Position numbers and translations under genes: made by a program
Origin: Macrostomum hystrix
Taxonomy: Eukaryota > Animalia > Platyhelminthes
Direction: 5' to 3'
Assembly: GCA_950097015.1 (NCBI GenBank)
Contig: CATNEN010000011.1
Location: 6,324,001-6,388,000, forward strand
DNA: 64,000 nt
In this document: in pieces, positions 1-64,000 of the stretch
Layout of the letters: each line of letters begins with the position of its first letter
How positions within the stretch are numbered: position 1 is the first letter of the stretch
Notes under the pieces: model-generated
The model's input: the letters and a program-made list of their open reading frames with translations, nothing else
The model's database searches: none
What the model was told of the DNA's origin: nothing

Positions 1-82
1 GTGCTCATTTCCATATTACTGTTATATATTGGAGTGCTGATTCTTTGTAATCTAATCTCGACTATCATTCCTTGGATTGCAG

Positions 83-3000
83 GGCAGTCGATCTCAGCAA
101 ATCAACGGCAAGTCCGCTTCCCGCTCATTGGTAAGCCAGCTTTGCTACATCTAGTGTTTGTGAAAACTGACCAAATCATTTTGAATTCATTCAATTCAAT
201 ACAGACTCGGCGCCCTTTGGAGCCAGAACTTCTGGAGAGCCTGGGCCTGGACTGCAATCACGAGATTCTGTCTGTTCACACACGCCTGAGGGGCGAGGCA
301 CAGATAGCACTGGCTCAGGTGTGTTTGGTCAATGTACATTCTTGGGTTAAAATGTACGCATAGGAATCAGAACGGGGGAGCTTAAATGTACATGTTGGAA
401 GGAGCTTAGTTTAAATGTACATTCTGGAAAGAGAACAGAAAGCTGTAGAATGTACATATCGAACAGGGGGAGAAGAAAGTTAGGGTAAACTTACGCTAGA
501 GGGAGAGGAAAGCTCGAATGTACATTTCGGCTAGAGGGAGACGAAAGCTCGAATTTACATCTCGAATAGGAATGGTAGAAAGCTTAAATGTACATTTCGG
601 CTAGAGGGAGACGAAAGCTCGAATGTACATCTCGGATAGGAATGGTAGAAAGCTTAAATGTACATTTCGGCTAGAGGGAGACGAAAGCTCGAATGTACAT
701 TTCGAATAGAAAGGGTAGAAAGCTTTAATGCACATTTCGGCTAGAGGGAGACGAAAGCTCGAATGTACATTTCGGCTAGAGGAAGAGGAAAGCTCGAATG
801 TACATTTCGAATAGAAAGGGTAGAAAGCTTTAATGTACATTTCGGCTAGAGGGAGAGGAAAGCTAGAATGTACATTTCGGCTAGAGGGAGAGGAAAGCTA
901 GAATGTACATTTCGAATAGGAAGGGTAGAAAGCTTAAATGTACATTTCGGCTAGAGGGAGAGGAAAGCTCGAATGTACATCTCACACGAATTTACTGATG
1001 CAACAGGCTAAACCGATGGCTCGAATGCAGCTGAAGGTTGACAGCAGTCCGAGCGAAGAATCGAGCAGGACGGCTCTCGCCGGCTTCAGCTGGCCAGGTC
1101 GGCTGTCCGAGAAGGACCTGCTGTGCGCCAGCCGCGGCGCCCTCCGCCTGCTGCGCGGCTGCCTGCTGGCTAGAATTGACGGTGATTGCGGAAATAGCTT
1201 ATAAGGATTTGGGTATTTTATGCTGCTACTAAGTAGTAAGCATATTTTATAGCTGTCAAACACATCAAAAAGTGCAGGATCCAAGCCAGAGCGGCTGAAA
1301 TCCCCAAATTGAATCTACGCTGATCCCATAATTAATAGTGTAAGCGCAAGTGTAACCAACTGGCTGTGATTTATGAAATTATGATTTTGCCTAACCGCAG
1401 TGTAGGCTGTCAAACGGTATGCAAGCAGCGTTAGAGATTAGGTGCAATAAATATGAATCAAGTATTAAATATAACCTAGCTACAGTAGCACTGGTATTAA
1501 TTTCTGCCCTCAGTTCAGTACTGACTGTAATCGTTCGTTCAGTAGTGTTAGCTGTAGGCATGGAGTTATATCGTAGTGTGCGTTTATCTGTGTTGGCTCA
1601 CTGCCCCCTGGCCTGAGCCATTCGCAGTGTCAGCAGACCCACGCAACGCGGGCAAGCGCTGGAGTCAATGGGTGTCTCGTTTTGAAGACTTCAATGATGC
1701 ATCAGGCATCACCAACGAGAAGCAATTAGGTGCAACTGCTGAGCTACACAGCCGACATCATCCGTGAAAACGCCGACCTGACAGCGAAAGCACAGGCCGG
1801 TGAACTCACACTCCCGCATACGCCAGACGCTCTAAAGTCTTACTTCAATGCCCGGAAAAACGTAGTCTTCACTGCAGATACAAGTTCCGCCTCAGTACGC
1901 AGGCAGCTCTCAAGAATCTATTGACGCATGGTACGCCAGATTGGGCACAGCTGCAGAGCCGCGCGAGCTCTAGAATCTCAAAGACTCCCTCATCAGGGAC
2001 CAGCTCGTGGCAACGTGTTCATACGACTAGCTGCGCGGGCGGCTGCTCCAGGAACCTGACAGAAGAGGCACGACTCAGACGACCAGCAGGTCCGCTGATC
2101 AGAAGCAGCTCACGTGTTACCGCTGCGGCGAGAAAGGCCATGCCGCTTTGGCCTGTCGCTTTGGCCTGCCGCCAGCCTCGACAGATGCCAGCAACCGGAC
2201 CAGCAGCAGAGAATCAGCACCAATGCAGTCTTCAGTGCCGCTGACGGCTCCACGGACGAAGATGTGTTTGCTCTGTAGGACTGCGGCGAGTACCCAGATG
2301 ACGTCTCGCTGTCCGTACAGGTGGCAAATCGACAACTGCCTATGATGGTTGACCGCGGAGCCAGCTGTAGTATCATGAGCCTCGGCACCTTCAGTCCAAC
2401 AAGAAAAGAAGTCCGCGCCTATATACCGACTACTAGTTCACGAACACAGCCGCCACTACTTCACCTTCAGCACGCCTCTCGCACTAATGCGACTTAAAAT
2501 ACTCAGCATGGGGTTCACAAATGCCTCAGAGATTCTGCAGCGAAACACGCTGGGCATCCTCAGCGACATTGAAGGCGTCCGGTGGGCACATGACGATATG
2601 GTGATCTGAATCTGATTTAGAATCTGATTTACAGCAGCACCACCACGAGAGACTTGATGCGTGCCTTCAGCGCCTGCGTGAGTTCGGCATCACCCTCAAC
2701 AGGGACAAGTGCAGGTTCGCCCGACCGTCTATCGAGTTTCTCCGCATTCGCCTGACCGCTCCAGGCATGGAGCCTGCTGCTGAGAGAATTAAGACCATGC
2801 AGAGCTTTCGACAGCCTGCAAACGTTGCCGACGTCCGCTCATCGTCGGCACCGCGCACTTCTTGTCAAGATTCGTCCCGAACTTCGCCCACCTCGCCGGG
2901 CCCCTCCGTCAATTGACAAAGAAGGGCCAGGCCTGGGAGTGGACGGATAAGCACACTGCGGCATTCGAAAGCATTCAAAAGGCAATCGCCACCGCGGAAA

Positions 3001-6000
3001 TGCTCGTCTTCTTCGACAGCAAGCGGCAAACCGAGCTTCTGGTGGACGCCTGCCCGGATGGCCTGGGCGCCATCCTCACGCAGAGGCAGCCGGACGGCAG
3101 CAGCAGACCCGTGGCTTCACCAGCAGAGCCCTTTCACCAGTGGAACAGCGATGCGCGCAGATAGAGCTCTGGTCATAAAATTCGGGCGCCTGAAGTTTGA
3201 GCACTACCTTTGAGCACTAGCCGGAGACTATGCTTCACTGTAGTATCATACCACCACCTTAGACTGCAACACCCAGTTAAACGGATTGGCACAGTCTAAC
3301 AAGGTGGAGCTGATGTGGATCCCTGGGCATGCCGGGTTCACAGGGAATGAGATGGCGGACCAGCTTGCAAAGGCTGGCGCAGCCAGCTCCCTGATGGGCC
3401 CGGGCCCGGAGGCCCCGATCCCCGTTTCTGTGGTCAACTCCAACATCAACCGCTGGATGGAGACCCAACACCGGAGGAGGTGGTCTAGCACCCTGAACTG
3501 TCGCCAGTCCAGGGCTGCGGTGCCAACCCCCTCTAGTAACCTGCGTAAAGCCTTGCTTAGGCTAAATCGCAGAGACCTGAGAGCAGTCACCATGGCCCTC
3601 TCGGGACATGGCTGCTTCACCAGACACCGGTACCTCCAAGGCCACGTGCCTGAGGAAACGTGTCCTTTCTGCTGCTCCGGCCGTGAAAACGCCGAGCATT
3701 TCATCTGCCACTGCCCGGCCTTCACCCGGCTAAAACATCTCGGGCCGGCACCGACCCGAGTCGAAGCCTGCTCGCCCGAGAGCATTCCACAGCTCGCCCA
3801 CTTTCTTCGGGATACCGGCCGAGCTGATTTCTTCCCAGCCTATGGCGAGGGGGATCGCGCGGCGGAACCGACCGACGGACCACGCTGAGCGGCACCGCTT
3901 CGCTGGAGGCCGTCCGGCTGCCAGGGGTTAGCGATATGGGCGGCACCGACCGCCTCCTCGCTGCGTCCGTCATGGAGGCTCCCTGCCGCTAAGTCAAGTC
4001 AAAGTAGTATCATACCACCGACAACTTGTGCCGCTGTTCAAGCCTGAATCTCGACCACCGCCACGAATGCACCGACAGCGGCGTCCAGGTGAATAACTTG
4101 ACACCGCCTTCGTCGACGCCGTGGATCGCCGAAGCTGTGCCAAAGGGTTTCAGCCTCGCTCAAGTGCGGGAAGCGTCATGCACCGACAGCGGCGTCCAGG
4201 CGGTAACTGGAATGTGCACGACCCGGCCTAACGCTCCTACAAGACCGTCAGCAACGAGCTCTCAGAGAGCGACGACGTTCTGCTAAGGGGCGACCTCATC
4301 GTCGTTTCGGAGACATTGCGCAGGCATGTCTTCCAACTAGCGCACACCGGCCATCTAGGCCCCTGACCGAACCCTGAAGCGGCTGCAAACGAAAGTTCTG
4401 GTGGCCTCGCGACTGCGAGACCTTTGTGAAGTGCTGTACGCTCTGCCAGGCCGCCTCCACTGGAGCGTGTCAAACCTTAAACCGACACAGATCCCAGACG
4501 GCGCCTGGCTCACTCTAGGCATGGACTTCTACGGACCAGTCCAGGGACAGATGCTGCTAGTCATCACAGAGCTCTACTAAAAATATCCAGAAGTCTGCTT
4601 CTTGAACTCGTCGACAGCGGAGAGCGTGAGCCCGCACCTTCGCCCGCTGTTCGGTAGATTCGGCGTCCCCATCGAGGTGGTCACTGACAACGGCCCACCA
4701 TTCGATTCAGCCGCGTTCCGCAGCTTCCTCACCGCCAATGGCATTCGACATCGCCTTATCTGCCCGCTCCACCCTGAATCCAACGGAGCGCCAGAGCGAG
4801 TCAACCGGAGCATTGGAAAAGTCATCCAGACGGCTGTGGCCGAAGAGCGTAACTGGAAGGAGGCCATCGAGGATTGGCTGCTGGCTTTCTGCACAACACC
4901 GCTGAGCTCCTCCTCATGAGCAGGACGCTCAACGAGGGCATGCCGACCACTAAGCCGACTCAGCCAGTCGATGTGAATCATGAAGAAGTTCAAGACTGGC
5001 ACCGGAACTACGTGCAAGGTATAAAAGCAAGATTCGATGACTACAGGGCTGCCCAGGAGCATGGCATCATTGACGGCAGCAAAGTTCTACGAAAGAAGCA
5101 ACCGCGCAACAAGCTGCCTTTTGAGCCGTCTCCGTGGACCGTCAAGCTGGTCCAATGAGACACATGCGTCCTTCAGCGGGGCGAACAATCCAACAACACG
5201 CTTTTCTCTTTTATCCTCTCTAGTTGGGAAGAAATGTACGTAGGCGCCCAGTTGTTCAGTCGTCTTAGCTGTAGGCCCTGAGCTTCGAGCGATAAATGTA
5301 CATCTGCGCCTATCACGTGCACGTTGCATGTTCATCACCAAATATCAAATATAATCGATTGTTCAGACCCTTCGAGCAGGGCTTTTTCGATTGCTAGGCT
5401 TTTTCTTCCATAACAATTCATCGGTCTCTCGGTCACTCCTTACAATGACGAACCCTAAAACAAGAGAGTGCACGTTAATCCGACTCGCCTTTCGATATTT
5501 GAATTTATTGTCAGAGAAGCTAGTCGTATGTTTGACAAAAGAGCGAAATTTAGAATTAACGGTACGTGCTACAAAAAAAACTATATCGAGTCACCTGTTA
5601 CGAGATAGAAGATCGGCTAACCTATTAGAAAAAAGAAGTCACTTGTTAGACAAAATACGAGTCACCTGTTAGACAGAATAGAAGGCACCTGTTAGACAAA
5701 ATAGAAGGCACCTGTTAGACAAAATAGAAGGCACCTGTTAGACAAAATAGAAGGCACCTGTTAGACAAAATAGAAGGCACCTGTTAGACAAAATAGAAGG
5801 CACCTGTTAGACAAAATAGAAGGCACCTGTTAGACAAAATAGAAGGCACCTGTTAGACAAAATAGAAGGCACCTGTTAGAATAGAAGGCACCTGTTAGAA
5901 TAGAAGGCACCTGTTAGACAGAATAGAAGGCACCTGTTAGACAAAATAGAAGGCACCTGTTAGACAAAATAGAAGGCACCTGTTAGACAGAATAGAAGTC

Positions 6001-9000
6001 ACTTGTTAGACATAATACAAGTCACCTGTTAGACAAAATAGAAGTCACCTGTTAGACAGAATAGAAGTCACCTGTTAGACAGAATAGAAGGCACCTGTTA
6101 GACAAAATAGAAGTCACCTGTTAGACAGAATAGAAGGCACCTGTTAGACAAAAAAGAAGGCACCTGTTAGAATAGAAGACATCTGTTAGACAGAATAGCA
6201 GTGACTTGTTAGACATAATACAAATCACCTGTTAGACAGGTGACAATCTAATCTAGACAAATCTATTCTCATAGAATGAGCATAGAATCTGAGCATACAA
6301 TCTGAGCCATCATCGACAACTCCGCGAATACGCATCCGTTTGCAAAGCGACACATCACTATCGATAGAGCTTCCAACCGAGGTTAATCAGCTAAAATTTT
6401 AAGTAAAAACATTGTCAATTTGCTTTGTTTTCCTTTAAAAAGCGTCTGATTGCCTGCATTGAAATATTACAGTGTTTTAGGCTCTCTACGAAAAAATATT
6501 TGTCTGTTAAAAAGTCACTGAATTTCGAATTACGCAGCCAGTTATTGAAATACCAAACATTTTTTTTGTTTCAATTGTAAGAATAATCCAACACTCCATT
6601 TTGTGTAGTAATTAATTTTTCCTTTCTGTGCATTTTTCTTGAAGCATTGGTCAGAACTTCTTTAGAAACACCTTGATAAAAAAATTTTTAAGCATCTGTT
6701 TTTCAAGCGCGCGTAGAGAGCCTTCATTGTACGCCTTGTTTTGTACACTGATATCATTTCTCTCTCCCGTTCCTATCCTTTGGTGTACAATCAATTGGGG
6801 CTCTCTAGGAAACCAGTTTTTTCTATCGCTAGCCAGTAACTATAGCTCTAATAAAATATCTTAACAATGTTCTTGTACGTCTATTTGTAAAATCTCTGAC
6901 CCAATGAGCTTGACAGTTACTGACGACTCCACCCCCACCGCGCTGAGCGAGAGCATGGCGACAAGGCAACACAGTGGAGAGCCTCATTTAGTCGAGAGAA
7001 AGCACAAATGGATAGCAGTCCAAGTTACAGAGGACGAGTGCGCTAAAGTGGATGGCCAGCCGTTTATCTACTGCCGTGATTACCTCGATTCAAATCACAC
7101 TGTACTATTTGACAAACTATTGCAAACCACTCCATGGGAGTCGCGACGATGCGTTATAAGAGGAATAGAGCACAATGAACCTCGCAGGACATTTGCTTAT
7201 GGAAAGCCATACTCCTACTGTGGAGTAGAATGGAAAGAGAACAACAACTGGCCTGAGGAGCTGCTCCAGATTAAACAGTGCTTGTCAAAAGAATTTAATG
7301 TTGACTTCAACAGTGTCCTCCTAAATCTATATCGAGATGGACAAGACTCAATCCAGCTGCATCAGGATAATGAGAAGTGTCTCGGCATCAACCCAGTCAT
7401 TGCCAGCCTGTCTCTTGGAGCTGAGAGATGCCTGACTGTTGAGAACACGGACGAAAAACGGCATTACTCATTAATAATGTCACCAGGCAGCATGCTGGTG
7501 ATGCAAGGGGACTGTCAGACCAAGTTCAAACATGGAGTCCTAAAGACGAGGGAAAGCGCACCACGCATCAACGTGACATTTCGCCACATTGTGCCTGAAT
7601 TAAACGATGTACCAAGCCGCAACGAGCCGACGCCCTCAGAAACGAGTATGGACATTGCAGTAAAGACGCCTGAGCAGATAATCGATGAAAGGAAAAAATC
7701 TGAATCGACTGATGCAGCTGACGCCCACTTTGACATCTCATTCCTCAGTCAGCCTCTTCAAGAAGCCAAGACGCGACTCGGGAAGCGGAAGCAAAAGCTG
7801 GCTGACAAAGAATCAGCTGCGTCCGCCGAAGAGACGACCGTGTTAGAAGATGCGAGCTTTAAGGTCCCGAAGACTAAAAAGTTCCGAAAAAGGAGATCAC
7901 CCATGAAGGGAGCTGACAAAAGCGATAAAGCCGTACAGACAGAGTTGATTCCAGTAGATGCAGCAACTAACACAGAGAACAACCTACTGATGGATACAGA
8001 CTGGAAACGTTTGAAATCTCTCGAGGAAGGAGTCGCAGCGGTTCTCAGTGAAGTAAAACAACTGAAAAGTAGCTTGTCAATTGATGAGTACATTCAAAAG
8101 ACTCGCAATGCGCTTCAATCCTTGACCACCGGTCTAATGCATCAATTAGAGGCAAAAGCCAAAGAAAGTCAAACGGAACTACTGAAAGCGCTAAACATCA
8201 CAAAATCCGACGTTGTGAACCATCTAAAGCAAACAAGTAGCTCAACTAAGGATGCTATCATTAGCGAAGAAAGAGCAGTGAAGGCAGAAGTAATAAAAAG
8301 CCAACAAATCAGCCACAGCCTCGAGCAGAAGGTCGGTGAACTGGTCAGTCTGCAAGCGCTGGCGTTCACTAAGACGCAGAACGAAAGAGCAGGACGGGAA
8401 ACATATGCTGAGAAGGCCTCGCGCTCAGTGAACCCAACAGCATCTTCAAAAAATGTAACGATGGCAGTCAGTGTCAGTAAAAATGCAGAGAACGCATCAG
8501 GAGCTGTAGCAAGGGACTCGGAACCAGCTGAGGCAGAAAGCAACAGTTGTACCAAACAGAAAGTTAAAGAAGGCCTGAAAAAGCATGATATAGTCGTTGT
8601 CAGCTCAAAGCTAGGGAAAGCCCTTGACTATCGCAGACTCTTCCCGAATAGTACAATTCGAGTTGTCTACTACAACACTCAAGAAAGGCTCATTGAATTA
8701 CTGCAAGAGCCAAACTTCAGTGCGCAAGAATGTCTGGTAATTGACCTAAACCATGAGCCATCAATGGAGGTGGCATATAAAGCTGTCACTGCAATTGACG
8801 CTGGGCAAAGGCAACACGGTGCGAATTGCCTGCACCTACTCATCATCCCAGACAGTTCGACACGAACAGAACAACTCTTCGAGAAAGAACTGTGTGAGTA
8901 TGGTGTTAAACATCAGCTTTTAACATTTAACTTTCATGAAATCCACTTCTACGACGGTGAACTCAACAGCAGCGGAGCGGACTTTTTGTTTGCGTTAATG

Positions 9001-12000
9001 TGCAAATGCATTCGAAATCTAAACCTGAAAGTACGGCCGCATCCGGCTAACACAGAGAACCAGCGCCAGCAAACAGTGCATCACCGGCATCAACACAGCT
9101 ACAGAGAGTCACGAGGCGGCGGTGCAACTGGCTACAGGAACTATCGAGCGCATAGCAGCTACCCAGTTCGAGATGCCAATTACATCCGTAGCGAAATAGA
9201 CCACCGCATCAGCACCAACGGCTATTTTGACAGAAGTCGTGCTAGCCGCTATCGAATCAGCAACGAGTACGACTACAACAAAAGAGACCGCAAAAACTTT
9301 ATAAGTGGCTATCGCGCCAATATCGAGCCCAGCAACTACCGCAGAAGTAGCTTTGGATACCGCAACAGATACCAACAAGTTGGTGTCAGGCGCCTCGACG
9401 ACCGCCAGTTTCGTTGCGTCGACTAGGACCGCCTGTCCAAGCCTGTCCGGCAACAACTTCAATCGCCGGGGGGGTGGAGGAGTCATTTAGCTGCTCAACT
9501 CGGGTCCTCTAACTCCTTTGCCTAATAACTTTCTATTTTTGATACCGTCAATTCCCATACCGCGCAACAGGTTTTGAAGGTTTTGAACCCGTCGTGACTG
9601 ACTCTAAGGACTACTACTCCCTCTTTCTACGAGTATGTTAACTTCTACGCTAAATTTTAACTCCCGAATAGTCACTGAAACACAGGGCAGCTGCGAAAAG
9701 AAGGTTACTTATAATAAATCAGAGTTGATTATCACCAGTTGGAACATAGATGGACTGATGCTCAGTGGAGAATGCAAAATGGAATCACCATGTTTCCACG
9801 AACATATTAGGAATAGAGACATAGTTTTCCTCTGTGAGACCCACGCCAAACAGGAGCAGCTAGACTCAAACACGCTGATAGATTTCACCTGCTTTGGAGC
9901 AGATGGAATCAAGGCAAGGGGAATCAACAAAGGTAGATTATCAAATGGCATGGTTTTCCTCGTTAAAAATAATATTGCAAAGAGAACCACATTAGTGCAC
10001 AAATCTGACTTCGCTCTGGTACTAAAAATAAAGCAAAAGCAGTCTGAAGAACCCCTGTATATCTTAGGGTGTTATATCCCACCGGAAAATTCTAAATACT
10101 ACAAAGAAGATATATGGGAGGAGATTAAATATCTCATCCAGCTCTTCTCAAGAGAGGGCTCCGTATTAACAGTAGGTGACTTCAATGCACGAACTGGCAC
10201 ATTACAGCCCAGCACTAGGGATAAGTTTCCCAGACAGAATCAGGACTCTGAGAAAAACAAGCATGGATTAAGACTGATGGAAATGTGCTCCGAGACCAAG
10301 AGCACGATTCTGAACGGAATGACTCAGGGTGACATTATGGGAAATTACACGTTTAGTAGCACACTAGGCCGAAGTACCATAGACTACGCTATTGTATCCA
10401 TGGATAAAGTGGATATTATAAAAGACTTCTTTATTCATCCTCAAAGCTTTCTGTCCAGACATTGCCCGCTAACAGTCACTCTGATTTTTCCTGATCATGT
10501 CCAACCCGAACACGCAAACCAGGAAAAACATGAATCCTTCCCAATGCCTCCAAGATGGGACACTGAAACGCAGGGAAGTTACATTGAGGCATTGAATAAC
10601 AAACAAAGCGAAGAAATAATTAGAAAGTTGCAATCTATCGACGCACACGATGGAAAATCCCTGGAAAATTTGTTCTCGAGCTTGACCAACCTGCTTAGAG
10701 ACTCAGTGGCAGAAAGCTGCGCAAAGACAATCATTCCGAACAAGTTCTGGACAAATCGAGACGAGACACTAAGAAACTTGAGCAAATCATTAAAGTACGT
10801 GGCCAGGAAAAAAAGACGTAGACCAACTGACAGCGCGCTGGCATCAGAATATAATGGGCTAGCGAAAAAATACAAACAACAGCTCAAGAAACTTAAGCAG
10901 ATGGACATAAATGACTGCATTCAGAAAATGGCGGCTAACGGAACCTCAAAGGGATTCTGGTCCGGTCTTAGAAAAGCAGAAGAGTTGCTGTTCCCCAGCA
11001 GGAGACTTAACAGACCTCAAGCCCCAATCGCTGACATCGCGGACAACCTAACCAAAGTGTTTAACGCACATCCTTCTTTGGGAACCCAGCCGCATCGCAC
11101 AGATGAAGCAGTTAGTCCCGAAGATTTAATTAGCTGCGTAGATCTCGATAGAGCAGTTAAAAAGCTAAAGAGAAGAAAGGCTGCAGGAATAGATGGTATA
11201 ACAAATGAGCACATTATCTACGGACAAGAGAAGCTAAAACCCGTACTTCTGAAGCTTTTTAACGCAAGCGTAAGACTCGGCCAGACTCCTGCACAGTGGT
11301 CAAATGCCCTAATCACACCGATTTATAAAAAGGGTTCCCGTAGTGACCCCAAAAACTACAGACCCATAAGCGTGCTGCCTGCCCTGGCTCGCCTGTTTGC
11401 CTCACTTATCTATGAAAAGCTAGAAACTCATATTCGCACCCTCGACTTGCTTTCAGCCAGTCAAATAGGAAATAGAAAGGGTTACCGAACTTCAGACCAC
11501 ATTGCCACTCTCTTGACGTTGATCCACAACAAAAAGCGTCGCAAAAGGCCATTTCACTTAGTGTTCTTTGACTTAAAAAGCGCATTTGACATGGTCCACC
11601 ATCCAACACTTTTCCAACGACTTAGGGAGTTAAAGGTCAGCCCAGAAATAATCGAAGCAATACAAAGCATGTACTCAGGAGCTAAATTCCAACTGAAGAT
11701 CTCAGATGGCCAAGCAACTAAGGCAAGGAGCATAACAAATGGAGTAAGACAAGGCTGTCCCCTATCCCCTCTACTCTTCTCACTCTATATAGATCCTTTG
11801 AGCACAATGCTAAGGGATTCATTTCGCAGCGACACCTTCATTAAAGATGAACAAATCAACAACTTGCTATACTGCGATGATTTAGTGATCTTTGGAGAGA
11901 ATCCTCGAGAGTTGCAGAAGGGCCTCGATAAAGTGTCAGAATTTTGTCAGAGCCACAAGCTAGAAATCAATATGCAAAAAACTAAGGTTATTAGCTGTTG

Positions 12001-13848
12001 CCCTGACCCATCAAAGACGGCTAACAAACTATTTCTGCAGGGACAACTGTTAGATAGCGTCAAAGAATGGAAATATCTTGGCTTTCACATCAATGCTAAA
12101 GGAACCGTGGATTCCCATGCCACAGAGATTAACAAAAAATGTGGATATCCTATTCTTCTCTTAAGGAAATTAGCCAGCCATGGGGCGGTCAGATACAACC
12201 AGCTCATGCTGTACTGCACAGCAATGATAGAAAGCATAGCTCTGTACGCCTCTGAGGCCTGGGGGGCTTTTGTCTCGTGGAACCTGGGTCCTTGGGACCG
12301 CTGTCTTTTTGAAAGAGTAAACATCAGGTGCTGTAAAGCCATACTACAAGTCAGCCAAAATACGGATGGCAACGGGGCCCGCTCGGAGTTAGGCAGATTG
12401 CCTTTATTATACAACATCCAGAAAAGAAGCATTTCGTACTGGGCCTCCATAACAAGCCGGCCGGACTCCATAATTTCCAAGTTATTGGCGGACCAAACAT
12501 ACAGTGATGTTGGAATCAAAGCAAAGACCAACAATGACGTTATGCTGAACTGCAGAGGCATTAGTCCTGCAAAAGCAATTGGAAACCACAGGAAAAATTT
12601 CGTTTCTCAGTTCGATACCCATTGGAGACAAAGGACACAGAACTCAAGCAAGCTAAGTCACTTCTATTACTCCTTCAAGCAATATTATTCAGCCGAAAAA
12701 TATTTACAACAAATATACAACCCGGAGTGGAGACGTACCATAGCCTCGTTTAGACTAGGAAACCATAAGCTAGCTTGCGAAACATTGCGAACTGCGAGAC
12801 CGAAAATTCCGTATGTTAATAGATTATGTAGTAAGTGCAAAACAGAAGTTGAAAACGAGGTCCACTTCCTTTTTAAGTGCACTTGGAATAAATATAGCGC
12901 AGCACGTTCGAAATTTGAGACGGAAGTTTCTGGGAAAACCCCCAATTTCATATCCTTAACAGCAGAAGAAAAATCTAACTACATAATGGCTCAAGACGAT
13001 AGGGAAACCGCTGAAGCTTTAGCAAAATACATCATAGAAATATCTAAAATAAGGGAACAGCTGCCCTGAGACTACGAGATCTTACTAGCATTCAACAATA
13101 GATATTTCATATTTTGTTTTATCCCTGCCGTCCCTTGTGTTTTTACTGCTCTTATTTTTAATACCTTTGCTTTCCCTTCCCAGCTCGATATTTGATTCCT
13201 ACTAAACTTCGCTTTTTATGTTGCTTTTCGCTGTTCATTTAAATGTGTTGTTAAAAAAAATATAAAAAAAAAAATCAGCACCCATAGATGGCGTGCGCGT
13301 TTTAATAATAATAATAATAAAAAGACAAAATAGAAGTCACCTGTTAGATAGAATAGAAGGCACCTGTTAGACAAAATAGAAGTCACCTGTTAGATAGAAT
13401 AGAAGGCACCTGTTAGACAGAATAGAAGGCACCTGTTAGACAAAATAGAAGGCACCTGTTAGACAAAATAGAAGGCACCTGTTAGACAAAATAGAAGTCA
13501 CTTGTTAGACAAACTCTGCCTGTCCGCAGCCTGCAACAGTGAACTAGTTGACAGTCTGGTTGAACGTGACGACCTTCACATGGAGCAGGACTCGCTGCTG
13601 ATCGAGGTGGAAGACTTGACTCGGTGAGTCCGTATGTACATATTTTTCATTTACTACTCATTGACGATGAGTAAGCAGTATAAGTAGTGTGGTACAATGC
13701 AATTAACTGTAGTCGCGCGACTTAAAGAATTTACATCGCTAAAAAACCTTCCAGGCGAGCGAAGGAGGCAGCCGGACGGTTGAAAGCCAAGGAGTCCACA
13801 GCAGCAGCAGCAGCAGCAGCAGCAGCCACAAAAATTCGAATGCTGTAG
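83..13848 (+). CDS. SCHIP1: SCHIP1-like (schwannomin-interacting protein 1) gene, 3' part; coding exons 83-130, 205-318, 1007-1181, 13530-13623, 13755-13848
   Basis: All five segments have AG/GT ends and compatible phases (0,0,1,2). The spliced product includes [26 protein letters not shown] and [40 protein letters not shown]. These match the SCHIP1 C-terminal domain pattern (LQAEAKMALAMAKPMAKMQ ... [31 protein letters not shown]). Stop TAG at 13846-13848, with AATAAA just downstream. The 5' exons lie outside the window. Confidence 0.8.
335..985. repeat. Intronic minisatellite, two related ~35-bp units in alternation
   Basis: Tandem TAGAGGGAGACGAAAGCTCGAATGTACATTTCGGC-type and GAATAGGAATGGTAGAAAGCTTAAATGTACATTTC-type units fill SCHIP1 intron 319-1006. 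Confidence 0.9.
1527..5340 (+). mobile_element. Decayed Ty3/Gypsy LTR retrotransposon (gag, protease, RT, RNase H, integrase remnants)
   Basis: Frameshifted fragments occur in Gypsy order. Gag: [27 protein letters not shown] (~1610). Zinc knuckle: CYRCGEKGH (~2115). Protease: [11 protein letters not shown] (~2345). RT: [20 protein letters not shown] and WAHDDMVI (~2440-2610), plus LNRDKCRF. RNase H: [17 protein letters not shown]. Integrase: [36 protein letters not shown]. Purine tract GGGAAGAAA then TG at ~5226-5236. Many stops and frameshifts. Confidence 0.9.
3256..4003 (+). mobile_element. 5'-truncated non-LTR retrotransposon (RNase H + C-terminal CCHC), inserted into the Gypsy RNase H domain
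   Basis: ORF 3286-3888 has the RNase H C-half [23 protein letters not shown] and the zinc knuckle [19 protein letters not shown]. It is followed by a short 3' UTR and an AAGTCAAGTCAAA tail. An exact 16-bp direct repeat GTAGTATCATACCACC flanks it at 3240-3255 and 4004-4019. The exact clade within the RNase H-bearing I-group LINEs is not resolved. Confidence 0.88.
5660..6238. repeat. 23-bp minisatellite (TTAGACAAAATAGAAGGCACCTG)n, left part
   Basis: About 25 tandem units are directly visible; the array stops at the 5' end of the LINE. Confidence 0.95.
6904..9426 (+). CDS. LINE ORF1: AlkB-family 2OG-Fe(II) dioxygenase + coiled-coil region + degenerate SGNH/esterase-like domain + R/Y/S-rich tail
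   Basis: The ATG-initiated frame is uninterrupted. ALKBH2/3-like motifs are [37 protein letters not shown] (HxD at 7360-7368), [23 protein letters not shown] (His 7531) and PRINVTFR (Arg 7564 and 7582). Confidence 0.88.
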   Translation: MSLTVTDDSTPTALSESMATRQHSGEPHLVERKHKWIAVQVTEDECAKVDGQPFIYCRDYLDSNHTVLFDKLLQTTPWESRRCVIRGIEHNEPRRTFAYGKPYSYCGVEWKENNNWPEELLQIKQCLSKEFNVDFNSVLLNLYRDGQDSIQLHQDNEKCLGINPVIASLSLGAERCLTVENTDEKRHYSLIMSPGSMLVMQGDCQTKFKHGVLKTRESAPRINVTFRHIVPELNDVPSRNEPTPSETSMDIAVKTPEQIIDERKKSESTDAADAHFDISFLSQPLQEAKTRLGKRKQKLADKESAASAEETTVLEDASFKVPKTKKFRKRRSPMKGADKSDKAVQTELIPVDAATNTENNLLMDTDWKRLKSLEEGVAAVLSEVKQLKSSLSIDEYIQKTRNALQSLTTGLMHQLEAKAKESQTELLKALNITKSDVVNHLKQTSSSTKDAIISEERAVKAEVIKSQQISHSLEQKVGELVSLQALAFTKTQNERAGRETYAEKASRSVNPTASSKNVTMAVSVSKNAENASGAVARDSEPAEAESNSCTKQKVKEGLKKHDIVVVSSKLGKALDYRRLFPNSTIRVVYYNTQERLIELLQEPNFSAQECLVIDLNHEPSMEVAYKAVTAIDAGQRQHGANCLHLLIIPDSSTRTEQLFEKELCEYGVKHQLLTFNFHEIHFYDGELNSSGADFLFALMCKCIRNLNLKVRPHPANTENQRQQTVHHRHQHSYRESRGGGATGYRNYRAHSSYPVRDANYIRSEIDHRISTNGYFDRSRASRYRISNEYDYNKRDRKNFISGYRANIEPSNYRRSSFGYRNRYQQVGVRRLDDRQFRCVD
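9635..13069 (+). CDS. LINE ORF2: apurinic-type endonuclease + reverse transcriptase + C-terminal Cys/His domain
   Basis: The ATG-initiated frame is uninterrupted. APE motifs: SWNIDGL, LCETH, GCYIP, GDFNART, STIDY, SRH. RT motifs: [51 protein letters not shown]. Confidence 0.95.
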   Translation: MLTSTLNFNSRIVTETQGSCEKKVTYNKSELIITSWNIDGLMLSGECKMESPCFHEHIRNRDIVFLCETHAKQEQLDSNTLIDFTCFGADGIKARGINKGRLSNGMVFLVKNNIAKRTTLVHKSDFALVLKIKQKQSEEPLYILGCYIPPENSKYYKEDIWEEIKYLIQLFSREGSVLTVGDFNARTGTLQPSTRDKFPRQNQDSEKNKHGLRLMEMCSETKSTILNGMTQGDIMGNYTFSSTLGRSTIDYAIVSMDKVDIIKDFFIHPQSFLSRHCPLTVTLIFPDHVQPEHANQEKHESFPMPPRWDTETQGSYIEALNNKQSEEIIRKLQSIDAHDGKSLENLFSSLTNLLRDSVAESCAKTIIPNKFWTNRDETLRNLSKSLKYVARKKRRRPTDSALASEYNGLAKKYKQQLKKLKQMDINDCIQKMAANGTSKGFWSGLRKAEELLFPSRRLNRPQAPIADIADNLTKVFNAHPSLGTQPHRTDEAVSPEDLISCVDLDRAVKKLKRRKAAGIDGITNEHIIYGQEKLKPVLLKLFNASVRLGQTPAQWSNALITPIYKKGSRSDPKNYRPISVLPALARLFASLIYEKLETHIRTLDLLSASQIGNRKGYRTSDHIATLLTLIHNKKRRKRPFHLVFFDLKSAFDMVHHPTLFQRLRELKVSPEIIEAIQSMYSGAKFQLKISDGQATKARSITNGVRQGCPLSPLLFSLYIDPLSTMLRDSFRSDTFIKDEQINNLLYCDDLVIFGENPRELQKGLDKVSEFCQSHKLEINMQKTKVISCCPDPSKTANKLFLQGQLLDSVKEWKYLGFHINAKGTVDSHATEINKKCGYPILLLRKLASHGAVRYNQLMLYCTAMIESIALYASEAWGAFVSWNLGPWDRCLFERVNIRCCKAILQVSQNTDGNGARSELGRLPLLYNIQKRSISYWASITSRPDSIISKLLADQTYSDVGIKAKTNNDVMLNCRGISPAKAIGNHRKNFVSQFDTHWRQRTQNSSKLSHFYYSFKQYYSAEKYLQQIYNPEWRRTIASFRLGNHKLACETLRTARPKIPYVNRLCSKCKTEVENEVHFLFKCTWNKYSAARSKFETEVSGKTPNFISLTAEEKSNYIMAQDDRETAEALAKYIIEISKIREQLP
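13323..13512. repeat. 23-bp minisatellite, right part (continuation of the 5660-6238 array)
   Basis: The same CACCTGTTAGACAAAATAGAAGG units resume right after the LINE tail and end just before the SCHIP1 acceptor at 13529. Confidence 0.93.
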
Positions 13849-14304
13849 CAGACAATAAAGCTATGTGCGAATATTCAAGCAAACCTGCTATGCCGCAGTG
13901 CTGAACATTGCAACCTGTATATTGCAGACTCGTGTACCATTAACTGCTTCTGCTTCTAAAAGTACATCAAATAATGATTCTCTATTTGCCATTTTTTCAT
14001 CGCTGGCTTATTCCTATGGTGTTATCGCATTTACATTTCATGCCTAGATACGATTTGCAAACAGCTAGACTATTTTAACAGCTAGACTCATTTGGCACTA
14101 CTTATAGTACAGATAATCGTATATTTCATTTTGATTCTTAATAAAAAGTTAATTACTCTCTAGTCTAATTGCTAAAATTTCCTAATTTATGGCTTGTGGC
14201 AGCAGCCAATTATTTAATAACTAAATATCTTACCTACCAAAATAAAAGACTAACAGACACAACACATCCTAGAACATTTTTGTTAAATTTATTTGAAGTA
14301 TTTA

Positions 14305-14337
<33 letters not shown>

Positions 14338-14339
14338 GG

Positions 14340-14383
<44 letters not shown>

Positions 14384-14559
14384 TAGATAGACAGATAGAC
14401 AGACAGAAAGACAAAAATACTGACAGACAGACAGGCAGACAGACAGGCAGACAGACAGACAGGCAGACAGACAGACAGACAGACAGACAGGCAGACAGAC
14501 AGACAGACAGACAGACAGACAGGCAGACAGACAGGCAGACAGACAGACAGACAGACAGG

Positions 14560-14595
<36 letters not shown>

Positions 14596-14747
14596 AAGAC
14601 AAAAATACTGACAGACAGACAGGCAGACAGACAGGCAGACAGACAGACAGGCAGACAGACAGACAGACAGACAGACAGGCAGACAGACAGACAGACAGAC
14701 AGACAGACAGGCAGACAGACAGGCAGACAGACAGACAGACAGACAGG

Positions 14748-14783
<36 letters not shown>

Positions 14784-14872
14784 AAGACAAAAATACTGAC
14801 AGACAGACAGGCAGACAGACAGACAGACAGACAGACAGACAGGCAGACAGACAGACAGACAGACAGACAGAC
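14305..14872. repeat. (GACA)n microsatellite with a 188-bp higher-order period
   Basis: GACA/GGCA tetramers; the marker AAAAATAC recurs at 14413, 14601 and 14789. Confidence 0.95.
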
Positions 14873-15259
14873 TTTGAACAACGTAAGTCGGGGAACAAGC
14901 ACATTTATTTATATATTAATATTTATATAATAATGGATTAAAGAGCAACTTGCACAATAACACAGCTGTGCACGACAAGTAGTGTATTAACATTTTAATG
15001 CACAAAATCAGAGCAACATTTTCAATAATATACAAAACACTTGAAACAATTAAGTGAACTAAAAAATTTCAATCTAGTCTTTTAATGACAAAATATTGTA
15101 CAATATTGTCAACTATTAATACTCAAACAGGGTGATGTAATATAACGAATAATACACCATTCTATGCAAGCTCAATAATAGCACACCAATGTAGATGAGA
15201 ACTGGTTGTACTCGTACGAGATTAGCGACTGGATTAAACAAAAATTGACACATGACTCA

Positions 15260-15342
15260 GATCTAGCATGAGATCTGAGGAATCTAGCATGAGATCTGAT
15301 GAATCTAGCATGAGTTCTGATGAATCTAGAGTGAGATCTGAC
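15260..15342. repeat. Short 21-bp array (ATCTAGCATGAGATCTGATGA), a copy of part of the SHP2 intron array
   Basis: Four units, in the same variant order as ~17870-17950. Confidence 0.85.
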
Positions 15343-15374
15343 ACATGACACACATCCAATGAGGCCCTCCGTTT

Positions 15375-16558
15375 TTCATGTATTCACACAGACTGACCCC
15401 CTGTTACAGGTATTCACACAGACTGAACACCTGTTACAGGTATTCACACAGACTGACCCCCTGTTACAGGTATTCACACAGACTGACCCCCTGTTACAGG
15501 TATTCACACAGACTGACCCCCTGTTACAGGTATTCACACAGACTGATCCCCTGTTACAGGTATTCACACAGACTGATCCCCTGTTACAGGTATTCACACA
15601 GACTGACCCCCTGTTACAGGTATTCACAGACTGACCCCCTGTTACAGGCATTCACACAGACTGACCCCCTGTTACAGGTATTCACACAGACTGATCCCCT
15701 GTTACAGGTATTCACACAGACTGACCCCCTGTTACAGGTATTCACACAGACTGACCCCCTGTTACAGGTATTCACACAGACTGATCCCCTGTTACAGGTA
15801 TTCACACAGACTGACCCCCTGTTACAGGTATTCACACAGACTGACCCCCTGTTACAGGTATTCACACAGACTGACCCCCTGTTACAGGTATTCACACAGA
15901 CTGACCCCCTGTTACAGGTACTCACACAGACTGATCCCCTGTTACAGGTATTCACACAGACTGATCCCCTGTTACAGGTATTCACACAGACTGACCCCCT
16001 GTTACAGGTATTCACAGACTGACCCCCCTGTTACAGGTATTCACACAGACTGACCCCCTGTTACAGGTATTCACACAGACTGATCCCCTGTTACAGGTAT
16101 TCACACAGACTGACCCCCTGTTACAGGTATTCACACAGACTGACCCCCTGTTACAGGTATTCACACAGACTGATCCCCTGTTACAGGTATTCACACAGAC
16201 TGACCCCCTGTTACAGGTATTCACACAGACTGATCCCCTGTTACAGGTATTCACACAGACTGACCCCCTGTTACAGGTATTCACACAGACTGACCCCCTG
16301 TTACAGGTATTCACACAGACTGACCCCCTGTTACAGGTATTCACACAGACTGACCCCCTGTTACAGGTATTCACACAGACTGACCCCCTGTTACAGGTAT
16401 TCACACAGACTGATCCCCTGTTACAGGCATTCACACAGACTGACCCCCTTGTTACAGGTATTCACACAGACTGATCCCCTGTTACAGGTATTCACACAGA
16501 CTGACCCCCTGTTACAGGTATTCACACAGACTGATCCCCTGTTACAGGCATTCACACA
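15375..16558. repeat. 30-bp minisatellite (TTCACACAGACTGACCCCCTGTTACAGGTA)n
   Basis: About 39 near-identical tandem units between the converging 3' ends of SCHIP1 and PTPN11. Confidence 0.95.
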
Positions 16559-16850
16559 CACAGACCCATCCTTCGTGATACTTCAGTTATAAAAGTGAAT
16601 CTACACAAAGGCTTCCAGAAAAAAGGACATAAATTACTACTGTAAGAACAAAACCATTTTTCCAAAACATAAACTAAAAAACTAAAACTGGCAAATTAAT
16701 AAGGTAGATTTGTGCTCCATAGCGAAATGAAAGCTTAAAAAAAGATGCAATTAAACGAACATTAATTAGCTTCATAGTGTCATAAACAATATTCTCAAGA
16801 TTCAATATAATTCAGTTTGTAAAGTCAGGCCAAGCAGCTGTTAGTGCTGG

Positions 16851-19800
16851 CTAATTCACCATTTTCGACTGTCTGGGCGGTGGCACAGGTGCCGCAGGTA
16901 TGTTGTTAGTCTGTGGCTGAACTGCCTGCTGCTGCGGCTGCTGCTGTTGCTGAGTGTCCTTACCAGAAGGCAGGTTAGTATAGTCGTGTCCATTAGCTGT
17001 TGCTGGCGGCTGCTGCTGCTGCTGCTGCTGCTGCTGCACATAAGCGTACACAGCCCTGTAAACAAACTTGTACTGTCCCTCAGTCTGCACCATGCCAGAC
17101 CGCTGAGAGCGCACGTGATGAGTCAGCTTCTGAATGTCTATGTCGCAGTTGAGTCCGTGGACATCAATGTAGTTCAGCAGCATGTCGATAATGATGACTG
17201 ATCCTGTACGGCCAATGCCGGCACTGCAGTGTACCACAATGGATCCGGGTTGGCTCGAATCGCCAGCCCTGGACTGTTCCATAGTTTTGGCCTTGTCTCG
17301 CACATCGCAGAGCATTTTAATTACTGATCTAGGATCCTGGGGCACATTGTGATCCGGCCAGCTCAGGTATTGAAAGTGCAGCACTATTCTCACCTCGTTG
17401 CCAGGCAACCTGATCACCTCAAGCCGGTTAATCTTGTAATCGCCCAGGTCGGTTTCGTCCAGATGGCGAATAACAATAGCTCCCTGCGGAGCTGAGAACT
17501 CCATGGTCTTGTGGTCCGTTGGCCAGTACCTGGCACACTTCACCTTCGACCGCTCCTCCTCCTTGGTGGTCATGACAATGATGCGAGAGTTCTCCTGCCA
17601 GACCATCCGCCAGAAATCAGAGATTGTGTTCGGCATCGGGCCCTGGTGGCGTTGGGTAGTGAGAGTCCAGTGAGTCTCATAGTGAGAGTCCAGTGTAATA
17701 AATCTAGTATGAGATCTGATAAATCCAGTATGAGATCTGATAAATCTAGTATGAGATCTGATAAATCCAGTATGAGATCTGATAAATCTAGTATGAGATC
17801 TGATAAATCCAGTATGAGATCTGATAAATCTAGAATGAGATCTATTCAATCTAGAATGAGATCTGATAAATCTAGCATGAGATCTGAGGAATCTAGCATG
17901 AGATCTGATGAATCTAGCATGAGTTCTGATGAATCTAGAGTGAGATCTGATGAATCTAGTATGAGATCTATTCAATCTAGAATGAGATCTGATAAATCTA
18001 GCATGAGATCTGAGGAATCTAGCATGAGATCTGATGAATCTAGCATGAGTTCTGATGAATCTAGAGTGAGATCTGATGAATCTAGCATGAGATCTGATGG
18101 GTGCAACGATACCAAAATTCCCAACCGCTCACCTGAGTAGCAATGTATTCTCTGCAGCCAGAATAACTAGACTCAGGTGTGATGTAATTAGCGTTGATGT
18201 ACTCTCCGAATTCGCCAGCGTCCTGTTGACCGACATCGTTGAGCTGGACTCTGGTGTGATCAAAGGGCAGGATGTTCTTGAATCGATTCTTGGTCTTGTT
18301 CTCAGGCTTGCTGCCCTCTTTTCTCTCGTTGCCGACTCCCTGGGCGGTCTCGCGCTGCAGCTCTTCGAACTCCTCCCAGAAGTTGCTGTTATTTTGCTCC
18401 AGTTCCTGGGGATATGGGTTGGGGTTGGGGATAAGAGAGGGTTTGTAGGGCAGGATAAGAGGGTTTGTAGGGGCGGATAAGAGGGTTTGTAGGGGAGGAT
18501 AAAATAGGGTTTGTAGGGGAAGGTAAGAGAGTTTGTAGGGGAGGATAAGAGGGTTTGTAGGGCAGGATAAGATGGTTTGTAGGGGCGGATAAGAGGGTTT
18601 GTAGGGGAGGATAAAATAGGGTTTGTAGGGGAAGGTAAGAGAGTTTGTAGGGGAGGATAAGAGGGTTTGTAGGGGAGGATAAGAGGGTTTGTAGGGGAGG
18701 ATAAGAGAGTTTGTAGGGGAGGATAAGAGGGTTTGTAGGGGAGGATAAGAGAGTTTGTAGGGGAGGATAAGAGAGTTTGTAGGGGAGGATAAAATAGGGT
18801 TTGTAGGGGAAGGTAAGAGAGTTTGTAGGGGAGGATAAGAGGGTTTGTAGGGGAGGATAAGAGAGTTTGTAGGGGAGGATAAGAGGGTTTGTAGGGGAGG
18901 ATAAGAGAGTTTGTAGGGGAGGATAAGAGAGTTTGTAGGGGAGGATAAGAGGGTTTGTAGGGGAGGATAAGAGAGTTTGTAGGGGAGGATAAGAGAGTTT
19001 GTAGGGGAGGATAAAATAGGGTTTGTAGGGGAAGGTAAGAGAGTTTGTAGGGGAGGATAAGAGGGTTTGTAGGGGAGGATAAGAGGGTTTGTAGGGGAGG
19101 ATAAGAGAGTTTGTAGGGGAGGATAAGAGGGTTTGTAGGGGAGGATAAGAGAGTTTGTAGGGGAGGATAAGAGGGTTTGTAGGGGAGGATAAGAGGGTTT
19201 GTAGGGGAGGATAAGAGGGTTTGTAGGGGAAGGTAAGAGAGTTTGTAGGGGAGGATAAGAGGGTTTGTAGGGGAGGATAAGAGGGTTTGTAGGGGAGGAT
19301 AAGAGGGTTCGTAGGGGAGGATAAGAGAGTTTGTAGGGGAGGATAAGAGAGTTTGTAGGGGAGGATAAGAGAGTTTGTAGGGGAGGATAAGAGGGTTTGT
19401 AGGGGAAGGTAAGAGAGTTTGTAGGGGAGGATAAGAGGGTTTGTAGGGGAGGATAAGAGAGTTTGTAGGGTAGGATAAGAGGGTTCGTAGGGTAGGATAA
19501 GAGAGTTTGTAGGGCAGGATAAGAGGGTTTGTAGGGGCGGATAAGAGGGTTTGTAAGGGAGGATAAAATAGGGTTTGTAGGGGAGGATAAGAGGGTTTGT
19601 AGGGGAAGGTAAGAGAGTTTGTAGGGGAGGATAAGAGGGTTTGTAGGGGAGGATAAGAGAGTTTGTAGGGGAGGATAAGAGGGTTTGTAGGGGAGGATAA
19701 AATAGGGTTTGTAGGGGAGGATAAGAGGGTTTGTAGGGGAAGGTAAGAGGGTTTGTAGGGGAGGATAAGAGGGTTTGTAGGGGAGGATAAAATAGGGTTT

Positions 19801-22800
19801 GTAGGGGAAGGTAAGAGAGTTTGTAGGGGAGGAAAAGAGGGTTTGTAGGGGACGATAAGAGAGTTTGTAGGGGAGGATAAGAGAGTTTGTAGGGGAGGAT
19901 AAGAGGGTTTGTAGGGGAGGATAAGAGAGTTTGTAGGGGAGGATAAAATAGGGTTTGTAGGGGAAGGTAAGAGAGTTTGTAGGGGAGGATAAGAGGGTTT
20001 GTAGGGGAGGATAAAATAGGGTTTGTAGGGGAAGGTAAGAGAGTTTGTAGGGGAAGGTAAGAGAGTTTGTAGGGGAAGATAAGAGGGTTTGTAGGGGAGG
20101 ATAAGAGGGTTTGTAGGGGAGGATAAGAGAGTTTGTAGGGGAGGATAAGAGGGTTTGTAGGGGAGGATAAGAGAGTTTGTAGGGGAGGATAAGAGAGTTT
20201 GTAGGGGAGGATAAGAGGGTTTGTAGGGGAGGATAAGAGAGTTTGTAGGGGAGGATAAAATAGGGTTTGTAGGGGAAGGTAAGAGAGTTTGTAGGGGAGG
20301 ATAAGAGGGTTTGTAGGGGAGGATAAAATAGGGTTTGTAGGGGAGGATAAGAGGGTTTGTAGGGGAGGATAAGAGGGTTTGTAGGGGAAGGTAAGAGAGT
20401 TTGTAGGGGAAGGTAAGAGAGTTTGTAGGGGAAGATAAGAGGGTTTGTAGGGGAGGATAAGAGGGTTTGTAGGGGAGGATAAGAGAGTTTGTAGGGGAGG
20501 ATAAGAGGGTTTGTAGGGGAGGATAAGAGAGTTTGTAGGGGAGGATAAGAGAGTTTGTAGGGGAGGATAAGAGGGTTTGTAGGGGAGGATAAGAGAGTTT
20601 GTAGGGGAGGATAAAATAGGGTTTGTAGGGGAAGGTAAGAGAGTTTGTAGGGGAGGATAAGAGGGTTTGTAGGGGAGGATAAAATAGGGTTTGTAGGGGA
20701 GGATAAGAGGGTTTGTAGGGGAGGATAAGAGGGTTCGTAGGGTAGGATAAGAGAGTTTGTAGGGCAGGATAAGAGGGTTTGTAGGGGCGGATAAGAGGGT
20801 TTGTAGGGGAGGATAAAATAGGGTTTGTAGGGGAAGGTAAGAGAGTTTGTAGGGGAGGATAAGAGGGTTTGTAGGGGAGGATAAGAGGGTTTGTAGGGGA
20901 GGATAAGAGAGTTTGTAGGGTAGGATAAGAGGGTTCGTAGGGTAGGATAAGAGAGTTTGTAGGGCAGGATAAGAGGGTTTGTAGGGGCGGATAAGAGGGT
21001 TTGTAGGGGAGGATAAAATAGGGTTTGTAGGGGAAGGTAAGAGAGTTTGTAGGGGAGGATAAGAGGGTTTGTAGGGGAGGATAAAATAGGGTTTGTAGGG
21101 GAGGATAAGAGGGTTTGTAGGGGAGGATAAGAGAGTTTGTAGGGTAGGATAAGAGGGTTCGTAGGGTAGGATAAGAGAGTTTGTAGGGCAGGATAAGAGG
21201 GTTTGTAGGGGCGGATAAGAGGGTTTGTAGGGGAGGATAAAATAGAGTTTGTAGGGCAGGATAAGAGAGTTTGTAGGGGAGGATAAGAGGGTTTGTAGGG
21301 GAGGATAAGAGGGTTTGTAGGGGAGGATAAGAGAGTTTGTAGGGTAGGATAAGAGGGTTCGTAGGGTAGGATAAAAGAGGGTTCGTAAGAGTTTGTAGGG
21401 GAGGATAAGAGGGTTTGTAGGGGAGGATAAGAGGGTTCGTAGGGTAGGATAAAAGAGGGTTCGTAAGAGTTTGTAGGGGAGGATAAGAGGGTTTGTAGGG
21501 GAGGATAAGAGGGTTCGTAGGGTAGGATAAAAGAGGGTTCGTAAGAGTTTGTAGGGGAGGATAAGAGGGTTCGTAGGGTAGGATAAAAGAGGGTTCGTAA
21601 GAGTTTGTAGGGGAGGATAAGAGGGTTCGTAGGGTAGGATAAAAGAGGGTTCGTAAGAGTTTGTAGGGGAGGATAAGAGGGTTCGTAGGGTAGGATAAAA
21701 GAGGGTTCGTAAGAGTTTGTAGGGGAGGATAAGAGAGTTTGTAGGGGAGGATAAGAGAGTTTGTAGGGGAGGATAAGAGAGTTTGTAGGGGAGGATAAGA
21801 GAGTTTGTAGGGGAGGATAAGAGAGGGTTCGTAGGGGAAGATGAGAGTGGGTTTGTAGGGGTGGATGAGAGTGGGTTTGTAGGGGCGGATGAGAGAGGGT
21901 TAGTAAGAGCGTATAACGTAGGGGTTGTAGGGGCGGATAGAACATGTTATGCAGGGGCGGTCGCAGGGGCGGATTTGGAGGGCACAGCTTTAAGAGGGCG
22001 AACTCGTACACACAAAATATAACATGGCGAAGTGTCTCACCTGAATTCTGTCGCCAATCTGGGCAGCCGTCATTCTGGTAGCATTGTATGGCTGTTTCAG
22101 ATGCACCACTGTGCCAGACTTGTCTACCATTGGTGTCCGCCTATAGAAATCTACAAGATCAGGGAGCTTTTTGAACTTCTGACCGCCGCCAACATCGTAG
22201 CCAGTCTCCGGATCGTAGTAGATGCGGATGTGCAGAACCTGGCATTAGAGATTAGAGCATTGTTGGACAGGGGCAACACGGAAGGTGCCAACCAAGCTGC
22301 AGTTCTAGCAACAAATTCAACTAAATCTGTTGCTGCGAATTTAACAACGATTCTGGCCAGCATTTTCTGCTTCGAATCTAGCTACGGATTCTGCTTCGGT
22401 TCTAGCTACGGATCCTGCTTCGGTTCTAGCTACGGATCCTGCTTCGATTCTAGCTACGGATCCTTGCTTCGATTCTAGCTACGATCCTTGCTTCGATTCT
22501 AGCTACGATCCTGCTTCGATTCTAGCCACGGATCCTGCTTCGATTCTAGCTTCGATCCTGCTTCGAATCTAGCTACGGATTCTGCTTCGGTTCTAGCCAC
22601 GGATCCTGCTTCGATTCTAGCTACGATCCTGCTTCGATTCTAGCAACGGATCCTGCTTCGATTCTAGCTACGGATCCTGCTTCGATTCTAGCGACGGATC
22701 CTGCTTCGATTCTAGCTATGGATTCTAGCTTCGATTCAAGCTACGGATCCTGCTTCGATTCTAGCCACGGATCCTGCTTCAATTCTAGCAACGAATCCTG

Positions 22801-25407
22801 CTTCGATTCTAGCTACGGATCCTGCTTCGATTCTAGCTACGGATCCTGCTTCGGTTCTAGCTACGGATCCTGCTTCGATTCTAGCCACGGATCCTGCTTC
22901 GATTCTAGCTTCGGATCCTGCTTCGATTCTAGCTTCGATTCAAGCTACGGATCCTGCTTCGATTCTAGCTTCGATTCAAGCTACGGATCCTGCTTCGATT
23001 CTAGCCACGGATCCTGCTGCGATTCGAATAACATTTTCAGATATGGATATGTGATTTAAATACTTTTCCTGTTGTGATTATCGTCTTCATTTTCCGTTAG
23101 ACGATTCTATTATAGCAGCATTTTTATCGCATAATGTGTTCAACTAAAAACTCAGCAAATAAGACTTGAGCTGTTCTCACCTGTTGCTCAACCAGTACGC
23201 ACAGAACCAATGCGTTGGCCTGATTGGTGGAGCAGCGAACTAAAAAGCTCCCCGGTTTTCCCTTCTTAAGCATATCTTCGGCCATAATGCCGGATATGTG
23301 CTTGTGAAACCAGGGCGTTGCCAGGCCTCTCTGCTCGTGCTGCTGCAGATTGTCGTCATTAATTAGGGGATATTTGAGCTCAATCACTTTGCCATTTGTC
23401 TCCTTGATGGTGCCCTGCTTGTTGACATAGTGCTCAACCAGCTCTTGCAGGGTGGCAAACTTATCACCGCCGTACAGGTCGAAGAATTCGCCATTGCTCT
23501 GAATTTTCACGTGGGTCACCTGGTTGCCTCGCCTGACAGACAGGGTGTAGTCGCCGGCGGTTGAGGCGCTGGGTCTGGCCAGGAAACTGCCGTCCATGCC
23601 ATGCTTCATCAGCATGCTCTCAGCGGTGGGGCCATCAATGTTGTGAAAGAATCTATGGCAGCAATGGTCGAATGGTTATGTAACACTTTGATAATGCCTA
23701 GACATTAAACTTTAAAGGCCTACATAATAATTTTTTTCTCTAAAATCAACAATAGCCATCATAATGTGACAGTTAAAAAGAAACAAGAAAATCATGTTTT
23801 CACCCATTTTTCTAATTAATTTTTAGTATATTTTTTTAATAACTATGTAAATATAACTTTAAAATTTGAAATAACTATGAAACTTTAGTTGCAACTTTGT
23901 TCAAAACCTTACAAACTTTATATTATTAGAGAATCATTTTTACAAGTTTTCTGGCATTATTAGACCAAACAAAAAAATGTAACATATTTATCTTAAGCTA
24001 CCTAAAAGACCAAACTTCAAAGAAATAGATTATGATTTTTAAAAGTTATATAACACAAACAATATTAAAATATATTTTATCAGAGGAAAAGTTTTAAAAA
24101 AGAGTTTGGCTAAAAGTACATAAAAGTTTGGCTTGATTGTCTAACTTATAAAATTTGACTAAAATCTCATACTAGTGTTGGTAACATTTAGCAAAAATTA
24201 TTGTAGCTTATAAAAATGATATCCATGCTCACATAGAAGATTATTAGCTTGGTTTGTAATACAAACCCTATTAGCGAATTAATTTGCAATACTACAATTT
24301 TACTAACTTATCATTTATCCCAAATCAATAAGAATAAGCAAACAAATTGGAATGAACTATCGAGTCTCAGTTAAAAAGATAACAAGAAAATGAGAATAAT
24401 TTTTACAAAGCTTATGCATTTGAGTATTATGCAGAAGAAATTGAGATATTTAAAAAACTCTTAATTTTTTAGCTTTTTTAAATTCTTGGCATGCACACTT
24501 CAGTGCTCAATGTAAAACGCATGTACACAGTCACTAATAACTAATATTGTAACATATTAAAAAGGTTGCTGAAAAGAGAAAATTGACATTTTATATTTTA
24601 CATTTTCATTTTACATTTCTCAGATTTTAGATGCCTGTATAACTTTCAATACTGAAAAATAAACTAATTTAGCATGCACACTAGTGGCATCTAGCCAAAT
24701 TGAGGTTGAGTCCAATTTTGTTCTGGCATGCACCTAGCATTATCCAGAGTATTGACTATGGCTTGCTTGTGTTGATGTTGACTTATAACAGTAAGTAAAT
24801 TGTTTACAATCCATAATTGTCATTATTTTACTGCCCATTTATTTGTTTTTGTGTACAATATAGGCTAGAGGCCTGTATAGTCATACTAATAGACATATTA
24901 GTATGTAATATTTGTTTACTATTACATGCCTTCATAATTATTTTCTCATATGCAACAAGCATGGATCTAGACTATAAACAGTATAATCTATAACTATATG
25001 GTATCTACAATAAATAGAATATAATAAGGCAGTATTCCGAATTTTATTACTTGTAATTTAAAAAAGTATCTAAGCTTAGCAAAGCTAGCTACATAGACAA
25101 GTAGTCAATTACTATTGCCTATTATACATGTGTACTGAAGCATTTTGATATTACATTAAAAAACAGTTCGAAAAAGACAACATATTGACATCAAGTAAGA
25201 CAAAAAAATTTACAGCTTTTCACATAATAAATAAGAGTTAGACAACACATAAGTTAATAATATGATTGATGGTATCTTAAAAACTCTGCTGGTATTCATA
25301 GTTTATCAGTCTTGTAAAATACAAATACTCAATAAAGCACTGACTTACTTTGATTTCGATCCAAGGTTAGGTTTTTGATTGAAATTTAAACTAGACTGGC
25401 TGGTCAT
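16851..25407 (-). CDS. PTPN11: SHP2/corkscrew-type tyrosine phosphatase (2 SH2 + PTP); exons 25407-25349, 23652-23181, 22238-22041, 18405-18133, 17642-16851; 597 aa
   Basis: All four introns are GT-AG with matching phases. The protein starts MTSQ..KFFHNIDG. N-SH2 has GSFLARPS and [15 protein letters not shown]; C-SH2 has WFH..GSFLVR and YDVGGGQKF. The PTP domain has [51 protein letters not shown] and [11 protein letters not shown]. Confidence 0.96.
17697..18097. repeat. 21-bp minisatellite in PTPN11 intron 4
   Basis: Tandem ATCTAG(T/C)ATGAGATCTGAT(A/G)A units between exon ends 17642 and 18133. Confidence 0.93.
18425..21900. repeat. 3.5-kb G-rich 23-bp minisatellite (GTTTGTAGGGGAGGATAAGAGAG)n in PTPN11 intron 3
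   Basis: About 150 tandem units with a few recurring variants; it accounts for the spurious 1309-aa ORF. Confidence 0.97.
22365..23025. repeat. 24-bp minisatellite (TTCTAGCTACGGATCCTGCTTCGA)n in PTPN11 intron 2
   Basis: Tandem units are directly visible. Confidence 0.93.
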
Positions 25408-25782
25408 TGTTGCTCAAAATGTCCTTACGAACTAATGCTCTGGTAGATTAGAGATAAATGTTCGCAGTTCTTCAGGTTCTTGCACTTGCTTTTTTGGCCC
25501 TTTGCCAACTGTTTCTTCGAAAAAAGTATTTTAAATTGAACCCCTCAAAACAATAAATCAAAGTAGCGATCTACTCTCATTAAATTTATCTAAGATACAC
25601 AAAATGGTTAATTTAGGTAATTCAAACAGCAAAACATAATGTTTCGTTTATTTTTTCTTTGATAATAAAATAAAAAGCTTGTTGCCAACTGTTTCTGCCA
25701 CAGTTTGAGTTTGTGATTCAAGATAATTTTTCTTTTCGCTAAGAGACACAACTTCCTAAACTCGCCTGAAGACGGCTCTGTG
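25408..25782. promoter_or_regulatory. Probable bidirectional promoter between PTPN11 (-) and the NME8/9-like gene (+)
   Basis: The two ATGs diverge 375 bp apart. The 15-mer TTGCCAACTGTTTCT is present twice (25502-25516, 25682-25696). Transcription starts cannot be seen in the sequence. Confidence 0.55.
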
Positions 25783-28422
25783 ATGGCTCGAAAAAAGCAA
25801 GAAATAGCGCTTCAGAAGGAGCTCAATACACAAGAAGAATGGGACGAAGCTATGACGAAGGAGGGCCTTCTGATTGTTGATGTCTACCAAGATTGGTGCG
25901 GTCCAAGCAAGTCGATAGTCAGCCATTTTCGGAGGATTAAAAACGAATCAGGTGAAGACCTTCTTCAGTTTGCAGTTGCAAAAGCCGATACTATTGATAG
26001 CTTGGATAGATACAGAGGCGCTTGTAAACCGTGCTTCTTGTTCTACGGTTCAGGCACACTAGTAGAAGTCATTCGTGGCGTTAATCCTCCAGAGCTTGAG
26101 AAGAAGATCAAAGCTCACTTAGTTAATGAACTCAATGTACTAAAGGGTGAGCCCGGTGCCGAGCGCGTTGAGATTCGGGATCCAGCATTCAAGCATCTCG
26201 ATGAAGCAGAGAGGTTGGCTAAGCAGAGGGCCGAGGAAGACGAGGAGGATGAAGAAGTCGAAAGAGAAGTTACTGTTGTACTCATCAAACCTGATGCTCA
26301 GCACAAGGTCGAAGAAATCATGCAGCGGCTAGAAGAGAGAGGAATCGAAATCCTTGAGCGTCAGAAGCGAAAGCTCACAACCGAAGAGGCCAAGGATTTC
26401 TACCGACACCTGGAGGATCAAGAATGGTTCGAGCAGATGATCACGTACATGACCACAGGCGAGTCAACCGTGCTCGTTATTAGCAAGGGCAACTCCGGCA
26501 TCATATCAGAATTCCGAGAAATACTTGGCCCAGCAAACGTTGAAGAGGCCAAAGAGAAGCAGCCGGAAAGCTTGAGGGCCCTTTTCGGCTCCGAGTCGTT
26601 TAAGAACGCGATTCACGCGGCCGATTCCGGAGAGAAGGCAGCGAGGGAGCTGGAGCTCTTCTTCCCAGAGTTCAGGATTCCGACCTACAGGGTGCACAAG
26701 GCCAAAAAGGAATCGCACAAGGAGATCGAGAAGACGGTTGCTCTCATTCGTCCTGACGCCTTTCTGGAATTCAAGGACGAAATCTTGGCTAAGATCAAGG
26801 AAGCGGGCTTTGCGATTGCGCTCAAGAAGGAAGTCCAGCTCACCAGGGAGCAGGCTGAGAGCTTCTACTCGGAGAAGAAGGACAGTCCGTTCTTCCCGGA
26901 GCTGATTGCCAGGATGACCAATGGTCCTGTCCTAGCTCTGGCGCTAGCCAAGGAGGACGCCATCAAGGAGTGGCGCAATGCTCTCGGCGAGAAGGATCCT
27001 AAAGAGGCCAAGCAGGTGCACCCACACAGCCTTCGGGCGATGTACTCCAAGGAGGACATAATCATCAACCTGCTGCACGGCTCGGACTCGACCAGCTCGG
27101 CAAGGAAAGAATTGGACTTTTTCTTCCCCGTTGAGCAGACGCTGGTGGTCATCAAGCCGGATGCTTACGAGAACAGGCGCGAAATTATTAAGAAGGCTAA
27201 GGAGGCAGAGTTCCACATTGCGGCCAGGAGGGAGCTGCTCCTAAGCAATGAGATGGCACGCGAATTCTACAAGACCCACGCCGAGAAGGAGTACTTCGAG
27301 GACCTGGTTGCTCACATGACCAGCGGCAAGTCTATCTTCCTGGTGCTGTCTCGCAACGATGCCGTGTCAGGCTGGCGCGAGTTGATGGGTCTGCCAGACC
27401 CGACGAAGGCGCCCGACAATGACCACTCGATCCGGTCAATCTTCGGCAAGGACATCAAGGCCAACGCGGTGCACGGCTCCAGCAGCAAGGAGCACGCGGC
27501 AGCCTCAATCCGGCTGATCTTCGGCGGCATCCAGTTCGACCGCGAAGGAAAACGCGTGCCCGGCACTGGCGACGTCTCCGAGGAGGACGAAACGGAGAGC
27601 ACCGAGGAGGAGGGCGACGTCGAAGGCGACATGCGGGGACCGCACGGCGAAATCATTCGCACGGACGCTCAGGCAGCGCAACAGGACGATGAAGGCCACG
27701 AGCAGGCTGCCGAGGACCACGAAGGAGAGCACGGGGAGGCGCATCACGAGGATGAGCAGCACGGAGATCATGAGCACCACCATCAGGCTGAGCACGAGGG
27801 AGACCATGAAGGTGAAGAGAAAGAAGAGCATTACGAGCAAGGTGAACACAAGGATGAGCACAAGGAAGAACACCATGATCAAGGCGAGCACAAGGAAGAG
27901 CACCATGATCAAGGCGAGCACAAAGGTGAGCACAACGAAGAACACCATGATCAAGGCGAGCACAAGGAAGAACACCATGATCAAGGTGAACACAAAGGTG
28001 AGCACAAGGAAGAGCACCATGATCAAGGCGAGCACAAAGGTGAGCACAAGGAAGAGCACCATGATCAAGGCGAGCACAAAGGTGAGCACAAGGAAGAACA
28101 CCATGATCAAGGTGAGCACAAGGAAGAGCACAAGGAGGAACACCATGATCAAGGTGAGCACAAGGAAGAGCACAAGGAGGAACACCATGATCAAGGTGAG
28201 CACAAGGAAGAGCACAAGGAGGAACACCATGATCAAGGCGAGCACAAGGAAGAGCACAAGGAGGAACACCATGATCAAGGTGAGCACAAGGAAGAGCACA
28301 AGGAGGAACACCATGATCAAGGTGAGCACAAGGAAGAGCACAAGGAGGAACACCATGATCAAGGTGAGCACAAGGAAGAGCATCAAGGCGAGCAGCAAGA
28401 GCCTGAGCAGGAACAGGCTTGA
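25783..28422 (+). CDS. NME8: Thioredoxin-domain + three NDP-kinase-domain protein (NME8/NME9/TXNDC3, dynein-IC1 type) with His/Glu repeat tail; single coding exon, 879 aa
   Basis: It starts MARKKQEIALQ, with a Trx fold VDVYQDWCGPSK. Three NDK domains begin VLIKPDA, ALIRPDA and VVIKPDA and end NAIHAADS, NLLHGSDS and NAVHGSSS. The ATG is at 25783 (the track starts one GTG codon earlier). NME8 and NME9 cannot be told apart by eye. Confidence 0.9.
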   Translation: MARKKQEIALQKELNTQEEWDEAMTKEGLLIVDVYQDWCGPSKSIVSHFRRIKNESGEDLLQFAVAKADTIDSLDRYRGACKPCFLFYGSGTLVEVIRGVNPPELEKKIKAHLVNELNVLKGEPGAERVEIRDPAFKHLDEAERLAKQRAEEDEEDEEVEREVTVVLIKPDAQHKVEEIMQRLEERGIEILERQKRKLTTEEAKDFYRHLEDQEWFEQMITYMTTGESTVLVISKGNSGIISEFREILGPANVEEAKEKQPESLRALFGSESFKNAIHAADSGEKAARELELFFPEFRIPTYRVHKAKKESHKEIEKTVALIRPDAFLEFKDEILAKIKEAGFAIALKKEVQLTREQAESFYSEKKDSPFFPELIARMTNGPVLALALAKEDAIKEWRNALGEKDPKEAKQVHPHSLRAMYSKEDIIINLLHGSDSTSSARKELDFFFPVEQTLVVIKPDAYENRREIIKKAKEAEFHIAARRELLLSNEMAREFYKTHAEKEYFEDLVAHMTSGKSIFLVLSRNDAVSGWRELMGLPDPTKAPDNDHSIRSIFGKDIKANAVHGSSSKEHAAASIRLIFGGIQFDREGKRVPGTGDVSEEDETESTEEEGDVEGDMRGPHGEIIRTDAQAAQQDDEGHEQAAEDHEGEHGEAHHEDEQHGDHEHHHQAEHEGDHEGEEKEEHYEQGEHKDEHKEEHHDQGEHKEEHHDQGEHKGEHNEEHHDQGEHKEEHHDQGEHKGEHKEEHHDQGEHKGEHKEEHHDQGEHKGEHKEEHHDQGEHKEEHKEEHHDQGEHKEEHKEEHHDQGEHKEEHKEEHHDQGEHKEEHKEEHHDQGEHKEEHKEEHHDQGEHKEEHKEEHHDQGEHKEEHQGEQQEPEQEQA

Positions 28423-28984
28423 AGTGGTGTTTAGCGAGAGTACGAACGATGCTTATTTGAAAGTTCACAGCGCAACCCCAGCTATGAAACAACTGTGTGC
28501 TATTTTGTTATAGCTATTTAAAAAGTACAATTGCCGCCGAGAAAATCTAATTTTACGCCAATTAACGATGTGTCCTTTCTGCAACCTGGCAGAATTCTCT
28601 CGCGATGCGAAATGCTCCTTAAGTATGAATTGTTTTTAACATTTTTTCGATGCTTTTTTTACTGATTTTCGCTATATAAAACCGAGATAACTAAAGTTTT
28701 GTCAAGTTAATTGTCTGTTCGTTGCATGCGTTAACATTTTTCCAAAGACTTGCTTTATTAATCATATCGATAATTTTTATGTGTATAACGGTTTTTGTGC
28801 TAATAGACTAATATTAGTCCCGTGTCAACTAGATATCCCAAATCCCAATCGACCCAAATTCCAATCGACTCGAATCCCAATCGACTCAATCGACTTCTAT
28901 TCCCGATAGCGCAGTTGAGTCTCTATGCTCAGCCTAGTAGGCACATAGGACAGTCGGTTGCTGACCTACGAGCGAGACAGCGAC

Positions 28985-29420
28985 AACCTACCCTGTCTAC
29001 CCTGTCTACATTGTCTACCCTGTCTACCCTGTCTACATTGTCTGCCCTGTGTACCCTGTCTACCCTATCTACCCTGTCTAACTGTCTACCCTGTCTACCC
29101 AGCTTACCCTGTCTACTATGTCTACCCTGTCTACCCTGTTTACGCTGTCTACCCTGTTTGCCCTGTCTACCCAGCCTACCATGTCTACCCTGTCTACCCT
29201 GTTTGCCCTGTCTACATTGTCTACATTGTCTACCCTGTCTACCCTGTCTACATTGTCTACCCTGTCTACCCTGTCTACCCTGTCTACCCTGTCTACATTG
29301 TCTACCCTGTCTACCCTGTCTACCCTGTCTACATTGTCTACCCTGTCTACCCGGTCTACATTGTCTACCCTGTCTACCCTGTCGATCCTGCCTACCCTAT
29401 CTACCCTGTCTACCCTGTCC
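28985..29420. repeat. 9-bp repeat (TCTACCCTG)n
   Basis: Tandem units with TCTACATTG variants. Confidence 0.92.
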
Positions 29421-29711
29421 ACCGTGCATAGATCCAATTACCTTTGTGTACTTAGCCTACCCTTGTCAATCAATTGTGCAATCCACGTTTAATCCACGCA
29501 ACAGGATTATATTGACAGGATAAGGCAGTTCCTTTAGATGCTTCGCGTGGGTGGGTCGGATGGATAAAAATGATAGTTTTTGCCTGTACGAGTAGAAATT
29601 AAACTCGCAACGAGCAATTCAGTTCGAAATCACGAAGCTATCCATTCAAAGCAAGTTCATTCAAGTCTACGGAGTTAAAACGGAGTCAAATTAAAACCTT
29701 TTGTTTAAGAC

Positions 29712-29990
29712 GCGTGAGTGGCAGACCGGTCTAACACGTTTCTTACTCGCACGGAGGTCCCTGAGCTCGATTCCGAGGCGAGGCCACATTTATTTGGGCC
29801 TCAGCCGTGGAGAGAAGGCTTGGGCTGCCTGACAATGAGAAAGTCAGGGCTGATGTACGATGTGTGAGCGTATACCTGCGTACGGTATCCGTGTGCGTGT
29901 GTACTCAGGATTCAGCGAAATAGACATTGGAAGTCCGCTTCGACCTGTGAAGCAGAGTGAGACTGCGATTACCAGTTCGTTCCGTGCTCA
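29712..29990 (+). mobile_element. tRNA-derived SINE, copy 1 (internally deleted, diverged)
   Basis: A-box-like TGGCAGACCGG and B-box-like GAGCTCGATTCC; the body GATGAGAAAGTCAGGGC-type segment is shared with the six other copies. Confidence 0.75.
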
Positions 29991-30139
29991 AGTGTTCAAT
30001 CAAGTAGCTACATTGAAGCAGATCATGGCTCTAAAATTCATACCGACGCCAAAGAAGTGGCATGTCTTTATACTTACTGCACCAAACACTTTCTAACCTC
30101 AACTTTCTTCTCGATTCTCGACTTCTCGATGGAACTGAG

Positions 30140-30432
30140 ACGTTAATGTCACTTCTCCCGCAGTGGATGGAACAGGAGATAACGCCAACCGAACCCCCTA
30201 CCCTTATCCCTGGGGTGGGGCCGATGAGAGTGAAAAATTTAAGTCACTTTGTTCTCATTGGCTGGATCGGAACTAAACGGAACGGCAACCCCCTACTATT
30301 TCTACCCCAAATGTCACTTCGCTCTCAGTAAATGGAACATTAAACGCCAACCGATCTTAAATCATTCCTACCCCTGGGCGGGGCCAATTAGGGTGAGAAA
30401 TTAACTCACTTTGTTCTCATTGGCTGGATCAG
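30140..30432. repeat. Diverged tandem duplication, ~170-bp period
   Basis: AATGTCACTTC, AACGCCAACCGA and CACTTTGTTCTCATTGGCTGGATC each occur twice in the same order. Confidence 0.7.
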
Positions 30433-31164
30433 ACCAGAAGAAGGCACATCAACCCATAATATTGCTACCCCTTTACCCAAGGATGATGCATAATACATAT
30501 TTAGGTGTTGGCAGTACAATCCTTACCTTACTTTACCCCAAAGAAATGGGGATTCTAAGTAAAAAGTTTCTGCGAAAAAAATTACCTTCTTGCAATTTGG
30601 CTTATACGCGCAAATAAGACTACTGCAAATGTTAGTAGTACGAAATACGTTCGCCAATAATAATAAAATTATGAGCAAAAATTAAGCGCCAGCATAATCA
30701 GCATAATATTATCATGTTTTAATTAGTTTTTGCTCCTCATCTACACGTTTATTTACTTTTTAAAAGTCACAGTTAACCTAAATAATTCAAATAAACAGTG
30801 TATAGCCGAATAGCTCAGTACAAGCATTTTTGTAATGCATCCAAGACGCGAAGCACTTGAGTTGAGGCTAACCGCAAATGTACTTTAATTACTTGAAGCT
30901 AAGGGCATGAAATAAATATTTAATGATTACATAAACCAACACATCTAAACAGATAAGGTCACTTTAAGCGATGAGTAGAAAGCCTAAAGCAAATTTATCT
31001 ATCAATGGCGTTTTAATGTGTCATATTTTGCAGTACGTTAATATTGATCATAGATTCGACGTCAGGAAAACAAATAGCAAAAACACAAGCCAGGCACGCT
31101 TAAATTCTGCCACGTACAAAGCTAAGATCAATGAACTTTATAGGAGGCTGGCAGGGCGGAGGCC

Positions 31165-31275
31165 CTAGGCCTGGAAGACCATTCTGATCCTCCTGGGTTT
31201 TCGCTGCTGCTGATGCTGCTGCTGCTGCTGCTGATGCTGCTGCTGCTGCTGATGCTGATGCTGCTGCTGCTGCTG

Positions 31276-31308
<33 letters not shown>

Positions 31309-34300
31309 ATGCTGCTGCTGCTGCTGCTGCTGGTGTCTCAGAGCAATGGGCTGCGATGTCAATTGCGCTGCACGCATGGCCGAGGTCTCAGCTAGAAGGA
31401 CATCAACAATGGGTGAACTCCTGCTGACATCCGGGCTGAGAAACTTCTCTGCGTCCACTCGTGACGTCGACACGTTGGCTGCTGCTGCTGATGCTACTGC
31501 TGAGGTTGATGGCCCAGCCTGCTGGTAATAAAGTTCATTGTTTGCGTAGTTACTAGATGAACAGCGCAGGAATCCGTTTTGAAAGGAGGGCGGTGTTGGA
31601 GGCGGCGGCGGCGGCGGCGGTGGCAGTCCTGGAAGACTGTGATAATGATTATCACAGGTGAGAATTGTTTGTATCGGCGGCTGCGTCAAGCTAGCGTCAG
31701 GTCGGGGAAGCAAGCCAAACTGATTGACACCGTCTAGATCTGCGGTGCATTCGTCCTCTGCCGCTGCTGCTGCTGCCGCTGCTGCTTCTGACGATCTGCT
31801 ACGCAAACGCTGCCGCACTGTGACGCAACAGCAGGCCGCAGTCAAGGCCACGAATGCTAGCCCGATGGAACCCAGGATGATCGGATGATACGGAACCTCC
31901 TCATGCTTCTTCTCAGCCAGTGAGACCTCTGCGTTTCTCAATTTGTCTTCCATCTCTGAAATAAAATTTATTGAGTTCTTTGAATGCCGTGCAGTGACAT
32001 TGGGAAGTTGAACAGATAACCAGAAGGGGATTTTCCCCTAGGGATAAGAACGCGTGGGAGTATTCTTCATCGTGAAAGTTCACCATTTAGATCAACATTT
32101 TCCGCTGCATACGATGAACAAATAACTTTCAAAGACGTCCGAAATATACCCGCAATCTTTCTATTGTTTATGGCTTCAGAATTACATTTTTTCTTGATAC
32201 GGCTCGTATATGCCTTCAAACCTATTTATAGAAATGAGCTATTTTTGGGTCATAAAATAGAATTAATCCAATGGCTCAGAGTGATCTTATACTCAAAAAA
32301 ATCTTAATTTTCCTTGGCAAAATGTGTCCTATATAGGAAATATTGTAGTTTGATTGACATGCGGAAAATACTTTAATATGGCAATGTAAATTCCACGAGG
32401 AGGCAGTCATCAAGGGGAATGAAATATCATCACTTTGCCTTTTCTATACGCAAACCGGTCACAAACAAATTGCTTTCTGTTGCGTTTGTTCTAGAATTCC
32501 AGAATGGACGACCGAGCGATGATTGAGAGTGTCGACTGCTTCTGACTGTCAGTCTATGACTCTATGGCATTCAGTGCCCTCGAGTGACTCGGAAAATGCT
32601 AGAAGGTCATTGCCCCTCCCCGCTTGTTGAAATAAAGTGATAGGAACATTTTTGTGCTTCCAACTGTACTGTACAAATATTGGTTCATATTTAAGCTTTC
32701 TGTTATAATTAGTGTGACCTGTTAAAAATTAGTGTGACCTGTTATACAGGAGTGTCACCTGTTAGACATTTGTGTGACCTGTTATATAGGAGTGTTACCT
32801 GTTAGACAGGAGCGTCACCTGTTAGACAGTGTCACCTGTTAGACAGTGTCACCTGTTAGACAGTGTCACCTGTTAGACAGTGTCACCTGTTGGACAGTGT
32901 CACCTGTTAGACAGTGTCACGTGTTAGACAGTGTCACCTGTTAGACAGTGTCACCTGTTAGACAGTGTCACCTGTTAGACAGTGTCACCTGTTAGACAGT
33001 GTCACCTGTTAGACAGTGTCACCTGTTAGACAGTGTCACCTGTTAGACAGTGTCACCTGTTAGACAGTGTCACCTGTTAGACAGTGTCACCTGTTAGACA
33101 GTGTCACCTGTTAGACAGGATAGCACAAGTACCAATACAGCTTGCAATCTTGTGGTCGTCTTAAAGTTTCTCAAAGCAATTGGTTCAGTGTGCGCACATT
33201 GCGATGAGAAATGCACTTTATCTAGACTCTATTAAGCATGAAGAAAGAAGTCTGAATTAATCGCTTCTTATTCATAGATGTCTCCGCATAGGAAATGCTG
33301 GCCTAGCACTTCCTTATTCGGTCATGATTTTGTGTGCGGATAAATTTTATTCCTACTGAATTAGTTTCTTTGCAAATTCTGAGAAATTCTGTGACTGCGG
33401 TAAAGCAGTCTGAGTAGAGTAGAGTGCCTTCACAAGTGTAAAAGTGAATTTAATTTGCAGTGAGATATTCTGGAATACAACCGGGAGGAATGTACTTCTC
33501 AACAATAGCTTTAAAATTGTAGATACCGGTGAGAAACTATGTGATGGTTGGAGTGATGCTTAGAGTGACAGTTTGAGTTATGGTTAGAGTGACAGTATGA
33601 GTTATGCTTAGAGTGACAGTATGAGTTATGGTTAGAGTGACAGTATGAGTTATGGTTAGAGTGACAGTATGAGTTATGGTTAGAGTGACAGTATGAGTTA
33701 TGGTTAGAGTGACAGTTTGAGTTATGGTTAGAGTGACAGTATGAGTTATGGTTAGAGTGACAGTATGAGTTATGCTTAGAGTGACAGTATGAGTTATGCT
33801 TAGAGTGACAGTTTGAGTTATGGTTAGAGTGACAGTATGAGTTATGGTTAGAGTGACAGTTTGAGTGATGGTTAGAGTGACAGTATGAGTGATGGTTAGA
33901 GTGACAGTTTGAGTTATGCTTAGAGTGACAGTATGAGTGATGGTTAGAGTGACAGTATGAGTTATGGTTAGAGTGACAGTATGAGTTATGGTTAGAGTGA
34001 CAGTATGAGTTATGGTTAGAGTGACAGTATGAGTGATGGTTTGAGTGACGGTTGGAGTGACCTGTGGAGTGACGATTAGAGTGACAGTTTAAGTGACGGT
34101 TGGAGTGACAGTTTGAGTGACGGATAGAGTGACAGTTTGAGTTATGGTTGGAGTGTCAGTTTGAGTGACGATTAGAGTGACAGTTTGAGTGACGGTTGGA
34201 GTGACAGTTTGAGTGACGGATAGAGTGACAGTTTGAATGACGGTTGGAGTGACCTGTGGAGTGACGGTTAGAGTGACAGTTTGAGTGACAGTTTGAGTGA

Positions 34301-37300
34301 CAGTTTGAGTGGCAGTGGAAAGTCTAGTTGAGGTGCAGTTGGAGTGACATACAGAGTGACTTTTAGACAAAAATTTCGGTTGACAGTCGAATACTGAGGG
34401 CATAGAATAAGTGATAGACTAATTTTTTAATAACAACTAAAGGGTTGGGGCTGTTCAGTTCAATAAAGCGCAAAAGTTTAATTAAGTAAAACTTTTTTCC
34501 GGTCTTCCGTTGGCACTTCAGCTCCTCGTGGGAAATTAGCAAGCACCGAGAGAAAACATGTTGACATTCTCTGCGTGCTGGCTTTTTGCAAACACTAAAA
34601 GATACAGTAATTTTCAGGATATTCAAATATAGAGCACTGCTGCTAAATTCCAGACCTGTTTTCGATTCCTATGCTCTCATGATGCTCCGTTGCTATGCTG
34701 TTGCTATGCTCCGTTGCTATGCTCCGTTCCTATGCTCCGTTCCTATGCTTCGTTGCTATGCTCGTTCCTATGCTCCGTTCCTATCCTCCGTTGCAATGCT
34801 CTGTTGCTATGCTCCGTTGCTATGCTCCGTTGCTATGCTCCGTTTCTATGCTACATTACCATGCTCTGCTATTATGCTCTGTTGCAATGCTACGTTGCTA
34901 TAGTGATTAAAATCATTAGAAAAAATCTAGAGACCATATATTTAAAAACTGACCAGGCGCCTCGTGACTGTGAGTGACTGTTCCCAGACAGTTGAGCTCG
35001 TCTCTGCCGTCAGGGCAGTTGACGTGATTGTTGCATAGCAGACGTGAATCGATGCACAGCTCAGAGCCGCAATCGAATTCTGTACTCGGCTGGCAGGTTC
35101 CTGAAAAAATGGTGGCAGCAAAAGTAATCCTGCACTAATTGTCTAGCCTACCTGCCACTCCTCCTATCTATCACTCCTCCCATCTGTCACTCCTTCTGTC
35201 TGTCACTCTTCCTCTCTATCACTCCTCCTGTCTATCACTCCTCCTATCTGCCTCTCCTCCTGTCTGTCACTCCATTCCTCACCTCTCCGGATGACAGTGA
35301 AGGCAACCAAGAACTTGGGAATCAGGTAGGTGTCCTTGGAGGTCACGTGGATGACGGAGCGCGCGCTGCCGGCCAAGTGTCGCCAGGTCATCGGCTCCAA
35401 GGTGCGACAGAGGGCGAAGTCGCGCGGTAGGTCGACTGTGAAGCCGTCGTACACATACAGGGCCTGCTGCTTGCACTGATCATCGCTGCGAACCTGTAGG
35501 TTCTCCAGCGACACCATCACCTGCGTGGTCACGATTGGAGCAAACTGCTAGCGACTCAACTCAATCACTGCAGATTCCTAAGCACTGAAGGCGCTGCTGT
35601 CTCACCTTGTCCGCCTATGTCACTCTGTCTGTCACTCTGCCTCTCTGTGTGTCACTCTGTCTGTCACTCTGCCTCTCTGTGTGTCACTCTGTCTGTCACT
35701 CTGCCTCTCTGTGTGTCACTCTGTCTGTCACTCTGCCTGTCTGTGTGTCACTCTGTCTGTCACTCTGCCTCTCTGTGTGTCACTCTGTCTGTCACTCTGC
35801 CTCTCTGTGTATCACTCTGCCTGTCTGTGTGTCACTCTGCCTGTCTGTGTGTCACTCTGCCTGTCTGTGTGTCACTCTGCCTCTCTGTGTGTCACTCTGT
35901 CTGTCACTCTGCCTCTCTGTGTGTCACTCTGTCTGTCACTCTGCCTCTCTGTGTGTCACTCTGTCTGTCACTCTGCCTCTCTGTGTATCACTCTGCCTGT
36001 CTGTGTGTCACTCTGACTGTCTGTGTGTCACTCTGACTGTCTGTGTGTCACTCTGACTGTCTGTGTGTCACTCTGACTGTCACTCTGCCTCTCTGTGTGT
36101 CACTCTGTCTGTCACTCTGCCTCTCTGTGTGTCACTCTGTCTGTCACTCTGCCTCTCTGTGTATCACTCTGCCTGTCTGTGTGTCACTCTGACTGTCTGT
36201 GTGTCACTCTGACTGTCTGTGTGTCACTCTGACTGTCTGTGTGTCACTCTGACTGTCTGTGTGTCACTCTGCCTGTCTGTGTGTCACTCTGCCTGTCTGT
36301 GTGTCACTCTGACTGTCTGTGTGTCACTCTGACTGTCTGTGTGTCACTCTGCCTCTCTGTGTGTCACTCTGCCTGTCTGTGTGTCACTCTGCCTCTCTGT
36401 GTGTCACTCTGCCTGTCTGTGTGTCACTCTGACTGTGACAGTATCGCTGCACAGTATCGATGCACAGTGCAGCAGCAGTGCATCCTATTTTCCAAGAAAC
36501 AACAGAAAACAAAAATGAATTATCTTTTTGTTTTTCATAGAGTGGGGATAATTCACTCGCCGGTATGACAAGCAATTACGTCTAGGAAATGTCAACATTA
36601 TCTCGATATTGATTTGCATTCGTACTTTTTCAGAGTGACATCTAACAGGCCCCGAAGTAGCTGATGAGATTTTCCCAGTCTTTTTTTCTGCAGACTTTGG
36701 GAACTGGCCGGGGACAGACAGGGTGAAACAGATTCGCACAACTCGGACACACGCAGGCGATGGGAAATGGGATTTAGATAGGCGGCTTCTGTGGGATTTA
36801 ATGCGTGCATATGTGTACCAGAATTATCCCCCCCAAGTTCTGAGTGGGGGAGAAATATCCCCTGTGCCTGCAGATGAGCCGATTTAGGGAGAATTTTCTG
36901 GCCTAGAGACGCACGCGCAGCCGCAATCCCAGGAGCTCAGGGGATTTCGCTGATAATCCAGCTCCAAATGTTTTGCGCGCAGTTCAGAGCTGAGATTAGA
37001 GCACATGAGAAGTCCGTGAGCTTGAGCTGTCTTGAGAGAACAGAAGGCTGTCTTTTTTCACTGACGATTTCTGCTGTTTGACTACATTTGTCCTCTGAGG
37101 CAGTCTGCACCGAATCCCAAACTGATCCTCCTTCGCTTGTCAAACAATGCTCAAAGTGTTACGGAACATTTGACAGGGAAAATAACAGGCGAAATGATCA
37201 AAACGATGCCAACAGCAGTGACACTGGCGGAATTCTCATAAAGCAATTAAGAGCAGCCAACAAACTCAGACAGCCAGTCTAAAATAAGAACTGTTTTAAG

Positions 37301-40300
37301 GTCTTAAAAAGCTGAGCAGCACTCATCAATATGGACCAGCTCAGACATAGGTCCGTCACACTCCGTCAACACACTTAAAACCCTTCCCCTTGAGCAGTGC
37401 TCACTCACCTGGGTGTCCTCCGGTGAGCTGACATCAATTGAGCAGTCCACAGGAGTTGTGGGCTCGGCTAAGTAGGTGGGCGGAAATTTCTCTCTCAGCT
37501 GCCTGGTGAGAATCACTTCCTGACGACCGACTGGCAACTGCAGCTCCAGGACGCACTCTGCGAGACATGAGAGTGAGATGGCAGAGATGAGAGTGAGATG
37601 GCAGAGATGAGAGTGAGATGGCAGAGATGAGAGTGAGATGGCAGAGATGAGAGAGTGAGATGGCAGAGATGAGAGTGAGATGGCAGAGATGAGAGTGAGA
37701 TGGCAGAGATGAGAGTGAGATGGCAGAGATGAGAGAGTGAGATGGCAGAGATGAGAGTGAGATGGCAGAGATGAGAGAGTGAGATGGCAGAGATGAGAGT
37801 GAGATGGCAGAGATGAGAGTGAGATGGCAGAGATGAGAGAGTGAGATGGCAGAGATGAGAGTGAGATGAGAGTGAGATGGCAGAGATGAGAGAGTGAGAT
37901 GGCAGAGATGAGAGTGAGATGGCAGAGATGAGAGTGAGATGGCAGAGATGAGAGTGTGAGATGGCAGAGATGAGAGTGTGAGATGGCAGAGATGAGAGAG
38001 TGAGATGGCAGAGATGAGAGAGTGAGATGACAGAGATGAGAGAGTCAGTGATTTAATTGAGAACATAGTTTAGGAAAGGTGGGTTAGCATGGTATAATTG
38101 CTTGAATAACTTGACGACTTAAGGCTCACATAAAACAAAGAGTTAAAAAGACAATTGGCTTTTATAAAGTGGATCACAGAAGATCTGGGTGTTGTGGGGC
38201 ATTCAATCCATTTCTTATCAGCCTAATGAAAGTCGTATATGTTAGCGGGACTCAAGCAGCAGCAGCAGTGACTGTGAACCCAAACGGAAGGCAGGAAATA
38301 AAAGTGCATCCAGGAGCAAGGAAAAGAGAGAGAGCTTGTGAGGCAGTTTTTTTTGTTCGGAGCAAGTCTTCAGCAGCTCATCCCAATGTATGTTCGTTGT
38401 TGCTGGAGGTTTTTTTCTTCCTCCAGAAGATCCCACTGCCATCGGGTGGAATGGACGCCATGGGTTTAGTCGGTCGACTGAAATATTTAAAATGCTTAAT
38501 TAGCATTGGATGAATTATAGAATGCGGCGTTTGTGATAACAAAAGGTCCTGCCAAATCCTGTGGGATCCTCAGGTTTCACTTTTTTGGCATAAGCGCAGG
38601 GGAGAGATAAGAATGGGGAGGAATTTAAGCTGACTGCAGAAGTTTGCGCTAGATTTTGGCATCTAATCGTATAGGATCAACAAGAGAGATTAGTGGGATT
38701 CGGTAAAGAGAGCGTGGCATCTGGGGTAGTGTGGCATCTGGGGTAGTGTGGCATCTGGGATAGTGTGGCATCTGGGGTAGTGTGGCATCTGGGGTAGTGT
38801 GGCATCTGGGGTAGTGTGGCATCTGGGGTAGTGTGGCAGTTGGGGTAGTGTGGCAGTTGGGGTAGTGTGGCATCTGGGGTAGTGTGGCATCTGGGGTAGT
38901 GTGGAATCTGGGGTAGTGTGGCATCTGGGGTAGTGTGGCATTCGGGGTAGTGTGGCATCTGGGGTAGTGTGGCATCTGGGGTAGTGTGGCATCTGGGGTA
39001 GTGTGGCATCTGGGGTAGTGTGGCATCTGGGGTAGTGTGGCATTCGGGGTAGTGTGGCATCTGGGGTAGTGTGGCATCTGGAGTAGTGTGGCATCTGGGG
39101 TAGTGTGGCATCTAAGGGAGCGAGTGTGGAATGTGAGGAAGAATGTGGGATTTGAGAAAGGGTAGAGTGGGATATCACAGAGAAATTGGGATCAGACTAA
39201 ATATTATGTGGGATCTGCATGACGCAGAGAAAGACTGACAAATCAAAGAATGCTTGAGATGTGCTCAGAGTGTGCAACAACACTGGCAAAGCAGACAGGT
39301 AGTGAAATACGGAGATCAATGCGCTGAGTGGCATTCCTAGAAGCAGCAGCTGCTGCTGCTGAGGACTAGTGTAGGCTGGGGCAGGCGATGCCACTTTTGT
39401 CGCATTTCCCGGCCCTGTCTCGTCTATTTCTCTCCTATTCGTTTTCTCTCCACCACCGATGGCAAAAAAACTGCTGCAGGTAAAAAAGCAGTTTTTGTCC
39501 TAACAGGATGCGCCACAGTTGGAAATCCTGACCCGCGAGAGAAGAATGAATCCAGGAGCTTGACGGCAGACTGGAATCCAAATGACGACGAGACGGTGGG
39601 GAAGAATAGGTTGCGGGCAGCGATCAGGCGACCAGCCTTGCAAACACCTGTTTCAGGTCCGAGTGCCGCAAATTGAATCCCATGGACTATGATCCCATTA
39701 GTCTAAACAATTCCTGCCCTGAAAAGCTGGAAAGTTCAGAATTGTCCGAAATCGTTTTCTGGGCGCTGTCCCAAATTTAATCAGTTTCATTTGCAAGTGA
39801 GAATAGGGTTTAACAAAATTTTTTCATTTCAATTTACAGCATTATACCTGCATGCCACTTTGTTGTTGCTTGTGCCATTTTGTGTAAAAAAGCACAATTT
39901 TTTGTTGACTTAAGTTTTTTGTAAAAAATGTAATTTTATCTTTAAATGCTATTTTGGGTTAATTTAATTCCATTCAGTGTCGTTAAAATGGAAAGCTAAG
40001 GGCTTAAATTTTCAGAATCACGGGTTCGTTCAGCATCTCAAGCTTGTGAGTCACCACCTCCCAACCCACCTTGCTTAGCACCGCCAGGTGACTTGGGTGT
40101 TACAAACTTGTAAACCGCCATGACACCTCTGTGCTCAATCACTTCGTCCGACTTGAATCTGAGCCACAGGTAGCGACCCGAGGATCTCAATCGTTGCGAC
40201 GGTGGCTTCGCTCCACAGTAGCGCCCGTTGCTACTGCCGTCATTCTGGTTGCTAAGCAACGGAGAATAGCCGTAGGGACCGTCGCGGACCTCCAGGTAGT

Positions 40301-43300
40301 CGGAGACGCAGCCGGAGCTCTCCTCGATGTGGAACTCGCCACGAAAGTCCAGCTCGACGACTTGATCTGGTCGATCAGCTGAGGGTGTGTTGGGGCTGCG
40401 AACTGATGGATAGCACTGCGACTGAGGGCCTGGGTTCGATTCCAGGCCCTGAAGTATTTGAGGGTAGTTCAACGCACTGAAGGATTTGAGGGTAGTTGAA
40501 CACACTAGGAAGGATTTGAGGGTAGTTGAACACTGAAGGATTTGAGGGTAGCTGAACACACTAGGAAGGATTTGAGGGTTGTTGAACACTGAAGGATTTG
40601 AGGGTAGCTGAACACTCTAGGAAGGATTTGAGGGTAGCTGAACACTGAAGGATTTGAGGGTAGCTGAACACACTAGGAAGGATTTGAGGGTAGTTGAACA
40701 CTGAAGGATTTGAGGGTAGCTGAACACTCTAGGAAGGATTTGAGGGTAGCTGAACACTGAAGGATTTGAGGGTAGCTGAACACACTAGGAAGGATTTGAG
40801 GGTAGTTGAACACTGAAGGATTTGAGTGTAGCTGAACACTCTAGGAAGGATTTGAGGGTAGTTGAACACACTAGGAAGGATTTGAGGGTAGTTGAGCACT
40901 GAAGGATTTGAGGGTAGCTGAACACTGAAGGATTTGAGGGTAGCTGAACACTCTAGGAAGGATTTGAGGGTATTTGAACACACTAGGAAGGATTTGAGGG
41001 TGTTTGAACACACTAGGAAGGATTTGAGGGTAGTTGAGCACTGAAGGATTTGAGTGTAGCTGAACACACTCTAGGAAGGATTTGAGGGTAGTTGAACACA
41101 CTAGGAAGGATTTGAGGGTAGTTGAACACTGAAGGATTTGAGTGTAGCTGAACACTCTAGGAAGGATTTGAGGGTAGTTGAACACACTAGGAAGGATTTG
41201 AGGGTAGTTGAGCACTGAAGGATTTGAGGGTAGCTGAACACTGAAGGATTTGAGGGTAGCTGAACACTCTAGGAAGGATTTGAGGGTATTTGAACACACT
41301 AGGAAGGATTTGAGGGTATTTGAACACACTAGGAAGGATTTGAGGGTAGTTGAGCACTGAAGGATTTGAGTGTAGCTGAACACACTCTAGGAAGGATTTG
41401 AGGGTAGTTGAACACACTAGGAAGGATTTGAGGGTAGTTGAGCACTGAAGGATTTGAGTGTAGCTGAACACTCTAGGAAGGATTTGAGGGTAGTTGAACA
41501 CACTGAAGGATTTGAGGGTAGCTGAACACTCTAGGAAGGATTTGAGGGTAGTTGAACACTGAAGGATTTGAGGGTAGCTGAACACTGAAGGATTTGAGGG
41601 TATTTGAACACACTAGGAAGGATTTGAGGGTATTTGAACACACTAGGAAGGATTTGAGGGTATTTGAACACACTAGGAAGGATTTGAGGGTAGTTGAGCA
41701 CTGAAGGATTTGAGTGTAGCTGAACACTCTAGGAAGGATTTGAGGGTAGTTGAGCACTGAAGGATTTGAGTGTAGCTGAACACTGAAGGATTTGAGGGTA
41801 GCTGAGCACTGAAGGATTTGAGGGTAGCTGAACACTCTAGGAAGGATTTGAGGGTATTTGAACACACTAGGAAGGATTTGAGGGTAGTTGAGCACTGAAG
41901 GATTTGAGTGTAGCTGAACACTCTAGGAAGGATTTGAGGTTAGTTGAGCACTGAAGGATTTGAGTGTAGCTGAACACTGAAGGGTTTGAGGGTAGCTGAG
42001 CACTGAAGGATTTGAGGGTAGCTGAACACTCTAGGAAGGATTTGAGGGTATTTGAACACACTAGGAAGGATTTGAGGGTAGCTTTCTCGATATTTTTAAC
42101 AATTTACGGCCCAAAAACGCTCTCACCTTTGATCACCTTGATGCAGTTGCAGCTCATTGGGTAGATCAGGCTGTCATAATTTGGCGTATTAAATTTGAAA
42201 TAGCCATTCGAGAACCCGACACCAGCTGTGAACTCCGCGCACAGCTTTGACTGGGGCGGCAAAGTGTCTGAAGGTGGATTTTTACGGCCCTTAATTAGCG
42301 CTTGGCTCATTGCCTTTGATCTATGCCGACACTGTAGCGTGTTAATCAAGCAATGTAGATAACTTTAAATTTTTGGTACTTACCTGCGGCCGAGGATTCA
42401 GCCATGACAGCAAAACAAGGCCCGTAGGACATCAGGTATTCCAAGATCAGGCTACTGAATAGCAGCATGAGGGCACCTGTTGGAAGAAATTTTCCTATTG
42501 TTAGTATCTTCGACTAATTTTCGGGCAAGAATGTAAGATTCTTTTCTGAGAAAAATCAGCCTTATGCTTATTTTCTGTTTTGCTTTAGTACGTGACAAAC
42601 GCTAGTACGAGAAATAGAAACGTCATTTGTTCAACAAAATTTGTGTTGCACTCAGGCGTACTAATTTCAGCGTCAAGGTCAACGGTAACGCGATGCTGTC
42701 ATGATAAGTGAGTCACGTGACACTCTTTACACAATGTTTTGAAGCCAGTGAATCAGTGCTGCTCTTTAGTGTGCTATTTTTAGCATCAAGGTCAACAGTC
42801 ACGCGATGCTGTCATGATAAGTGAGTCACGTGACACTCTTCACACGATGTTTTGAAGCCAGTGAATCAGTGCTGCTCTTTAGTGTGCTATTTTTAGCATC
42901 AAGGTCAAAAGTCACACGCGATGCTTTCATGACAAGAGATTTTAGGCTGCGCACTGCTTGAAAATGGCATCACCGCATGATGGCCTAATTAAAAATCTGA
43001 TTCAAACATCGCTAGTGAATCCGCAGCCCAGAGGCAAAATCACTGCACCGATTATCCGCATCAGAGACGCTAGCCACGAATGCCTGTAAAAGTGCACCTC
43101 CCCTGTGTGTGGCTCACGCTGAAATACTGGTTCAGCTTAGGACAAAAAGTAGTTTTTTTCTTTGCTGATGCGCTTTTCCTCTGGGAAAGTTAGATTTATT
43201 AGTGTTTTTCTTATCCCGTAGCCACATTCAGGCAATGGAAGCCTTTGAAGTTGGAAACAAGATTGCTATAATATATATGCATCTGCTCTGTTGACCATTA

Positions 43301-44348
43301 GCTCTCTGGAAAATTAAATTCTTGAGTATTAAAATTAACATGAAATACAAAAACCATCACCGAATTCGGTTTGTTGACAACTCAAATTTGCACTTTTTAA
43401 TCTAGACCTGACAGGCAGCTACCATTCGTTCTCTACGGGTGCTAAGATACCCCGAAAGAGGTTGTATACTTGGGACTTGTAATCTTCGGACATCTGTCAT
43501 TCTGGGGAATATGGATTGTTGTAAAAGCACGCGCCATCAATGTCAGAAATCGTACAGCTTTTTCCAAGATAGTTGATGGGATGATAAACAAAGTACAACA
43601 TGCACCTGATAATAGTCAAGGTGAGTCAAGCCTTCTTAGCTTTCTATTTCCAGTAAAAGTTAATTACCACACTAACTAATGGTAAGCAAAATTATATTTC
43701 CACGAAAATAAATTGTACCCAATGTACTTAACACCAGATTTCTCTAAAAAACTGCAACACTCGATGAAGAAATCATCAGTTCAATTAATCGGTAACCGAG
43801 TTCTATGAAAGCCAAATTAAATAGCATAATAATAATCTAAATAATAACTGCAGGTTAGCTGCGGGCAATGGCACATCATTTGGTGACACTAGACCCGCAG
43901 CCAGCGAGGAGGCAATTCTGCCCATTCCGCTGACTCCTGAGCACTCACGCACACAAATACCGTACGCAGGCACACGCTCACACAGGTGTGTACATCCGCC
44001 TGACTTTCTCATCGTCAGGCAGTGTACACTCTCACTGTGCCTTGGAGGTTGGCCCTCAATGGCGTAAATTGCAGGAAAAGCCACCAGGCATTCTCTCCGC
44101 GGCTGAGCCCTAGCCCAAAAATGTGGCCTCGCCGCGGAATCGAGCTCAGGGACCGTGGTGCGAGAGGCAAACGCGTTAACCGCTACACCATATCGCTATG
44201 GCATAGATCGATAGATTTCTAAGAAAATTGATCGATATAAAAAATTGATCTCAAATACAAGATAATCACAAACAAACGCAAATCTTGACGACCGACATTC
44301 ACCTGAAGCTGCGGTATTCGCAGCCATCAGCGTTCCTCCTGAAGGCAT
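31165..44348 (-). CDS. NETO: NETO-like (signal peptide, CUB, CUB, LDLa, TM) gene; exons 44348-44303, 42476-42384, ~42300-42127, 40378-40070, 37557-37409, 35520-35283, 35100-34954, 31955-31165
   Basis: CUB1 has CVSDYLEVRDGPYGYSPLL..RYCG..RSSGRYLWLRFKSDE, a NETO signature. CUB2 has PVDCSIDV and DQCKQQALYVYDG. LDLa is CQPSTEFDCGSELCIDSRLLCNNHVNCPDGRDELNC. The TM is IILGSIGLAFVALTAACCCVTV followed by RQRLR. Phases are compatible. The exon-3 acceptor is uncertain: the only in-frame phase-1 AG is a weak CCAAG at 42301. Confidence 0.85.
32705..33120. repeat. 17-bp minisatellite (GTTAGACAGTGTCACCT)n
   Basis: Tandem units; they share the core CACCTGTTAGACA with the 23-bp array at 5660. Confidence 0.93.
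33545..34320. repeat. 24-bp minisatellite (TTAGAGTGACAGTATGAGTTATGG)n
   Basis: Tandem units, degenerating towards the right end. Confidence 0.92.
34670..34900. repeat. 13-bp repeat (GCTCCGTTGCTAT)n
   Basis: Tandem units are directly visible. Confidence 0.85.
35612..36440. repeat. Compound 20/12-bp minisatellite (GTGTCACTCTGCCTCTCTGT / CTGTCACTCTGT)
   Basis: Tandem units are directly visible in a NETO intron. Confidence 0.92.
37565..38040. repeat. 20-22-bp minisatellite (GAGAGTGAGATGGCAGAGAT)n
   Basis: Tandem units abut the acceptor at 37558. Confidence 0.92.
38712..39112. repeat. 17-bp minisatellite (GTGGCATCTGGGGTAGT)n
   Basis: Tandem units are directly visible. Confidence 0.93.
40452..42085. 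repeat. 26-30-bp minisatellite (GAAGGATTTGAGGGTAGCTGAACACT family)
   Basis: About 1.6 kb of variant tandem units fill the intron that splits CUB1. Confidence 0.95.
42665..42935. repeat. 113-bp unit, two full copies and one partial copy, in NETO intron 1
   Basis: TCAAGGTCA at 42673, 42786 and 42899; GTGAGTCACGTGAC in the two full units. Confidence 0.88.
43826..44196 (-). mobile_element. tRNA-derived SINE, copy 2 (near full length)
   Basis: On the minus strand it reads TGGTGTAGCGGTTAACGCGTTTGCCTCTCGCACCACGGTCCCTGAGCTCGATTCC (tRNA-Val-like head), then the shared body and an (ATT)n-like tail. Confidence 0.85.
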
Positions 44349-45204
44349 GCCAGCCGCTGTGCTGGACACATTGCCCGTCTCCGCTCTGAAGTAGGCGATT
44401 GTCTGCCGCAGCTAACGAGTGACTGTCAAACGATTGTGCTGTCAGAGGAAATCTTCAGACAGACATATCACATCTAACTGGGCCACGTTCATTTTCCATA
44501 TGAAAAACTGGGTTATAAAGGCCTTTTCTTGGGCCTGAAACTGTTTGTCTGCTCGGGCGTTCTCTTTAATTCCTGTTCGTCGAAAGAAAAAGATTCGCGA
44601 AGGACGTTTCTGATTGGCTGCCCCTGTGGACGGGCTTCACCAAGGGACATTGTTGGATAATGGAACACTAGAAGGCGATTCACGAAGGCATTAGTTGGTT
44701 CTGTTTCGCTTTCATGGCGTAGGCTTCTAACAAATCATAAAATGATCAGTAGTTTTGGTACATCAGAACTATTTCTGAGATTCAATCCTCCTTAGATTTC
44801 CCCATCTACGCATATCATTGTCCTACTGAACACTAGATAGCTCGTAATAGTCCGTTTAGAGATTCATCTAGAAACCGTTTCCATGACAACAGAGCTCCTT
44901 TAAGCTATACGCATCGAAATTTGCTTCCAAACTAGATCCCACACGTTTCTCTTGAAATTGGGATTTCCTGATTTTAAGATTTCCTTACCTGAGAATTACT
45001 AATCTAAAGATTTTTCGATTTAAAAATGTTACCGAACAGTGATCTTTCATTTACCTTATTTAATTTACTTACTTACTTACCTTACTTACTTACTTACTTA
45101 CTTAATACTACCTGACTTACTTAAATAAGGTATTTATCTATCGATACACAGATTATCTATAAATAGGAACTCCCTAATCTATAGGGAATCCTGACTAGTA
45201 TTTC

Positions 45205-46085
45205 CTCGCCTTGGGATTTCCTCACCTTGGGATTTCCTCACCTTGGGATTTCCTCACCTTGTGATTTCCTCACCTTGGGATTTCCTCACCTTGTGATTTC
45301 CTCACCTTGGGATTTCCTCACCTTGGGATTTACTCACCTTGGGATTTCCTCACCTTGGGATTTCCTCACCTTGGGATTTCCTCACATTGGGATTTCCTCA
45401 CCTTGGGATTTCCGCACTTAGGGATTTCCTCACCTTGGGATTTCAGCACTTAGGGATTTCCTCACCTTGGGATTTCCTCACCTTGGGATTTCCTCACATT
45501 GAGATTTCCTCACCTTGGGATTTCCGCACTTAGGGATTTCCTCACCTTGGGATTTCCGCACTTAGGGATTTCCTCACGTAGGGATTTCCTCAACTTGGGA
45601 TTTACTCACCTTGGGATTTCCGCACCTAGGGATTTCCTCACGTAGGGATTTCCTCAACTTGGGATTTCCTCAACTTGGGATTTCCTCAACTTGGGATTTC
45701 CTCACCTTATGATTTCTTCACCTTGTGATTTCCTCACCTTGGGATTTCCTCACCTTCGGGATTTCCGCACGTAGGGATTTCCTCACGTAGGGATTTCCTC
45801 AACTTGGGATTTCCTCACCTTGGGATTTCCTCACCTTGGGATTTCCTCACCTTGGGATTTCCTCACCTTGGGATTTCCTCACCTTGTGATTTCCTCGCCT
45901 TGGGATTTCCTCACCTTGGGATTTCCTCACGTAGGGATTTCCTCAACTTGTGATTTCCTCACCTTGGGATTTCCGCACGTAGGGATTTCCTCACGTAGGG
46001 ATTTCCTCACCTTGGATTTCCGCACGTAGGGATTTCCTCACGTAGGGATTTCCTCAACTTGGGATTTACTCACCTAAGGATTTCC
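45205..46085. repeat. 16-bp minisatellite (TTGGGATTTCCTCACC)n upstream of NETO
   Basis: About 55 tandem units. Confidence 0.95.
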
Positions 46086-47429
46086 CAATCGAGGGACTTC
46101 GCAGTCTAGGGATTTTCATATCAAGGATTTTCAAGGGATTTTTTAGACAGATGAAAGCTTGAATTCACATTCTCTTTTTTGAGAAAGTTATATTTTCAGA
46201 TTTTCTGTTTCTGCTACACTTCTGACGAGTATTTAAAAAAATACATTTAGCGTTATTAATTACAAAGCAAAGCAAGTTGGCTAAAGTGCACAAAACGGAA
46301 TTAAAAGCTTTAAAAAGAAATCGAAAGAAAAAAATAATTGCTTCAGATAGCACTTCAAGATAAAGCTACAAAAAGTCACCAAAATGAAATCGAACCCAAC
46401 GAATTGAATAAGATCTGTGTGATAACCTGACTCGTCTGATTTGCTCGCTATCTGAGGTCGTCTCAGCCGTTTCAAATTATCCCGTAATTTCGACCAGAAT
46501 CAAATGCTTGATTAAATCTTTCGAATTAAAGGAGAAATTCTATAATACGTCGTAAAAGACAGGCAACTTTCGGAAACAGACCATAGCCCTGAAAGTTTCG
46601 AACCGTTGACCAACTTTGAATTTTAGTACCTAGTTTTCGACAGGTGGTGCATTATATTAGAAGTACACAATAGAAAAATTTGCTTAATTGTAATTCAGTT
46701 TTCGACTTGTTTAACTGCCCGTTGAGTCTGCAATTGTACTGTTTAGTATTTGTATATTTAAGCGAGGAAACGTTAAATATAAAACGTTAGGCAAAGTGTT
46801 TTATGAAAATGATTCAAATTTACTGCTAGCTTGATTTCAATACGCATTACAAAAATCAATCGATACTTTACGAATTGAAGAGTTGTTTTCGAATTCGCAG
46901 AAACTATTGAAAAAAAATGTGCGAAGCAAGCTACTTACAGTAATATAAGTGGACTAATTTTGCTTCGACAAATAATCAATTTACAAAAGCTGTCTTTAAA
47001 TATACGAATTTAAAAGAGGAAAGTGAGAAGATCTTTGCTTGATTAATCGACTGCTGAAAGCAAACAGAATTGGGAAACAAACCTGTCATTGATTAGGGAA
47101 AATTTGGACAAAGTCCTTTGCTCCACTTTTTGGTTCACTTAATAAACGCACATCTCTGACAATCTCAAAAACCATGCACTATTATTTTGTGTCTCAAGAC
47201 ATGCTTGACCGGAACGACAATTGAGTGAAAGGCTTAATTCGTGGTCGAGACATGCTCGAAAGGAATTTGTTCCTTTCATTTATTTGATAGAATTTTGATT
47301 GTCAAATGGAGTGTTTTTATGCTATTTTTTAAGTAATTTCTAGGACTTCACTCACGCCAATCAAAATTTAAAGGCAGATTTTACTAATTAAGCGCGAGTT
47401 CAATAAGCTCAACCAGTCAGCCTCGATCT

Positions 47430-48647
47430 TCAGTCTTCCTCCTCGGACGGAGGCACAATGGTGACCGGCCTGTGAGCGTGGTGCAGCACGTAGTCGCTGA
47501 CGGAGCCGAGGAAGGCGCGTCGCAGCTTGCCGATGCCGCGCGAGCCCATGACGATGAGGGCTACGTCCTCCTCGTCAGCGATCTGCACAATGGCCTGTTT
47601 AGCGGAATCGGTGTTCGCATATGGTCTCTTCTGAAATATACTCAATATCTGATATCAACGGGAGAGCGACATTTGCCAGCCAATATACCAGCTATTGCGT
47701 CTGATAACAGTAGAACTACCAAGCCACTTTGCCACGCGTTTTTATAACAAGGGGCGGAAAGTTTTCCACCTTAAATTTTTTTGGCAGCGCCTGAATTCTA
47801 ACACCGCTGATTGGTCGACAGACTTGGCGATGGTGTCCTGTGCTTGAGCTACGCCTAATATTTAGGCTTGGTCAGTGAAATTGGAGAAATTGCGTCATGC
47901 AGTGGCCTAGTTCCACCAGTTGTGGCCCTTGAAGGTCCAGCAGTCCGTCGGACGGACGGAGATGATGTAGGAACATTCGGGTGACATGCTGATAAATTTT
48001 GAAGGCCTGACAAGGCCGCACTGAGGCGCAGTGCTAATTCGTGTATAGGGGTGTATGAAAAACCCCGCGCTTATGGGAAAAATCAGACCTTCGGCCAGAT
48101 ATATTGAATATCTCGACGGTCTGAAGAGCTGGCGACTTGATTCTTGTTTCAGAAGATGCGCAACAAAAATTGGTCCGTTTTCTTGAGTTCCGTGTGCTTG
48201 CGTTGCCCCCCATTCAGGGGGATTTCGTATCAACTTAAGGCTCTAGAATGGAGCCCGAACCAAACCGACTCGTCCTTCAATTATTGTCATTCATAATGAA
48301 TATCAATATCCTATTACCTGGCCTGTACCGTGGGCAATGCGCTCCAGGAAGCGAATGTGCGCAATGCCCAGAGACTGGCAGAGCTCGCGCACGTGACTGG
48401 CCAGTTGCTTCGCCTCCGCCACCTTCTCCTCGACGGCCTTGGCGTACACTTCGCCAGCGGCTACGCCGGCCATGCCGAAACCGATGGCAACCTCCGGTGG
48501 CTCACTGACATTGGCGAAGATCACCTGGTCGGCGTCACGTTTGATGTGCTCCGCGTAGAAGCGGAGGCCGCGCTCGCTGTGCTGGCTCCGGTCAATGCCG
48601 ATCAGCACCTTGCGCGGCTGCTGCTGCTGCGTCTCGCTGCTGGCCAT
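47430..48647 (-). CDS. Universal stress protein A-like (USP domain), 2 exons: 48647-48318 and 47630-47430; 176 aa
   Basis: N-terminal RKVLIGIDRSQHS and C-terminal LIVMGSRGIGKLRRAFLGSVSDYVLHHAHRPVTIVP, with the G-2x-G-9x-GS motif intact. Phase-0 GT-AG intron. Confidence 0.93.
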
Positions 48648-48741
48648 TCTTGGATCTACGAGTAGAATGTTTGAATTTTTCATTGACGCATCATTTAACG
48701 GCATCTGACCAACAACAGCTCAGGGGTGTACAATCGCCTTT

Positions 48742-48900
48742 CTCGTCGGCTGAGAGTGTACACTCTCTTCACTGTCACTCTGCCTTTGGGGTTACCTCTC
48801 AAGGGCGCAGATTTTAGCTCTCAAAGACAAGCCCACCAAGCCTTCTCTCCACGGTTGCACTAATTCGCGGATTCGAACTCATGACGTTTGGTGCGAGAAT
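48742..48900 (-). mobile_element. tRNA-derived SINE, copy 3 (partial, diverged), just upstream of the USP start
   Basis: GTGTACACTCTC, CAAGGGCG, CCACCAAGCCTTCTCTCC and GGTGCGAGA match copies 2 and 4. Confidence 0.65.
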
Positions 48901-50467
48901 TTCTTTTTTCTCTCTTTAAATTTTTTTTCTCTCTTTAAATTTCTTTTTTCTACTATAAGTAGGTGAATGCGGATTTTAAACTATATAATTTTAAGTTGGC
49001 CGCGAAAATGTTATTTGTTTCCAAGAAAGCCTGAGATATGATTATCACAGAAAACTCAGGGCACCAGCTTTAACGAGTTCTTCAGGAATCTATTAGTATT
49101 TTAATTATTCCAAATAGTCTAGATTGAAAAACAAATTGTAAGCAAATTAGTAAAATTACATTGTCAATCCATAGGTTTATTCTGGGGTCGTTCAAAGGTC
49201 ACAAAACCCTGAAAGATTCGATTTGAGATCGACATAACCGGCACGAGAGCAGCCATTAACATTTAAATGGCTGCTCTTAAATTCTTATTCAAAAGGTGAT
49301 GACCAAAAGAAACTCACCTTTAAATTTTCTTGTCAGTCAAGATAAGACGAAGCAGTAGGAAGGGGTTTCTGTTCTCTGCTGTTTCTCGGCAGTCTGAGTT
49401 CCCTCCGCTGTAAATATGCGAGTATCCGGGCAAGGCTGGCCCTTCCTGACAGATCTCTGATAGGCGGGGTCTGTGGGATCTTGAGGAGATCAAGGAGCGA
49501 GGAAGAAGGCAAAGGGGCGTTCTGGGGATCTCAGGCTGAGCTCTGCATGGAGGGGGATTTGAGGTAAGTCGATGGGAGCTGCAGTCCCACCCCTATAGAA
49601 ATCCCCAACTATCCTAGCTAGGGCCTGGTAGTCTGTCAGTCTTGCCATTGGTTGGCGCACTCGCCCTCACTCTAGCCCAACTTCCAATTCCCCTTCCCAC
49701 CATTCCCCATGGCTGCTCTGTCCCTGACCTAATTCAAATAATCCCCCCCCCAGCCCCTGCTGAGGAAATAGGGGAGAGAAGAAGAGAGGGGAGAATTATA
49801 AATGTAGGGAGAGGAAGGGCCTTGGCTGTGAAATCGATCGACAGTTTGGGAGCAGGGGGGCTGTATTGACCCAACCTAAGCCAGCGCTAGTGCTTGTACA
49901 GTGCCTGGCGATGAGAGGGCAGGGATAGAGGGTTGGGGAGATTAGCGGGAAAGCGCGTGCACAGCTATACAGCTGGCCGTACACTGGGCATGAGTACGGC
50001 TTCGATTCTGCTGCTGCTGCTGACAGTGAAGAGTGGTAAAGAGAGGGATAGACTTGTAGGCCCTCTAAATAATGCAGGCGGGATGTACACTGCCAGTAAA
50101 TCCGGGGGTTGGAGAGGGAAGAGGGGAGAGAGACGGAGAGAGAAAGAGTGGGCCAGCCTTCCCCATGGCGATATATTTTTGGTCGCTATATTCCGGCCCC
50201 TCCCATGCAAACCACGGCCAACCCCGCAAAAAGGCTCCACTGCTGCCGCTGACGCTGCTGAAACTATATTGAAGCCACTAAAAGAAGGTTAATATAATAA
50301 TTTCAGCATTCAATAAAAGAAAAGTTTCTTAATCCGATCGGCTTAACTCGAAGCTATATAGGTGAGTATACACTCTGTTGGTCTTTTGGGCACCTAGATT
50401 ATATTAAATATGCAATTTCTGTGTGCAATTTCTGCATCACCAATTAACAATTCCAGCCAGCAAGACA

Positions 50468-50668
50468 ATGTCCTCGATCGCTCAGCAGAAGAAGATCGTA
50501 GAGCAGCTGCGAGTTGAAGCGGGCATGGCCCGGAAGCCGGTGTCCGAGTGCGTCCGGGACATGGTCCAGTTCATGGAGAGCAACAGGGACAAAGACTTCA
50601 TTGTGTCCGGCTTCGCATCAAAGAAGGACAACCCATTCCAGGAGAAGGGCGGCTGTCTGGTGCTGTGA
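50468..50668 (+). CDS. GNG: Heterotrimeric G-protein gamma subunit, 66 aa
   Basis: MSSIAQQKKIVEQLRVEAG..PVSEC..DFIVSG..DNPFQEKGGCLVL has the GGL-domain pattern, NPF and the CAAX box CLVL. A probable 5' UTR intron runs from GTGAGT (~50362) to CAG (50460). Confidence 0.95.
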   Translation: MSSIAQQKKIVEQLRVEAGMARKPVSECVRDMVQFMESNRDKDFIVSGFASKKDNPFQEKGGCLVL

Positions 50669-51759
50669 TGCACCGCTGCGATGACCGTTTGGGCAGTTCT
50701 CGGGCTAATTTTTTATTGAAACCAGTCTCTGTGCAAGATAACTAACTTGATTTCTTCTATAACAAATTTATAATACCAATATAAGAGTAGTCAGCAGTAA
50801 TACAGTAACTGGATTGTAAGTAAAAACTACATAATGTAAATATTTATTAAATTATAATACAGTACAAAACAGAGCTATAGTTATAGCAGGTTGGTACTCC
50901 AAGAAAGTCTATCATTTAATTGCTATAGTAATTTAGTAATACAAGTCAGCATACTAGTTATATCTAACGAACTTTACAAATACGTATACATACGAGTATA
51001 CTATAAGTACACCACGTTGAAGTAGCCTAGCTGTTTTCAATTATTGAACATTTTTGTGCGCAATAGTTCTATTTATATTTATGGCAAACAATTTCGCAGC
51101 CCGATACATTCTCAGAAGCATCAAGGTAAATCCAATAATGATTTATTTCCTCGGCAATTCTTAAGCCTAGAATTAGAAACCTGCTATATGTACTTTTACT
51201 ATTTATTCTATTTTGACAAGCTAAACCGGAACGTAATTGATGGCGACAGACAAGGCGAACACACAATAATTTTTAATATTTTTCGTTTTTGTTAACGCAC
51301 AACTATCACTCATATACTCGAAAATATGATTACACATCGCTGTTTATTGAGCAAACGGACTATACTGAAATCTTATAAATTTATAACTATTTGTTTTACG
51401 AATTAAAAAATACTTTTTATCTAATTTATCGTCTATTTCAACAAACGAATGCTAAAAATGACTCTGATTTTTATTTTACTATTCTGCGTTGTTAACAAAA
51501 GCAAGTTTTCATTTGCAATAATTGATCAATAAAGTTACATTTCTTTTTCGCATTATTTATGCTTTGAGTCACTTGTTCCACCAAGTCAATTGCCTAGTAA
51601 TCATAGTAACTTATATAACTGCCTTTACTGAGGCTTAATATTGCTTGTTTAATACATGAAAATATATAATTCTAAACAATGCATACTAAAACATATACTC
51701 AAAAAACATTTTGCTAAAAGTAATTTCGTTCATCGATTATATATACTATAGAAATATTG

Positions 51760-51810
51760 TTGGGAATCGACCCCCCGACCTTCGAGTCATGAGACAGACG
51801 CTATAGCAAA
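51760..51810 (-). other. tRNA-like fragment, probably a SINE-head relic
   Basis: The minus strand reads GCGTCTGTCTCATGACTCGAAGGTCGGGGGGTCGATTCCC, an anticodon arm plus T arm. There is no acceptor stem or D arm. Confidence 0.4.
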
Positions 51811-52589
51811 TAACTATTGAATCTTTGAAGCTCCTAGCTGCACAGTACTGAATTAAGCCGTTGCAGTCTTAATTCACAGCAATATTATGTAACATTAAAT
51901 TTTCTTAGTTAAAAACAATTTGGCAGTTATTTGTGAGGCCTATTACACAATTGCATCTCCAATTCTGGAGATAGTTGAGGCAATTGAGCTTGTGTACAAG
52001 CCCAGCTGATGAGGAGTGGTCAGTCCATCACTTCCACTTTCTTAAGTGTGGATCCGATCTTGCAGCAGCTTGAGCTTGTTGAGCTTGAACTCAAGTCCGC
52101 GTCGGTTAACAAGAGATTGACAGGAGCAAATCACTTAGCTTGCTTTCAGTCAACAATGTCCCCACTTTTTATTTTCGCCGTGACAAAAATCCTAACGATT
52201 CTAAATCCGGGGTTTTATGAGCAGTTGAAACTAAAGAACAAGACAAAGGATAAGCGAATTTTACGTAAGACTCAACTCCTTTGACTAGCAAATTCGTCAG
52301 ACGAAGGCACTGGTCTGACGCGACTATAAAACCACTTCTAATAGAACTCAGTCGCTACAGTTGCTCTGGCGGACATTGTACAGACATGGAATTGATACCA
52401 CTTTGACTCCGAAAAGCTGATGCTACATTGTGGAGTATTTTCCTTTCGCTTTGTGTTCTCGAGTTTTGATGCTTCAAAAAGCACGTCATTCTAAATTGAC
52501 AGATGTGAAAATTGGTCTGAGCTCTTTAATCAGTTCTTTTATTTCTTTCCAATTCATTCGCGGCAATCCGAACAGGCTCACAAGCTGCT

Positions 52590-53696
52590 CAGACCTCCGA
52601 GCGCTACTTCGGATCCGGATCGAGTGTCTGGCAGAGTGCATGAAGAGCGGCTGCGTCCTGGCTTCGCTCATCGCCAGCTCTGGCGTCTGCCAACTGCTGC
52701 AGCTGATCGATGCATCTCTGGGTCCGGGACCGTCAGGAACTCACGTGCAGAGACTCGTGGGCTCCGAGCCAGGAGCCAGTCTTTGGAAGGCTGAGAACTT
52801 TGAGCAGCTGGTCATCATGCGACAGCTAAACATCACCTTCACGTTTACCAGTGAGTTGATTTTCCTTTATTCAGGATCTGTATTCTAGTCGCAGAGTGCA
52901 GTATAGTAGTCCTTGCTACTACTATTGACCTACTGCACGCTGATTTTCCCCAGACAGCAGCTCGGTTTGGACCGGCTTCGTGCAGTCCGTGCCTCCTAAC
53001 CGGCTGCTACTCAATCGAGGTGTCGGGCGCCAGTGGCGGCAGCAAATACGTTCTCTGGTAAGGCTGGCGGCAGAGGCGCCTTCGTGTCGGGCCGATTCGT
53101 CCTTACAGCCGGCACCGCCCTGACCATTGTGGTCGGACAGGCGGGCGGCCCGCCGATGAATATGTACTCGGGAGGCGGCGGCGGAGGCGGCAGCTTCGTG
53201 TACCGGACTGTGGACGGACAACTTCTTGTCCGGGACCTTCGGAGCTAATGGCGAGTACAAACATTTATTTCTCTGAGAGAGGACTTCAGCCACCTTCAAC
53301 CAGATGTTGATTCCGCCGATTGTATGTCTGCCAGGAGAAGTTGGACCAAACGGCACGGACGTGAGCCTGTATGGAAGCTCAGTCAGTCACGGAGGCGTCG
53401 ATGGACAGCCGGGATTCAACGATCCGAGTGTGATGTCCACCACCCACTTCCATGGAGGCTGTGGTGCTTGCTGGCTGGGCCGGCCTGTGAACCCACGACG
53501 GAGCTCTGACGACAGCGACATAGGCGGCAGTCGGTCCGAAGGCTGGGTTGGAGGGCTTCCGGGCGGGACCAACACCGGTGTTGGCGGCTTTGGTGGTGAT
53601 GGCGCCGGGGCTGCGCTGAATAATTATTGGAGGGCCTCAGGCACTGGTGGCGGCTTCAGCGGAGGAGGCACTGTGTACCTCGCTGTAAATTCATGA
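52590..53696 (+). pseudogene. Frameshifted inverted paralogue of the glycine-rich-domain gene
   Basis: Exon remnants ~52590-52850, 52954-53250 and ~53325-53696 are collinear with 59281-55418. An 8-nt segment replaces a 13-nt segment at 52992-52999 (frameshift). The LAAAGGGG segment is deleted at ~53230, the 3' exon is truncated, and no signal-peptide exon was found. Confidence 0.82.
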
Positions 53697-54214
53697 CTAT
53701 TTCACGTTGCTGTTGTTGTTCATATTTGTAATCAATTTGACTGGACGCGTTGTTGACCAATGTAGTAGTGTGTTCTGCTTATTGGGAGGGCGTCCCAAAA
53801 GTTCCCGGAATTTCTAATCATTAGTTGACTTGATCAATTCTCACGGGTATAGGGGCGAATTTGAGAAAAAATGTATTAGTCTTATAATTCCGAATTGCTC
53901 AGGTGCCACTGAGCAGAAAGCTCAAGGCTGATGTGTAGAACGATCGGGTCAGAAGCCTAAGAAGAAGGGGCTTCTGAGAGGTCGTATCTTCGCCCACCGT
54001 CATGAAATCGAGGCCCGACTCGTCATGGCTCTCCTGCGCCATATGCCACGCTATGGACTTTGCCAGTGCCATTGATGACATGCACACGCGGTGGCGGAAA
54101 CGCGTTGAACAGTCTGTGGACTGACTACGTTGGAAGCTCAGGAAAGCAGACAAAATCTTAGTGGTTGTCATTTGTTATCTGTCAAATATTTTGCACGCTT
54201 GAATTTTTCACTAA

Positions 54215-54350
54215 ATTTTAAGACAGAGGTGCTGACCGAGGTGCTGTCCGACAGTCTAGCGGACCTGACGTGCCGCGGCGCAGACGGGCAGATCATCTCG
54301 CTCGAACGCTGCCAGCGGTTCACCTATCTCGGCGGAGCCAGATACTTCGC
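54215..54350 (+). mobile_element. Short LINE reverse-transcriptase relic
   Basis: NFKTEVL...ISLERCQRFTYLGG resembles the KT(K/E)V..LE.V..F.YLG thumb region of non-LTR RTs. It is short, so confidence is low. Confidence 0.4.
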
Positions 54351-55417
54351 CGAAGCCAAAATCCCTGGCTCATTGCTTTGCTTTTTAACGAGGCGAAACT
54401 GACTGGCATTTTGGTTTTGGCGGAGTCAAATTTTGGGAAATTGCAGTCATCCAATGCCAACTACCAAATTGGTTTGTTAGGCTACAGTAAGCTATACTCT
54501 TCTTACTAACTTCTAGTGTAAAACTACTGCAATAGGCTACTATCAGTAGTTTAAAATATAGATTAGGATATTTATTATCAAATATAAACTAAGGCACATT
54601 CAGTAGAAAGCAGGCATGATGTAGCGAAATATACAAATCCAAACTCGAAGTCTCCCACCTCGACACCTAGCGATACAGGTAACAGCAGTTTCTTCCGCGT
54701 TGTGCATCATTCTACAGTAGCTGACAGCAATAAACATTCTGTTTATAATTTTCAAAATGATGAAAACCTGATTGAAAACTTGACTGCATGCCTGAACGGT
54801 CAGGAAACAGCTCTCTTGTACATCTCCAGGTTTGCAAAGCTTCAAATGTGCCCCCGTTTTGACATATTTCATTAAGATTTCATTAAAGCCTGTTTGCCAT
54901 GCAAATTCAAATCTTTTTACCTCACAGATATCTTAGAAATCTCAGCTACCTTTGATTCTTCCAGTATTTGCAGTATCTGACAGTGACTGCCTGTGGAAAC
55001 TCTGCAAGGGGCGCAGCTGAGATTTCATGGAAATTAGTTGCACAAGGTCGCAAATTCTGTGCAGATTCTGAAATTCCATCAGACCCATTGCGGACTGTCA
55101 ATATAGCCTCACAACTTCATCGCTGCAGGTCGATTCTGTTTGTGGGTGCAGTTTTGTTTTATTTTTTCTATCAACAACTTTCGTACTTCACACGCTTTCC
55201 TAGCTTGTGCCTGCATACGGTATCTGTGTGCGTGTGATCATTATTAAATATTATACGGTGACACTACTAAATATTCGAGTGTGAGTGTAGTAAATGAATC
55301 ATTCTATAAACTTGTATGCTTAGATCAAACAGATATTTTAGTTATTTTTTGTTGTCCATCACAAGTTACTCACTCGCTACTGACCGGAGAAAATAGCTGC
55401 ATTCTGCGACATCAGCT

Positions 55418-58400
55418 TCAGTTGCACTTTTGATCCAACAGCGGGTTGATCAGCTGGATTGCCACCTGGCCATGCTCACCAGCGCTGCCACCTGTGACAC
55501 CACGACAGCCTCCGCCACCGCAGAAGGAGCCGCCGCCACCTCCAGGGTAGCTGCAGACGTACCCGGAGCCGCCGCCGCTGAAACCACCGCCAGCTCCAGG
55601 AGCTCCCCAGTGGAGATTCCAAACTCCCCCGCCGCCACCGCCACCGAAGCCGCCGTCTCCGGTGTTGTTTCCGCCAGCCGATCCGCCCAGCCAGCCTTCG
55701 GACCGACTGCCGCCTCTGTCGCCATCGTTAGAGCTCCGTCGTTGATTCACGGGCCTTCCAAGCCAGCCGGCACCGCAGCCTGCGTGGTTGTGAGTTGCGG
55801 ACATGGCGGCTGGGTTGTTGAACCCCGGCTGTCCGTCGATGCCTCCGTGGCTGACTGGGCTTCCATACGGGTTCACGTCCGTGCCGTTCGGTCCAGCTTC
55901 TCCAGGCATTCCTGTAGATTTAGAACGTAAACAAAGACTGCTATGAATGCTTAATAATAATAATAATAATAATTGCAGGAGGGCTGCAGGCAATGGCACA
56001 TAATTTTATGACACTAGACCTGCAGCCAGCGAGGAGGCAATTCTGCCCATTTCGCTGACTCCTAAGCACAAACACACACAGACACCGTACACAGGCACAC
56101 GCTCACACAGGTGTGTACATCTGCCCTGACTTTCTCATCGTCAGGCAGTGTACACTGTCACTGTGCCTTGGAGGTTGGCCCTCAAGGGCGTAAATTGCAC
56201 GACAAGCCCTCAAGCCTTCTCTCCGCGGCTGCGCCCCAAATAAATGTGGCCTCGCCGTAGAATCGAACTTAGGGACCGTGGTGCGAGAGGCAAACCCGTT
56301 AACTGCTTTGCCAACGACCCCCTGTGTAACACACTAAAAGTGGGGAACGAACCTCGCGCTGGCAGACCGAGACCGGTTTCTGTCTTGTTTGGCTTGTTTG
56401 CCTTCGTCAGTCAGCCATAGCCACACGCAGTCCTCTCCCACCACTCTCAGTGTGCACAGAAGTCTCTTTTAACCTTGCCATTTTTATGGCGATATTTTTT
56501 TGTGTTATGTGAGACTTTTGCAGCCAAGTCTTTGCTTTTCTACTGTTCTCAGTAGTCTGAATTGTATCTCTCACAGCCTGCTATGAATGCTTTAACAGAG
56601 ACTTTTATGTCTTTGGCCTACGAATGAGCAGAGGAAAGGCGCCGCTTCTCGCAAAACAAGAAGTACGAGCGTAATATAGTAATAATAGTAGTAGCAGTAG
56701 TGCTAGTATATACTAGTACTAGTAGTAGTAGTAAAAGCATTAAACAATGATTATAAAGAAAAATATTTTACTATCACTACTACAAGTGTCACAGAGACTT
56801 GTTAGAAACACAATACGAGAGATATTATTCTCACACAGAGGGATCTTAGTGCATATTTAGGCACAAAAGCCCTGAAGAAGTGCAATTATAATTTTTCAAA
56901 TTTCGCTTCTGTCAACTGTCAATTGTCACTCGTCGAATTGTCAAGTTGCGTCAAGTTTTATGCAATTTATTTTTTTCTTGAATTGTTGCTTGTCACTTGC
57001 GATTTTTTCGACAAGTGCTTTATGAAATGAGCCCCTGTACCTCTCCTTCTCATGGTACCTGAATGAAAGCATACATCTGCACTTGCCAACACTATCGTAG
57101 GTCCCGGAGCCGCCGCCACCAGCCGCAGCCAGCAGGAAGTTGTCCACAGTCCGGTACACGAAACTGCCGCCTCCGCCGCCGCCTCCCGAGTACAGAGTCG
57201 TTGGCGGGCCGCCCGCCTGTCCGACCACAATGGTCAGGGCGGTGCCGGCTGTCAGGATGAATCGGCCCGACACGAAGGCGCCTCTGCCGCCAGCCTTGCC
57301 GGAGAACGAATTGCTGCCGCCACTGGCGCCCGACACCTCGATTGAGTAGCAGCCGGCTGATGGGATCGTCACGGACTGGACGGAGCCGTTTCGTCCCGAG
57401 CTGCTGTCTGGAAAATTGAAAAGGTGAAAAGGATTATCGATGTTCTCAATAGGGCGACTGGAAATGCTCTACTAGAGCCCAAATAATTCGGATGAAAGAA
57501 GTGAAAGCTTGGTTTTGAGCACAGTATTAGTTAACTTTTAGTGGGTTGTAGCCAAATGGACGCCGGACTCACGACTTGAAGGTCGGAGGTTCGATTGCGG
57601 ACTCCACTGGAAAAAAGTTGTCCATTAGTCCATTGTCCATACTGCACTCTGCCTAGCTTCAGTTCACCCAGGTGTTAAATGGGTACCAGCGGGGTAATTA
57701 AGGGTGGGTGTGCCTGCCGTCCCCCAGTCCATGGACTGAACAGCCGTACACAGCCTTCAGATGCGTCGCGCAATAGCTGCACCTTTGCTGTCATTAGCCC
57801 CTATCTGGCCTAATAGGGGCAGGTGAAATAAAGAATAATTATTTAAATTAGTTAAACATATTTGAGTAACTAAATTTGTCTGTTTCAGATGCGGAGAATT
57901 TCGGAAAGAATTTTTTAAGACATTTAAAACAACATACGGTCGCATCACTGATCCAGAACTGTGATAAAGTCCTTACAGACTAGACCCCTTGACTTTTTTG
58001 TGTCTTTGTCATAAGCTACACATACCTTCCCTAATTATTTTCCGCTGCCACTAGCGCCAGCATCCATCCACAGACAGATGAAGCATGTCTCAAGGTATTA
58101 GGAGGGCTTTGGTAAACCACTCGCCTATTCTCACTACAGAAACTCCGACACGCAGCTTTATTGTATTTTCTTCTGTAAAAACGTACTTTAAACTAGAACT
58201 GTTGGCTGAGACTTCCTAGGGTTACTCAAAGTCAGCCTAGCTATGAGAGGCGACACCAAGTGAAGAGCTCTGTTAAATGGTGTATGGCATGCTGAGTAAA
58301 ATTAAACAAACCCCATATTGTTTCTTCGGTGTTTGTAGGAACTAACCAAACAGTGGTAAATGTTTGCGTTGATGCAAAGATAACAGGGTAAAAAATCCCA

Positions 58401-59741
58401 GACACAGAATACACATGTGATTTCACTATAATAAATTGTAACAAAGGAGAGCATGTCCTTGTCTCTCGCACCAAGGTCCGTGAGCTCGATTCCGCGGCCA
58501 AGACACATTTATTTGGGGCGCAGCCGCGGAGAGCAGACTTAGAGGCTTGTCGTGCAATTTACGCCCTTGAGGGCCAACCTCCAAGACACAGTGAGAGTGT
58601 ACACTCACTGAGCCTGACGATGAGATAGTCAAGGGCTGATGTACACACCTGTGTGAGCGTATGCCTGCGTACAGTATCCATGTGCGTGTGCTCAGGAGTC
58701 AGCGAGATGGGCGTAATTGCCTCCTCACTGGCTGCGGGTCTAATGTCACCAAATGGTGTGCCATTGTTTTTGCAGCGCTGTGTAGTTTAAACCCATCAGT
58801 AAGTGAGTACGCTGCATGACGTCGAGAAAGCCAGGCAAGGCTGCATCTAACAATCGACGCAATGATCTGGATCGCCAACTTAAATTGCACGACCATTTCT
58901 TCCATTCGCGAATTTTTTAAATCGATGAAATTCACTTACTCCTAAACACGAAGGTAATGTTTAGCTGTCGCATGATGACCAGCTGCTCAAAGTTCTCAGC
59001 CTTCCAAAGACTGGCTCCTGGCTCGGAGCCTACGAGTCTCTGCACGTGAGTTCCTGACGGTCCCGGACCCGAAGACGCATCGATCAGCTGCAGCAGCTGG
59101 CAGACGCCGGAGCTGCCGATGAGCGAAGCCAGAACGCAGCCGCTCTTCTGACACTCTGCCAGACACTCGATCCGGGTCCTGACGCCGGTCTTGTTGACGA
59201 GCTCGGAGCTCGAGGTGTTGCCCAGCTGGAGGGGTCCATTTGCACGGATGTAGTAGCCAGAGGCACTGGTTACCTGCGAACCTAGGGCTGTGCGGAGGGG
59301 GGTGAGTGGCAGAGCGGCTAACGTGTTTGCCTCTCGCACTAATGTCCCTGAGCTCGATTCCGCGGCGAGGACCACATTCATTTGGGGCGCAGCCGCCATT
59401 GAAGGCCAACATCCAAGGCACAGTGAGTGTACACTGCCCGAGGATGAGAAAGTCAGAGCAGATGTACACACCTGAGTTAGTGTGTGCTCGGGAGAAAGCC
59501 TTCAGAGTCCAGTGTTGCGATTAGCAAGCATTTTCTTTAACGCTAAAAGAAGTTTCTAAGACAATCGGTCATTCGTGGTTCCCCGTGGTATTCCCCAGCG
59601 GAAAATAGCGTGCTATTTCTGCTTTTCATGATGAATTTATAGTGTAAAAGTTTCTCACTCACCAAGCGAGGACCCCATCGTTAGCAGGCAGGTGAGTTGA
59701 ATGCAAGTCATCTTCAGTGCCATGACAATGCCCCCGTGCAT
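55418..59741 (-). CDS. Secreted protein: signal peptide + PAN/apple-like Cys module + ALK/LTK-type glycine-rich domain; exons 59741-59663, 59281-58940, 57407-57087, 55911-55418; 411 aa
   Basis: All three introns are phase 1; intron 3 has a GC donor. Exon 1 reads MHGGIVMALKMTCIQLTCLLTMGSSL. Exon 2 has RIECLAECQKSGCVLASL..SGVCQL. Exons 3-4 have QSVTIPSAGCYSIEVSGASGG, GRFILTAG..LTIVVGQAG, GGGGGGSFVY, LLAAAGGGG, GGFGGGGGG, GAGGGFSGG and HGQVAI. These follow the ALK GRD motif order (QIWKVP..YSI..YGAAGG, ILVGQ, GGGGGGATYV, LIIAAGGGG, GGFGGGGG, GGGGGYIGG, HGEVNI). There is no TM or kinase. Confidence 0.82.
55953..56312 (-). mobile_element. tRNA-derived SINE, copy 4 (full length, (ATT)7 tail)
   Basis: Same head, body and tail as copy 2; it lies in intron 3 of the GRD gene. 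Confidence 0.87.
57541..57715 (+). mobile_element. Second, unrelated tRNA-derived SINE with a CORE-like segment
   Basis: The head is TAGCCAAATGG..CCGGACTCACGACTTGAAGGTCGGAGGTTCGATT, followed by CTTCAGTTCACCCAGGTGTTAAATGGGTACC, which resembles invertebrate CORE-SINE domains. There is only one copy in the window. Confidence 0.5.
58455..58775 (+). mobile_element. tRNA-derived SINE, copy 5
   Basis: CTCGCACCAAGGTCCGTGAGCTCGATTCCGCGG plus the shared body. Confidence 0.85.
59305..59478 (+). mobile_element. tRNA-derived SINE, copy 6 (3'-truncated), abutting the GRD exon-2 acceptor
   Basis: GTGAGTGGCAGAGCGGCTAACGTGTTTGCCTCTCGCAC..GAGCTCGATTCC; it ends after GATGTACACACCTG. Confidence 0.82.
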
Positions 59742-60057
59742 TACTGGCAGTAATTTTTTAAACAAGGAATTCGTCCTACAAGCTGCAGGATGAGGTGGCA
59801 GCAACCGGTCTTATAAAGGAGCAATTTTGATTTTTTAGAACGGCTCGTCAGCCAATGGGTCGCTGGCCAGACTGCAAGCTTCTCCACGAAGCCGTCCCGA
59901 CCATCTTGTCATCTTGTCTTAGATTTTCATGTTTACCCATCACTCAAAGTAAATCATTCAAAGAAATGTGCTACTAAAACTGTATTTCCTTACTTCAGGG
60001 ACTTGGCATGCTTAGGATTTCAGTGCGTTGAAAATTATGTGAGAAGTTAGCTCTGTG

Positions 60058-60135
60058 AGCAAGGAACTCTGTGAGTAGGGAACTCTGTGAGTAGGGAACT
60101 CTGTGAGTAGGGAACTCTGTGAGTAGGAACTCTAA
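60058..60135. repeat. Short 16-bp repeat (GTGAGTAGGGAACTCT)n
   Basis: Four to five units. Confidence 0.8.
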
Positions 60136-61000
60136 GAGAACTCGAGTCAACACTCGATTCTGGTAATTGATGTGCATCACGGGTAGTCATTAAAATATTT
60201 TTTAAAGCTGTTTTTGTTTAAGAAACAATAGAATTCATTTTTATATTTTGCTTCAAACTTAACTAAATCATACTGTACCTCGGTAATGTATTTGTTGAAT
60301 TACGTTAAAAAAGAGCAGGCAGATAATAAAAATGAAGAAAAATATTATGCTTTTAAAAGTGAAAAGAAATTGTCAGATAATGTCCGACAAATCATATCCG
60401 ATAATGAATCTACTTCATTGATAAAAATTAAGCACCAGTAGAAATTAGTTATTTGTAGGAGCGAAGATAAAAACCACACCTACGAGCTAAACGGATTAGG
60501 ACGGATTTTCAGTACATCCTTTCAGTCCGTGGACAAGGCGGCCACCAGACCCACCCAATTATCGACCAGGTTAGGTGTAATAAGCGAATAATAATTAAGC
60601 AGATGACGCTTAAGAATTGAGATGGAAATCAAAATTCGTTGACAAAGTTTATCACGATGAATTAATTGTAAACCAGAATTATTTATCAATCCCGTGCACG
60701 ACGATATCATTTTTAGGATACACGTGGAAGCGTACCTATTGTTACTATGGTTTAGCATGCTAACAACGCTTCACTGAGAAGTAGATTTTTTAATGATGTT
60801 TCGCAAATTTGACCATAGACTATTGGTTGCTATACATAGTTCTATTTATATACTTCGCTTCGCTCGCTATTGTAGTTAGCCTACGCATGTTGAAACGAAG
60901 TTGAAACTAACGGCAGCCCGCCCTCTGCTGTTGTCTATGGTCGAATTCCATATATATGCACAACACAAATATGGACAACACAAATATGGCTAGGCTGCTC

Positions 61001-61063
61001 GGGCTGAAACGAGGTGAAACGCCTCGACGATACGACCCTCGATGTTTTACCTCGTTTCAGCCC
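61001..61063. other. Inverted repeat, 20-bp arms with 1 mismatch and a 23-nt spacer
   Basis: GGGCTGAAACGAGGTGAAAC (61001-61020) and GTTTTACCTCGTTTCAGCCC (61044-61063). Confidence 0.85.
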
Positions 61064-61539
61064 TCTGCAGCCTATCAATATTGGTATAATCCACTTCATT
61101 AGCAGATACTCCGATAAAAGAGTCGATCGGAAAGTTTTTCCAATGTACGAGGAAAGTTTCGTATTTTCGGAATCGACAGTGAAAAACGTAAACATACGAG
61201 TATAACCAAATCCTTTGCATTTCTTTACTCCTTTTTGCTCTATAGTCTATGGCACAGCTTAGCTGATGTCCAACCTCTGTATTTCTCTACCGATTTTCGC
61301 TGACAGTTTTCTACGGCACAGTTGTAACCATAGACATACACACTCTGTGCAGTCTATCGAACGTTTCTGATTCGATATGGCATCGTAAAACTATCAGCAT
61401 TAAACAATGCTTCAGCGTTAAATAATGCTTCAAGTCGAGTATGCTAAACCAAAGTAACAATAAGCTTACACAAGTGATACAATCGGTAAACATCAATTTC
61501 GGTGAACTCTTGTACCGTATGAATTATCTCTTAATGTGT

Positions 61540-64000
61540 CTATGCGGATTGGACGTTAAATGTGATAACTTGCTGAGCCAGGCCGCACAGGTTCTGTCCC
61601 TGGGCAATCTGCAGATAGCCGGCCATGCCCCAGTCGGTGCCCCACGAGTTGCGCACTAGGTAGTGCGGCACTGGCCCGCTAGCCAGATCGTAGCCGACAA
61701 TCTGCACGGCGTGATTCAGATCCGTGTCGCAATTGTGCATTATGACACCGTCGACGTAGTATTGCCACAGGTGTGCGTCAACTGCTACGGCCGCCGTTCC
61801 GCTGCGCCACAGGTGGTCAAGCAAGGCGTCTTCGTGGGACACCATGCTGTGGCAGATGAATAGGCAAAAAATATTTCATTGGAGCTACTTAACGGTAGAA
61901 AGAGCACGCTATTTCCCCCTGGGTATTTCAAATTCCCACTGCCTACTTCACGATAGCTCACAAACACAATGACCGATTTTCCGCTTTTTCCGTGGAACCA
62001 ACTTTTAAAGCTGTCCGACGTCAGCAACGTCGAGATATTTAGCGATTCTTGTCGAAGACCCTGGTGACAAGGACAACTGACATTGCTCTGTATAAACCTT
62101 TGTTGGTCCGAAGGTCGCCTGTATGTCTACAGGTCAGCGTAGATGGTCACCATTGTCCAATTCATTCACCGATTATGTCTACTGACTCAAGACTGCATCC
62201 AGAAGAGGATTGTTTCGTTTTACTTTGGGAACGATGCCGGCTTTGAGATGCCGATCGGTTGCTTTTTTGAAGGTCCCCACGGTCGCCGCCGATTCTCGAG
62301 ACGGTGATGAAAGGGACCCTGTTGACTGGGACGCTGAGAACAAAGGTCCCGGTGACTGATTGACATGATGAGCCGAAATGAGTTTGTGGAGCCGAAATAG
62401 TTATATTATGAGATTTTTTGAGCGGAAAAATTATGCCTACGAGCTTGAATATTCGTGGTCTTGGCCACCTGACACCCCGACGAGAATCTTTAAATATCTC
62501 GACGATGCTGATGTTTTGTATTTCCTTGGATAGAGCGGAAAGCACACTGGGTGGCTGTGTGTAACGACCCTCGGTGCCTATAGACTGTACAGCTAGCTGT
62601 ACGCAACCTTCATAAGCGCCACGCAATTATAGCAGCGATTGGATTTGGTTTGATTTCTAATGACCTACCTGTATATTTTTTCTGCTAAATTGTTACCAAA
62701 TCCATTATTCACTTTCGAGCCGCCAAAGTCGTTCAGATAACTCACTTCTGGCACTGAACATTGACTGTGGCAATCTGGTAGCCGCTAGTTACTTGTCTGC
62801 AAGGCTCGTTCTTGCCAACATATGGATAGAGACTCTCCTGAGCTATGCGAGTGCTGCCGCCCTGAATTGTAAATTGTTAGTGAAAACTAGCTTGATCTGG
62901 CACAAACAGTTTACATGTAACCGTTCCACCCATTTCAGCTTGTCTCCCACCCACCCCATTTAGCCATTTAGTCCCCAACCCAACCACCGGGGGTGAGTGG
63001 CAGGGCGGTTATCGTGTTTGTCTCTTGAGCCAAGGTAGCCTGAGCTCGATTCCGCGGCGAGGCCGTTTATTTGGGGCGCAGCCGCGGAGAGAAGGCTTGG
63101 TGGCTTGTTGTGCAATTTACGCCCATGAGGGCCAACCTTCAAGGCACAGTGACAGTGTACACTGCCTGACGATGAGAAAGTCAGGGCAGATGTACACACC
63201 TGTGAGCGTATGCCTGTGTACAGTATCCGTGTGCGTGTGTGCTCAAGAGTCAGCGAAATGGGCAGAATTGCCTTCTCGCTGGCTGCAGGTCTAGTGCCTG
63301 CAGCCCTGCTGCAATTATAATAAATATAATATAATAGCTAAACCAACCCATTCAGCCTAACCCGCTCCGTAAAGCTTGTCCCGTAACCCAACCACCCCAT
63401 CCAGCCTGACCCACTTCGTTAAGCTTGTCCCGTAACCCAACCACCCCATCCAGCCTGACCCACTTCGTTAAGCCTGTCCCGTAACCCAACCACCCCATCC
63501 AGCCTGACCCACTTCGTTAAGCCTGTCCCGTAACCCAACCACCCCATCCAGCCTGACCCACTTCGTTAAGCTTGTCCCGTAACCCAACCACCCCATCCAG
63601 CCTGACCCACTTCGTTAAGCCTGTCCCGTAACCCAATCACCCCATCCAGCCTGACCCACTTCGTTAAGCCTGTCCCGTAACCCAACCACCCCATCCAGCC
63701 TGACCCACTTCGTTAAGCTTGTCCCGTAACCCAACCACCCCATCCAGCCTGACCCCTTACCCACACAGTTTAGCTTGTCCACCCACATCATTCAGGCTGT
63801 TCCCTCACTCACCCCAATTAGCTTGCTCGCTTACCCACCTATCCAGTTGGTCTTGTCATCTGAAACTCAGTTTTAAGCTGGCTCCCTCTACGCGTTTAGG
63901 TTGAGCAAGTTCTCAATTCTGTAACACTACTCACCGAGTAGTACACTGCGGTGTGACAAATATCGCCACCGGCGCATCCAGCAGAGCCAGCTGTGCAGTC
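61540..64000 (-). CDS. CTSO: Cathepsin O-like papain-family (C1A) cysteine protease, 3' part; exons >64000-63935, 62861-62746, 61846-61540
   Basis: The spliced product reads DCTAGSAGCAGGDIC, ESLYPYVGKNEPC, AVAVDAHLWQYYVDGVIMHNC, NHAVQIVGY (catalytic His), VRNSWGTDWG (catalytic Asn) and NLCGLA. Phases 0 and 2 match. The VDA..WQ.Y..G(V/I)I.H.C pattern favours cathepsin O. The catalytic Cys exon lies outside the window. Confidence 0.85.
62988..63335 (+). mobile_element. tRNA-derived SINE, copy 7
   Basis: Head, body and AT-rich tail as in the other copies; it lies in a cathepsin intron. Confidence 0.85.
63345..63760. repeat. 49-bp minisatellite (CCACCCCATCCAGCCTGACCCACTTCGTTAAGCCTGTCCCGTAACCCAA)n
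   Basis: About 8 near-identical units. Confidence 0.93.

Follow-up and report, generated by a model that had tools for sequence, protein, structure and literature searches.

LINE ORF1 proteins are usually viewed as RNA chaperones or coats whose modules are of the RRM, zinc-knuckle, PHD or esterase kind. The LINE described here lies in a window of 64,000 nucleotides, the whole stretch of Macrostomum hystrix DNA that was analysed, and a first-pass annotation of this window had placed a domain of the AlkB demethylase family at the front of its ORF1. The locus raises the question of whether such a domain is a genuine and lasting part of the element and, if so, what an oxidative demethylase would do within the protein that coats the RNA of a retrotransposon.

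The element (6240-13322) is a non-LTR LINE with APE and reverse transcriptase (RT) domains, and it splits a 23-bp satellite array whose halves are placed by TRF at 5620-6238 and 13323-13513. The first-pass annotation had described the element as bounded by a duplicated target. A duplication is present (AGACAG on the left and AGACAA on the right, that is AGACAR) and is short, 5-6 bp, with a true length that is ambiguous because it sits within the 23-bp tandem array. The full-length copies of the element begin at query position 1, 38 or 61, and the number of ATCTGAGCC units at their 5' end varies. In ORF2, Pfam identifies the APE endonuclease at residues 35-255 (9737-10399; Exo_endo_phos, E 4.7e-7) and the reverse transcriptase at residues 565-819 (11327-12091; RVT_1, E 9e-43), and a C-x2-C-x7-H-x4-C motif can be read off the translation near the C-terminus (~12827-12880). 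Indirect hints point to the CR1/L2/Jockey superfamily: the lack of RNase H, the C-terminal CCHC-like motif, the microsatellite tail and the nearest ORF2 relatives, which are 24-29% identical and carry GDSL-esterase ORF1s. An Rfam scan of the window returned no match, and the copy does not lie within an snRNA or SL gene. The features are collected in Table 1.

Table 1. Features of the AlkB-bearing LINE and of its insertion site, in window coordinates.
Feature	Position	Strand	Basis or remark
Satellite array, upstream half (target)	5620..6238	.	TRF: period 23, 27.5 copies; resumes at 13323
Probable target-site duplication, left copy AGACAG	6234..6239	+	Sequence and array phase
5' UTR, with ~37-60 extra/variable bases and imperfect ATCTGAGCC repeats at the 5' end	6240..6903	+	
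ORF1, 840 aa	6904..9426	+	Intact in 5/5 full-length copies
AlkB domain (ALKBH3-like 2OG/Fe(II) dioxygenase, predicted), ORF1 residues ~35-230	7006..7593	+	Pfam, PDB, AF2, Foldseek
HxD Fe(II) ligands H153 (7360-7362) and D155 (7366-7368)	7360..7368	+	ALKBH3 alignment, 47-AlkB alignment
Third Fe(II) ligand H210	7531..7533	+	ALKBH3 alignment, 47-AlkB alignment
RINVTFR, 2-oxoglutarate-binding arginines R221 and R227	7564..7584	+	Invariant alignment columns
Heptad-like segment, possible coiled coil, ORF1 residues ~360-400	7981..8103	+	Crude a/d hydrophobic count, weak
C-terminal alpha/beta globular domain, possibly degenerate SGNH-esterase-like, ORF1 residues ~559-706	8578..9021	+	Low-confidence model
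Arg/Tyr/Asn-rich basic tail, ORF1 residues 721-840	9064..9423	+	Composition
ORF2, 1144 aa	9635..13069	+	APE endonuclease then reverse transcriptase
3' UTR	13070..13302	+	Common to all copies
(TAA)6 microsatellite tail and AA	13303..13322	+	(TAA)n ends every copy
Probable target-site duplication, right copy AGACAA; satellite restarts here	13323..13328	+	Sequence and array phase

The N-terminus of ORF1 is, as judged from its sequence, an AlkB domain of the ALKBH3 type with every catalytic residue in place. The Pfam profile PF13532 (2OG-FeII_Oxy_2) matches residues 68-227 with an E-value of 3.7e-25 and 89.7 bits (cut-off 31.2), and the best PDB matches to ORF1 are human ALKBH3 (E 3e-26) followed by ALKBH2 (E 2e-14). 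The residues H153, D155 and H210 align with H191, D193 and H257 of ALKBH3. The N-x-Y strand LLNLY provides N141 and Y143 (7324-7332), and R94 falls within the lid motif PRRTFAYG. In an alignment of 47 AlkB sequences the columns of the Fe(II) and 2-oxoglutarate ligands are invariant or near-invariant, and N141, Y143, R221 and R227 all occupy invariant columns. The extent first proposed for the domain is upheld by the profile match, the ALKBH3 match and a superposable model, the positions given for HxD and the third histidine are exact, and RINVTFR, LLNLY and PRRTFAYG are present as described.

The AF2 model of the domain has a pLDDT above 90 for residues 50-230, and the predicted structure is a double-stranded beta-helix with a nucleotide-recognition lid, nearest to those of ALKBH3 and ALKBH2. 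A Foldseek search with this model ranks ALKBH3 (E 1e-19, TM 0.83, rmsd 1.4-1.7 A) and ALKBH2 (E 3e-16) far above ALKBH6, NMAD-1, ALKBH8, E. coli AlkB and FTO. Identity to ALKBH3 is ~38% in the PDB sequence alignment and 30-33% in the structural alignment. Human ALKBH3 and ALKBH2 share with the domain the Pfam family, the fold, the HxD...H triad, the N-x-Y and R-x5-R motifs and the PR lid motif; however, they are free-standing cellular enzymes, whereas the domain described here forms the N-terminal part of an ORF1 protein of 840 aa that is encoded by a LINE. Some residues of the substrate lid are unlike those of ALKBH3 (for example WHSDD in ALKBH3 versus LHQDN in ORF1), so the substrate preference is not secure.

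As a whole, the ORF1 protein (ORF1p) is a fusion of four parts: the AlkB dioxygenase is followed by a linker that may include a coiled coil, then by an alpha/beta domain and lastly by a basic tail rich in Arg and Tyr. The coiled-coil body typical of ORF1 that had been proposed in addition to the AlkB domain is borne out weakly, by a crude heptad count in the linker. Neither an RRM nor a CCHC motif nor any other RNA-binding domain was detected in ORF1 by Pfam and a motif check; by its composition, the basic tail is likely a disordered region that binds nucleic acids. The C-terminal domain alternates beta and alpha elements in a single-sequence model of low confidence (pLDDT 52.6). Its ESM Atlas feature score to SGNH LINE-ORF1-like clusters is 0.85, its hhalign match to two esterase ORF1s is weak (E 0.021, probability 2%), and Pfam returns no SGNH/GDSL esterase match in ORF1 even at E 10. 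The low-confidence model gave only generic alpha/beta matches, none of them significant, with Foldseek against the PDB and in an Atlas shape search. Instead of a classical RRM/CTD body, this domain may represent an esterase-type module that has degenerated.

The family to which the element belongs appears young and is probably active. There are five full-length copies, 99.3-100% identical and all with intact ORF1 and ORF2 frames, and the AlkB domain is present in each of the five, joined in frame to ORF1 as had been claimed; the objection foreseen in the first-pass annotation, that further full-length copies might be devoid of the domain, does not hold. At least 40 further copies are truncated at the 5' end and share the same 3' end and (TAA)n tail, with variable target-site duplications (~4-17 bp at copies L002, L004, L009 and L015). 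The 5' starts of 44 genome matches are spread from query position 1 to ~5950, and nearly all of the matches stop at 7081. In one deep DNA run, the depth of the contig increases ~20-fold from the 5' to the 3' end of the element; among the sequencing runs that contain the element, none is registered as RNA. Two subfamilies can be compared for selection. The fixed differences between their ORF1s comprise 7 synonymous and 2 non-synonymous changes (pN/pS 0.08, binomial p 5e-4), and the whole ORF1 is under purifying selection. The AlkB part alone holds one synonymous and no non-synonymous change (p 0.21), too few to tell neutral evolution of this part from selection within the young family. The dN/dS comparison over copies that the first-pass annotation had suggested is informative for ORF1 as a whole, the AlkB part having too few changes.

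Older relatives extend the association. Sister lineages in the same genome, diverged to 42-60% identity, keep an AlkB domain joined to the same ORF1 body, to the extent that sequence matches can tell. The match at C41:3608388-3609143 (45% identity) spans the junction of AlkB and body in one open frame, and those at C2:8737919-8738536 (42%) and C38:12806727-12807335 (60%) also cross the junction. Two decayed copies of 70-79% identity start just past the AlkB domain, and an AlkB-less variant may once have existed; the copies at C7:13378134 and C39:13369593 may be either such variants or 5' truncations. In at least three further families, an AlkB frame of 781-892 aa precedes an RT frame of 949-976 aa by 3-4 kb (AlkB/RT pairs at C1:22499576/22503391, C1:17587339/17591157, C17:43320/39440 and C42:48791/44911). 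Loci with AlkB frames of 781-928 aa include C1:17587258, C1:22499504, C17:43290, C29:3903040-3934631 and C12:3679080-3692590. The AlkB domains of the other LINE families of this genome are 36-41% identical to that of the window, score above the Pfam cut-off and extend mostly to the last profile position. Genome-wide, Pfam yields 68 AlkB matches, and most of them lie in long frames without introns.

The search for AlkB-ORF1 linked to APE-RT, which had been proposed together with the original observation, also succeeded outside this genome. An unrelated public contig (L034, Logan SRR10906881) encodes an ORF1 with AlkB, OTU and three CCCH fingers, followed by an APE-RT ORF2. As in the window, the AlkB domain is at the ORF1 N-terminus of an APE-type LINE and its catalytic residues are conserved; on the other hand, the RT is 24% identical and the remaining ORF1 consists of an OTU protease and the three CCCH fingers. 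In the AlkB phylogeny, the L034 domain nests with animal ALKBH3-like proteins, whereas that of the window is without a supported placement, and AU tests reject neither a clade of the latter with L034 (p 0.55) nor its membership of the animal ALKBH3-like group (p 0.39). The host has a multi-exon ALKBH gene of its own (C10:1690965-1694533). This gene is just 43% identical to the AlkB domain of the element, too little for the domain to have been captured recently from it.

Wider searches recovered the AlkB domain by itself. A word-index search with the whole ORF1 protein gave two matches, neither of them an ORF1 relative, and the same search with ORF1 residues 30-240 gave none. P0001, a 792-aa AlkB protein considered as an ORF1 relative, has no adjoining APE/RT and was set aside. 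An exhaustive phmmer search of ORF1 against 1.84 billion representatives yielded 6418 matches; among the best 150 of these, the AlkB part alone is matched and the ORF1 body in none, most of the proteins being ~180-320 aa long. P0258 and P0274 were rejected as LINE ORF1s since they are multi-exon animal genes with no adjoining APE/RT, and P0207 since it sits among bacterial genes, likewise with no adjoining APE/RT. P0246, a long phmmer match, is a fusion of a DEDDy exonuclease and AlkB. A metagenome scan with an alignment of two transposable-element (TE) AlkBs returned 80 loci, all of them stand-alone AlkBs of ~200-300 aa with no RT/APE nearby. No description of AlkB in a LINE was found in a literature search, and a text search of a survey of 448 ORF1s (Metcalfe and Casane 2014, PMC4120745) met no mention of 'AlkB'.

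For the role of the domain, the favoured reading, to which a probability of about 0.5 is given, is that of a template-repair module that travels in the RNP and serves the element RNA and/or cDNA; it is built on analogy. LINE ORF1 proteins in general show cis-preference for their own RNA. Once translated, ORF1p would coat the RNA from which it came, and the template would thereby acquire an oxidative demethylase that depends on 2-oxoglutarate and Fe(II). AlkB would strip methyl groups of the N1-methyladenine (m1A) and N3-methylcytosine (m3C) type from the single-stranded RNA and/or the nascent single-stranded cDNA, a proposal of substrates that is modelled on ALKBH3 and on the AlkB domains of plant viruses. 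Both m1A and m3C block base pairing and stall reverse transcriptases, hence the AlkB treatment used in tRNA sequencing. The plant RNA viruses concerned (Flexiviridae and others) carry AlkB in the replicase; these domains repair m1A/m3C in RNA and are thought to clean methyl lesions off the viral RNA itself. In the LINE, the removal of lesions would lead to a larger share of full-length, error-free insertions. From the presence of the domain it may be supposed that copying of the element is limited by methyl lesions or marks on its RNA or cDNA.

The same chemistry could be directed at marks rather than damage. The domain would then remove a regulatory methyl group placed by the host (m6A, m1A or similar) and spare the RNA from reader-mediated decay or from sequestration in stress granules, which is considered rather unlikely. 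An enzyme fused to an RNA-coating protein fits this equally well, and there are precedents of RNA demethylation in retrotransposons: the orchid (Phalaenopsis) Ty3/Gypsy element Gypsy_Pa_2799 encodes an ALKBH5-like AlkB that is an m6A RNA demethylase in vitro (PMC9289625), and a host enzyme, AtALKBH9B, demethylates the RNA of the Onsen retrotransposon and promotes its mobilisation (PMC10686560). The domain described here is, however, ALKBH3/ALKBH2-like, with FTO far lower and ALKBH5 absent among the best 50 Foldseek matches listed. Furthermore, mammalian L1 benefits from m6A and is suppressed by ALKBH5 (PMC7873242), so that erasure is not generally pro-LINE. There is a small chance that the enzyme acts instead on host molecules, either DNA at the target site or elsewhere in the genome, where 3mC is an off-target product of DNMTs, or tRNAs, by an ALKBH3-like demethylation. 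DNMTs make 3mC, ALKB2 co-evolves with DNMT1/3, and Macrostomum lignano retains DNMT1, DNMT3 and ALKB2 (PMC9246332). The present host is a relative of M. lignano, the host ALKBH gene being 56-80% identical to the M. lignano protein across four exons; but the host keeps that gene for itself, and the fusion to ORF1 points to an action within the RNP.

The remaining explanations dispense with catalysis. That the AlkB fold is mainly a module for binding single-stranded nucleic acids, in place of an RRM or zinc knuckle, would agree with the lack of a detectable RNA-binding domain in ORF1 and with the binding of ssDNA and RNA by ALKBH3-type enzymes. It is nevertheless improbable, since all metal and 2-oxoglutarate ligands that are invariant across the 47 AlkBs are kept and binding alone needs none of them; in addition, the basic Arg/Tyr tail can provide binding, and L034 has CCCH fingers besides its AlkB. 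Hardly credible is a neutral passenger, that is, a captured fragment of a host or foreign AlkB with no role in the life cycle. The single substitution in the AlkB part is too few to test selection there, and the two old copies that start right after the domain could be taken in the same sense. Against this, the fusion is kept at 42-60% amino-acid identity with frames open across the junction, AlkB recurs in other LINE families at 36-41% identity, all invariant residues are retained, and the pN/pS of the whole ORF1 is 0.08. Repair of the template by the ORF1-borne enzyme is the reading preferred here.

The known precedents of AlkB in mobile elements are the plant RNA viruses and one orchid Gypsy element. 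Gypsy_Pa_2799 resembles the present case as a retrotransposon-encoded AlkB proposed to act on the RNA of its own element. It is, however, a plant LTR element in which the AlkB forms the C-terminal end of an additional, separate ORF, whereas here an animal LINE has an ALKBH3/2-like domain fused into ORF1p. The plant viruses have their AlkB inside a replicase polyprotein and no reverse transcription, in contrast to the LINE ORF1, and are likened to it by role. Since both the element class and the AlkB subgroup differ, the LINE AlkB parallels the orchid Gypsy and plant-virus lineages as an analogue without belonging to them. Among LINEs, the likeness is to the esterase (SGNH) and PHD-type ORF1s of CR1/L2 elements, in which ORF1 also has an accessory enzymatic domain. 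The theme of a mobile element with its own AlkB, so far that of plant RNA viruses and a single LTR element of plants, is in this way widened to include non-LTR elements of animals, and the AlkB subgroup is here of the repair type, versus the m6A-eraser type of the plant LTR element. A catalytically complete AlkB fused to ORF1 in diverged LINE families would imply that methyl lesions or marks, on the template RNA or the nascent cDNA, carry a real fitness cost for retrotransposition in the animals concerned.

A broader and tentative suggestion, more doubtful than not, is that LINEs of a broad invertebrate group have a general 'de-modification enzyme slot' at the front of ORF1, filled differently by each lineage. 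The proposed fillings are AlkB (the present genome and L034), a NADAR DNA de-ADP-ribosylase (L039), OTU (L034) and esterase. Possible further AlkB cases are large ESM Atlas clusters, rich in ctenophores, whose AlkB proteins are 575-703 aa long and, as a lead, one Atlas cluster that joins AlkB and GDSL domains. If this suggestion were true, chemical modification of the template RNA/cDNA would stand widely in the way of retrotransposition, as a barrier or host defence not recognised until now, and LINEs would have evolved enzymes against it time and again. On a practical note, the TE-borne AlkB frames, which number dozens among the 68 Pfam matches of this genome, can inflate annotated counts of 'AlkB genes'.

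The first-pass annotation had placed an ALKBH2/ALKBH3-type AlkB domain at the front of ORF1 of the LINE, and this is borne out by Pfam, by PDB matches and by the predicted structure. Residues 68-227 of ORF1 match the Pfam family 2OG-FeII_Oxy_2 (AlkB) with E 3.7e-25 and 89.7 bits (cut-off 31.2 bits). Among all PDB sequences, the best match of the first 249 residues is human ALKBH3 (E 3e-26), followed by ALKBH2 (E 2e-14) and, marginally, ALKBH7. The recomputed coordinates of the HxD pair and the second histidine agree exactly with those first assigned, and RINVTFR and the residues within LLNLY (N141, Y143) and PRRTFAYG (R94) are also present. Aligned with 46 further AlkB proteins, the window's AlkB keeps all the invariant residues, among them R94, N141, Y143, H153, E157, H210, R221, T225 and R227, as well as the near-invariant D155. 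An AlphaFold2 model of the AlkB region, built on this alignment, has a pLDDT above 90 over residues 50-230; the mean, lowered by the disordered first 45 residues, is 81.8. Its top structural match is human ALKBH3 (E 1e-19, TM 0.83, rmsd 1.4-1.7 A) and the next is ALKBH2 (E 3e-16); ALKBH6, NMAD-1, ALKBH8, E. coli AlkB and FTO match much lower, and an Atlas shape search of the model is in agreement. Sequence and model together indicate that an ALKBH3/2-type domain, with its catalytic residues complete, is encoded as part of the RNA-associated ORF1 protein of the LINE.

Neither RRM nor CCHC was found in ORF1 by Pfam or by sequence inspection. The alpha/beta domain is possibly a degenerate SGNH module: its segment VVVSSKLGK is weakly alignable to block I (VIGDSNIGK) of an esterase ORF1, and the Atlas features lead to SGNH LINE-ORF1-like clusters (score 0.85). 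Pfam, Foldseek, the Atlas shape search and hhalign gave no significant SGNH match for this domain.

A 23-bp satellite array (TRF) is interrupted between 5620-6238 and 13323-13513, and the insertion is therefore 6240-13322. AGACAG (6234-6239) recurs as AGACAA (13323-13328), a target duplication of 5-6 bp whose true length is ambiguous within the tandem array. The whole 220-Mb assembly holds at least 44 matches to the element DNA, a lower bound (389 candidates at first look). Five are full-length, with 99.3-100% identity, and keep the 840-aa ORF1 and the 1144-aa ORF2 intact (5/5); there are about 3 differences over 7 kb between the window's copy and the copy L002. The remaining copies are 5' truncations at scattered positions, with the 3' end nearly always at the same base. 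Every copy ends in (TAA)n, the target duplications vary in length (about 17 bp, 6 bp and 5 bp in the copies L004, L009 and L015), and the number of ATCTGAGCC units at the 5' ends differs between copies. Contig depth in one deep DNA run climbs about 20-fold along the element from 5' to 3', and the family occurs in sequencing runs from two studies with two organism labels; none of the runs in which it occurs is recorded as RNA. The element is a classic, very young APE-type LINE that is probably active.

Features of the element in the window and AlkB-bearing frames elsewhere in the genome
Feature	Position	Strand	Remark
ORF1	6904-9426	+	840 aa; long ORF, same strand as ORF2
H153-x-D155 of AlkB	7360-7368	+	recomputed
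H210 of AlkB	7531-7533	+	recomputed
R221...R227 (RINVTFR) of AlkB	7564-7584	+	recomputed
Acidic/basic linker	ORF1, after AlkB		
Heptad-like stretch	ORF1 residues about 360-400		crude count
Alpha/beta domain	ORF1 residues about 559-706		
Arg/Tyr/Asn-rich basic tail	ORF1 residues 721-840		
ORF2	9635-13069	+	1144 aa
Exo_endo_phos endonuclease	ORF2 residues 35-255	+	Pfam
RVT_1 reverse transcriptase	ORF2 residues 565-819	+	Pfam, E 9e-43
(TAA)6 tail	13303-13320	+	end of element
AlkB frame to RT frame	C1:22499576 to 22503391	same strand	
AlkB frame to RT frame	C1:17587339 to 17591157	same strand	
AlkB frame to RT frame	C17:43320 to 39440	same strand	
AlkB frame to RT frame	C42:48791 to 44911	same strand	
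AlkB frame to RT frame	C1:17308481 to 17304594	same strand	
Arrays of AlkB frames	C29:3903040-3934631; C12:3679080-3692590; C1:13535679-13542420		about 922 aa each

The Pfam AlkB model has 68 hits in the genome; about 65 exceed the curated cut-off, and most lie within intronless long frames of 780-930 aa. Several of these frames are followed, 3-4 kb downstream on the same strand, by open RT frames 949-976 aa long. Their AlkB is only 36-41% identical to that of the window, and a junction-spanning protein query of the genome found in them no similarity to the window's ORF1 body; several deeply diverged LINE families of this genome therefore have AlkB in ORF1. The frames of about 922 aa are arranged head-to-tail with a spacing of 6.3-6.5 kb on the contigs C29, C12 and C1. 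Separate 970-aa RT frames are also head-to-tail (C38:33133164, 33139326 and 33145488), the spacing of both kinds of array being 6.2-6.5 kb. Such an arrangement of AlkB and RT frames would be consistent with LINEs that insert site-specifically into tandem gene arrays. The host ALKBH (C10:1690965-1694533, minus strand) is the four-exon counterpart of the Macrostomum lignano ALKBH protein P0274 (56-80% identity), a match that confirms the kinship of the host with Macrostomum. With the AlkB of the element it shares only 43% identity, which rules out a recent capture of the host's own gene as the source of the domain.

Outside the genome, no relative of the ORF1 body was found by word-indexed searches or among the matches listed from an exhaustive phmmer search; all 150 listed align through the AlkB part (34-47% identity) and are mostly about 180-320 aa in length. 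A true parallel is L034, a 6.2-kb contig of a public run (Logan SRR10906881). Like the window's element, it has AlkB (residues 28-213) in a 746-aa ORF1 (L034:362-2602), directly followed by a 1109-aa APE and RT ORF2 (L034:2683-6012). In contrast, its ORF1 adds an OTU cysteine protease and three CCCH zinc fingers, and the two RTs are only 24% identical. In AlkB trees, the domain of L034 falls within a supported animal ALKBH3-like clade, whereas that of the window is without placement; a common origin is not rejected by AU tests, and single and repeated acquisition are therefore both compatible with the data. The closest ORF2 relatives (24-29% identity) come from marine metagenome contigs, two of which (L032, L033) have a GDSL esterase in ORF1. 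On L039, the contig that carries the nearest of these relatives (P0004, 27% identity; APE-RT at L039:1448-5074), the upstream ORF (L039:14-928) begins, at the edge of the contig, with the C-terminal portion of a NADAR domain (E 1.7e-8, just over the cut-off). Enzymes of the NADAR family remove ADP-ribose, and here a LINE ORF1 would possess a further enzyme that de-modifies nucleic acids. An ESM Atlas feature search with the whole ORF1 returned large clusters (111-163 members) of eukaryotic proteins 575-703 aa long in which AlkB is the sole Pfam domain, the commonest recorded phylum being Ctenophora, and a 565-aa cluster combining AlkB and GDSL lipase domains. These are leads to possible AlkB-ORF1 LINE proteins of other phyla. 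A metagenome scan with the two element-borne AlkBs gave stand-alone small AlkBs only. P0246, a 1150-aa Holothuria leucospilota protein annotated as ALKBH3-like, has a DEDDy 3'-5' exonuclease (residues 386-580) fused to a C-terminal AlkB (residues 950-1137).

Plant RNA viruses are known AlkB-carrying replicons. The other precedent of an element-borne AlkB is an orchid Ty3/Gypsy element (PMC9289625). Full-text literature searches turned up no account of a non-LTR retrotransposon with AlkB, and a text search of a survey of 448 Jockey-superfamily ORF1s (PMC4120745) did not return the term.

That the AlkB is a neutral passenger is very improbable. The full-length copies form two subfamilies, L001 (the window's copy) with L002 and L003-L005, between which ORF1 has 7 synonymous and 2 non-synonymous substitutions (pN/pS 0.08, binomial p 5e-4) and ORF2 has 8 of each (pN/pS 0.27, p 0.01). 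Purifying selection acts on ORF1 as a whole; the AlkB part alone, with 1 synonymous and 0 non-synonymous substitutions (p 0.21), offers too few for power. The divergence of sister lineages is the stronger evidence for domain retention. In protein searches of the genome, these have AlkB at 42-75% identity followed by the same ORF1 body, colinear at 34-62%. A junction-spanning query matches across at C41:3608388-3609143 (45% identity, one open frame), C2:8737919-8738536 (42%) and C38:12806727-12807335 (60%), and the fusion persists in diverged lineages. Two decayed copies (C7:13378134-13379961 and C39:13369593-13371339), 70-79% identical to the ORF1 body, start at residues about 237-250, directly after AlkB, and no AlkB match was found upstream of them; they represent a variant that lacks AlkB or, alternatively, 5' truncations that happen to coincide.

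A LINE ORF1 protein associates in cis with its own coding RNA. The lesions m1A and m3C, at which reverse transcriptases stop, are removed oxidatively in single-stranded RNA and DNA by ALKBH3 and by the AlkBs of plant viruses. Given these properties, RNP-borne repair would be the most likely role of the ORF1 AlkB (probability about 0.5). Bound to its own RNA, the ORF1 protein would carry AlkB onto the template, where m1A/m3C-type methyl groups would be cleared from the template RNA and/or the nascent cDNA, favouring full-length insertions. Erasure of a regulatory mark, with escape from host RNA surveillance, is an unlikely role; it has precedents in the orchid Gypsy AlkB (PMC9289625) and in AtALKBH9B-Onsen (PMC10686560), but the fold is not near that of the m6A eraser FTO, and ALKBH5 is absent among the matches listed. 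A mainly binding role, for a domain with complete catalytic residues, is improbable, and equally so is an action on DNA or tRNA of the host, such as on DNMT-made 3mC (PMC9246332).

Elsewhere in the window, a 22-bp satellite of 157 copies (18436-21939) has an extreme GC skew of 0.78-0.92 and yields, on the minus strand, a spurious open frame of 1309 aa. This frame adjoins a genuine gene for a protein-tyrosine phosphatase (16851-17975), whose first 50 profile positions lie just upstream of 18082. A single 880-aa open frame without intron (25780-28422, plus strand) encodes a thioredoxin domain and, after it, three nucleoside-diphosphate-kinase domains, and looks like an axonemal protein of the TXNDC3/NME8 type.
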